From a virus (lineage: Duplodnaviria; Caudoviricetes): 43,507 nucleotides of DNA. Position 1 is the stretch's first letter, and every line of letters begins with the position of its first letter. This document shows positions 1 to 43,507 of the stretch, piece after piece. The notes beneath the pieces were generated by a model. It was not told the origin of the DNA and did not search any database. It was given only the letters and a program-made list of their open reading frames with translations. A program made the position numbers and the translations under genes. Location of the stretch: positions 1-43,507 of IMG/VR virus record IMGVR_UViG_3300031453_000004. One strand, given 5' to 3'.

Positions 1-156
1 CAGCGCCAGGGCCTCGGTCAACGTGGACTTGCCCGCGTCGGGGTGGCTGATGACCGCAAAGGTGCGCCTGCGGGCGACCTCACGACCCACAGTCGCCTCG
101 GCGCGGTTGCCGCCGACGGGCGCCTCGGTGGTCGGGGCGGAGGGAGTCTGCGTCAC
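1..156 (-). CDS. prfC: Peptide chain release factor 3, N-terminal part (host gene, truncated by window edge)
   Basis: Minus strand from GTG at 156 reads VTQTPS...[27 protein letters not shown], the RF3 G1 motif. AAGGA RBS lies upstream. Confidence 0.93.
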
Positions 157-244
157 GGGTGGTCCTTATCGAGTGGGGAGAACTCCAGGGTATCCGCCCG
201 CAGGTCGTCCTGAGCCGGTGCAGACGCCCCCGGAAGCCGCCACC

Positions 245-250
245 TATGAT
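245..250 (+). promoter_or_regulatory. Host -10 element (TATGAT), probably the native leaderless promoter of the FAAL gene
   Basis: TANNNT hexamer 7 nt before the GTG at 258, which in reconstructed attB is the FAAL start codon. Confidence 0.55.
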
Positions 251-251
251 A

Positions 252-545
252 TTACTCGTGAGTATGTACCCCGTTAGCGCCCTCATTCGGCCCTGCCGGG
301 TGGGGCAGGTTTCCTGCCTCTAGCCACTCCAGCGGCACGCCGGTCCGCAGTGCCCAGAGGCGCAGCGTCTGCTTGTTCGGCTTGATGTGGTCGCCGGTCC
401 ATGTGCTGATGGTCGAGATCCCCACGTCTAGGTATTTCGCCATCGTCTTGCGGCTTACTCCTGCCGCTTTCATGCTCTTGCCCATCCGGTCACCGAGTGT
501 CCAGTCGGGGATGCCAGTGATCGCGGTTGCGGTCTGTTCGCTCAT
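252..545 (-). CDS. Immunity repressor (XRE HTH), prophage form, 97 aa; stop codon supplied by host DNA
   Basis: WTLGDRMGKS...GVSRKTMAKYLDVGISTISTW...WALRTGVPLEWL HTH, divergent from cro. The ORF crosses the att core and stops at TAA 252-254. Confidence 0.88.
   Translation of the reverse strand: MSEQTATAITGIPDWTLGDRMGKSMKAAGVSRKTMAKYLDVGISTISTWTGDHIKPNKQTLRLWALRTGVPLEWLEAGNLPHPAGPNEGANGVHTHE
256..267 (+). repeat. attL core TCGTGAGTATGT
   Basis: Exact 12-bp direct repeat with 42544-42555, at the host/phage boundaries. Confidence 0.9.
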
Positions 546-653
546 GCATTGAGCATTGCACACCGTGCGTCACATGCGCAACGTCTAGCCGCCACGTTCG
601 ACGCACCTGCTCGTTCTCTTGCGGTTCGTCAGACATTGTGCGATGCTTAGACT
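546..653. promoter_or_regulatory. Divergent rep/cro control region
   Basis: TTGCG(G/C)-N17/18-(G/A)ATGCT-N6-ATG on both strands; no SD sequences. Confidence 0.55.
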
Positions 654-854
654 ATGGCAAACACCGACGAGTTGATCGGGACTGCCGCTGCCTGCCGACT
701 ACTAGATCTGGACAAGAGCACCCTCACCCGCTGGGCGATCGACGGAACGATCACCCCCGCACTCAAACTGCCGGGCCGCAACGGGGCACTTCTCTTCCAC
801 CTCGCCGACATCGAGGCGATCCGTGAGGCACGCGACAGCGCACCCGCAGCCTGA
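654..854 (+). CDS. Cro/excisionase-like HTH protein (HTH_17 type)
   Basis: LIGTAAACRLLDLDKSTLTRWAIDGTI...ALLFHLADIE; first rightward gene after the repressor. Confidence 0.8.
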   Translation: MANTDELIGTAAACRLLDLDKSTLTRWAIDGTITPALKLPGRNGALLFHLADIEAIREARDSAPAA

Positions 855-863
855 CCACAAAGA

Positions 864-891
864 AGCCCCCGGTGCAGGAACACCGAGGGCT
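864..891 (+). terminator. GC-rich stem-loop after cro (terminator or antitermination element)
   Basis: AGCCC(C)CGGTG-caggaa-CACCG(A)GGGCT; no U-tract. Confidence 0.4.
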
Positions 892-914
892 GAGACCAAC
901 AAGGAGAGCATCCC

Positions 915-1640
915 GTGATCAAGACACAGAATACCACGACCGACCTGCGCCACCTTCCCGCCCACGCAGCCGCCCTCATCCAGCGTGTGGGATGGACGCA
1001 AGGCACCGAACGCGACGACGCAGGCCGCGTCTGCCTCACAGGGGCGCTCAAATACTGCAATCCGCAACCTGGCGACTGGCTACTCGCCCGCGAGGTGTTC
1101 CGGGCCAAGCATCGTGCGGAGGGCTGGAACGACGCCAGCGAGCGCACGTGCGACGAGGTGGTCGAGCTGCTTCGTTCGACGGAAATCACCGATGTGGAGC
1201 TGGCGCAGACATTCGGACCGTCGTGGGAGACGGTGGTAGCTCTGGTACGCACAGCCGCCACGATCACCCCACAGCAGGTGCTCGATCTGGATGCGACGTG
1301 GGGTGCGACGTGGGGTGCGACGTGGGATGCGACGTGGGATGCGGCGCGGGGTGCGGCGTGGGATGCGGCGTGGGATGCGACGTGGGGTGCGACGTGGGGT
1401 GCGACGTGGGATGCGACGTGGGATGCGGCGCGGGGTGCGGCGCGGGGTGCGGCGTGGGGTGCGACGTGGGGTGCGGCGTGGGGTGCGACGTGGGGTGCGA
1501 CGTGGGGTGCGGTCACCCGAGACCTCATCGGCCAGCACGGCTACATCCAAGAGCACTACGACACGTTGACGAGACCGTGGCGCGAAGCAGTCGGCCGGCT
1601 GCACCCAGATGACGCGGAGCTGCGGGGCGCAGCGACATGA
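915..1640 (+). CDS. Phage protein: DUF6197-like N-terminal domain plus tetrapeptide repeat tract
   Basis: AAGGAG RBS; GWTQG...CLTGAL...WND..RT..EVV motif; (D/G)A(T/A)(W/R) repeats. Confidence 0.7.
   Translation: MIKTQNTTTDLRHLPAHAAALIQRVGWTQGTERDDAGRVCLTGALKYCNPQPGDWLLAREVFRAKHRAEGWNDASERTCDEVVELLRSTEITDVELAQTFGPSWETVVALVRTAATITPQQVLDLDATWGATWGATWDATWDAARGAAWDAAWDATWGATWGATWDATWDAARGAARGAAWGATWGAAWGATWGATWGAVTRDLIGQHGYIQEHYDTLTRPWREAVGRLHPDDAELRGAAT
1290..1511 (+). repeat. 18.5 tandem 12-bp units G(A/G)TGCG(A/G)CG(T/C)GG
   Basis: Read directly from the sequence; in frame with ORF 915-1640. Confidence 0.95.
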
Positions 1641-1702
1641 CCACCACCGCGCTGCCAACCACCCGGATGTTCCACGAGGTCCGAGACCAGGATCGCGCAT
1701 GA
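1637..1702 (+). CDS. 21-aa mini-ORF (MTTTALPTTRMFHEVRDQDRA)
   Basis: ATGA overlaps with both neighbours. Confidence 0.5.
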   Translation: MTTTALPTTRMFHEVRDQDRA

Positions 1703-2517
1703 CCGACATCAAGCGGGACAGGTTTGGGCGCCCTCTCATCATCCCAGCCGAGGGTGGCAAGCCGGTCGGTTACACCCGCGCCTCAACCCTCGCCAAGAAG
1801 CTGGACGACCTCAACGGTCTGATCGCTTGGAAGCAACGGGTGACTGCCCTCGGGGTTGTGCAGGACCGGGAGGTGTATCAGCGGTTGTGTTCCATTGCCT
1901 CCACCGTCCCGGAGCCGTTGAAAGACAAGGACATCAAAGCCCAGTTCGTTTCGGTCGTGGAGGAAGCCTTCAAGGCTGGCGGTGGGGAGAAGGCCGCGGC
2001 CGCGGGCACCGCCTTGCACGAGTTGACCGAGTACGTGGATCGCCGCGAAACCCCGGCCTACGTGCCCGACGATCTGGCTCCGATCCTCGACTGCTACATC
2101 TGGGGCACCACCGCTTTGGAGCACGTCGCGATGGAGTTGTTCGTGGTCGTGGACGAGTTGAAGGTGGCGGGTTCGCTCGACCGCCTTGTCCGCCTGCCTG
2201 ATGGCCGGGTGGTGGTGGCCGACATCAAGACCGGCGCCGACGAACCGAAGTACGCCTCCGGCGTCACGACCCAGTGCGCGATCTACGCCCACGGTCAGCG
2301 GTACGACCCGGAGACCAGCGAACGCACCGAGCTGCACCCCGACCTGGACATAACCACCGGGCTGCTCATTCACCTACCGCTTGCCCCGGTGGACGGTGTG
2401 CAGGTCTGCACTCTCTGGGAACTGGACCTAGTTGCGGGGTGGGAACGAGCGCTCTTAGCCGCAACCGTGAGAGATGCCAAGAACATCGCCAGGCCGAAGA
2501 AAGCCAAGTTCCTATGA
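1699..2517 (+). CDS. PD-(D/E)XK exonuclease (RecB/Cas4-like recombination nuclease)
   Basis: GTALHELTE, E-LFVV...VAGSLDRL...VADIKTG...Q.AIY motifs. Confidence 0.85.
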   Translation: MTDIKRDRFGRPLIIPAEGGKPVGYTRASTLAKKLDDLNGLIAWKQRVTALGVVQDREVYQRLCSIASTVPEPLKDKDIKAQFVSVVEEAFKAGGGEKAAAAGTALHELTEYVDRRETPAYVPDDLAPILDCYIWGTTALEHVAMELFVVVDELKVAGSLDRLVRLPDGRVVVADIKTGADEPKYASGVTTQCAIYAHGQRYDPETSERTELHPDLDITTGLLIHLPLAPVDGVQVCTLWELDLVAGWERALLAATVRDAKNIARPKKAKFL

Positions 2518-3116
2518 AGCGGCACGAGTGCACTTTAGCTGGATGCTCCCGGACCACGAACCGGGTTCTGTACTGCAATTCGCACTACTCACGGGCTCGC
2601 AAGTACGGCTCCCCTGAATCTGGGCCTCCGATCCAGCCCATTCGGCTCAAGCCGGAGGAGATGTTCACTCATCACCTGGGGCCGATGCCGGACACCGACT
2701 CGTGCGTCGAGTGGCCTGCTACTCGGTTCAGTACGGGATACGGCAAGTTGTACGCCTCAGGGGCGAGTTACTCCACGCACAGGATCTCTTACGAAATCTT
2801 TCACGGGCTTATACCGGATGGGTACGTGGTCCGGCACTCCTGTGACAACCCGCCGTGCGTGAACCCGAGGCACCTGTTGGTAGGTACCACTAAGCAAAAC
2901 AATGGTGACTCCGTAAGGCGCGACCGGCACCAACGCGGGATGCGGCACACGCGCGCCAAGTTGACCGACCAACAAGTTCGGGAGATACGCGGGCGTTGGT
3001 GCTGTGGCGCCGCGAATCAGCCGCAGCTCGCGGCCAAGTTCGGGGTCGCGCAGACCACCATCAGCCAAATCGTCCGCGGCAAGTCGTGGAAGCATCTCGA
3101 CAGGAAGGCCGCCTGA
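2514..3116 (+). CDS. HNH homing endonuclease with C-terminal HTH
   Basis: HRISY...VRHSCDNPPCVNPRHL..GT...N; KLTDQQVREIR...LAAKFGVAQTTISQI. Confidence 0.88.
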   Translation: MKRHECTLAGCSRTTNRVLYCNSHYSRARKYGSPESGPPIQPIRLKPEEMFTHHLGPMPDTDSCVEWPATRFSTGYGKLYASGASYSTHRISYEIFHGLIPDGYVVRHSCDNPPCVNPRHLLVGTTKQNNGDSVRRDRHQRGMRHTRAKLTDQQVREIRGRWCCGAANQPQLAAKFGVAQTTISQIVRGKSWKHLDRKAA

Positions 3117-3694
3117 TGAGTTTCAACATGGACGGCTACGTCGACGTTGCGACCCGTATCGGCATTTTCCGCGACTCGCACCCCGAGGGGTCGTTGCAGC
3201 CCGCTGACAGTGCCACCCCGTACCGGATAGAGACCATCGAGGGCCAGACGTACATCGTCGTCGTGGCTGCTGCCTATCGATCCCCTGACGATCCTCGCCC
3301 TGGTGTGGGTATGGCCTATGAGGTGTTCCCCGGTAAGTCCAGCTTCACCAAGGGCTCGGAGTTGCAGAACGCTGAGACCTCCGCTTGGGGGCGGGCCATC
3401 GTTGCTGCCCTGGCCGCGGACACCAAGCCGGGTATCGCCTCCGCGGAGGAGGTCCGTAACCGGCAGGCCGAGCAGCCGACACCAAACCGCACACACGCCT
3501 CCCCGACAGTGGAGACGCCGGCGAGTGCAGCCCGTGACGAACTGCGGCAACTGTTGGTGGCCAAGGACATCCCGCTGGGTGAGGCGCTGGTCAAGTTCCG
3601 CGCCGCGCACGAAGGCGACGACCTGCCCACCACCACGAACGTGCCCGCCATCCGCGCCTTGATCGAGCACTACACAACGGAGGTGGCGTCGTGA
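3116..3694 (+). CDS. Putative single-strand annealing protein (Rad52/Sak-like)
   Basis: QNAETSAWGRAI motif; position next to the exonuclease; TGATG coupling. Confidence 0.5.
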   Translation: MSFNMDGYVDVATRIGIFRDSHPEGSLQPADSATPYRIETIEGQTYIVVVAAAYRSPDDPRPGVGMAYEVFPGKSSFTKGSELQNAETSAWGRAIVAALAADTKPGIASAEEVRNRQAEQPTPNRTHASPTVETPASAARDELRQLLVAKDIPLGEALVKFRAAHEGDDLPTTTNVPAIRALIEHYTTEVAS

Positions 3695-4638
3695 GTGTCA
3701 TCACGGGGACTCATCCATACGCCGACAAGTTCCCGGTGTTGCCTGAGTCGGAGTTGGCTGAGTTGGCTGAGTCGATCCGCGCCAACGGTCTGCGCTCAGC
3801 GGTGGTGCTCACCCCGGACGGCCTGATTCTTGACGGTCGCAACCGTCACGCCGCGTGCCAGCAGATCGGCGTGGAGCCGGAGACCGTCATCTACGAGGGT
3901 GCCGACCTGGCCGAGTACGTCATCGACTGCAACTCCACGCGCCGGAACATGTCCACCGGGGCGCGGGCGATGAGCACAGCGCTGGTGCTCGCCGAGGACG
4001 GTCGGCGGAATGACGGTCGTTGGAAGCGGGGCAGCGTCGGTATTGCACAATCATCAAATACTGAGTCGGCCTGGCAGACGTACCTGCATAAGAGCGGCAC
4101 TGTCCTCGACCACGCACCAGACCTCGCCCAGGACGTTGTTGACGGCATTCTCGCTCTCGACGCCGCTTACCATTCGGCCGTCCACAATCGCGACGCCGAA
4201 CGTAACCGCCTCGCGGAAGTTGAGCGGCTCGTAGCCGAGGAATCCGACGCTCGCACCTTCATCGAGGACACCGCCCCCGACCTCGCCGCGCAGGTAGGAG
4301 ACGACAGTCCGTTCCGCACCTACGTCGAAGCCCGTGACGTGTGGAACCGCCGCAACCGAGAAGAAGCCGCCCGGCTGAAAGCGGAGAAGGACGCGGAGGT
4401 ACGCCGCAAGGCCGAAGACGAGTCGGCCCTGGTCGATCTGTACTCCGGCATCGCACGCGGTCTTCAGATTCTCGGCGGGTACGGCGGGTACAACGACATT
4501 CCCAATCTTATGGCCGAGTTCTCCCCAGCGCGACTCAATCCACCGCAGTACGCCCGTGAGTACGAGCCCGAGAATCTTCGCAGAGTAGTCCGGTTTACCA
4601 ACACACTCATCGAATTGCAGGGGCATGACAATGACTGA
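3691..4638 (+). CDS. ParB/Srx N-terminal domain protein with helical C-terminus
   Basis: LAESIRANGL...ILDGRNRHAAC...N..RR motif. Confidence 0.8.
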   Translation: MSVITGTHPYADKFPVLPESELAELAESIRANGLRSAVVLTPDGLILDGRNRHAACQQIGVEPETVIYEGADLAEYVIDCNSTRRNMSTGARAMSTALVLAEDGRRNDGRWKRGSVGIAQSSNTESAWQTYLHKSGTVLDHAPDLAQDVVDGILALDAAYHSAVHNRDAERNRLAEVERLVAEESDARTFIEDTAPDLAAQVGDDSPFRTYVEARDVWNRRNREEAARLKAEKDAEVRRKAEDESALVDLYSGIARGLQILGGYGGYNDIPNLMAEFSPARLNPPQYAREYEPENLRRVVRFTNTLIELQGHDND

Positions 4639-5131
4639 CCGACAGTGGTTCATCGACCAGTACGACGCCGTTGTCGAGGAGTCGGGAGACGATGGTTCGG
4701 AACTAGACAAGACCAAGGACGTAGTTGCCCATGCTTATGCCGATGGCGTGGAGACGGAGGAGATCGAACGCTGGGCGACCAATCTCCTAGCTGAGGGACG
4801 TGCACTGTTCGATCAGATGGTCAAGCCTGAGCGCGACCGGCGTCGGAACGAGATGCGTAAGTCAGTGGAGTACCTACTTGACACTCTCGCAGACGGCACG
4901 GTTCTCGGTGTCAATGATCCGAAGTTGGACCTGTCCTATGCCATTGGCGACGGTCGAGACAAGTCGCTGCGCCTGTGGACGCAGGATGATTGGCAGTCCG
5001 CGACGACCGCTAGATACCGGAACGCGGCGCAGGTCACCAGGGCGGCTTCCACATTCGATGATGGCGCGACGAAGATTGTTCGCGCCATGCAGGTGCGTGA
5101 CGTGCGTAAGACCGGCGATCTGTTCACATGA
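4625..5131 (+). CDS. Hypothetical protein
   Basis: 168-aa ORF overlapping both neighbours. Confidence 0.7.
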   Translation: MTMTDRQWFIDQYDAVVEESGDDGSELDKTKDVVAHAYADGVETEEIERWATNLLAEGRALFDQMVKPERDRRRNEMRKSVEYLLDTLADGTVLGVNDPKLDLSYAIGDGRDKSLRLWTQDDWQSATTARYRNAAQVTRAASTFDDGATKIVRAMQVRDVRKTGDLFT

Positions 5132-5493
5132 CCGACACTGATGGCCTCGACCTGTACCGGGTCGTGCAGGAGCTCCGCTCCCTCTACGGGGGTGGTGGTC
5201 GCGCAGCGGTGGCACTCCGCGACGCCGAGGTGGTTCGCGGCCAGGCTGTGCGGACCCTGGAGGCCCGGAAAGCGCATCTGCGGGCCGAGGCGACCGGGAC
5301 CGTGCAGGCAAAGGACGACCATGCCCTGCTCGGATCGATGGAGCTGTGGGAAACCGCTGACGACGGGAAGGCAGCGGAGACGTACGCGAAGGCGATGGCC
5401 CGTGCGCATGAGTCGGATCAGAGCAACTTGCAGACGCAGGCCCGGTTGATCGAGCAGGCCATGCGGATCGCGGGAACGGGACACACACCGTGA
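5128..5493 (+). CDS. Hypothetical helical/coiled-coil protein
   Basis: ATGA/GTGA coupled ORF. Confidence 0.7.
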   Translation: MTDTDGLDLYRVVQELRSLYGGGGRAAVALRDAEVVRGQAVRTLEARKAHLRAEATGTVQAKDDHALLGSMELWETADDGKAAETYAKAMARAHESDQSNLQTQARLIEQAMRIAGTGHTP

Positions 5494-5726
5494 CCTACAC
5501 GGTGCTGAGAGTCGACCCTGTTGCTGTTGACCGGCATCTGTCCGGGGACCGGTCGGTGCATCTGCGGAACGGTGAGAAGCGGGCAGCCGCGGACATCGCG
5601 GTCCGGTGGAGGTGGGTGCCGTCCTTCTTCGCGGCCCGCACGGGGATGACTCGTGTTGCCGCTGACAAGGCTTTGGTGCGTGCCAGGCGGCGGCGGCGGG
5701 ACTACATGCAGGCGGTGGCGTCGTGA
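5490..5726 (+). CDS. Hypothetical basic protein, possibly DNA-binding
   Basis: GTGA coupled on both sides. Confidence 0.6.
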   Translation: MTYTVLRVDPVAVDRHLSGDRSVHLRNGEKRAAADIAVRWRWVPSFFAARTGMTRVAADKALVRARRRRRDYMQAVAS

Positions 5727-6160
5727 GCATCATCCGCTGCACACCTCTCAACCGCACCCGCGAGCTGGCCCGGACAGCGTTCCGGCCCCGCCAACCGAAA
5801 CCACCGAAACGCCGGCCACCGCTCAACCCTGAGGGCGCCGCGAAGGAAGCCGTAGCCCGAGCCCTGGTGCACATGCGCTCAGATCGACTCTGCGAGGTCT
5901 GCGGCATACGGCAGGCCACCAACGTTCACCACCGCAAGAACAGGTCGCAAGGCGGCACCTGGGCGGCCAGCAACCTACTCGACGTGTGCGGCTCGGGCAC
6001 CACCGGTTGCCACGGGCGGATCACCGACGACCACGACGGGACCGCGCACCGAAACGGGTGGACCTGCAAGTCGTTCGAGAACCCCGCTACCACACCGTGC
6101 CTGACCCGGAACGGCCGCGTGATCTTGCTCGACAACGGAGAGACGGAGACCGTGGGATGA
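5723..6160 (+). CDS. HNH endonuclease
   Basis: CEVCG...HHRKNRSQGG...SNLLDVC...CHG. Confidence 0.85.
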   Translation: MSIIRCTPLNRTRELARTAFRPRQPKPPKRRPPLNPEGAAKEAVARALVHMRSDRLCEVCGIRQATNVHHRKNRSQGGTWAASNLLDVCGSGTTGCHGRITDDHDGTAHRNGWTCKSFENPATTPCLTRNGRVILLDNGETETVG

Positions 6161-6966
6161 GTTTCAAGGCTACATCGTGGGCGCTCAACGACGCACCGGT
6201 AGACAGCCCCGTGCTCATGGCAGTGTTAATGGCAATGGCTGAGCGCGCCAATGATGACGGCACAGAGTGCCGACAAAGCATCACAACCATTGCCATGAAG
6301 GCAAGGGTGTCTTACCGGTCGGTGCAACGCCATATCAAGACGCTACTCAACCAGGGTGTCATCGTTCTCGGCGATCAAACACTCGCCGGGCACCACCGTG
6401 CGGACCATAGGCCAGTGGTCTACGACCTTCAGATGCACCTAACACGGGGTGACAGCTTGTCACCCCGTGACGGGGTGACAACAGTGGCACGGGGTGACAG
6501 TGATGGTAACCACGGGGTGACAGCAGTGGCGCCACGGGGTGACAGCAGTGGTAACCACGGGGTGACACCTGTGGCCGACAATAAGTCCCTTGTTCTTCCT
6601 ACGGAAGAACAACCAGTCCGTGATATGTCCGAGAGAGAACGCGCGCCCGCAAACGGTCGCGGCTCACGGCTCCCCGCCAACTGGCAACCAAGCCGCAAAC
6701 TCATCGAACAGATGCACTCCGAATGCCCCGGCATTGATCTTGGTCTGGAAAACCGAAACTTCACGGACTGGTGGAAGAGCGCTCCTGGCCAACGCGGCCG
6801 CAAAGCGGACTGGGAAGCCACGTGGCGCGTATGGATGCGCAAGAGCTACGGCAGTCGCGTCGGTACTTCCCCGACTCGTCCTCGCCCATCGACAACCGAT
6901 GCCCGTGTTGCCGACGTCCAATCGCTGAAGAACTCGCCGGAATCAGCGCGAAAGGCACTGGCATGA
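6157..6966 (+). CDS. Replication initiator (N-terminal winged HTH, internal iterons)
   Basis: MSFKATSWA...SITTIAMKARVSYRSVQRHIKTL HTH; C-terminal F.DWW...DWEATWRVW domain; internal iteron array. Confidence 0.8.
   Translation: MSFKATSWALNDAPVDSPVLMAVLMAMAERANDDGTECRQSITTIAMKARVSYRSVQRHIKTLLNQGVIVLGDQTLAGHHRADHRPVVYDLQMHLTRGDSLSPRDGVTTVARGDSDGNHGVTAVAPRGDSSGNHGVTPVADNKSLVLPTEEQPVRDMSERERAPANGRGSRLPANWQPSRKLIEQMHSECPGIDLGLENRNFTDWWKSAPGQRGRKADWEATWRVWMRKSYGSRVGTSPTRPRPSTTDARVADVQSLKNSPESARKALA
6443..6612. repeat. Iteron array (probable phage origin)
   Basis: ACGGGGTGACA at 6444, 6470, 6489, 6512, 6534 and 6557, an inverted copy at 6458, then inverted repeat TTGTTCTTCC-tac-GGAAGAACAA (6590-6612). 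Confidence 0.8.
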
Positions 6967-7469
6967 ACCGAGATGATGTGATCGACATACTCACCGTCAT
7001 CACCGCCGGCGATCGGCGAACCGTGGGTGAAGCCGACGTCGCGCTGTGGCTCGGCACGATCGGTGATCTGCACAAGGCCGATGCCATTACCGCAGTAGGT
7101 CAACACTTCCGAACTTCGGAGAAATGGTTGATGCCGGTGCACCTGCGCACCCTGGCAATGGAAATCGCGAAGGACCGTTGGTTGCGCACAGACCCCGCAG
7201 AGCGAAACGAACTCGGGCAGCTCGACGCCGACGAACCCATGAATGAGGCTGCAGCCCCGGCGCGAGCTGCCGCCATCGGTGCGTTCTCTGGCCGCACCGG
7301 GCACTCCGGTGAGTGCTACGACACGTCGATTCACGTGCTGTGTCCGCGTTGCAAGGCCGAACCGGACACCTACTGCCGAAACCCAGTCAATGACAAAGCT
7401 GCACACCTGCCATGCCTAACCCGGCTTAAAGCCGCAGGCACCCCCACCTATCGAGAGGCAACCCGATGA
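6963..7469 (+). CDS. Putative helicase loader/inhibitor-like protein with C-terminal Zn finger
   Basis: Follows the initiator; D.RTVG..DV..W N-terminus; CPRC...C...H..R. Confidence 0.55.
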   Translation: MNRDDVIDILTVITAGDRRTVGEADVALWLGTIGDLHKADAITAVGQHFRTSEKWLMPVHLRTLAMEIAKDRWLRTDPAERNELGQLDADEPMNEAAAPARAAAIGAFSGRTGHSGECYDTSIHVLCPRCKAEPDTYCRNPVNDKAAHLPCLTRLKAAGTPTYREATR

Positions 7470-7855
7470 CTACCACCTTGCAAGCCTTGGACTGGCCGAC
7501 CCTGTTGGCCACCCCGCAAACCCGCTGGTACCTGGACCGCGGGCAGTGGGACCACCGTGATCCGTGGGAACCAGGGCAGTGCGTGTGGCAGGAAGACTGC
7601 CCCAACGTGGTTGTCGCCTACATCGAGTACCAGGTCGCCGCTTTGCCCGGCGACCCCCACAACACGGGTTTCGAAGCGGACGACTTGGTGTGCTCCAAGC
7701 ACCTTCCCGACATGATCGCCCACGCCCTTGAGGAACCCCTGGTAGCTGACACGGTGGTGGAGGTTGGGGTGGACCCCGCCTACCTCCGGTTGACCGGTGT
7801 GGACCCCGCTGTGGTGGCCCGGTTCAACGACCACGCTTTGGGTTGTGCGGCATGA
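7466..7855 (+). CDS. Hypothetical protein
   Basis: ATGA coupled; GAGG RBS. Confidence 0.65.
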   Translation: MTTTLQALDWPTLLATPQTRWYLDRGQWDHRDPWEPGQCVWQEDCPNVVVAYIEYQVAALPGDPHNTGFEADDLVCSKHLPDMIAHALEEPLVADTVVEVGVDPAYLRLTGVDPAVVARFNDHALGCAA

Positions 7856-8091
7856 GTACCCCAGACCTGGACGCCGTGCACATCCACGACAGCCGTTGCG
7901 ATTCCCTCAACCGCAGGTGTCCGGCCGATTCCACGTACTCCAAGCGCACCAAGCCATGCATGGCCACCGGCCCGATGTACGGCCCCAGCAATGAGCAAGC
8001 CAGGCCTGTCACATGCGGGCGGATGGCGCACGCCTCCGGTGAGCATGTCGGCTACGGAGACAGTTTTCGAATTGTCAGGTGGTCGGCGTGA
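7852..8091 (+). CDS. Hypothetical Cys/His-rich protein
   Basis: Coupled on both sides. Confidence 0.55.
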   Translation: MSTPDLDAVHIHDSRCDSLNRRCPADSTYSKRTKPCMATGPMYGPSNEQARPVTCGRMAHASGEHVGYGDSFRIVRWSA

Positions 8092-8387
8092 CCGCCCGCG
8101 AGGACTTCGACGCCACCACCCGGCAAGCCTGGGACGCCGCTGTAGGCGCCGCGGAGGCTGGTCGGTGGAGTGCCCGCGACCAAGCGGAACTGCACCGTGT
8201 GCTGACCGCTGAGGCCCACCCCGCCCTGCCCCCGAACTGGCAGGCATGGGCCGAGCAGGCTGAACCCGAGTTGTCGCCACGGCACAAGCTGTTCGCCCTC
8301 ATCCTGCTCAACACCGCCGCCCTGGTGGTGCTGTTGGTGGTGGGGCGGATCGTGTGGCAGGGCATCAGCACGGTGGTGGGGCTGTGA
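8088..8387 (+). CDS. Hypothetical membrane protein
   Basis: C-terminal hydrophobic segment LFALILLNTAALVVLLVVG. Confidence 0.65.
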   Translation: MTAREDFDATTRQAWDAAVGAAEAGRWSARDQAELHRVLTAEAHPALPPNWQAWAEQAEPELSPRHKLFALILLNTAALVVLLVVGRIVWQGISTVVGL

Positions 8388-8614
8388 ACGCAGCGGCCAT
8401 GTACTTCCCAGAATTGGAGTTTCACAACGGTGAACGTCGGCTCGTGTTCAAGTCGGACCAGTGTGCAGTGTCTGCTCATGTCGGAGCACGAGCATTGGAC
8501 GTGTGGGTAGAACCCATATACGGGGACGACGACGTGCACCTGGACGCCAAGGAGGCACGATGGTTTGCTGCTGCTCTCCTGGCCGCCGCTGACGCCAGCG
8601 AGGCGACACCATGA
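8384..8614 (+). CDS. Hypothetical protein
   Basis: GTGA/ATGA coupled. Confidence 0.6.
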   Translation: MNAAAMYFPELEFHNGERRLVFKSDQCAVSAHVGARALDVWVEPIYGDDDVHLDAKEARWFAAALLAAADASEATP

Positions 8615-8739
8615 CCGCCCACCTGTTGGCGTGGCGGATGCGAACCGGCCTCGACGGCACCCGCATCCCTTACCGCCGAGCACTCAGGTTCGCCCGTGCA
8701 GGGTTGGCCGGGGTTGCAGCACTGGAGGCACAGCCGTGA
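8611..8739 (+). CDS. Hypothetical 42-aa protein (MTAHLLAWRMRTG...)
   Basis: Fills the gap with ATGA/GTGA overlaps. Confidence 0.5.
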   Translation: MTAHLLAWRMRTGLDGTRIPYRRALRFARAGLAGVAALEAQP

Positions 8740-8786
8740 ACGTCCTGCCCCTGTTCGCCGGCATCGGCGGTGATCGACATGCCTAA
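8736..8786 (+). pseudogene. Orphan 5' fragment of a C5-methyltransferase (VNVLPLFAGIGG)
   Basis: GGAGG RBS and canonical motif I, then a stop; same frame as the MTase at 8892. Confidence 0.7.
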
Positions 8787-8892
8787 AGGAGTCTACCCGC
8801 ACACCCAGCGTGTTCCGTGCCATCGCAAGTTCGATGCCGCTCGTCGGGCCGTAACAGGAGAGCGCACTTCTCCTGTTAGGAGGTCTGCCTGA
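8779..8892 (+). pseudogene. 37-aa ORF, possible internally deleted HNH remnant
   Basis: MPKGVYP start and CHRKFD motif; TGATG-coupled to the MTase. Confidence 0.35.
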
Positions 8893-9677
8893 TGCCCGAG
8901 AAGACACTCAACGTTCTGTCCCTGTTCTCGGGCATTCCAACTGGCGGTATCGAGCTCGGCCTCGGCCGTGCCGGGATGACCACCGTGGGCCAGGTGGAGA
9001 TCGACCCCTACTGCACGCAGGTGCTCGCCCACCACTGGCCGGAGGTTGCCCGCCATGACGACGTATCCACAACCCCGAAGTGGTGGAGCTCCAAGCCTCG
9101 ACCACCTGTCGATGTTGTTTGCGGTGGCTTCCCCTGCCAGCCGTTCAGCCTCGCCGGCCGACAACTCGGCACCACCGATGAGCGATGGATGTGGCCTGCG
9201 TTCAGAGACGTCGTACGCGCAGTACGACCCCGCTACGTCCTGGTGGAGAACGTTTCAGCTCTCGTTCGAGATGCCCGAGCATTCGGGACTGTCCTCGGTG
9301 ACCTTCACCAGCTCGGGTTCGATGCGGAATGGGCAACTGTTCGCGCGTCCGACTACGGCGCACCCCATTCGCGTGAACGGGTTTTCATCGTGGCCTACCC
9401 CGCGAGCGTCGATGGGGTCGCACGGGATCTCATGGGCCAGAGCGGAGTCGGGGCAGCACCGCTCGCAGCTAGAGGACTTCCTGGCCTGGCAGCACATCAG
9501 CGTCGGCGGGCAGCGAGTAAGTGGTTGGAAAGTGAGCCCCGAGTGGACCGACTGGTTGATGGGATTCCCGCCCAAGTGGACCGACTGCGAGTGCTCGGCA
9601 ACGCCGTCGTCCCCGCCGTCGCCGAACACTTCGGCCGTCTGATCGTGGCTAACGAGCGAGAGGTCGTGGCGGCATGA
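8892..9677 (+). CDS. DNA cytosine-C5 methyltransferase, main (alpha) polypeptide
   Basis: Motifs I (LSLFSGIPTGG), IV (GGFPCQ), VI (VENV), VIII (RERVFIVA) and X (LGNAV). Confidence 0.92.
   Translation: MPEKTLNVLSLFSGIPTGGIELGLGRAGMTTVGQVEIDPYCTQVLAHHWPEVARHDDVSTTPKWWSSKPRPPVDVVCGGFPCQPFSLAGRQLGTTDERWMWPAFRDVVRAVRPRYVLVENVSALVRDARAFGTVLGDLHQLGFDAEWATVRASDYGAPHSRERVFIVAYPASVDGVARDLMGQSGVGAAPLAARGLPGLAAHQRRRAASKWLESEPRVDRLVDGIPAQVDRLRVLGNAVVPAVAEHFGRLIVANEREVVAA
9055..9642 (+). CDS. Nested out-of-frame methyltransferase subunit (TRD/motif IX, beta-like)
   Basis: GGAGGT 8 nt before ATG 9055; WPTPRAS and SPEWTDWLMGFPPKWT motifs. Confidence 0.75.
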   Translation: MTTYPQPRSGGAPSLDHLSMLFAVASPASRSASPADNSAPPMSDGCGLRSETSYAQYDPATSWWRTFQLSFEMPEHSGLSSVTFTSSGSMRNGQLFARPTTAHPIRVNGFSSWPTPRASMGSHGISWARAESGQHRSQLEDFLAWQHISVGGQRVSGWKVSPEWTDWLMGFPPKWTDCECSATPSSPPSPNTSAV

Positions 9678-9844
9678 GTACCGAGGTAACCCCCGACCTG
9701 TTGCGTCGGGTAGCGGCTGCGTGGGTGGGCGGCACCGCAAGCGACGACATGATCCGCAACTTTCTGCGTGTTCGGGCCGACCGTCTGGAACGCGATGCCG
9801 CTGTCCTCGCCGCTCACGGCACCCCCACGCGGGACGAGTCGTGA
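9674..9844 (+). CDS. Hypothetical 56-aa protein (MSTEVTPDLLRRV...)
   Basis: ATGA/GTGA coupled. Confidence 0.6.
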   Translation: MSTEVTPDLLRRVAAAWVGGTASDDMIRNFLRVRADRLERDAAVLAAHGTPTRDES

Positions 9845-10254
9845 GGTCGGACGCGGCCCGCGCCGTGCATGTCCCCAAGCACCTGTTGGCCACTCTCACC
9901 GCCGAGTCGTGGGAGTTGCAGGCCCATTGCCGTGGCCCGAGGGCCTGGTGGTGGGATGAATCCCTCGACGGGAAGGTGGAGACCGCCAAGGAACGCCGCG
10001 CCCGGCACCGCAAGGCACAAGGCGTCTGCGCGACCTGCCCCGCTTTCCAAGCCTGTGCTGCGGCGGTCACACCCCAGGATTCGGGGGTGCGGGCCGGACG
10101 GTTGTTGGGCACCGATCAGTGCAGCGACTGTGGGTGCCCGATGTCCCGCAACCACACCCCGCAACAACCGGGCCACCGCCGCCACGCAGCGCACGGTAGG
10201 TGCCATAGCTGTTTCAAGTTTTGGCGCAAGCACCCGGAGATGGTGGGGGCATGA
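9841..10254 (+). CDS. WhiB-family transcription factor with extra C-terminal Cys cluster
   Basis: W...A.C...AQGVCATCPAFQAC...GVRAG; then CSDC...CHSC. Confidence 0.75.
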   Translation: MRSDAARAVHVPKHLLATLTAESWELQAHCRGPRAWWWDESLDGKVETAKERRARHRKAQGVCATCPAFQACAAAVTPQDSGVRAGRLLGTDQCSDCGCPMSRNHTPQQPGHRRHAAHGRCHSCFKFWRKHPEMVGA

Positions 10255-10643
10255 GCCGCACCCGCGCATCAGCGAAGAAGGCAGGAGCCGAGTTTGAGCG
10301 TCAGGTGGCGGATTACCTCAAGATGGCCCTGGACGATGACCGCATCGACCGCAGGGTGAAGTCGGGCGCGAAGGATCGGGGCGACATCGGTGGTGTCCGC
10401 ACCCGAGGCCAGCGCGTCACAGTGGAGGTCAAAAACTGTGCCCGCACGGACCTTGCGGGCTGGATCTCCGAGGCGCACATCGAGGCGGGCAACGATGACG
10501 CCCTCTGCGGTGTTGTGGTGTCCAAGCGGCATGGTGTCGGCTGCCCGGGAGACCAGTGGGTGCACTGCACCGTCAAGGATCTCGTGGCGCTGCTCAGGGG
10601 GCAACGCATCGACACGTCCGAGCGACCGGAGGACACAACATGA
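10251..10643 (+). CDS. Holliday junction resolvase (PD-(D/E)XK type)
   Basis: AKKAGAEFER..ADYL...DRGDIGG...VEVKN. Confidence 0.8.
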   Translation: MSRTRASAKKAGAEFERQVADYLKMALDDDRIDRRVKSGAKDRGDIGGVRTRGQRVTVEVKNCARTDLAGWISEAHIEAGNDDALCGVVVSKRHGVGCPGDQWVHCTVKDLVALLRGQRIDTSERPEDTT

Positions 10644-10963
10644 GCAACCCCGAACCACCGTTCAGTCCGTACGACTGGTACAGCTTCCTGCCCGAGCAGC
10701 AGGCCGCGGCTATTACTGAGAATATCCGTGTTCGTGATGCTGAGCGGGTAGCTGAGCGTGACAAGGTGGAGGCCGCGCACAGTGCGGTACTTGCGGAGGC
10801 GACTGGTGTGCGACGCGCCATCCTGGAATTGCACTCACCCACACCCGCCGCCGCGCACATCTACGCCACGATCGTGTGTTCGTGCTGCTACAACCCCGAC
10901 TATGACGACGACTGGCCGTGTGAGACGTACGTTCTGGCCCGCGACTTTCCGGAGGACAAGTGA
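10640..10963 (+). CDS. Hypothetical Zn-binding protein
   Basis: GGAGG RBS; LELH...CSCC...WPCET. Confidence 0.65.
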   Translation: MSNPEPPFSPYDWYSFLPEQQAAAITENIRVRDAERVAERDKVEAAHSAVLAEATGVRRAILELHSPTPAAAHIYATIVCSCCYNPDYDDDWPCETYVLARDFPEDK

Positions 10964-11154
10964 CCAACCCGGAGCGCTGGGAATGGGATCGACACGTGAG
11001 GTGCGATCTGGTGCCACCACAGGAGCCATGCACGTCGCCGGACGGGCACAATCAGGCGCCCCTCTGTTACTTCGGGCACAACGCCCCATCCCGTTTTTAC
11101 TGCACTCGCTGCGGACGGTCTTGGCAGGTCGTCGTATTCGAGGGGGACGAGTGA
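10960..11154 (+). CDS. Hypothetical Zn-ribbon protein
   Basis: GGAGG RBS; C...H...CTRCG. Confidence 0.6.
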   Translation: MTNPERWEWDRHVRCDLVPPQEPCTSPDGHNQAPLCYFGHNAPSRFYCTRCGRSWQVVVFEGDE

Positions 11155-11693
11155 GCACCGCACAGCACGTAATTGACGAGATCGGCGCCCTGGTCGATGA
11201 GCAGTTGCAGCAGGAGGCCTCGGGCTACGACCACAACCTGAACCAGCCACGCTGCCGGTGCGGAGCGGGTTGGCATGGAATGAAGCTAGGCGGCTGCCCG
11301 GGGTCGGATACGGAAGGTCCGCCGGATGCGCTCCGTCTCACTTTCGGGAATTGGCAAGATGTGCGGCAGGACATAGAGCCGCTCATTGCAGCGTTCCGCG
11401 GCATCGCTGACGAGGTAAGCCGGGCGTGGGAGTCACTCCGAGACGGCGTAGCGGCGATGGCGGTCACATTCCCTACCTCCAACGCCCCGCCGTCTCGTTG
11501 CACCCTGGCCGCTCGGCGTCGTATGCACTCCGACCAACTGCGGGTGCAGCGCCGGGCTGTCAGGCGGGAACGTCGAGCACGGCGACGGGAGGCGACGCGC
11601 GACCCCCTGGAGGTGCACGACGACTATGTGATCCTCACGTTGATCCCCGATGTGTCCGGCTTTCGTCGGGAATTGCGGAGGATTTCGGAATGA
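11151..11693 (+). CDS. Hypothetical protein
   Basis: GTGA coupled; CRCG..WHG...CPG motif. Confidence 0.6.
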   Translation: MSTAQHVIDEIGALVDEQLQQEASGYDHNLNQPRCRCGAGWHGMKLGGCPGSDTEGPPDALRLTFGNWQDVRQDIEPLIAAFRGIADEVSRAWESLRDGVAAMAVTFPTSNAPPSRCTLAARRRMHSDQLRVQRRAVRRERRARRREATRDPLEVHDDYVILTLIPDVSGFRRELRRISE

Positions 11694-12358
11694 CCAACCC
11701 TGAGCGCACCACCACCGACACCCGCGAACGCCTCTCCGGGGTCCGGGAACAACTCGACGATGCTGTGCAAGACCTCATTGGTGTTCGTCATGGCACGATC
11801 ACCGTGGACACCCCCAACGGCGCCACCATCCGGGCTGTGTACCGGGACAGTGTGTACACGGAGATGGTGGCAGCCCTGCCGGGTGGGCAGGGCACACAGT
11901 TGGGTTCGACGGCCAGGTCGATGCCCCCGTTGCGGGTGGATGCACTGGACTGGCTCAACGAGGTGCACGCCACGATCGGCGACTGGGTGCGCACCTACCA
12001 ACTCCGGGCTGACTTCACCGTCACGGAGCAACTGGACGCGCTCACCGCCCTCACATGGCGGCCTCAGGACGTGCCCATGATCCAAGATCACGCCGACAAC
12101 ATCCGGCGTTGGGTACGTACCGCCACCACCCTCATCGACGGGGAAGAGCAACGCAAGATGGAGCTAGTGAGTCCTTGCCCCGCGTGTGGCGTCCGTACGG
12201 TTTACCGCAAGGACTCCTGTGGTGACACCGTGCGGCAGGCTGCCCTGTCGTTGACTACCACCGGGTGTGTGTGCCTCGCCTGCCGGCACGATTGGGCACC
12301 CCAGTACTTCCAACACCTCGCGGCCGTGCTGGGTTGCGCGATACCCGGCGCGGTGTGA
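11690..12358 (+). CDS. Conserved actinophage protein with C-terminal Zn ribbon (possible late regulator)
   Basis: GGAGG RBS; PPLRVDALD; CPAC...CLAC...W; last early gene before a non-coding gap. Confidence 0.6.
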   Translation: MTNPERTTTDTRERLSGVREQLDDAVQDLIGVRHGTITVDTPNGATIRAVYRDSVYTEMVAALPGGQGTQLGSTARSMPPLRVDALDWLNEVHATIGDWVRTYQLRADFTVTEQLDALTALTWRPQDVPMIQDHADNIRRWVRTATTLIDGEEQRKMELVSPCPACGVRTVYRKDSCGDTVRQAALSLTTTGCVCLACRHDWAPQYFQHLAAVLGCAIPGAV

Positions 12359-12382
12359 ATGCCATCGATGTAATTTCTGATG

Positions 12383-12388
12383 TATGGT
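12383..12388 (+). promoter_or_regulatory. Candidate late-operon -10 (TATGGT)
   Basis: TANNNT in an AT-rich patch at the start of a large intergenic gap. Confidence 0.4.
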
Positions 12389-12545
12389 GGCCTTACGGCA
12401 GCAGTGACTCTCCAGCCAGCCGTGTCTTTCGTCCCCGCCTTTGTCCGGGGACCGCCCCCACCGTCGCGGCACGTCTCCAATCCTCGCGCAGACGGTCAAC
12501 CCAACGCTGGGGGCACTAACGTCACTCTCACACTGAGGGGTTGCC

Positions 12546-12677
12546 GTGGTCACTGTCCTGCTCACCGCCGCTGTCATCGTGGTCACCGGGCTCGGGACCG
12601 TGGCTGGCATCCTCGCTGTCGCCATCATCATCAGCGAGTCTCAGGACCATGACCCTGTGCATCACCTCGGGGACTGA
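12546..12677 (+). CDS. 43-aa membrane peptide
   Basis: GAGGGG RBS; VVTVLLTAAVIVVTGLGTVAGILAVAIII. Confidence 0.55.
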   Translation: MVTVLLTAAVIVVTGLGTVAGILAVAIIISESQDHDPVHHLGD

Positions 12678-12679
12678 CC

Positions 12680-12847
12680 ATGCCCACCACCCTGCGCCGC
12701 AAGAACCCTTACTGCGACGACCTGCGACCCTGCTCCGACGACGACATCTGCACCCGTCTCGCTGACCACGACGGCGACCACTACGACGTTGTGACCGAAC
12801 GCCGCTGGCACAACACGGGGCAGACGTACGGGCGCTCGGAGCCGTGA
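12680..12847 (+). CDS. 55-aa hypothetical protein
   Basis: C...CTR..DH.GDH...W motif; TGATG coupled to the next gene. Confidence 0.55.
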   Translation: MPTTLRRKNPYCDDLRPCSDDDICTRLADHDGDHYDVVTERRWHNTGQTYGRSEP

Positions 12848-13053
12848 TGGCCGTATCGGGCAAGTTCAGTGAGCACTGCATCGCTTGGGCCATGATCCAC
12901 TGCCGCTGTTCACGGGTCGAAGCGCGGGCGTTCGCTGATTGGGCAGTGCTCCAGTACGAAGCCGGTCGGATCACCCATCGCACCGAGTTCTTGAAGGCGT
13001 GGGCGGGTTGGCGTGAGTGGCGCGCCGAACTGCACACGATGGTCACGGCATGA
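12847..13053 (+). CDS. Hypothetical protein
   Basis: Coupled ORF. Confidence 0.55.
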   Translation: MAVSGKFSEHCIAWAMIHCRCSRVEARAFADWAVLQYEAGRITHRTEFLKAWAGWREWRAELHTMVTA

Positions 13054-13286
13054 CCATCGAGGTTGTGGCGGGCACCGACACCCAAGCGTTCGCCGTCGCC
13101 ACCCTCGACTACAAACTGACTCAGGCCCGGACCCGCCGCGACTACTACCGGGCTGCCGCCGACAAAGCCGCCCTCGACGGGGCACCGGTCATGGAGTCGT
13201 TGGCCCTGGCGCACGCCGAAGTCCTGTGCGAGTCCATCGACCTGATGTTGGCGAGGCGCCACAGACTCACATCGGAGGCGTTGTGA
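13050..13286 (+). CDS. Hypothetical protein
   Basis: ATGA/GTGA coupled. Confidence 0.6.
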   Translation: MTIEVVAGTDTQAFAVATLDYKLTQARTRRDYYRAAADKAALDGAPVMESLALAHAEVLCESIDLMLARRHRLTSEAL

Positions 13287-13456
13287 CGTTCCGGACCCGG
13301 TTGCGCCGTCTCCTGCACCGCACCCCACCGGCACGGGTCGCCGCCCACCACCCACTGCCCATCGTGGACACAGGCCCCGACACCGAAACTTGGCCTGCAC
13401 CTCGGCACACCCACCGCGACCCCACCACCGGCCGCTACACACGCAAGGAGCAGTGA
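13283..13456 (+). CDS. Hypothetical basic protein (ends RDPTTGRYTRKEQ)
   Basis: GGAGG RBS; coupled. Confidence 0.55.
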   Translation: MTFRTRLRRLLHRTPPARVAAHHPLPIVDTGPDTETWPAPRHTHRDPTTGRYTRKEQ

Positions 13457-13692
13457 TGCACGCTAAAGCCGTCGTCGTTGAGATCGTGGAACGCGGCAGG
13501 CCCCTGGACGACACCAAGGTAGGTGGCGATGTGGTCGTGCCCGACGACATCCGTATCAACGGCCAGTCTGTCCTTTGCGAAGAGGGCTCACTGAAGGTGC
13601 ACGAGATGGACCTAGCCCACCGCGATATTGTCCGGGTGACGCTCACCCTGTTCGCACGCCGCGTCACTATCGGCGCCGAGAACGACATCTGA
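13456..13692 (+). CDS. Hypothetical beta-rich protein
   Basis: AAGGAG RBS; coupled. Confidence 0.65.
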   Translation: MHAKAVVVEIVERGRPLDDTKVGGDVVVPDDIRINGQSVLCEEGSLKVHEMDLAHRDIVRVTLTLFARRVTIGAENDI

Positions 13693-13883
13693 TGAGCGAC
13701 GAACCCCGCAGCTACAACGGCCCCAGGTTCCCGCTAAGCCCGCATCACCTCACCGCGGATTACTACGACCCACCAGACGCAATCGCCGCGGCGCGCCGCT
13801 ACATCCAGGACAACTACGGCCCCGAGCAGGTACTCAGACCAGAGCTAATCATCGTTCAGCGCAAACGATTCGAGGAGAAATGA
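13692..13883 (+). CDS. Hypothetical protein
   Basis: TGATG/ATGA coupled. Confidence 0.5.
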   Translation: MSDEPRSYNGPRFPLSPHHLTADYYDPPDAIAAARRYIQDNYGPEQVLRPELIIVQRKRFEEK

Positions 13884-13963
13884 CCGGAAGCCTGCTATGG
13901 ACCGTGCTTGTCGTCCTGGCCATCATCGCCCTGATCTTGTTCATCGTGCGGGGTCGGCTGTGA
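13880..13963 (+). CDS. 27-aa single-TM peptide (MTGSLLWTVLVVLAIIALILFIVRGRL)
   Basis: GAGGAG RBS; overlaps both neighbours. Confidence 0.65.
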   Translation: MTGSLLWTVLVVLAIIALILFIVRGRL

Positions 13964-15252
13964 TGCACACCGGGAAGCTCGCCGCTGACCCGTCGAAGCC
14001 GCGGCTCACCCTCGCCGCCCACCTCGACGCTGCCACTGTGGACGCCCCCGCGACAGTGGACTGGTACTCACGCATCACAGGTTGGGGCTCCCTCGGCAAC
14101 GACCGCTACAGCGACTGTGTGACGGCCGGCGAGTCCCACGCACTACTTGCGCTGAGCACTTACGCGGGCGCCGAGGTCCGCATCAACGAAGCCGACACTG
14201 TTGCCCTGTGGGAGCAACTGTCAGGGTTCCGTCCAGGCACCGACGCCGAACCCGGCCCTGGCCTGGTCACGCAGGACGCGCTCAACGAGTGGCGCACACA
14301 GGGCATCGACGGACACCAGTGCGATGTGTTCGCCGCGGTGGACTACACGCAGCCCGGGGATGTGCAAGCCGCCATCGCCATGCTCGGCTGCGTCCTCGTG
14401 GGCTTCCAAGTACCGCAGACCGCGTTCAACCAGTTCAACAACGGGCAACCGTGGGATGTCACCAACCCTGACGGTGGCAACGACGGCGGACACCTCATCG
14501 TGCTCAGCGGTTACGACCGCGCTGCTGGCATGTACACCTGCGTTTCGTGGGGGCAGACACAGCTCATGTCGCAGGCTTTCCTCGACCGGTACGTCGATGA
14601 GTGTTGGGCGGTGATCGTCCCCGAGTGGGTCGCAGCCAACGGCACCTCACCTTCCGGCCTGGACTTGCACGGCTTGGGTGAGGACTTCGCCAGCTTGACC
14701 GGGCAGTCCAATCCGTTCCCCGCACCCACCCCCGCGCCGGCACCCGCGCCTGCACCGCAGCCAACGCCTGCGCCCGACCCGACGCCCGTACCTGATCCCG
14801 TACCTGCGCCCGTACCCGACCCGACACCGGTACCGACACCAGATCCAGCGCCTGCACCAGACCCCGTTACACCCACACCCACACCAGCACCGGAGCCAAT
14901 CCCGGCCCCGGCACCACCAGTAAGGACGGACCCCACCATGACCGCAATGCAGGACCACATCGACGCCATCTCCACAGCAGTGGACGACGCCCGCACCAGC
15001 ATCGAAGCTGAGGTAGAGGCACTCAAAGCGCAGGCCACCCAGCCCCCAACCAACACGCCCGACTCGCCTGCACTGGACTTCGCGAAGCTGGACGCTGCGG
15101 TGGCGAAACTGTCTGGCGACTCACCAGCACCGGACCCAACGCCAGTACCGAACACACCGCCCGCGCCTGCACCCGAGCCCGTACCAGTAGCCCCAGCGCC
15201 GGCGCCTGACCCGAACGCGCCAGTTGACCCGAATGCCCCGACTGCTCCCTGA
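13963..15252 (+). CDS. Papain-like cysteine peptidase with Pro-rich linker and C-terminal helical segment
   Basis: GNDRYSDCV, GGHLIVLSGYD, SWG; PAP/PDP repeats. Confidence 0.7.
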   Translation: MHTGKLAADPSKPRLTLAAHLDAATVDAPATVDWYSRITGWGSLGNDRYSDCVTAGESHALLALSTYAGAEVRINEADTVALWEQLSGFRPGTDAEPGPGLVTQDALNEWRTQGIDGHQCDVFAAVDYTQPGDVQAAIAMLGCVLVGFQVPQTAFNQFNNGQPWDVTNPDGGNDGGHLIVLSGYDRAAGMYTCVSWGQTQLMSQAFLDRYVDECWAVIVPEWVAANGTSPSGLDLHGLGEDFASLTGQSNPFPAPTPAPAPAPAPQPTPAPDPTPVPDPVPAPVPDPTPVPTPDPAPAPDPVTPTPTPAPEPIPAPAPPVRTDPTMTAMQDHIDAISTAVDDARTSIEAEVEALKAQATQPPTNTPDSPALDFAKLDAAVAKLSGDSPAPDPTPVPNTPPAPAPEPVPVAPAPAPDPNAPVDPNAPTAP

Positions 15253-15295
15253 CAGTCCTGTCCCATCCGGCATGCCCACATGAAGGAGATTCATC

Positions 15296-15649
15296 ATGCC
15301 GAATCCGAACGTGGCTGCACCTGGTGCGACTGATGTAATTGTGCCATCAGCGGTGAGGACGGCAACAGGGGATTCCGGGCTGATCAGTGGGTGGGGCAAC
15401 GTCAAAACGCTGCGTGCCCAGCTCGCTGTCACTGCAGTGAGCGGGACGACGCCAAGTATCTCGGTGTTTCTTGAAGACACGCTCGATGGTGTGAACTGGA
15501 ATCAGTTGGCCGCCTTCACCCCAGCGAGTTCTGCTGGGGTGCAGGTCCTCAACGTCACAAGCTCGTTCACAGACAAGATGCGTTACCGCTGGGCGATAAC
15601 AGGAACCACACCATCGGTGACATTCGCGGTCACCGTCTACAGCGAGTAG
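15296..15649 (+). CDS. Hypothetical beta-sandwich protein, possibly virion-associated
   Basis: AAGGAG RBS; Thr/Ser/Val-rich; ...DGVNW...RYRW.ITGTTPS.TF. Confidence 0.7.
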   Translation: MPNPNVAAPGATDVIVPSAVRTATGDSGLISGWGNVKTLRAQLAVTAVSGTTPSISVFLEDTLDGVNWNQLAAFTPASSAGVQVLNVTSSFTDKMRYRWAITGTTPSVTFAVTVYSE

Positions 15650-15659
15650 GAGATACATC

Positions 15660-15752
15660 ATGCCTGGCACCAAGCCCAACCCTGGCACACCCAAGGACAA
15701 GCGCATCAGCGGACGTGGGCAGAAGCCCGGTCCCAAACCCAAACGCGGGTAG
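15660..15752 (+). CDS. 30-aa Lys/Pro/Gly-rich peptide
   Basis: AGGAGA RBS; MPGTKPNPGTPKDKRISGRGQKPGPKPKRG. Confidence 0.55.
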   Translation: MPGTKPNPGTPKDKRISGRGQKPGPKPKRG

Positions 15753-15840
15753 GGCACACGGGTACTGCACCACCAGACACCTACCTACCCGTGGCCTAGC
15801 GCGCCGCGACACCTGAGTTACATGGGGAGGTGATGGCCTC

Positions 15841-16203
15841 ATGCCCCGCGCACTGGGTGTGTGTTGCCAACCCGGATGCCCACACCCAGCGCACAGCAGG
15901 GGTAGGTGCCACACCCACGCCACACTGCACGATCAGCAACGCGGCACCCGACACCAACGTGGGTACGGCACGGAGCACGACCACATCCGGCAGCACCTAC
16001 TGAACCAGCACACAGAGGGCACACCCTGCATCAGGTGCGGGCAACCCATGTACAAGGCAACACAGCACCTCGATGCCGGCCACCCCGACCACACCCCAGC
16101 TAGCCGCGGCGGTAAAGCCAACAGACTCGAACACGCTACCTGCAACCGAAGCAGTGCAGGCGCCAAAACAGGGGAGGCAACAGAATGCCTAGACTCGGAG
16201 TGA
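15841..16203 (+). CDS. Packaging-associated HNH endonuclease
   Basis: C...GCP...GRC..H, RGYG, CIRCG...H.DH...EH..CN; upstream of terS. Confidence 0.8.
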   Translation: MPRALGVCCQPGCPHPAHSRGRCHTHATLHDQQRGTRHQRGYGTEHDHIRQHLLNQHTEGTPCIRCGQPMYKATQHLDAGHPDHTPASRGGKANRLEHATCNRSSAGAKTGEATECLDSE

Positions 16204-16352
16204 AACACCCCCACAAAGGCAGTCACGCCAGCCGTCACCGCCCCAAAGGCCTGCACCACCCCCACAAAGGCGCCCACGTCCACCACCACGTCGCCAAGGG
16301 TGGCCACCACCCACACAAGGGCCACGCAGGCCACCACGCCGCACACCACTGA
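16185..16352 (+). CDS. 55-aa histidine-rich peptide
   Basis: GGGGAGG RBS 7 nt upstream; 19 His; HPHKG three times. Confidence 0.6.
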   Translation: MPRLGVKHPHKGSHASRHRPKGLHHPHKGAHVHHHVAKGGHHPHKGHAGHHAAHH

Positions 16353-16521
16353 CCATCGACCACTGTGCGCCCAAGCCCGACACGACCAACGACCAGTGGT
16401 CAAGATCAACGGACAGGGGTGGGGTACCACCACAGCGATCATGCCGAGAAGGACCTCTCCCTAGGTCCCTCCCAGTCCAAACCTCTGAAATGCCGATTCG
16501 AAAAAGTGCCGAGGGGGTCTG

Positions 16522-16941
16522 ATGTCCGTTTTGCGCACTCCTTCGGGTCTCAATGCTGGTGGTAAGGCTCTGTGGCGCAGTGTTTCCGAGGATCACGCCT
16601 TGGATTCGGTGCAGGAGGTGCAGTTGTTGGAGGCGTGTCGGGCGAAGGATCGTCTGGACAAGCTGGATGCGCTGTTGCGCGGTGATGTTGACGTGTGGGC
16701 GTCGTTGACGCATCGGGTGCAGACCGAGGATTACGAGTTGGTCATCGATAAGGCGCTGGACAAGGCGAATACGACGGCGAACATGATGAAGCAGCTCCTC
16801 GCGGCTCTTCGTTTGCCGGATGAGCAGTCGGGTAAGCGTCCGCAGCAACGTGGGGGTGCTCGGGGGTCGTACAAGCCCACTGCTGTCGGTGGAACGGTGT
16901 CGTCGCTGGATCGGGCTCGGGCTGCGGCCCAGGGTGCTTGA
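16522..16941 (+). CDS. Terminase small subunit
   Basis: P.GL..GG..LW...LLEACR..DRLD.L...QLLAALRLPD; position before terL. Confidence 0.8.
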   Translation: MSVLRTPSGLNAGGKALWRSVSEDHALDSVQEVQLLEACRAKDRLDKLDALLRGDVDVWASLTHRVQTEDYELVIDKALDKANTTANMMKQLLAALRLPDEQSGKRPQQRGGARGSYKPTAVGGTVSSLDRARAAAQGA

Positions 16942-16946
16942 AACCT

Positions 16947-16974
16947 CGAAGCCCCCACCTGAGTGGGGGCTTCG
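16947..16974. terminator. Perfect 12-bp stem-loop between convergent genes
   Basis: CGAAGCCCCCAC-ctga-GTGGGGGCTTCG. Confidence 0.7.
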
Positions 16975-17037
16975 GCGACTCCGGGGAGAGGTCGCTACGG
17001 GGGCTTTGCCATCGGCAGCTCCGACCGGCCTTTGCGG

Positions 17038-17280
17038 CTAGGCGATAGCGACATTATCAGATGGCTGCGCTTTACGCCGCCGTTCGATGGCTTGGTCGCC
17101 CCAGCAGAGTTTATTCCCGCATGGTTCGCTCCCGTACAACCGAATGATGTGCTGGTCTGCTACAGCGCGGGCAGTCTTTCGGTCTGGGTACCGGCCGCCG
17201 ACCTCACAGCCTTCGCGGCATCGAACCCGGAAGTACCCTCGACCGGGCTCGACTTCCACTCGGTGTGCGGTTTGCTTCAC
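17038..17280 (-). CDS. Small hypothetical protein (VKQTAHRV..., C-x3-C...H)
   Basis: GTG overlaps the upstream stop (GTGA). Confidence 0.55.
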   Translation of the reverse strand: MKQTAHRVEVEPGRGYFRVRCREGCEVGGRYPDRKTARAVADQHIIRLYGSEPCGNKLCWGDQAIERRRKAQPSDNVAIA

Positions 17281-17492
17281 CGGAACAGTCGGAACTTTCT
17301 GCGCGGAGGTCTTTGTGATGGAGGATGGCCTCTCCAACTTCTTCGGCCGCCCTTATATGCGACTCCAGTCCAACGCTGACCGCAGGTATCGCAGGTCCAT
17401 TTGAGTCTGAGTGAGATGTCATCTGGTCCAGGATCGGGGGTCGTCGGCACTTGGCAGTCGTGGACTTTTTCGATCTCCACCTTGTTGTTCAT
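17277..17492 (-). CDS. Small Zn-ribbon-like protein ending FRLFR
   Basis: HDC...WTCDTCGQRW; ATGA coupled. Confidence 0.6.
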   Translation of the reverse strand: MNNKVEIEKVHDCQVPTTPDPGPDDISLRLKWTCDTCGQRWTGVAYKGGRRSWRGHPPSQRPPRRKFRLFR

Positions 17493-17701
17493 CGGAACAG
17501 CCTGAACGGGCTGCGGGTGACGCTGCGCTGGCTACCCACCATGGCCCAGTGGACGTGTTCGTGGTGCGTCGACAGGTAGTCCGACCAGAGCGGTCCCTCT
17601 ACGTCCGATCCTGGGCAGTACTTCGTTGGCAGGTCATGTTGCACTACATCTCCGCATCGGCAGGTGTACGACTTCCACCCCAGCGCCTGCGCAATGGTCA
17701 C
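17489..17701 (-). CDS. Small Cys/His protein ending FRLFR
   Basis: CRCG...HHEHVH; GTGA coupled. Confidence 0.55.
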   Translation of the reverse strand: MTIAQALGWKSYTCRCGDVVQHDLPTKYCPGSDVEGPLWSDYLSTHHEHVHWAMVGSQRSVTRSPFRLFR

Positions 17702-17838
17702 CGGAACAGGCTGCGCGTCACGGATCGACGGACAAGGCGCTTGGGAAGGGTGCCGCGTTTCGCGGCTTGACCGTCGCCCATGGCGCGTTGCGTCTTGTAG
17801 AGCGTTCGGCGGGTCTGGCTGAACAGGCTCTTACTCAT
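17698..17838 (-). CDS. 46-aa basic protein ending SLFR
   Basis: AAGGA RBS; MSKSLFSQTRRTLYK... Confidence 0.6.
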   Translation of the reverse strand: MSKSLFSQTRRTLYKTQRAMGDGQAAKRGTLPKRLVRRSVTRSLFR

Positions 17839-18106
17839 GGTTTCCATCCTTCTTTCTCCCAAAAATCTCGCTGAGTATGGACTCTTCGTGCGCGAGCCGT
17901 TCTCGGTTTTTCGCGGCATCTGCGGTGAAGTGGTAGCGGTGCTGTACAGACTTGACGTGCTCGGGCCAGTAGTTGCGTGCTTCAGCTTCGGTCTTGAAAG
18001 ATCGCTTGAACTTCCCGCCTACGCCGCCCGTGCGTCTGCCGCAGAGTCTGCAACGGAGCATCCAGTGGTTCTCATCGACTCGGAGTATCCAACGGTTGCC
18101 TTTCAT
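17831..18106 (-). CDS. C2H2-like Zn-finger small protein
   Basis: AAGGA RBS; CRLCG...EH....QH. Confidence 0.6.
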   Translation of the reverse strand: MKGNRWILRVDENHWMLRCRLCGRRTGGVGGKFKRSFKTEAEARNYWPEHVKSVQHRYHFTADAAKNRERLAHEESILSEIFGRKKDGNHE

Positions 18107-18149
18107 GGCTTCCATCCTTTGGGCATCGTGTCGGTGGCGTAGCGGAACA

Positions 18150-18476
18150 TCAGAACCTCACTGGCGCGGATAGCAGTTCGGGGGCGCTAGAGTGCGGCAG
18201 GCTGTTAGCCCACTGGTCTAAGAAGTCATCGCGGTAGTACCAGTCGCCGTGGGCGCGGCGTTCAGAGAGCGCCTGATGGATGGCCCTCTCTACCCATAGG
18301 TTTCCGTCGAGCCACCCGACCAGGATGGCCCTCTCCCCAACGGCCAGGTTATGTGGGTGTTGGCACCCGCGGGTCTTCGAGTTCAAGCTCCTGATCCGCT
18401 GGGCGAGGTTGGTTGTGTACCCGATCTTGAGGTACCGGCCGCATCGAGCGGCGTACACAACGTTGCGTTGCATCAT
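18150..18476 (-). CDS. GIY-YIG (T5orf172-like) nuclease domain protein
   Basis: VVYAA...LKIGYTTNLAQRIRSL...ERAIH...GDWY. Confidence 0.8.
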   Translation of the reverse strand: MMQRNVVYAARCGRYLKIGYTTNLAQRIRSLNSKTRGCQHPHNLAVGERAILVGWLDGNLWVERAIHQALSERRAHGDWYYRDDFLDQWANSLPHSSAPELLSAPVRF

Positions 18477-18628
18477 GCCTTGGCCTGTGGCTGGGCTAGT
18501 GCCCAGGTGAGCATGCGGCGAACGAGTTCGGAGCGTGTGACGTCCTGCTCCGCGGCGCGTGCATCGAGCTGGGCGCGGAGGTGCTCGGGGATGCGTACGA
18601 CCATCTCCCTGCCGATCTTGGTTTCCAT
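18473..18628 (-). CDS. Ribbon-helix-helix DNA-binding protein (51 aa; not in the ORF track)
   Basis: MVVRIPEHLRAQLDARAAEQDVTRSELVRRML; ATGA-coupled to the GIY-YIG gene. Confidence 0.85.
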   Translation of the reverse strand: METKIGREMVVRIPEHLRAQLDARAAEQDVTRSELVRRMLTWALAQPQAKA

Positions 18629-18665
18629 ACCACGGGATACTACCCCGTGACACGTGGTAGTGCAA
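18628..18665 (-). promoter_or_regulatory. SigA-like leftward promoter with overlapping palindromes
   Basis: TTGCAC-N17-TAGTAT-N8-ATG; CACGGG/CCCGTG flank the -10. Confidence 0.7.
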
Positions 18666-18683
18666 CGTCAAACGGGGGTTGTC

Positions 18684-20282
18684 ATGCCGTGGGCTGGCCC
18701 CGAATTCGACACTCACGTCTGTTCCCTCGGCTACGAGGTGGCTGACTGGATTGGCGAGAACTGCTGCTACGGCCCCGGCGACCTCCAGGGCGAACCTGTC
18801 AAGGGTGATCTAAAAATGGATGCCGAGTTCGAGGCGTTCATCGTGGCTGCTTACCGCATTGATCCGGCAACCGGGCGCAAGGTGTACGACGAAGGCGTGC
18901 TGTCCCGCCCGAAGGGCCGGGCCAAGACGGAGTTGGCTGGGTGGTTGGTTGTCGCTGAGGCGTTCGGCCCGGCCCGGTTCTCCCACTGGGATGATGCTGG
19001 GCAACCGGTGGGTAAGCCGGTCACGTCCCCGCTGATCAAGTGTTTGGCTACGGAGGAGTCGCAAGCCACGGCTTCCTTCTCGGTGGTGGCTTACATCGCC
19101 GGCGATTGGGGCAAGGAAGCCCACCCCGACATCTACGCCGGGGTGTCAGGTATCCGCCAGTACCAGTCGGCCACCGCGCTGTATCTGCCGCACGGTGGGG
19201 AGATCCGGGCCTGCACTTCGGGGGCCGCGTCGAAGGATGGCGGTAAGGAAACGTTCGTCGTCGCCGACGAGTCTCACCTGTACGTGCTGCCTGAGTTGAA
19301 GCGGATGTACGGCACGATCCGCCGCAACCTTGGCAAGCGGAAACTGGCTGAGCCGTGGCTGCTGCAGACCACCACCGCGTACCGGCCGGGGGAGCAGTCC
19401 ATCGCCGAGGAAACGTTGACCGCCTGGCGCAAGGGTGAGTTGTCGTCAGGTGTGCACGTGGATCACTGTGAGGCCAAGGGCCGCATAGACATCGGTAACC
19501 GTGAGCACACGATGATCCAACTGCGGCAGGTGTACGGGTCGGCGGCGCAGTGGATGGACCTCGACCGCATCTACCGGGAGATGATCGACCCCCGTTCCTG
19601 CCCGGACGAGGCCACCGCGGCCCGCTACTTCCTGAATCGTCCGATGGCCACGAAGGACGCCTGGATCGCCAAAGACGTCCACGACGCGCAGACCCGTAGG
19701 GGTGATGTCGTGGCCATGGGCGAGGCGATCTCCCTCGGTTTTGACGGTTCCCTGAACGACGACACCACCGTCCTTCGCGGGTGTCGCATGTCGGATGGGT
19801 TCCTGTTCAAGATCGGTGTGTGGGCCAAACCGGACGGCCCCGGCGGCATCGGGTGGGAAGTCCCCCGCTCCGAGGTGCTCGCCGAGATCCGTGAAGCCTA
19901 CGGGCGTTACGACGTGATCCGCGGCTACTTCGACCCCCACGAGTGGCGTTCCGACATCGACACCTTGGCCGAGGAGTTCCCTGATCGGGTGTTCCCGTGG
20001 TCCACCGCCCGCGACACAGCCATGGCCGCCGCTCTGGACCGTCTGCACTCGGACTTGATGACCGGTGTGGTGTGGCACGACGACGACCTGATCGCCGCCG
20101 AGCACTACGGCAACGCCTACGTGCGCCGCAAAGCCGGCCATCGCCTGGTCCGCAAGGAATACCCCAACAGCCCCCGCAAGATCGACTCCGTTGTCGGTGA
20201 CGCATTGGCCTACGAGGCCCGTGCTGATGCCCTGACCGCCGGGTGGGGCAAACAGAAGTCCCGGCGTGTTGTCGGATTCTAG
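18684..20282 (+). CDS. Terminase large subunit
   Basis: RPKGRAKT Walker A, VVADESH Walker B, GFDGS and KIDSVV nuclease motifs. Confidence 0.95.
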   Translation: MPWAGPEFDTHVCSLGYEVADWIGENCCYGPGDLQGEPVKGDLKMDAEFEAFIVAAYRIDPATGRKVYDEGVLSRPKGRAKTELAGWLVVAEAFGPARFSHWDDAGQPVGKPVTSPLIKCLATEESQATASFSVVAYIAGDWGKEAHPDIYAGVSGIRQYQSATALYLPHGGEIRACTSGAASKDGGKETFVVADESHLYVLPELKRMYGTIRRNLGKRKLAEPWLLQTTTAYRPGEQSIAEETLTAWRKGELSSGVHVDHCEAKGRIDIGNREHTMIQLRQVYGSAAQWMDLDRIYREMIDPRSCPDEATAARYFLNRPMATKDAWIAKDVHDAQTRRGDVVAMGEAISLGFDGSLNDDTTVLRGCRMSDGFLFKIGVWAKPDGPGGIGWEVPRSEVLAEIREAYGRYDVIRGYFDPHEWRSDIDTLAEEFPDRVFPWSTARDTAMAAALDRLHSDLMTGVVWHDDDLIAAEHYGNAYVRRKAGHRLVRKEYPNSPRKIDSVVGDALAYEARADALTAGWGKQKSRRVVGF

Positions 20283-20294
20283 GAAGGAGCGGGC

Positions 20295-21767
20295 GTGAAC
20301 CACGATCAAGCGCTCGCCCTCACCAAGTCTCTCGCCGCCGAGTTGAACGAGGATCGCCTGAAGCTGCGGACCCTGAACAACTACTACTCGGGCAAGCAGC
20401 CCCTGACGTTCGCCACCCAGAAGTTCCTGGAGGCGTTCGGTGGTTTGTTCAAAGCCGCTGCGGTCAACTGGTGTCCCCTCGTCGTGGCAGCGGTGTTGGA
20501 GCGGCTGCGGTTGACGGGTTTTCGCAACGGGGATGAGACCGGCGACAAGCGGGCCTGGGAAATCTGGCAGTTCAACAACCTGGACGCCGACTCCGACATC
20601 GGGCACCTCGAAGCACTCAAATCCGGTCGCGCCTACGTGATGGTCGGTCCCGGCGATGAGGGTGAACCGCCGCTGATCACCATCGAGTCGGCGATGAACG
20701 TGATCCACCGCAACTCCACCGCGAACCGTCGCAAGCGGGCAGCGGCTTTGCGGGTGTTCACCGATGACGACGGCACCAAGTGCGCCACCTTGTACACCCC
20801 CCTGGAGGTGTTCCGCTGGCGTCGTGGAGCATCCGGTAGCAGCAACGTCGATGACCTCACCACAGCCCAGTGGGAGCCCCGCACGGTGCCCGGACGGCAG
20901 TGGCCTGAGGTCAACAACCTAGGCGTGGTCCCGATCGTTCCGCTGCTCACTCAACCCGAGCTCGACGGGTGGGGCAACAGTGAGTTGGCGGCGGTGCTGC
21001 CGTTGCAGGACATGGTGAACAAGACCGTCGCCGACATGCTGGTGGCGTCGGAGTTCGTGGCCATGCCGCAGCGCACCGCTGTGGGTTTGGACATCATGCG
21101 CGACCCGGTGACCAACCAGCCGATCGAGCCGTTCTCCCCGACGTCCCGCTTGTGGCAGGCCGAGTCGGAGACCACCCACTTCGGTGAGTTCGCCGGCGCG
21201 AACCTCGGCAACTACGTCGAAGTGCTCACGTCGTTGAAGCAGGACATCGCCACCATCACCCGCACCCCCCCGCACTACTTCTACCTGTCCGGCCAGTTTC
21301 CCTCCGGTGAGGCCATCCAGTCCGCCGAGGCCGGTTTGGTGGCGAAGGCGCGGGAGCGGATGTTGACGTTCGGCGAGGCATGGGAAGAGGTCATGCGCTT
21401 GGCCTTCGTCGTGGACGGCAACCCAGACGCGGCGAGGCCGGACATGGAAACCATCTGGGCCGACCCGGAGTACCGCTCGGAGGCTGTCCATACCGACGCG
21501 GTGATGAAGAAGCAGGCCTTGGGTGTGCCGTGGTTGCAGCTCATGGAGGACCTGGGGTACTCCCCGCCGGTTATCGAGCGGATGAACCAGCAACGCAAGG
21601 ACGACTTGGCGATGTCCGCGAAAGCGCAGGCCGCCGCATTGGCCGCTTTACCGCCTGGTGCGGTGCTTCCCGCGACGACCCACGTTCCCGGGGACACGAC
21701 GGTGGCCCCCCACAGTCAGCTACAGCGCCTGGATGAGCGTTTCTCCGGCCCCACACCCCCTTCCTGA
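20295..21767 (+). CDS. Portal protein (SPP1 gp6-like)
   Basis: NYYSGKQ, NWCPLVV, VPIVPL, SGEAI; follows terL. Confidence 0.92.
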   Translation: MNHDQALALTKSLAAELNEDRLKLRTLNNYYSGKQPLTFATQKFLEAFGGLFKAAAVNWCPLVVAAVLERLRLTGFRNGDETGDKRAWEIWQFNNLDADSDIGHLEALKSGRAYVMVGPGDEGEPPLITIESAMNVIHRNSTANRRKRAAALRVFTDDDGTKCATLYTPLEVFRWRRGASGSSNVDDLTTAQWEPRTVPGRQWPEVNNLGVVPIVPLLTQPELDGWGNSELAAVLPLQDMVNKTVADMLVASEFVAMPQRTAVGLDIMRDPVTNQPIEPFSPTSRLWQAESETTHFGEFAGANLGNYVEVLTSLKQDIATITRTPPHYFYLSGQFPSGEAIQSAEAGLVAKARERMLTFGEAWEEVMRLAFVVDGNPDAARPDMETIWADPEYRSEAVHTDAVMKKQALGVPWLQLMEDLGYSPPVIERMNQQRKDDLAMSAKAQAAALAALPPGAVLPATTHVPGDTTVAPHSQLQRLDERFSGPTPPS

Positions 21768-21845
21768 CCGAAAACCGACAGATAACCCCCTTGTGTGGCG
21801 TGATGCCGCGCAGTGATGCCCGTGATGGGCGAAAAGGAGGCCGTG

Positions 21846-22370
21846 ATGGCCGACGACCAGCCGAACCCGTTCGCATCGAAGCAAAACGCCCCGAATCACC
21901 CTGCGGACGATCCGAAAACGCCTGACCCGACGCCCAAAGAGCCGGAATCCGACGATCCGCCGAACGCTGACCCCGCAGTCAAGTCGGTACTGGCCAAAGA
22001 GCGGAAAGCGGCGCGTGATGCGACCGCCCGCGCTACCGCGGCCGAGGCGAAACTGCAGGAAATCGCCGACAAGGACAAGGGCGAACTGCAGCGGGCCACC
22101 GAACGCGCCGAGAAGGCTGAGCGGGAAGCCGGGCAGGCCACCACCCGCGCACTGCGGTTGGAAGTGGCCGCCGACAAGGGCCTCTCAGCCGCCTTGGCAG
22201 CACGTTTGCAGGGTTCTACCCGCGAGGAGTTGGAATCCGACGCCACGGAACTGCTGAAGCTCACTGGGGCGGGTACCCCCGCACGCCGCGACCCCGATCA
22301 GGGCCGCGGCGACACCGACCCCGCCAAAGACGGCGGCATGTCCGCCTGGATGCGTCGGTCGGTCCACTAA
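21846..22370 (+). CDS. Capsid scaffolding protein
   Basis: AAGGAGG RBS; coiled coil; RLQGSTREELESDA. Confidence 0.85.
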   Translation: MADDQPNPFASKQNAPNHPADDPKTPDPTPKEPESDDPPNADPAVKSVLAKERKAARDATARATAAEAKLQEIADKDKGELQRATERAEKAEREAGQATTRALRLEVAADKGLSAALAARLQGSTREELESDATELLKLTGAGTPARRDPDQGRGDTDPAKDGGMSAWMRRSVH

Positions 22371-22422
22371 CCCCCTGTCCCGGCGACTGCCGGGCGGATC
22401 ACCCGAAAGGAAATGACTCGCC

Positions 22423-23388
22423 ATGGCAGTCAACATCACCACCAGGTCAGATGCCGCAGCGGATGTCCCAGCCGCCCAGGCCAAGCTGATGATCGACGGC
22501 GCAGAGCGACACAGTGCCGCTCTGAGCCTGTTCAAGAAACTTCCGATGAGTCGGCGGCAGGAGCGTATCCGCATTCTGAGTGCGCTTCCCACTGCGTACT
22601 TCGTCAACGGCGACACCGGCACCAAGCAGACCTCGAAGAACGCTTGGACGGACAAGCTGGTGACCGCAGAGGAGATCGCGGTCATCCTCCCGGTGCCGCA
22701 GAACGTCATCGATGACGCCGACTACGACATCTGGACGTACCTGCGTTCTGATGCGGAAGAGGCCATCGGCAAGGCGCTGGATGATGCCATCTTCTTCGGT
22801 ATCAACAAGCCGACCACTTGGCCGACTGCGCTGATCCCTGCAGCCCTCGCGGCCACCCCGTCGCACGCTGTCACCCGCGGCACCGCCACCCAGGCGAACG
22901 GTGGTATCGCACAGGACTTCAACGCATTGCTGGCGCTCATCGAGAACGACGGTTTCGACGTCAACGGTGTGATGGCGTCTCGTGGGATTCGGCAGTACTT
23001 CCGCGGTGCGCGCAGCACGCAGGGTGTGCAGCTCGCCGAGTTCGGTGCCAACGGCGACACCCTCATGGGGATGCAGATCGAGTACGGGGCACGTGGTTCT
23101 TGGCCGATGGGTGGGGTCGCCGGCACCTTGAACGCCTTGGCACTGATCGGTGACTTCACGCAGGGAATCCTCGGTGTCCGCGCCGACATTCAGGCGAAAA
23201 TGCTCACCGAGGCTGTCATCCAGGATCCTTCTACCAACGCGATCGTCTACAACCTCGCGCAGCAGGACATGGTTGCGCTCCGACTGGTGTGCCGTTTCGG
23301 TTTCCAGGTCAGTAACTACGTCACCTGGGAGCAGGGCACCGAAGCCAACCGCTTCCCCTTCGGCGTTTTCAACAACACCGCAGTCTGA
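22423..23388 (+). CDS. Major capsid protein (HK97 fold)
   Basis: AEEIAVILPVP..VIDDA, LDDAIFFG, GDF, QQDMVALR. Confidence 0.92.
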   Translation: MAVNITTRSDAAADVPAAQAKLMIDGAERHSAALSLFKKLPMSRRQERIRILSALPTAYFVNGDTGTKQTSKNAWTDKLVTAEEIAVILPVPQNVIDDADYDIWTYLRSDAEEAIGKALDDAIFFGINKPTTWPTALIPAALAATPSHAVTRGTATQANGGIAQDFNALLALIENDGFDVNGVMASRGIRQYFRGARSTQGVQLAEFGANGDTLMGMQIEYGARGSWPMGGVAGTLNALALIGDFTQGILGVRADIQAKMLTEAVIQDPSTNAIVYNLAQQDMVALRLVCRFGFQVSNYVTWEQGTEANRFPFGVFNNTAV

Positions 23389-23404
23389 TAAGGAGATTCA
23401 ACTC

Positions 23405-23629
23405 ATGGCTGACGAATCAACCACACCCACGGCCACCGCAACTGCCACGGCCACCTCCCCGGAGCCCAAGCGGGACCAGCCGCCCCAGGCCGCATCGCCC
23501 AAGGACGGCGGTACGCCCTCCGATGAGCATTTGGAGAAGGGGTACCACGGCGATTCTGCGGCGGACCTCGGCTACGAATCCCGCCCTCAGGATGTCGCCG
23601 AGTTCGGGAAGTTCACCGACTACCGCTGA
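23405..23629 (+). CDS. Small acidic protein after MCP
   Basis: AAGGAG RBS. Confidence 0.6.
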   Translation: MADESTTPTATATATATSPEPKRDQPPQAASPKDGGTPSDEHLEKGYHGDSAADLGYESRPQDVAEFGKFTDYR

Positions 23630-23662
23630 TTTGCCCGGCCGATACGAGAGGACCAGTAACTG

Positions 23663-24238
23663 ATGCTTTCTCCTCTCGTATCGGCCGACGACCTCGCCAC
23701 CTACGCCGATGTTGACCCCCTTTCCGCCAAGACAGGTCAGGCGGTGCGGTTCGCGTCGTCCATGGTGCGCATCGCCGCGGGGCAAACCCTCAGCTACGTC
23801 GCCAACGACGCAGTGACGTTGACCGGTGGTCATCCGAAACTGCTTCTGCCGGAGTACCCGGTGGTAGGCGTGTCGGCGGTCGCCGGTAAGTACTATGCCA
23901 CTACCGCAGACCCGTTCTACTACGAGATTTACGACGCCGCAGCTCTGTACGGCCCCATTCCCGCCGGCGTGTGGGTGCAGGACGCACAAGGGCGCCTGTT
24001 ACTCCCTAAGGGCGCTTGTTGGCCTCCTGTGGTGACGGTGACCTACTCGCATGGGTACACAGTGATTCCCGATGACCTGCAGATGGTGGTCGTGGGGTTG
24101 GCCGCACGGATGCTCGATAATCCGCTGGCCGACCAGGGTAAGACCACGGGTGGCGTGAGCAACAGCATCGCCCCCACGGACATGACGATCCTCGAAGACA
24201 TGGTCATTGCCCGCTACCGCCGGATGACGAACTCGTGA
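23663..24238 (+). CDS. Head-to-tail adaptor
   Basis: VTVTYSHGY..IPDDL...AARM..NP. Confidence 0.8.
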   Translation: MLSPLVSADDLATYADVDPLSAKTGQAVRFASSMVRIAAGQTLSYVANDAVTLTGGHPKLLLPEYPVVGVSAVAGKYYATTADPFYYEIYDAAALYGPIPAGVWVQDAQGRLLLPKGACWPPVVTVTYSHGYTVIPDDLQMVVVGLAARMLDNPLADQGKTTGGVSNSIAPTDMTILEDMVIARYRRMTNS

Positions 24239-24576
24239 GAACGCCGGGCCGGGAAACGGTGCAGGGAATCAACCTCACCAACGGTCCCCGTAACTCCAAA
24301 GGAATCCCCACCGAGGTCGAGTCGGCGTGGTTCCCGATCTCCGGTTGCTCGTTTCAGCCGCTTACCTCGGCTGAGCAGACCGGCAACATGGACCTGACAA
24401 TCACCCTGTGGCGGTTGTACGCCCCCGCTACTGGTCCAGCCTCCACGCTGACCGCCACCAGTCGAGTTTTCGCCTACGGCACCAAGTATCAGGTGTTTGG
24501 TGACCCGCAGGTGTGGACAGATGCCCGCGGCCACCCCGATCACTTCGTCTGCGAGCTCCGCAAGGCTTCCGGCTGA
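24235..24576 (+). CDS. Head-to-tail stopper
   Basis: GCSFQP...YQVFGDP..W...H; synteny. Confidence 0.8.
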   Translation: MRTPGRETVQGINLTNGPRNSKGIPTEVESAWFPISGCSFQPLTSAEQTGNMDLTITLWRLYAPATGPASTLTATSRVFAYGTKYQVFGDPQVWTDARGHPDHFVCELRKASG

Positions 24577-24611
24577 CCATTCCGCTCTACCAACTGCATT
24601 GGGGGTTGCTG

Positions 24612-24944
24612 ATGGCTGCCCAATTCCTCCCCGATCCGCTCGGCCTAGAGGTTTGGCTGCAAACCGACCCCGAGTTGCACGCCCACCTTCTGCATGAGGC
24701 TGAGCAGGTCGCTGAGCGTGCCAGGGCCATTGCCCCGGTGGGCGACAAGGAGCACACCCTCAAAGGCGGTTACGTGGACAAGCCCGGTGACTACCGGGAT
24801 TCCATCGAAGCGTCGGTGGTGCAGGGCGGAAAACGTATGAAGGGCCGTGTCACCGCCCACGACTACAAAGCCCACTGGATCGAATACGGCACCAAACACC
24901 AGCCCGCTCAGCACGTCCTGCACCGGGCCATCGGCGGGGAGTGA
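24612..24944 (+). CDS. HK97 gp10-like neck protein
   Basis: ARAIAPV...GDYRDSI...AHWIEYGT. Confidence 0.8.
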   Translation: MAAQFLPDPLGLEVWLQTDPELHAHLLHEAEQVAERARAIAPVGDKEHTLKGGYVDKPGDYRDSIEASVVQGGKRMKGRVTAHDYKAHWIEYGTKHQPAQHVLHRAIGGE

Positions 24945-25327
24945 TGGCGTTCGCTGATGTTGAGGCGGTGCTGGTCAGCTTCCTGTCCTCGGTTCCCGGT
25001 GTCGCGGATGTGTCCGTGGAAATGCCGAACCTCCCCAAGCTGCCGTTCCTTCTCGTGACCCGCGTCACCGGCGGCGACGACTACATCACTGACCGGCCAG
25101 TGATGTACGTCGAAACCTTCGCGGCGGATCGGCAGACGTCGAGCGATATCGCTCGGCGGGTTCACGAAAAGATGATGCACCTACGCCACACAGTGGTGGG
25201 TGGGGTGCTGATCGACCACTGCGAAACCATCAACGGACCGTTCTGGTCCAACTACCAGGACGAGAACATGGAACGCCACATCGCGTCCTATGCCGTCCAT
25301 TCCCGATTCAACGCTTCCCCCACCTGA
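24944..25327 (+). CDS. Tail terminator
   Basis: DVEAVLVSFL...PFLLVTRVTG.DD; synteny. Confidence 0.8.
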   Translation: MAFADVEAVLVSFLSSVPGVADVSVEMPNLPKLPFLLVTRVTGGDDYITDRPVMYVETFAADRQTSSDIARRVHEKMMHLRHTVVGGVLIDHCETINGPFWSNYQDENMERHIASYAVHSRFNASPT

Positions 25328-25343
25328 GAAGGAGCATCACATC

Positions 25344-26285
25344 ATGGCCGGAGCAACTTGGGACAGCATGTTCGTCCCCAACCCCCAACTCGTTTTCAAG
25401 GGTCTTTACGGCGACGTGATCGTCAAGGACTATAGCCTGCAGAACCCGTTCGCCAACTGGTCGCCGTTCGACTCGGCGACCGGCTTGCTGTCTTCGGACC
25501 TGCTCAGCGGGCAGGGCTTCATGGAGACGGGGCTGCTCGATGAGAACGGGGTTGTTTTCACCCCGAAGTACGCGGTCGCGGACACCATGGCGTGGCAGAC
25601 TCGTGCCACGGTCCGCAAAGACGTTACGCAGGATACTGCGGAGTCCACGTTCACATGCATCGAGTCGATGCGACCAGTGGTGCAGGCGTTGCGTGAGTCG
25701 GTGCCGTTTTCCCAGTTGCAGGCGGTCGGTGCGCCCGGGTTCGGGTTCAAGAAGTCCCGGACGCCGCGTGTTTCGTTGCGTTCCATTCTGCACATCGCGG
25801 TGGACAACCAGTTGGGCGCCGACTGTTACCAGGTGACTTTGTACCCGCGTGCAGTGCTGACCAAGCCTGACGTGAAGTCGCAACAGGCGAAAACGGAGCA
25901 GTCCACGAAGCTCATGTTTGAGCCGTTGTATGACCAGGTGGCGGGGTTCGCGGAGTACACGTGGACGGACGGCCCAGGTTGGCGTCTGCTGTCCGCCTTG
26001 GTCGCCGTGTCCTCAGTGGTGGCGACTGCGGTCACCGGCGCGAAAGCGAACCTGACGTTCAACCCGCCGACCAACGGCACCGCGCCCTACACCTACTCGG
26101 TAGGGATTGTCCCTGCCGCATCTGGTGCGACAGTGACCTTCGGTGGTACCGCCGCGGCTCCGACTGCTGTGGTGTCTGGTCTGACTGTGGGCACGTCTTA
26201 CGCGTTCACGGTGACCGCCACCGACTCCACCGGCAGGGTGTCGCAGGCTTCCACGACGTCGAACTCGGTGACCGCGATCACCTGA
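25344..26285 (+). CDS. Major tail protein with C-terminal fibronectin-III-like domain
   Basis: AAGGAG RBS; G.LDENG..F; VVSGLTVGTSYAFTVTA. Confidence 0.88.
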   Translation: MAGATWDSMFVPNPQLVFKGLYGDVIVKDYSLQNPFANWSPFDSATGLLSSDLLSGQGFMETGLLDENGVVFTPKYAVADTMAWQTRATVRKDVTQDTAESTFTCIESMRPVVQALRESVPFSQLQAVGAPGFGFKKSRTPRVSLRSILHIAVDNQLGADCYQVTLYPRAVLTKPDVKSQQAKTEQSTKLMFEPLYDQVAGFAEYTWTDGPGWRLLSALVAVSSVVATAVTGAKANLTFNPPTNGTAPYTYSVGIVPAASGATVTFGGTAAAPTAVVSGLTVGTSYAFTVTATDSTGRVSQASTTSNSVTAIT

Positions 26286-26293
26286 CCCTGATC

Positions 26294-26331
26294 CTCGGCG
26301 GCGCGGTGTTGTCGGACGCCGCGCCGCCGAG
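26294..26331 (+). terminator. Long GC stem-loop after major tail gene
   Basis: CTCGGCGGCGCGG...CCGCGCCGCCGAG. Confidence 0.6.
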
Positions 26332-26374
26332 CCTTCACCCCCAATCATCCGGCAATCCGACGAAAGGCAACACC

Positions 26375-26716
26375 ATGGCTAAGTTTCTTCCTCCGCTCTC
26401 AGCGGAGATGGACATCGATGATATGCGGGCGCAGGCCTTGGAGAAGGTAGGTGGCCAACCTGGCATAACCCTCACCACGAAGGATGGGGAACGGTTCTTG
26501 GTCGCACATCCGTTGTGCATGCCCGATGACAAACAAGCACTGATGGATGAGCTGAACGAAAAGGGTGACAACTCGTCTATTTCCCTGGCACGGGTAGTGC
26601 TCGGCGAGGAGGAGCACGCCCAGTTTATTGCTTCCGGCGGCCGCTCCAACGACGTGGCTCTCGTTTTCAGCCTGATGATGGAGCGGGTGAACAACGCCCC
26701 AAACTTGCCGAGGTAG
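26375..26716 (+). CDS. Tail assembly chaperone (G)
   Basis: Between MTP and TMP; slippery CCCAAAC near the 3' end. Confidence 0.85.
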   Translation: MAKFLPPLSAEMDIDDMRAQALEKVGGQPGITLTTKDGERFLVAHPLCMPDDKQALMDELNEKGDNSSISLARVVLGEEEHAQFIASGGRSNDVALVFSLMMERVNNAPNLPR

Positions 26717-27093
26717 TGGGCCTGCTCGTCCACTACTGCACGGAAATTGAGTCGGACCTGTCCCGGTTTCATCACCGCGACATCGGCGACTGGTACCTCG
26801 GCGAAATGTCCTCACGCGAGCTGCTGGTCATCGTCGGCCACCTCCCGGAGGAGTCCGCGACCAAGGCGGCGATGCGGGACGACCCGTGGACAACCATGCA
26901 CCACCTGATCGCCAACGTGCAGGACGCGTTCACCTTTTACCGGGGTGACTTCGCCAAGGCCAACGGTGGGACAGCAAACCCAGAACCCATACGGCGGCCG
27001 GGCGCGGACAAGCGGGAAACAAACCGCCTTGAAGCGCAGAAATCGAAGCACCAGTCGCTGATGGCGTCCATCGGCGGAACAACGCCACAGTGA
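26701..27093 (+). CDS. Tail assembly chaperone -1 frameshift extension (GT)
   Basis: The -1 frame is open from C CCA AAC (26698-26704): KLAEVVGLL...IESDL..F...HLP..SA. Confidence 0.8.
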   Translation, partial: KLAEVVGLLVHYCTEIESDLSRFHHRDIGDWYLGEMSSRELLVIVGHLPEESATKAAMRDDPWTTMHHLIANVQDAFTFYRGDFAKANGGTANPEPIRRPGADKRETNRLEAQKSKHQSLMASIGGTTPQ

Positions 27094-27104
27094 GGAGCTG
27101 ACCA

Positions 27105-30100
27105 ATGTCTGTTGGCTCCGTGTTCGTGGACATCATCCCCCGTGTCATGGGAATGAGTGCTGCCATGACACGCGATGTGGTGGCCCCTGCCGAGGAGGGC
27201 GGTACGGAGGCCGGGCGGACGTTCTCCACGGCGTTCACCCGCTCCGTCACCGGGGGCACGTCGTCCACGGTGGCCGCGGTGCAAGCCCAGGTCCGTGCAG
27301 CACAGGCCGCGGTGGAACAGTCCTCCGTGGCTATTTCGGCGGCACGGGACAAGGAACTGGCTGCCGCGGACCGGGTGCGGATCGCGGAGACCAAGCTAGC
27401 TGAGTCGCGGGCCAAGTATGCCGCCGAGTCATCCCAGGTGGTGGCCGCCGAGGCACGCCTGGAAGCGGCGAAGCGCACCGAGGTCACCGCATCGGATCGT
27501 GTCGTGGTGGCAGAGGCCAACGAAGGCCGGGCGAAGGCCGACCTGATCGCCCGCAACGATGCCCTCGCGGTGTCCAGTGCTCGCGCTGCGGAAGCGTCCG
27601 CACGGTCCAGTGAAACTTCCGGCGCCGGCGCCCTCGCGCTGGCCGGGAAGTTCAAGACCCTTGCCCTCGGCGTGGTCGGTGTTGACGCGGTTATCGGCAT
27701 CGACGCTGTGCACCAGGCCGGTAACTACCAGCAAGCATTGACCAAGTTGGCGACCACTGCCGGTGAGTCCACCGGCAACCTGCACTTGGTTGGGCAGGGC
27801 ATGCTCGACATGGCTGGTCAGGTTGGGGTGTCCGCGCAGGACCTCGCCAAGGCCATGTACACCGTTGAATCCTCTGGGATTCATGGTGCTGACTCGCTCA
27901 TCGTCCTCAAAGCGGCAGCGCAGGGCGCGAAGCAGGAGAACGCCGACCTCACTCACGTCACCGATGCGGTAACCACCGCCCTGCACGACTACAACCTTCC
28001 TGCCTCTGACGCCGCGAAGGTCACCTCACAACTGATCACCGCTGTCTCGCACGGTAAGACCACGTTCGATGAGCTGACCGGGGCCATGCACTCGGTGACC
28101 CCGATCGCTGCGGCTGCGGGTATCTCTCTCGCCGAGGCGTCGGGCACGTTGGCGTCGATGACGGCCTCGGGCATGTCGGCGGACCAGGCGGCGCAGAACC
28201 TCGGCTCCACCATCAAAGGCTTGGCCGCCCCGACCCAGCCGGTCATCAAGGAATTGGCCGCCCTCGGGCTTAACTCGGTGGAGCTGTCGAAGAACCTCGG
28301 CAAGACCGGGGTCGCCGGCACCCTGCAAGAGGTTTCGACTGCCATTCTCGAGAAGATGGGCCCGGCGGGCACCACCCTGCTCTCCACGCTGAACCAGTCG
28401 AAACTGGCCGGTGCGGACGCAGCGAAAATGTACGACTCGATGGCTCCGCCGCTGCGCAAGGTCGCGGATGAGCTGATAAACGGGACGATCACGACCCGGC
28501 AGTTCACGCTCGGCACAGGGCATCTCGATGCCGCGTTGCAGGGCCAGGGTCGGTCGTGGCTGACGCAGTACAAGAACGCCAACGGCTTCTCGCAGGCGCT
28601 GAAGTCTGGTGGCAACGACACCCAGACCTACATGGAAGCCCTGAAGCGGGCCACGGGCACCACAGATGGCATGGCGGTGGCCCTACAGGTCACCGGCGAG
28701 CACGCGGACGCCACGAACGCCGCTATCAAGGACATCGCCAACGCCGTTCCCGAGGCTGACGGCAGCATCAAGGGCTGGTCTGAGGTTCAGGGGAACTTCA
28801 ACCAGAAGCTTTCTGAAGTGGTCGCCGGCATCAAGTCCTGGGTCATCGAACTCGGGCAGAAGCTTCTCCCTGCAGCGACCTCGTTCCTGTCGCTGTTGGT
28901 GTCGTCCGCGTCGTGGATGGGTGAGCATTCCCGGCTGATCGGTGAGATCGCTAAGTGGGTCGGGATCGCCGTGGGCGCTTTCGTGGCGTGGCGGGTGGCG
29001 ATGGTTGCGGGCCAAGCGGTCACGGTCGCATGGGGTGTCATGATGGGCATCTTCAACGGCACCATCACCGCCGGAACTATCGCTACCAAACTCGCCGCCG
29101 CCGGGCAATGGTTGTGGAACGTGGCCCTCGACGCCAACCCGGTCGGCCTCGTTATTGTCGCGATCGGCGCACTAGTGGCCGGGGTTATCTACGCCTACAC
29201 CCACTTCGAGGGCTTCCGCAACGTCATCACCGACGTGTGGAAGTGGATGAAGGACTTTGCGTCGTGGATCCTTGGCGATGCGAAAGCAATGTGGCACGCA
29301 CTGGGCACAGGGTGGGATGCGGTTGTCGGTGCGTGGAAAGCTGTCGTGGCTGATGGCCAGGCCATGTGGCACGCGCTGATCACTGGGTGGAATGCCCTAA
29401 AAGACGCCACGGGCGCGGTTATCAAGTACCTGGTCGATGCGTGGAATTCCTTCACGCACGCGCTGTCCACCGGGTGGAACGAAGGTATTAAGCCCGTTCT
29501 AGTTTGGGTCGGCAACGCTTTCGAGCTGGTCGGTAAGATCATCTTCGCGGTGGTCGGTACCGTCATCTTAGCTCAGTTCCGCCTGTTCATGAACGTCGTG
29601 CACGCCTTGTGGAACGACGCAGTCCATCCAGTCCTCGGCTGGATCGGCGACAGGTTCCACTGGCTGTACGACAGCGTGATTATGCCCGTGATCGGCTTCA
29701 TCAATGATGCGATCACCGCGTGGGGCACTGCAATGCGCTGGCTGCACGACAACGTGACCAAGCCTGTGTTTGACGCCATCGCCGCAGCTTGGCATTGGGT
29801 CTACGACATGGCCGTCAAGGTTGTGACTGATCTAATTAACGATGCCATCCGAGGCTGGGCAACCACGATTACGTGGCTGCACGACAACGTGATAAAGCCG
29901 GTCTTTGGCTTTATCTCGGATGCGTGGCACTGGCTGTACGACACGGCCGTCAAGGTTGTTACCGACCTGATCAACGATTCGATCCGCGGTTGGGCGGCCA
30001 CAACCACCTGGATCCACGACAACGTGATCGTGCCCGTGTTCAACGCGATCTCCGACACATTCCACTGGATCTACGAGCAGGTCATCAAGCCGATCATCGG

Positions 30101-31937
30101 TTTCATCAAGGACGAGATCACCGGCTGGGCCAATATCATGCACTGGCTGTACGACAATGTCATCAAGCCGGTGTTCGATGCTGTCGGGTCAATTATCCGC
30201 ACCACCTATGACGACGTGATTCACCCAGCGTTCGAGGCACTGAAAACTGGCGTCCACGACGTCGGGGAAACCTTCGACACCGTTGTTACGGCCATCGGCA
30301 AGATATGGGACAAGCTCAAAGAGCTGGTTGCGATCCCGATCAACTTCGTCATCAACACCGTCCTGAATGACGGTCTGTTCAAGGCGTGGGACGACGTGGC
30401 TGGGCTCGTCGGTTTGCCGAAGGCACCGCACATCGACCCGGTGAAGTTCGCTGATGGTGGCGTCATGCCCGGTTACACACCGGGCCACGACGTGCACCAG
30501 TTCGTGTCTCCCACCGGGGGCCGTTTGGAGTTGTCTGGCGGTGAAGCCATCATGCGCCCGGAGTGGACAAAGGCTGTGGGTGGTCCAGGGGCTGTTGCGG
30601 AGATGAACCGCGCCGCACGAGCGGGCACGATGGCGGCGTTCGCCAATGGCGGTGTCACTAGCTTCGCTGATGGTGGTGTCACCTGGCCCGCCATGCTCAG
30701 CATCATCCAGGGCCAATTCCCCTGGGCGCTTGACAACTCCGACGTGCGTCCCGGCGACCCCGGTTACCACGGCAAGGGTGAAGCCCTCGACGTCGGAGCC
30801 CCCGGCGACAACCCCGCGCAGTTGGCTCAGGTGGCCGCCTGGATCGGCTCCAACTACTCCAACTCCACCGAGCTGATCCACAACCCAAACGGTTCCATCA
30901 AGTTCGGAAAGTCTGTGCCACCGTCGTTCTGGGGTGCGGAGACGTGGTCGCAACACGCCAACCATGTGCACTGGGCCAACGACCGCGACCCGCACCTGAA
31001 CAGCGGAAACCTTCTCGGCACCATCGGCAGTGAAATTTCCAGCGCCGCGGGGGCTGTCACCCACTTCCTGCGCGACCAGGTTGGGCGCATTTTTGACGGC
31101 ATCATGAGCCCCATCGGCGGACTGATCGACACGACGTTCGGGAAGCCACCACCGCAGATCAAGGGCTTACCGCGTGGGTTGTTCGACAAGACGGTCGGCA
31201 AGGTGCATGACTTCATCGTCGGCAAAGCGGACGCGAAGGATGCCGCAAGCAGTGGTGGTGGGTCGGCCACCCTCGGTCCTCTAGGTGGTAACGCCACCGC
31301 CTACGCACGGGAGATCAATCGCTCGGCCATGGAGCACGGCTTCGGCAAAGAGGGCTCTATCATTGGTATTGCCACCGGCATGGTCGAAACCAATCTGCGG
31401 GAGTACGCCAACTCGAATGTTCCAGCATCGCTAAGTTTCCCGCACGACGCGGTGGGTTCGGACCACGACTCCGTAGGTATCTTCCAGCAGCGCCCGTCCT
31501 GGGGTTCGCTGGACCAACTGATGAACCCACACGCCTCGGCTGACCTGTTCTTCAACCGGCTCGGCTCATTCGACTGGCGGTCGATGGACCCCGGCGCTGC
31601 TGCGCAACGCGTGCAGGTTTCGGCGTTCCCCGGCGCCTACTCAGGTCGGATGGGTGACGCACGAGCATTGGCCGACACCTTCGACGGCGGTGGGCTGGCT
31701 CTCGGTCGGGGCCTGATGGCGAAGGAAACCATCGTGCCTGAGCGGATGCTGTCCCCGCGGCAGACCGAGGCGTTCGAGCGGCTGGTGCCGATGCTGTCCG
31801 CGCTACCCCCGGCTGGGGACACCACTACAACCAGCAACGGCCCGCACATCGAGCAGCACATCTACCCGCGGGCCGGTCAGTCGGAGGCACAGATCGCCGC
31901 CGACGTTGAGCGGCGCCTCCTGTTTGCGATGCGTTAG
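27105..31937 (+). CDS. Tape measure protein with C-terminal cell-wall hydrolase-like domains
   Basis: 1610 aa, Ala-rich, TP901-type core, periodic Trp repeats; YHGKGEALD...HANHVH and VETNL...SVGIFQQRPSWG. Confidence 0.95.
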   Translation: MSVGSVFVDIIPRVMGMSAAMTRDVVAPAEEGGTEAGRTFSTAFTRSVTGGTSSTVAAVQAQVRAAQAAVEQSSVAISAARDKELAAADRVRIAETKLAESRAKYAAESSQVVAAEARLEAAKRTEVTASDRVVVAEANEGRAKADLIARNDALAVSSARAAEASARSSETSGAGALALAGKFKTLALGVVGVDAVIGIDAVHQAGNYQQALTKLATTAGESTGNLHLVGQGMLDMAGQVGVSAQDLAKAMYTVESSGIHGADSLIVLKAAAQGAKQENADLTHVTDAVTTALHDYNLPASDAAKVTSQLITAVSHGKTTFDELTGAMHSVTPIAAAAGISLAEASGTLASMTASGMSADQAAQNLGSTIKGLAAPTQPVIKELAALGLNSVELSKNLGKTGVAGTLQEVSTAILEKMGPAGTTLLSTLNQSKLAGADAAKMYDSMAPPLRKVADELINGTITTRQFTLGTGHLDAALQGQGRSWLTQYKNANGFSQALKSGGNDTQTYMEALKRATGTTDGMAVALQVTGEHADATNAAIKDIANAVPEADGSIKGWSEVQGNFNQKLSEVVAGIKSWVIELGQKLLPAATSFLSLLVSSASWMGEHSRLIGEIAKWVGIAVGAFVAWRVAMVAGQAVTVAWGVMMGIFNGTITAGTIATKLAAAGQWLWNVALDANPVGLVIVAIGALVAGVIYAYTHFEGFRNVITDVWKWMKDFASWILGDAKAMWHALGTGWDAVVGAWKAVVADGQAMWHALITGWNALKDATGAVIKYLVDAWNSFTHALSTGWNEGIKPVLVWVGNAFELVGKIIFAVVGTVILAQFRLFMNVVHALWNDAVHPVLGWIGDRFHWLYDSVIMPVIGFINDAITAWGTAMRWLHDNVTKPVFDAIAAAWHWVYDMAVKVVTDLINDAIRGWATTITWLHDNVIKPVFGFISDAWHWLYDTAVKVVTDLINDSIRGWAATTTWIHDNVIVPVFNAISDTFHWIYEQVIKPIIGFIKDEITGWANIMHWLYDNVIKPVFDAVGSIIRTTYDDVIHPAFEALKTGVHDVGETFDTVVTAIGKIWDKLKELVAIPINFVINTVLNDGLFKAWDDVAGLVGLPKAPHIDPVKFADGGVMPGYTPGHDVHQFVSPTGGRLELSGGEAIMRPEWTKAVGGPGAVAEMNRAARAGTMAAFANGGVTSFADGGVTWPAMLSIIQGQFPWALDNSDVRPGDPGYHGKGEALDVGAPGDNPAQLAQVAAWIGSNYSNSTELIHNPNGSIKFGKSVPPSFWGAETWSQHANHVHWANDRDPHLNSGNLLGTIGSEISSAAGAVTHFLRDQVGRIFDGIMSPIGGLIDTTFGKPPPQIKGLPRGLFDKTVGKVHDFIVGKADAKDAASSGGGSATLGPLGGNATAYAREINRSAMEHGFGKEGSIIGIATGMVETNLREYANSNVPASLSFPHDAVGSDHDSVGIFQQRPSWGSLDQLMNPHASADLFFNRLGSFDWRSMDPGAAAQRVQVSAFPGAYSGRMGDARALADTFDGGGLALGRGLMAKETIVPERMLSPRQTEAFERLVPMLSALPPAGDTTTTSNGPHIEQHIYPRAGQSEAQIAADVERRLLFAMR

Positions 31938-31948
31938 GAGGTGATCCT

Positions 31949-32851
31949 ATGGCGGTAGCAGACCGCATCGTCACTCTCGCTGGGGTGCAGTTCTTGGCGT
32001 ATGACACACCCGACTCCAGCGGGGTGTCGAGGATTGCCACCGAGCTCGGTGGCTGGCTTGGCACCCCCAAGCTACGGACCAGCTACACGCCGCTGCCGTT
32101 CGCTGCGGGCAGTATCTACAGCCCCGCATATGCGGATCACAGGGTTCTCGTGCTGGATGGGGAGATCATCACCACCGATCCGGCCACGTTGAGTCGGGCG
32201 CTCCGCGCCTTGAACGGGCTGTGCAGTCAACCGGAGCAGTTGTACACGCTGCAGGTCGATGACTCAGCCGGGTCGCTGTTCTGCCTGGTGCAACGTTCCA
32301 CTGAAATTTTGGCCAAGTCGGGAGACGGCCTGGTGGCGCAATTCTCGGTGTCGTTGACGGCCCCGGACCCCCGCCTGTTGGACGTCACTTTGCAGTCGGC
32401 GACCACGCAGATGGCGCAGCCGGGCAATGGTGGGGTGCCGTGGAACGGTCCGCCTCCGGGCACCACCGGCACCCAGTGGAACGGGCCGACAGGCACCACG
32501 GGCCTCGCCTACGGGCAGCCTGGCCCCAGTGGCATTGTGACCGTCGACAACACGGCGGGTACCGCCCCCGCTGATGTGCTGCTCACCATTCAAGGCCCAG
32601 CGACGAACCCTACTCTGATCACCACCGCCGGGGTCATCGTGTACGGCGGCACCTTGTCTGCTTCGGATGTGTTGGTCATCAACACCGGCACAGGTTCGGT
32701 ACTGCTGAATGGCGCCAACCGCCGCAATTTGTTGACGAGGGCGGGGTTCTTCCAAATCCCGGCCGGTCAAACGTTGGGTATCTCATTCTCCGCTGACCTG
32801 CAGAACAACACCGCCACCCTCACCGCCCAGTGGCGGACCTCGTACCTCTAG
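31949..32851 (+). CDS. Distal tail protein (Dit-like)
   Basis: Follows TMP; LTAPDPR, I.GPATNP. Confidence 0.8.
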   Translation: MAVADRIVTLAGVQFLAYDTPDSSGVSRIATELGGWLGTPKLRTSYTPLPFAAGSIYSPAYADHRVLVLDGEIITTDPATLSRALRALNGLCSQPEQLYTLQVDDSAGSLFCLVQRSTEILAKSGDGLVAQFSVSLTAPDPRLLDVTLQSATTQMAQPGNGGVPWNGPPPGTTGTQWNGPTGTTGLAYGQPGPSGIVTVDNTAGTAPADVLLTIQGPATNPTLITTAGVIVYGGTLSASDVLVINTGTGSVLLNGANRRNLLTRAGFFQIPAGQTLGISFSADLQNNTATLTAQWRTSYL

Positions 32852-32860
32852 GAGACCTCA

Positions 32861-34000
32861 ATGGCCGTTGCCCTCTCTAACGGACTCCCGCTAACTGGGG
32901 CCGATGGCTCGACCGGTCGCAATAACGGCAGGGACATCCGCAAGGGTCTCCTGTCGTCGCTGCTGTTGCCGGACACGAAGTCGAACCCGTTGGCGGTCCG
33001 CAACGGGGTCCTCAGCCATGACTACGACAGTGGTGGGGTCAAGTCGCTACGGGTGGACCAAACCGGCACGGCCAGCGCGCAGGTCATCATCCAACCGGGC
33101 GCTTTCGTCAGTGAGCGGGCAGGGCAAGGGCCTTACATCGGGTGGGGGGAAACCAGTGCCGGGGTGTTGCTCACCCCACCCACCTCCAACTCGACCAACC
33201 CCCGCATCGACGTCGTGTACGCCCAAGTACTGGACAAGGCCAGCATCAGTCTCGACCCGTCCACGGACGCCATCGTGGATGTGGTAATAGGGGTGCCATC
33301 GGCGACCCCAGCGGCCCCAGCGGTCACCGCCGATGGTGCTGTGATCCTGGCCCAGCTGTACCGCCCGGCAGGCTCCACCACCATCACTCAGGCGAACATC
33401 ACCGACGTGCGCCGCTCTACCGGCCTGGTGGGGACGATCCGGCGCCTGCTGCCCGGCGACTTCCTGTCCGACCCGGGGAAGGTCGACGGCGAATTACGCT
33501 ACCGGCAAGCTGTTGGTGGGTTGCCGTCGTTGGTGGACTACTGGGACGCCGGGCAGGGGGTGTGGCGGGGCACGCAGAGCTTCGCCCTGGCCGGTGCGTG
33601 GCCCACCACCACGTTCGGTGGTATCGCTGTCAGCGTCAGCGGTACGCAGGTCACCTACACCGGTGTGAACAGCGCCGGGAATATTCCCATTTCGGTAAGC
33701 ATCCCCGACCCCGGCTGGCCTTACCGGGTGCAGGCATCCACAGGCTTTACGCTCGCCAGCGTCAGCGTAGCCAACACATACCTTAACTCGTACGTCAGCG
33801 TCAACAGCAACCTCTTTGCGGGTAGCTACTCGTCAACCGGCAACCCTCAGGTCCTCTCTATCGTGCCTGTCGGAAACGCGATTTACACAGGACCCTCTAC
33901 GGCTCGCCTTTACTGGGATGTTGTCGGGTCCGGTGGCGGATCGGTGAGTATCAACATCGACACCCGCAACAACTTGATGATCCAGGTCGTGCCGGCCTGA
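32861..34000 (+). CDS. Minor tail protein
   Basis: NPRIDVVYAQV.D...G.PSATP.AP...LAQ...ITD.R. Confidence 0.75.
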   Translation: MAVALSNGLPLTGADGSTGRNNGRDIRKGLLSSLLLPDTKSNPLAVRNGVLSHDYDSGGVKSLRVDQTGTASAQVIIQPGAFVSERAGQGPYIGWGETSAGVLLTPPTSNSTNPRIDVVYAQVLDKASISLDPSTDAIVDVVIGVPSATPAAPAVTADGAVILAQLYRPAGSTTITQANITDVRRSTGLVGTIRRLLPGDFLSDPGKVDGELRYRQAVGGLPSLVDYWDAGQGVWRGTQSFALAGAWPTTTFGGIAVSVSGTQVTYTGVNSAGNIPISVSIPDPGWPYRVQASTGFTLASVSVANTYLNSYVSVNSNLFAGSYSSTGNPQVLSIVPVGNAIYTGPSTARLYWDVVGSGGGSVSINIDTRNNLMIQVVPA

Positions 34001-35205
34001 TGGTCGCGTACCGGTTGGCGGTGGCGAACACCATCTCCGGGCAGATCGTTGGCGACCTCCCCTATGTCACGACCCCCACATGGGGGCGGGTGCTGAACGG
34101 CTCCGGTTCCTTGTCTGGTGTTGCGGTGCCGTTGAACCCGACACAGTTGGACGCGGACATGGCCCAGCGTTTGCGGGAGCCGTGGCGGTGGACGATCCTC
34201 TGGGCCTACGGCAATGTCATCCTGCAAGCTGGCATCCTGTCCTCGATCACGGTGGACGACACGCAGAAACCCTCGGTGGCGTCGTTGGCGACTACCACCG
34301 TGTGGGAGTTCCTGACCCGCAAACGCCTCGTGGTCACCCCCGGTCAGGACATTGGTACCGACGCCGCGAACGTCGTTTTCTCCCCTACCGCACCGGACAC
34401 CGCGAACCGGAACCTGTCGCTGCACTCCATCGCCCGGCGCCTGGTGGAACTAGCCACCGTCAACACCGACCCCACCTACCAACTGCCGCTCGTCCTGCCC
34501 GACACCATCGGCGGCACCAACGTTCGCACTTACTTAGGATCGGATTTGGCCACGACAGGCACCCGACTGTCGGAGCTCACCCAAGTCATCAACGGGCCCG
34601 AGATCGAGTTCGCCCCCGAGTTCAACGACTCCACGCAGGGCTATTTCCGGTGGCGAATGCGGATCGGCAACAACAGGCTCGGGCAGTTGGGATTCCCCCA
34701 CGCCTGGGACTACCAGAGGGCTCTGCTGTCCCTGTCCACGGGCATCGACGGGACCGACATGACCTTCAACGTCACCAGCAAGGGCCAGGACACGAGGACG
34801 GTTTCCTCGGCCACACCCCCCGTGGCTTCCGGTGCCCTGATCTCCGCAGCAGCCTCGGACACCACCTACACGGGGCAGGGGTGGCCGGCGTTGCAAACCG
34901 CGGACACCGGGCATACCTCCACCATCGACACTGCCACCGTCGCGGGGTACGCCACTGCTGCGGTCACCACCCACCGGGTGCCGATCAAAACGGCCACCGC
35001 CCGTATCAGCATCAACGGGTTGGACAATCAGGGCCGGCAGACCGGGGCACCCTCCATCGACCTGATCGCGGTGGGCGACACAGCGTTCGTCGGCCTCGTG
35101 GGGCACCCGTTCCTGCCCGACGGCCAGTACGGCCTGCGGATACTCACCCTGGAGTCTGGGCCTGATGCTTTCACGGCGAAGATGGTTGTGCAGGTACTGA
35201 TGTGA
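34000..35205 (+). CDS. Minor tail / baseplate hub (Tal-like)
   Basis: LN.SGS, L.EL....NGPEIEF.P; synteny. Confidence 0.75.
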   Translation: MVAYRLAVANTISGQIVGDLPYVTTPTWGRVLNGSGSLSGVAVPLNPTQLDADMAQRLREPWRWTILWAYGNVILQAGILSSITVDDTQKPSVASLATTTVWEFLTRKRLVVTPGQDIGTDAANVVFSPTAPDTANRNLSLHSIARRLVELATVNTDPTYQLPLVLPDTIGGTNVRTYLGSDLATTGTRLSELTQVINGPEIEFAPEFNDSTQGYFRWRMRIGNNRLGQLGFPHAWDYQRALLSLSTGIDGTDMTFNVTSKGQDTRTVSSATPPVASGALISAAASDTTYTGQGWPALQTADTGHTSTIDTATVAGYATAAVTTHRVPIKTATARISINGLDNQGRQTGAPSIDLIAVGDTAFVGLVGHPFLPDGQYGLRILTLESGPDAFTAKMVVQVLM

Positions 35206-35702
35206 GTGCCCCCGATCAGTACCCACAGCTGCCCCCTGGTGTTGCCCCGTACGTCGCTGGCATCGCGTCGGAGTTCGCGGCGATCCGGCACGACGCGGAG
35301 GAAGCGGGGCGGCGGTCTCCGCCGGTCATCAGCTTTCCTCCGTTCCCGGTGGTCCCTGCGTCGTCGCCACCGGAAACGCAGTCCATCCTTGCCCCCGGTG
35401 CGGGGTGGTCGAACTACGGCGGCGGCCTCCAACAACTCGGCTACGAGCTGATAGGTACACGGGTGTTCCTCCGCGGTGTCCTCACCAACACCACGGCCAT
35501 CACCAACGGGGGACCGTCCATCATGTTCACGATGCCCGCCGGGCTGATACCTGCTGTCACGGAAATATTCGCCACGGTGGGTGGATCCAACGCCATCTAC
35601 CGGGTGGACGTCAACTCCAACGGGACCGTGGACGTGATCGGCAACCTCCCGCTCAGCAACTTCGTCACCCTGTCCGGCATCACCTACTCGACGCTTGCCT
35701 AG
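35202..35702 (+). CDS. Minor tail protein (receptor-binding-like C-terminus)
   Basis: GW.NY...V.LRG...FTMPAG..P...LSGITY. Confidence 0.7.
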   Translation: MSAPDQYPQLPPGVAPYVAGIASEFAAIRHDAEEAGRRSPPVISFPPFPVVPASSPPETQSILAPGAGWSNYGGGLQQLGYELIGTRVFLRGVLTNTTAITNGGPSIMFTMPAGLIPAVTEIFATVGGSNAIYRVDVNSNGTVDVIGNLPLSNFVTLSGITYSTLA

Positions 35703-35712
35703 GAGGCGGGTC

Positions 35713-35916
35713 ATGGTCATCACCCTCACTGTCCCCGACCAGCTAGTTCCCCGTGTGGTCAACGCTTTGTGTGACGTCGGTGGGCACTCCACGGTGAACG
35801 CCGCCAACGCGAAAAGCACGCTGCTGGACATCATCACGCAGATGGTGCAGTCCGTGGAGTCCCGGGCGGCGATGACACCACCAACGCCGGTGGCGCCGAT
35901 CACCGGCCTGTCCTAA
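35713..35916 (+). CDS. Small hypothetical protein
   Basis: AGGAGG RBS. Confidence 0.6.
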   Translation: MVITLTVPDQLVPRVVNALCDVGGHSTVNAANAKSTLLDIITQMVQSVESRAAMTPPTPVAPITGLS

Positions 35917-35952
35917 CCCCCCCGTTTCACCACTGTGACGTTTGGAGACCCC

Positions 35953-36936
35953 ATGCCCGACTGCCTCTTCGCCGACGTATCGTATTTTCAAGCCAAGGTG
36001 GACGACTCCTACCCTCACCGGGTGTTGTCGATCCGCTCCAACGACGGCACGTTCCGTGACCCCAACTTTTCCCACAACTACCAGTGGTGCGTGAACGCCG
36101 TTGCAGGCGGCCGTCTGGACTGCTTCATTGTGTACGCCTACTGGCGGCCGAACTGGGAGGCCACCGCGAACACGATGCGCGACATGGTGAACGCCGAAGG
36201 TGGGCCGCACCCCCGCATGGTGGCAATGGTCGACCTCGAATCCGGTGGTAACCCTGGCGGGGATCAGTCGGGGGGTGTCAACGCGTGGTGCGACAACATC
36301 GCCGCCTGGTTGGGCACTCCGAGCGGTGGTGGTCGGGTCATCGGTTACGGCGGTGTGTATGACCTTCGGAGCATGTGGCCGAATCGGCCCGCGGGGATGC
36401 GGATGGTCATCGCCGGGTACGGCGGGGCATCTCCGATGGGGTTCCCCGGTTTCCTCGCCCACCAGTACACCGATGGTGGTGGGTACGGTGCCCCAGCACC
36501 CCAGGGTTGCCCACCGTTCGGGAACTGCGACATGAACTCCGCTGACGGTATCGATGCCGCGGGGTTCTGCGCCGCTGTGGGCCTCGGTGCAGCATCCGCC
36601 CCGATGGTCGGTGGGGCGATCGGCGACCTGTACAACACCCTCGGCGGGCCAGGTGGCCTGCTGGGCAATCCCACGACCCCAGAAACCAGCTGCCCCGATG
36701 GGGTTGGTCGGTACAACCATTTCGACCGCGGCTCCATCTACTGGACTCCCACCACGGGGGCGCATGAGGTCATCGGGTCGATCCGCGACACCTGGCAGGC
36801 ACAGGGCTGGGAAACCGGCAAATGGGGCTACCCCATCAGCAACGAGATCGGTTGCTCGGAGGGTGCCCACCAGTACTTCCAAGGGTCCGCGGTGTTCTGG
36901 CGGGCCTTCAACAACAAGATCACGGAGCTGAGCTGA
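35953..36936 (+). CDS. Endolysin: GH25-like muramidase plus LGFP repeats
   Basis: ADVSYFQ, MVDLESGGN, HQYTDG, CDMN; LG.P...E...GRYNHF..GSIYW.P.TGAH repeats. Confidence 0.88.
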   Translation: MPDCLFADVSYFQAKVDDSYPHRVLSIRSNDGTFRDPNFSHNYQWCVNAVAGGRLDCFIVYAYWRPNWEATANTMRDMVNAEGGPHPRMVAMVDLESGGNPGGDQSGGVNAWCDNIAAWLGTPSGGGRVIGYGGVYDLRSMWPNRPAGMRMVIAGYGGASPMGFPGFLAHQYTDGGGYGAPAPQGCPPFGNCDMNSADGIDAAGFCAAVGLGAASAPMVGGAIGDLYNTLGGPGGLLGNPTTPETSCPDGVGRYNHFDRGSIYWTPTTGAHEVIGSIRDTWQAQGWETGKWGYPISNEIGCSEGAHQYFQGSAVFWRAFNNKITELS

Positions 36937-36937
36937 C

Positions 36938-37381
36938 ATGAGCGCAACACCAATTTCGTGGTCGAACCCGGCCGAAGCCTTGAAAGCGATCACTTCCGGA
37001 ATTGTGACCTTCGTCGGGGCGGTGACGCTTTCCCTGTCCACGAACCCTGGCAACACCGCACCGACATTGGTGCAGTGGTTGATCGCCGGCATCTTCGGAT
37101 TGGGTGCCCTGGTCACCACGTACTACGTGCCCAACGCCAACGCCAAGCAGAAAGCGGTCATCGCGGATGCCGAGAAGGTCGCGGTGGACTTGGTAGAACA
37201 TAATCCGCAGCAGGCCATTGTGGATGTTACACAGGCCGTGATGGCAGCCAACTACCTGCAGCGGGCAGCGGCGCAGGCTGTGCCTGTGGTGGTCAACGTG
37301 ACACCCAAACCCGCCTACACGGGTCCGATCCCGCCTGTCTCCGAGCCCGTGGGAGCGACCGCAGTCAGCGCCGCACCGTGA
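36938..37381 (+). CDS. Holin
   Basis: Two TM segments ending TYYVPN; follows the endolysin. Confidence 0.75.
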   Translation: MSATPISWSNPAEALKAITSGIVTFVGAVTLSLSTNPGNTAPTLVQWLIAGIFGLGALVTTYYVPNANAKQKAVIADAEKVAVDLVEHNPQQAIVDVTQAVMAANYLQRAAAQAVPVVVNVTPKPAYTGPIPPVSEPVGATAVSAAP

Positions 37382-37875
37382 GAAGGGCGCGGTTGCGTTT
37401 CATTGAGCATCCCCATCTGTGGATTAAACGCCGACCCGCCAAACTCGGCAGGCGCGGAACTGTGCTGCTGATTCTCGGTGTCATCTGGTTTTTTATCGGC
37501 ATCTCCACCATCGCCGACCCCTACGCCTCGGGTGGCCGTAACCTGGGCTTGTTCCACGAAGCTCTGCCGTCGTGGTTGCGGGCCACCTTGTGGATCGGGA
37601 CCGCCCTGCTCGCCCTGTCCTCGGCGTGGCGGGTCGCCGGGCGCCGCGACGATTGGGGGTTCATGGGCCTGATCTTGATGCCCACCGTCCGGGCAATGTC
37701 CTACCTGTGGGCGTGGCTGGTCGACCTGTTCGACGGCAAGGGTGATCCCACGGGGTGGTTGGGGTTCATCGTGTGGGGCACCGTCACGGTCCTCGTGTAC
37801 ACCATCTCGGGGTGGCCGGAGACACCGAAGTTCGTGCCCCCCGAAACAGAGGCGGCAGCGCATGATAACGACTGA
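37378..37875 (+). CDS. Four-TM membrane protein (lysis cassette)
   Basis: Four hydrophobic segments; GTGA coupled. Confidence 0.75.
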   Translation: MRRARLRFIEHPHLWIKRRPAKLGRRGTVLLILGVIWFFIGISTIADPYASGGRNLGLFHEALPSWLRATLWIGTALLALSSAWRVAGRRDDWGFMGLILMPTVRAMSYLWAWLVDLFDGKGDPTGWLGFIVWGTVTVLVYTISGWPETPKFVPPETEAAAHDND

Positions 37876-38299
37876 GCTTATCAGTGCCGGTGGTGGTGTC
37901 GCAGCGGCGGCCATCGCCGCCCTCGCCGTCCGGCACACCGGCCTCCAAGCACGCATCGCCAACCGTGTCACCCGCGACGAGGACCAGGCGGTCATCGTCT
38001 CCCACGACGACGTGCAACGCCGCCGCGATGTGGTGGAGTCCTGGGAATCGTTCACCGTCACCCTGCAGAAGCAGATGACAGCGCTGGACGAGAAGATAGC
38101 TGGGCTGGACGTGAAGATAGCTGCGCAGGCCGACAAGATCGCCGAAGTCGGCCGCAAACTGGACCGGGCTGGGCGCACCCTGACCGCGGCCATCGCCTAC
38201 ATCGAACGTTTGCTGGACTTCATCAGCGCGCAACTGCCGGACCACCCGAACGTGCCGCAAATGCCCGCTGAGGTCCGCCAACAGATGCACGAGCAGTAG
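37862..38299 (+). CDS. Membrane-anchored coiled-coil protein (lysis cassette)
   Basis: N-terminal hydrophobic stretch and heptad repeat. Confidence 0.7.
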   Translation: MITTELISAGGGVAAAAIAALAVRHTGLQARIANRVTRDEDQAVIVSHDDVQRRRDVVESWESFTVTLQKQMTALDEKIAGLDVKIAAQADKIAEVGRKLDRAGRTLTAAIAYIERLLDFISAQLPDHPNVPQMPAEVRQQMHEQ

Positions 38300-38308
38300 G
38301 AGACCCCT

Positions 38309-38644
38309 GTGACCACACCCCTCACCCTCGGTGCAGCCCCAGGACCGTTGTCCGTGATCCTCACCCCCGGTGCCGCGTTCACCGCCGAAATCGACGCCGT
38401 ACTGAACGGCACCCCGTACACATGGCCGGTAGGGACGACTGCTCGTCTGGTGTTCGAGCGCGGTGATGTGACATCACAAACCTGGGCGGGTGTGGTGGTG
38501 GGGTCGGCCATCACGTTCACCGCCACCCAAGTGATGAGCGACGGGGTCCCGGACGGTTCCCACGCCCGGCTGTACCTGAACACCAGCGGCGGGGTAACCG
38601 GGGAGTTCCTGTGGTTGGCGGGGTCGGTGAGCAAGAGTGGTTAG
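38309..38644 (+). CDS. Tail-associated protein (LtfC-like)
   Basis: AGGAG RBS; L..G..F...WP.GT...W....V.GS...F. Confidence 0.6.
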   Translation: MTTPLTLGAAPGPLSVILTPGAAFTAEIDAVLNGTPYTWPVGTTARLVFERGDVTSQTWAGVVVGSAITFTATQVMSDGVPDGSHARLYLNTSGGVTGEFLWLAGSVSKSG

Positions 38645-38969
38645 CATCGCCCCCGGTGTCACCGTCCAGGTCACACCGCCCAGCCGCCCCGCTGTGGTCG
38701 TGGCACCCCCTGCGGCGTCGGTGGTGCAGGTCGCGCCCATCGTCGGCCCACGCGGCCCTGTTGGCCCACCAGGCGGCAGCGGGTTCAGCTACGTGCAAAC
38801 CACCCCGGCAGCGTCGTGGCCCGTCATCCACAACCTGGGCCGCTACCCCTACGCCGTGACCATCAAAGTTGGTGGCTCACTGCAGTTCACCGACGTGGAC
38901 TTCCCCGACCTCAACACAGTGGTCCTTACGTTCGCTACGCCGACCGCCGGTCGCGTCGACATCATCTAG
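38637..38969 (+). CDS. Tail fibre-associated protein with short collagen-like segment
   Basis: GPRGPVGPPG; W.VIHNLGRYP. Confidence 0.7.
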   Translation: MVSIAPGVTVQVTPPSRPAVVVAPPAASVVQVAPIVGPRGPVGPPGGSGFSYVQTTPAASWPVIHNLGRYPYAVTIKVGGSLQFTDVDFPDLNTVVLTFATPTAGRVDII

Positions 38970-38979
38970 AAGGAGCATC

Positions 38980-39768
38980 ATGGCAACCAGGTTCGGTAAC
39001 GGCATCGATCTTGCTTCGCAGCGTGTCCAGAACATCGGCGATCCCTCCACCGCGCAGGACGCCGCCAGCAAGAACTACGTCGACAACATCGCCAGGGGTT
39101 TGACCTGGAAACAGGCCGCACGAGCTGGGTCCACCGGCAACGTGTCGCTGACCGCACCGGGCACCGTCATCGACGGGGTAACCCTGGCCGTCAACGACCG
39201 CATCCTGCTGATGAACCAGACCACCGCCAGCCAAAACGGCCTGTGGGTGTTCCAGGGTTCCGCAGGGGCGTTGACCCGCCCCAACGACTACGCCGCGGCC
39301 AGTGTGCAACCAGCAGGCAGCGCAGCCACCATCACCGAGGGCACCGCCAACAACGACAAGACTTTCCTCGTCGCCTCGGACGGTTCGATCACGGTGGACA
39401 CCACGGCCACCACGTGGGCGCAACTCGGCGGCGGCGGAACCATGTACACCGCTGGTTCCGGTTTGCAGCTCGCAGCCGGTGCATTCAGCGTCGTCGCCGG
39501 TAACGGCATCCTCGCGGACGGCACCAGCACCCGTGTCGACCCCACCGTCGTGGTCCGCAAATATGCGGCGAACATCGGGGACGGCACCACCACCGCCATC
39601 GTCGTCACCCACGGTCTCGCCACCTCCGATGTGACGGTCACCGTGTTCGACATCGCCTCAGGGAACAACGAGATCCCCGACATCAACCACACCTCGACGG
39701 GCACGGTCACCATCACCTACGCGGTGGCACCGGCGTCGGCGTCGAAGCGCGTTATCTGCGCTGGCTGA
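38980..39768 (+). CDS. Tail fibre-like protein
   Basis: AAGGAG RBS; DP..AQDAASKNYVD trimer neck motif; DRILL.NQT..SQNG.W. Confidence 0.75.
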   Translation: MATRFGNGIDLASQRVQNIGDPSTAQDAASKNYVDNIARGLTWKQAARAGSTGNVSLTAPGTVIDGVTLAVNDRILLMNQTTASQNGLWVFQGSAGALTRPNDYAAASVQPAGSAATITEGTANNDKTFLVASDGSITVDTTATTWAQLGGGGTMYTAGSGLQLAAGAFSVVAGNGILADGTSTRVDPTVVVRKYAANIGDGTTTAIVVTHGLATSDVTVTVFDIASGNNEIPDINHTSTGTVTITYAVAPASASKRVICAG

Positions 39769-40136
39769 TGCAGAGGCTTGTGGGGCTGACCCCCGCCGCT
39801 ACCACAGACGCCGCCACGAAGGCCTACGTGGATGCCCCACCGGTCGCTGCCATCACCTTCGCTGCGACGATCACCCCGGCGGTGAGCAGCAGTGCGTTCA
39901 TCGCGGCGACGGGCAGCTTCACCCTGAACGCCCCCGCGAGCAGCGGCGACGGGATGATGATGCTGCTCGAGGTACGGGCTTCGGCGGCGGTCACGGTGAC
40001 CTTCGCTGCTGCCATCTTCCTCACCACGGGGCAAACCGCGTCGTTGGCGCTCACATCAGGGCACAGCGGGTTCGTCGGGTTGCGGTACTCCACCACAGCT
40101 ACGGCGTGGTACCTGCTCGCCGCGACGGCAGGCTGA
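39768..40136 (+). CDS. Tail fibre-associated protein
   Basis: DAATKAYVD; TGATG coupled. Confidence 0.65.
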   Translation: MQRLVGLTPAATTDAATKAYVDAPPVAAITFAATITPAVSSSAFIAATGSFTLNAPASSGDGMMMLLEVRASAAVTVTFAAAIFLTTGQTASLALTSGHSGFVGLRYSTTATAWYLLAATAG

Positions 40137-40137
40137 C

Positions 40138-40881
40138 GTGCCAATCGCCTTCGTCAAGAACGTCGGCAGTCTTGCAACGAAAACGTCTGGCACCGTTTTC
40201 TCGATCACGGTCCCCGCCGCCGGGGTCGCTGCGGGGAGCCGTGTCATCTGCCGGATTGCGACAAACATCGGCGTGTCCACCGCCACGATCACGGGGGCGG
40301 ACACAAGAGGAAACACCTACGCCAAGGACAATCTCAACGGATTAGACCCCAACACTCCTGTGCGATTCACGTTCGTGGTCTCTGCGCACATAGCAACCGC
40401 GCTGGTCTCCGGTGACACGATCACCCTGACCGTCAGCACAGCTTCCAGTGCTACCGTCCTGGTAATTGATGAGTTCACGGGGATACAGCCGACCAGCCCT
40501 TACACCACGCCTCTCGACTCCCGAGGCGATATTGTCACGAACGTCACGACCCCAGTGCCTCTGTACACGACCACGGTCGGTGACCTGCTGGCACTGACAA
40601 CATGCTCGAGCTCGTATGGCGTAACATTTACGTTCAACGCCGGATGGACGGTTCTGACCAGTGCAGTCACTTCGGGTGGGGGGTCGGCCACCAACCGTGA
40701 TATTTACGGTGCCTGGCAGTTGGCCACCTCGACCGGAAGCACGGCAGCAGTCACATCCTGCACGCCCACACCCTCTGCCGCTACCTACCATTACGAATGT
40801 CTGTTCGGTTACTTGGCGGCATCCGCCGTCACTCCGCCGTCTGCATCACAACCTGTAGGCCAGTTCCTCCCGTTCTTCTAA
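40138..40881 (+). CDS. Thr/Ser-rich beta protein (putative virion/receptor-binding)
   Basis: 247-aa ORF, last late gene. Confidence 0.65.
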   Translation: MPIAFVKNVGSLATKTSGTVFSITVPAAGVAAGSRVICRIATNIGVSTATITGADTRGNTYAKDNLNGLDPNTPVRFTFVVSAHIATALVSGDTITLTVSTASSATVLVIDEFTGIQPTSPYTTPLDSRGDIVTNVTTPVPLYTTTVGDLLALTTCSSSYGVTFTFNAGWTVLTSAVTSGGGSATNRDIYGAWQLATSTGSTAAVTSCTPTPSAATYHYECLFGYLAASAVTPPSASQPVGQFLPFF

Positions 40882-40894
40882 CCCCCTGCTCACT

Positions 40895-40925
40895 GCCCCT
40901 CGTCTGCCCCGGCAGGCGGGGGGCC
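40895..40925. terminator. Stem-loop between convergent late and int-side operons
   Basis: GCCCCTCGTCTGCC-cc-GGCAGGCGGGGGGC, with G-U pairs. Confidence 0.6.
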
Positions 40926-40946
40926 ATCGGTGTCTGCGGGGGTCAG

Positions 40947-41483
40947 TCACTCGTGCATGGCCATGCACTCGCCGCGCTGCTCGTTGGCATTGCCGCTGGC
41001 GATGATCAACACATCCTTGATGGAGCCGATCGGATCGGGCACGTTGAACTCGTGGCCCGTCATCCCCTCAGTGATCGTCGCCTCCCGGCCAAAGAAGGGT
41101 GCAGTTCCGTCCGTGTGGTCAATCACGTATGCGACGGTCTGCACCGCATGGGCGAACACCTGAATATCCGTGCCGCCACGAGAGTCGCCGTTGCTCTTAC
41201 CGGCGACGTAGAACGCTGCCGCGGCCGTGCAGTTCGGCACCGGCTGTCCCGGCTGCCAGGGCACACCCAGTGCGTAGGTTGTTGGCTCGGCTGAGGTCGG
41301 CGCCGCTGCCTGTTGAGTCGCCGGGGTTGCTGTAGGCGTCGTTGGACCGGCCGCCGGGGTGCTCGGCTTACCGCCACCGCTGGCAACCGAAACGATCACC
41401 AAGACGACGAACAGCAGGAGCACTACCCCGACGATGGGTAGCAGTTTGCCCCGCTTTTTCTTCGCGTGCGGCTGCTTGGTCAT
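40947..41483 (-). CDS. Membrane-anchored exported protein (candidate superinfection exclusion)
   Basis: KKKRGK + TM + Pro/Thr/Ala linker + domain with two Cys; GGGGAG RBS. Confidence 0.75.
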   Translation of the reverse strand: MTKQPHAKKKRGKLLPIVGVVLLLFVVLVIVSVASGGGKPSTPAAGPTTPTATPATQQAAAPTSAEPTTYALGVPWQPGQPVPNCTAAAAFYVAGKSNGDSRGGTDIQVFAHAVQTVAYVIDHTDGTAPFFGREATITEGMTGHEFNVPDPIGSIKDVLIIASGNANEQRGECMAMHE

Positions 41484-41550
41484 GATCTCCCCTTCGCTGT
41501 GTTTGCGTGTGCGGTGTTAGTGGTCGATGCGTCAGCGTGTACCTGATCGG

Positions 41551-42387
41551 TCACGCCGCCTTTAATGTGCGCCCCAGCCGCTCCGACGTTCTGCTCGCGG
41601 CCTTCGTGTTCGCCGCCACGTACCCGGCGGTGGTGTTCGGGGAACCATGACCCATCAACTCCTGCAGCTCCCGCAGATCCTTGCTCAGCGCGTACATCCG
41701 CGACCCATACCGGTGGCGCAAGGTGTGGCCGGTCCACGGCATCCCCAGGCCGTGCAGATGGTCGGCCACCACGATCGTCACCCTGTGCGCCGTGAGCGTG
41801 CGACCCGTCGCAGGGTTCGTGAACAGAGCCCCCCGGTGGCCCATGAGGGGGCGCAACAATCCGATCACTTGTGAGGGCACCGGCACCAGGCGCTCTTTGT
41901 CGCCCTTGCCGTGCACCAGCAGGGTCCACCGCTTGCCGTCCTCCGCGAAGTCCTCGCACTGCACGGCGGCGACTTCCGCGGCCCGCAACCCCAGGAACGC
42001 CATGCACACCATCCACAGGTACATCTGCCCGGTGGCACAGGACAACGCCAACCGCAGATCATCTTCGGGGATCGGGCGGGGTTTGCGGTGCGGTAATTTC
42101 GGCATCGGCAGTTTGGTCGCGGGGGAGCGGGGGAGCATGTCGTCGTCTGCTGCCCAGGAGTAGAAGGCCCGGACGTGGCTGGTGTAGGTGCCGAGGGCGG
42201 ACAGGGACACCCCGAGCGAGGCTTGCCACGCGGTCAACTCCTCAGGGGTGGCTTCCAGTAGAGGGTGGGACAGCCACAAGCTGAGGCGACGTAGTACCCC
42301 TTCACGGTCGAACATGCTGCGCGGTGACAGGCCGCGGCGGCGCATGTGATCCAGGTGACGGAGGACTACCTGCTCGGGCATGATCAT
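41551..42387 (-). CDS. int: Tyrosine integrase (278 aa, no arm-binding domain, C-terminal AA)
   Basis: GLRAAE, HGKGDKER, HTLRH, MGH...TAGY catalytic residues; start at MIMPEQ assumed. Confidence 0.92.
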   Translation of the reverse strand: MIMPEQVVLRHLDHMRRRGLSPRSMFDREGVLRRLSLWLSHPLLEATPEELTAWQASLGVSLSALGTYTSHVRAFYSWAADDDMLPRSPATKLPMPKLPHRKPRPIPEDDLRLALSCATGQMYLWMVCMAFLGLRAAEVAAVQCEDFAEDGKRWTLLVHGKGDKERLVPVPSQVIGLLRPLMGHRGALFTNPATGRTLTAHRVTIVVADHLHGLGMPWTGHTLRHRYGSRMYALSKDLRELQELMGHGSPNTTAGYVAANTKAASRTSERLGRTLKAA

Positions 42388-42458
42388 TGGTTTACTCTTT
42401 GTGTTGCTAAGATCACAAGAGGCAATGTTGCGTTGGCGTACGGTAGTGGTGCGGTTGG

Positions 42459-42555
42459 TTACGCGGCGCACGGCATGAGCGCCTCGTGCAGGACGCGGAC
42501 CGGGGGGAATGTACATAACGTGACGTCTTTTCGGAGAACAGTATCGTGAGTATGT
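42459..42555 (-). other. Detached 3' end of the repressor gene (encodes [31 protein letters not shown])
   Basis: In frame with the repressor through the att core when attP is reconstructed. Confidence 0.8.
42544..42555 (+). repeat. attR core TCGTGAGTATGT
   Basis: Direct repeat of 256-267; overlaps GTG-AGT-ATG of the host gene. Confidence 0.9.
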
Positions 42556-43507
42556 TTACCGAGACCTTGTACCGCACCGCGGCGACCAGCACCCATGGCA
42601 TGGTCACCGGTGAGCCCGACGCACCCGTGCGGACGAGCTGGCACGAGGTACACCAGCAGGCCCGAAAGATGGCCGGCGCGTTGGCCGCCGCGGGAATCGG
42701 ACCCGGCGACGCGGTCACGGTGCTGGCCGGTGCACCCGTGGACATTGCTCCTGCCATCCAGGCGGCGTGGATGCTCGGCGCCAGCATCACCATGCTGCAC
42801 CAGCCAACGCCCCGCACCGACCTCGGCGTGTGGGCTCAGGAGACGCTCACGACCTTGCGGGTGGTCTCCGCCAGTGTGGTCGTCGTTGGCGAACCGTTCG
42901 ACGCGGTGAAGCCGGTGCTGGAAGAGAATGACATCACCGTCCTGGAGATGGGTGAGCTCAAGCAGGGCACCGAAATCGAACCGGTAGAGGTCGGCGAGGA
43001 GGAAACGGCGCTGCTGCAGCTGACCTCCGGGTCCACGGGTCACCCGAAGGCGGTGCGGATCACCCACGGCAACCTGGCGGCGAACATCGAGGGAATGGTG
43101 CAGGCGGGTGACATCAAGGCCGAGACTGATGTCGCCGTCAGCTGGTTGCCATTGTTTCACGACATGGGCATGGTCGGCTTCCTCACCCTGCCGATGCAGC
43201 GGGGCGCGGAGCTCGTGACGGTGACGCCGATGGACTTCCTACGGTCGCCGATGCTGTGGATGCAGCTGATCAACAAGTACGGGGGAAGCCTCACCGCGGC
43301 ACCGAACTTCGCCTACGCCGTCATCGCCAAGCGGCTGGCTCGTTGGGATCCTGCCACCGACGGTGCGCTGGACCTGTCCACCCTGCGCTTCGCGCTCAAC
43401 GGCGCCGAGCCGATCGACCCGGTGTCGGTGCGCGCGTTCACCGATGCCGCCGGCCGTTTCGGCTTCAAGCCCGGCTCATTCGTCGGCGCCTACGGCATGG
43501 CCGAGGT
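42546..43507 (+). CDS. Fatty acyl-AMP ligase (host; start GTG 42546 or ATG 42552; truncated by window edge)
   Basis: [44 protein letters not shown]. Confidence 0.9.

Follow-up and report, generated by a model that had tools for sequence, protein, structure and literature searches.

An attachment core over the start codon of a FAAL-like gene matches a predicted FdmR operator

BPs, Brujita and Charlie integrate at attB sites that are tRNA genes. tRNA attB sites are also given for the MabB and MabK prophages (PMC8092301). At the M. abscessus sites attB-12 and attB-13, integration-dependent-immunity prophages were described in which host bases at attL create a stop codon (Dedrick et al. 2021, PMC8092301); the sections of that paper on attachment cores place MabC and MabN prophages at attB-13 and attB-12 and MabO at attB-14, and give the attB-13 core, over a fatty acyl-CoA reductase gene, as TACTCGTGAGTAAGAACT. 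Other elements also integrate at the 5' end of a gene. An IME targeting dusA supplies a promoter there, with weaker dusA expression measured, and SXT at prfC is cited in the same text as a 5'-end promoter replacement (bioRxiv 10.1101/2021.06.18.448947), while the relevant section of Abad et al. 2023 (PMC10654092) places M. abscessus attB-29 on a start site. On the host side, Rv0238 is FdmR, described in PMC12403877 (citing Dong et al. 2021) as a long-chain acyl-CoA-responsive repressor of fatty-acid degradation genes. Its ChIP-seq motif, AtCTTACTccggAGTAAGaT, is reported with four peaks (Rv0238, Rv0243, Rv3029c, and Rv3139) and was built on three to four peaks with weak E-values of 0.2 to 21 (Minch et al. 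2015, PMC4301838).

Here we analyzed a 43,507-nt stretch of DNA ("the window"), IMG/VR record IMGVR_UViG_3300031453_000004. In the layout described for BPs, Brujita and Charlie (Broussard and Hatfull 2013, PMC3694055), as in the window, rep and int run leftwards and cro rightwards, attP lies in rep, and Rep and Int carry tags; unlike theirs, the window attB is the start of a protein gene and a predicted operator, not a tRNA 3' end. With MabC, MabN and MabO, as the relevant sections of PMC8092301 describe them, the window shares a short non-tRNA core over a host gene start or RBS, an attL stop formed by host bases, and an integrase that is 38 to 42% identical. It differs in its host lineage, in its target gene (a Pks16-like FAAL) and in its Rep and Int, both of which end in -AA, whereas the Mab counterparts are without ssrA tags in those sections. 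An earlier sequence-only reading had known such immunity systems from tRNA attB sites only and had put this one forward as a candidate undescribed system; this does not stand, since the start-codon layout was reported for attB-12 and attB-13 (Dedrick et al. 2021). The layout is already published, and what is new is the core's match to a predicted FdmR operator, which the earlier reading had missed.

Attachment sites and the immunity module

The features of the prophage and of its immunity module are as follows.

1..156, minus strand: host prfC (release factor 3), 5' end; in the empty site this gene and the FAAL gene are divergent
252..545, minus strand: immunity repressor, prophage form, 97 aa with the tag removed; Phage_CI_repr and HTH_3 above cut-off; phrog_2328
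256..267: attL common core, 12 bp; the shared stretch opens with base 1 of the 6-bp TAC-N6-GTA spacer
256..42555: 42.3-kb prophage that encodes terminase, portal, capsid, tape measure and endolysin
654..854, plus strand: Cro-like HTH gene, divergent from the repressor; Pfam HTH_17
41551..42381, minus strand: tyrosine integrase, 276 aa, ending in -LKAA, an ssrA-like tag
42459..42543, minus strand: 3' remnant of the repressor; the circular form adds a tail ending in -PCAA, for 124 aa in total
42544..42555: attR common core; predicted operator broken (5 of 10 positions mismatched); junction bridged by an X2 contig

The 12-mer TCGTGAGTATGT is the longest exact repeat common to the two ends of the window and occurs only twice in it, at 256 to 267 and at 42544 to 42555. 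In an empty allele of the same species from a metagenome (L133), both host flanks are unbroken, with 99.2% identity over 1,219 nt. The repeats and the uninterrupted allele bear out the earlier proposal of an att core over the GTG of the FAAL gene, and both the att anatomy and the host -10 stand far above chance level. L133 holds a divergent prfC, a 552-aa ligase and a convergent pth, an order that we take to be the neighborhood of Pks16/Rv1013. The prfC fragment has a weak Pfam GTP_EFTU match, below cut-off; a full RF3 ORF occupies the same place in L133, and an RF3 match was found in 63 of 110 ortholog loci. An assembly artifact was ruled out, as the attR junction is bridged in X2 and L133 is collinear. 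In Logan contigs, host letters precede 42544 in 7 of 7 distinct runs, and an X3 contig tracks the phage arm as far as the final base of the core, then runs on for 194 more letters, which would fit the attP form.

The core overlaps a protein start codon and no tRNA gene. The GTG lies in the 6-bp spacer, and the FAAL ORF therefore stays whole: as the earlier reading had it, the ORF is intact and restorable, with the GTG in the core and the 5' end complete at attR. In a host strain represented by the run X18 contig, which ends at window position 42547, an ATG replaces the GTG in the spacer. This change keeps a start codon and the predicted box and should mismatch the phage overlap, possibly making it an integration-resistant allele.

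No FAAL-flanked prophage was found in the viral contigs searched, and the exact attB pattern had no match in genome contigs; its eight matches in metagenome contigs were the window's own record, L133 and six unrelated chance hits. A search for related int/rep pairs at prfC-FAAL, which had been proposed with the earlier reading, thus returned no second prophage at this FAAL site, and conservation of the phage-side SD was assessable on close variants only.

The attP core lies inside the repressor ORF. In the viral form the repressor stop ends at 42459; at attL a TAA made of host bases 254 to 252 shortens the repressor from 124 to 97 aa. C-terminal tags resembling ssrA, judged from sequence only, are present on the viral Rep (-PCAA) and on Int (-LKAA); rep and int are co-oriented, cro is divergent, and the tyrosine integrase is short. 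We conclude that the window likely holds an integration-dependent-immunity prophage in which integration stabilizes the repressor. The earlier reading had arrived at the same system, which is supported here by attP in rep, truncation at attL, the C-terminal tags and the rep-int/cro layout. The host half-site TTAC supplies the TAA that removes the repressor's -AA tail, and this also fixes the orientation of integration, because the other half-site (AGTAT) gives no stop. At 258 to 323 on the plus strand, the host GTG at attL opens a 21-codon ORF antisense to the repressor gene's 3' end.

A single integrase sequence, searched against genome and viral contigs, brought up distant matches only, and an alignment search recovered relatives. 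The closest annotated relatives are the MabN, MabC and MabO integrases and that of phage Whack. Of the 535 phage records that the integrase matched, the best 14 all belong to M. abscessus phages or prophages (39 to 42% identity), and those of the 14 entered in Table 1 and the Table S2 rows of Dedrick et al. are MabC or MabN. In five host-arm/phage-arm pairs, two of which use empty sites of genome G170 instead of a true attL, the repressor strand reads TAA or TAG in the host arm and neither of these in the phage arm. The phage arms of L150, L147 and L092 differ by one base that turns TAA into TAT, so that the box is nearly rebuilt. For the window and for L143, the two partners become identical precisely at base 1 of the 6-bp spacer; this points to an overlap of 6 bp.

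The core as a predicted FdmR operator and the attB sites of related integrases

252..265: FdmR-type operator TTACT-CGTG-AGTAT, predicted; agrees with the consensus at 9 of 10 positions; complete at both attB and attL

The attB and attL of the window match 9 of 10 core positions of the operator motif (10 of 12 with flanks), and attR and attP match 5 of 10. Read on the minus strand, the left arm of the operator is the repressor's TAA. On this comparison, the attB core appears to match the predicted operator of the acyl-CoA-sensing repressor FdmR (Rv0238).

In five genomes, exact TTACT-N4-AGTAA occurred at 21 sites, compared to 4 for a reversed control. By our own reading of translations, 14 of 18 fetched palindrome sites adjoin lipid genes (thiolase/reductase, desaturase, acyl-CoA dehydrogenase, enoyl-CoA hydratase, thioesterase and SDR genes) or the regulator; most gene names at the 18 sites are our assumption, and the neighbor gene at L314 had no NCBIfam match. 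The published cores of attB-12 and attB-13 are found at L314 and L317, and the L305 regulator shares its first residues with the Rv0238 of Minch et al. 2015. L147, L305, L308, L311, L314 and L317 come from the unpublished genome G170; when it is left out, the published cores together with G022, G046, G171, G172 and G178 give the same conclusion.

The nearest relative, G022, has DNA collinear with the empty site. It encodes an Rv0238-like TetR protein (47%) with a perfect box 55 bp upstream, and seven of its sites match with at most one mismatch (two in the control), six of which adjoin acyl-CoA genes or regulators. The AGTAT variant is also found at an acyl-CoA dehydrogenase site of G022. When five relatives were queried with FdmR, the regulator was found in G022 and G046 and not in G001 or G014; the bare 8-position palindrome occurred five times in G022 (three in the control) and five times in G046 (none in the control). 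At L303/L374 of G046, two tandem boxes lie at a thiolase gene, the second over an in-frame ATG, so that a box on a start codon also occurs among natural regulon sites.

In the portions of PMC4301838 and PMC12403877 on the FdmR regulon, CTTACT-N4-AGTAAG lies at the fadA2, fixA and fadE24 promoters, and the same genes carry the palindrome in G022. A Pks16-like FAAL is not among the four ChIP peaks given in PMC4301838. The cores of attB-12, of attB-13 and of attB-14 read TACT-N4-AGTA, and that of attB-13 shares the 12 bases TACTCGTGAGTA with window positions 253 to 264; the sections of PMC8092301 on cores do not identify them as FdmR operators. We found no report of phage use of an FdmR operator as attB among the listed papers on FdmR, attB operators and integration-dependent immunity that are available without subscription, judged largely by title or opening of the abstract.

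The attB sites of the integrase clade appear, from these comparisons, to be copies of CTTACT-N4-AGTAAG beside lipid genes in Mycobacterium and Rhodococcus. When loci with less than 130 nt upstream of int were left out, 16 of 32 close loci had a box with at most one mismatch 50 to 330 nt upstream of int (these 16 are for the most part redundant records of the M. abscessus group), as against 0 of 99 distant loci. A quick tree built on 73 chosen rows grouped the 20 box-labeled rows, without exception, within one 33-row clade (SH-aLRT 91). Lipid neighbors of related integrases comprise an attB-13-type SDR (L146, L147 and L251), a 664-aa reductase (L141), an acyl-CoA dehydrogenase (L144) and a thiolase (L150); the L221 neighbor is, judging by its N-terminus, presumably an acyl-CoA dehydrogenase. 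The Rhodococcus prophage L150/L344 has a perfect box next to the thiolase gene as its attB, and its attP falls within its own repressor; at the level of sequence, it is an independent full case of the predicted box as attB.

There were exceptions. L143, a Whack-like prophage, lies beside a GNAT gene and uses a second palindrome, AACCTAC-N6-GTAGGTT, as attB; the GTAG of this palindrome supplies a TAG stop. Four copies occur in G174 (none in the control) and adjoin what we take to be two desaturase-like genes, one acyltransferase-like gene and one other locus. The second palindrome was seen in the Whack-like lineage at L335/L363 (G174), L090 (phage Whack) and L278; its owner is a candidate FasR-like protein, and Rv0472c was rejected as owner because its ChIP motif differs. 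L224 (G177) is a clade member with no box, lying upstream of what is presumably groES with a CIRCE-like repeat. No core was found for L142, L145, L148, L149, L151 and L215, nor a box in L142, L145 and L148; the attL sites of L141 and L144 were not found in the 78 kb and 74 kb examined. No tRNA genes were present in the 8-kb-scale flanks of L141 to L144, L146, L147 and L149 to L151, and those near L145 and L148 are distant, about 2.5 kb from int. At L236, L241 and L242, two back-to-back integrase genes have a palindromic core between them, which suggests that one prophage entered the att site of another in inverted orientation, or else a join made in assembly.

The FAAL-like gene and its native promoter

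245..250, plus strand: host -10 hexamer TATGAT of a predicted leaderless promoter, 7 nt before GTG 258 in attB; remains at attL in the lysogen
42546..43507, plus strand: host Pks16-like FAAL-family ligase; 5' end intact, cut by the window end; Pfam AMP-binding

The ligase is 552 aa at full length in L133. It scored 825.9 bits against NCBIfam PRK07768 (cut-off, 572), a subfamily that NCBIfam calls a CoA ligase. The best PDB matches are FAALs, led by E. coli FAAL 3pbk (1.5e-59), and by our own reading the alignment to 3pbk runs through the FAAL-type helix and insertion regions. The ligase is thus FAAL-like by homology and appears closer to FAALs than to FACLs. No adjacent PKS or ACP partner was found in L133, and the envelope or receptor role that had been proposed for the gene is left with FAAL-like homology and no tie to the envelope. 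Polar effects were ruled out, as the convergent pth follows the gene.

The GTG aligns with the start codon in 80 of 80 orthologous loci, 78 of which have an SD and 2 of which have TANNNT 7 to 8 nt upstream. A later start, whether at the ATG two codons downstream or beyond it, was rejected: orthologs start at the GTG position, and X18 has ATG there. The closest prfC-syntenic orthologs (L094, L095, L001 and L122) have TANNNT-N7/8-GTG and no SD in 4 of 4 cases, and this layout makes a native leaderless FAAL promoter likely. The arrangement TATGAT-N7-GTG noted in the earlier reading was confirmed, with TATGAT 7 nt before GTG 258, and so was its view of a leaderless host promoter that ends up 42 kb away, since TATGAT stays at attL and the syntenic orthologs are alike. 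A scan with the sigma-70 consensus, which is ill-suited to actinobacterial TANNNT promoters, gave nothing at either end of the window.

Control of the gene after integration

We consider it reasonably probable that the integrase recombines at a TAC-N6-GTA palindrome matching the predicted FdmR operator over the leaderless FAAL start, and that integration likely stabilizes the repressor and likely uncouples the FAAL gene from its own promoter and operator. FdmR would be expected to bind this particular attB site. In the lysogen, the gene loses its -10 and the predicted operator, attR keeping the right half only, and the host -10 and the whole box stay behind at attL, pointing antisense into rep, towards cro. 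Synthesis of the ligase would then depend on a weak promoter in the phage arm and on the GGAG, at a reduced level insensitive to acyl-CoA, and excision would restore native control. The clade may use these operators for their conserved AT-rich inverted repeats, right spacer and built-in stop codon. Integration at a gene 5' end with expression signals supplied by the element is shared with the dusA IME, SXT and attB-29, as the sources above describe them; these change the N-terminus or are without a tie to repressor truncation, whereas the FAAL protein of the window is unchanged.

An unlikely competitor is that the attB is a neutral landing pad. Here the integrase's preference resembles FdmR boxes and the FAAL site is no working operator; the promoter is removed, FAAL is near-silent, and the host tolerates this. 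The premise is that, in GC-rich genomes, such palindromes come chiefly from FdmR boxes. Of 115 ortholog loci, only two carried a box at the FAAL start (L133 with one mismatch and L094 with two), and it was absent there from the closest genus sample (L095, L001 and L122); the predicted box at this start is lineage-specific. Part of the match is forced by the coding of GTG-AGT, the phage-side SD and -10 candidates described below are at chance level, and FAAL is monocistronic, so that its loss carries no polar cost. Arguing the other way, 9 of 10 positions match, and they do so where a repressor classically sits, over the predicted +1; the AGTAT variant recurs at the G022 acyl-CoA dehydrogenase site; and -10 and box are retained in a diverged relative (Logan contigs, 90 differences in 639 nt).

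The phage arm at attR holds three candidate expression signals.

42405..42413, plus strand: candidate extended -10 TGC-TAAGAT (TGCTAAGAT), a weak candidate from the earlier reading
42516..42521, plus strand: alternative -10 candidate TAACGT, 24 nt before the GTG; one of four TANNNT in the arm, within chance
42533..42537, plus strand: weak SD-like GGAGA, 8 nt before GTG 42546

The sequence-only reading had located the GGAGA and the TGCTAAGAT element correctly, including the 8-nt spacing. It had placed both within the repressor-tail codons, which holds for the SD; the -10 lies beyond the viral stop, in the rep-int spacer. It further proposed that a selected phage promoter and SD control FAAL and alter envelope lipids or receptors, as lysogenic conversion or active lysogeny. 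This we find improbable, although GGAG is at a usable spacing, GGAGA-type leaders occur in natural orthologs (e.g., L099 and L041), TGnTANNNT occurs only twice on the window plus strand, attB-13-type arms do rebuild a leaderless -10 (TACGGT-N8-GTG), and the dusA and prfC elements supply new promoters. The SD duplex, computed against the anti-SD motif, comes to -6.6 kcal/mol; 78 of 80 ortholog leaders are stronger, and 8.8% of 1,125 phage positions reach this value (background, 8 to 9%). The arm has four TANNNT, and 61% of 2,000 shuffles have two or more; the extended -10 is present in 17% of arm shuffles, and the G of its TG (42406) is altered or deleted in 2 of 2 variant contigs covering it. 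L150 has a similar GAGAAC stretch about 24 nt further from the core, too far for an SD, and no PKS or ACP partner lies near the FAAL gene. The closer variant keeps the -10 hexamer and the SD, the latter being the element whose conservation that reading had proposed to check; it differs at only 7 of 273 positions, so their retention says little. A dedicated phage promoter and SD were therefore not upheld. TAACGT, by its position, would yield a short leader holding the GGAG.

Most relatives' arms rebuild the box with one mismatch, whereas the window phage, whose arm has diverged, breaks it (5 of 10). Mab arms rebuild both a -10 and a 1-mismatch box, and the window arm rebuilds neither. In the attB-13-type arms (L146, L147 and L251), TACGGT lies 8 nt before the GTG, matching the TACAGT-N8-GTG of the empty paralog site L317. 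The arms of L146, L147, L251 and L091 rebuild a leaderless -10 (TACGGT-N8 or TAGATT-N7) together with a 1-mismatch box. The rebuilt -10 may answer how MAB_3947 is transcribed in attB-13-type lysogens.

That the site is instead an operator of FasR (Rv3208) or another TetR paralog, in which case the regulatory sign could be activation, is very improbable: TAC-N6-GTA boxes are present in the FasR co-crystal oligonucleotide given in PMC7382501, G022 has a 1-mismatch box at its FasR-like gene, and the Whack-type lineage uses the second palindrome, but the TTACT/AGTAA flanks and the target genes match the Rv0238 ChIP-seq motif and peaks, and the position over +1 fits a repressor.

Under the preferred reading, recombination at an FdmR operator, lipid status might, given the placement of the box, steer integration and excision. 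A stronger form, tentative and in our view doubtful, is that FdmR, seated on attB and attL, keeps the integrase out until it is displaced by long-chain acyl-CoA. Since integration is required for immunity, lipid status would thereby decide between lysis and lysogeny, and release would fire the stranded promoter antisense through rep towards cro, inducing the prophage and restoring FAAL. If this is true, a clade of Mycobacteriales temperate phages reads the host's fatty-acid state through its attachment site. One rule, operators of a fatty-acid repressor, would cover puzzling non-tRNA attB sites that include three published M. abscessus sites, and the operator itself would write the stop codon that activates the phage repressor. 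The match raises two questions: do prophages split operators and thereby rewire lipid genes, and is site-specific recombination, and with it lysogeny, gated by a metabolic repressor of the host? Vectors that integrate through these sites would land on lipid-gene promoters.

Four further features of the window were observed. Just downstream of int, at 40947 to 41483 on the minus strand, a 178-aa ORF encodes a membrane-anchored, Pro/Thr-rich protein with no Pfam or PHROG match, possibly a lysogeny-expressed surface protein judging from its sequence. A 386-aa ORF at 12528 to 13688 on the minus strand runs against its neighbors' direction, has no Pfam or PHROG match and may be a shadow frame or an accessory gene. 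A 12-bp tandem array lies at 1253 to 1552, inside a DUF6197 gene (915 to 1640), and a C5 cytosine methyltransferase is encoded in the early region at 8892 to 9677 on the plus strand.
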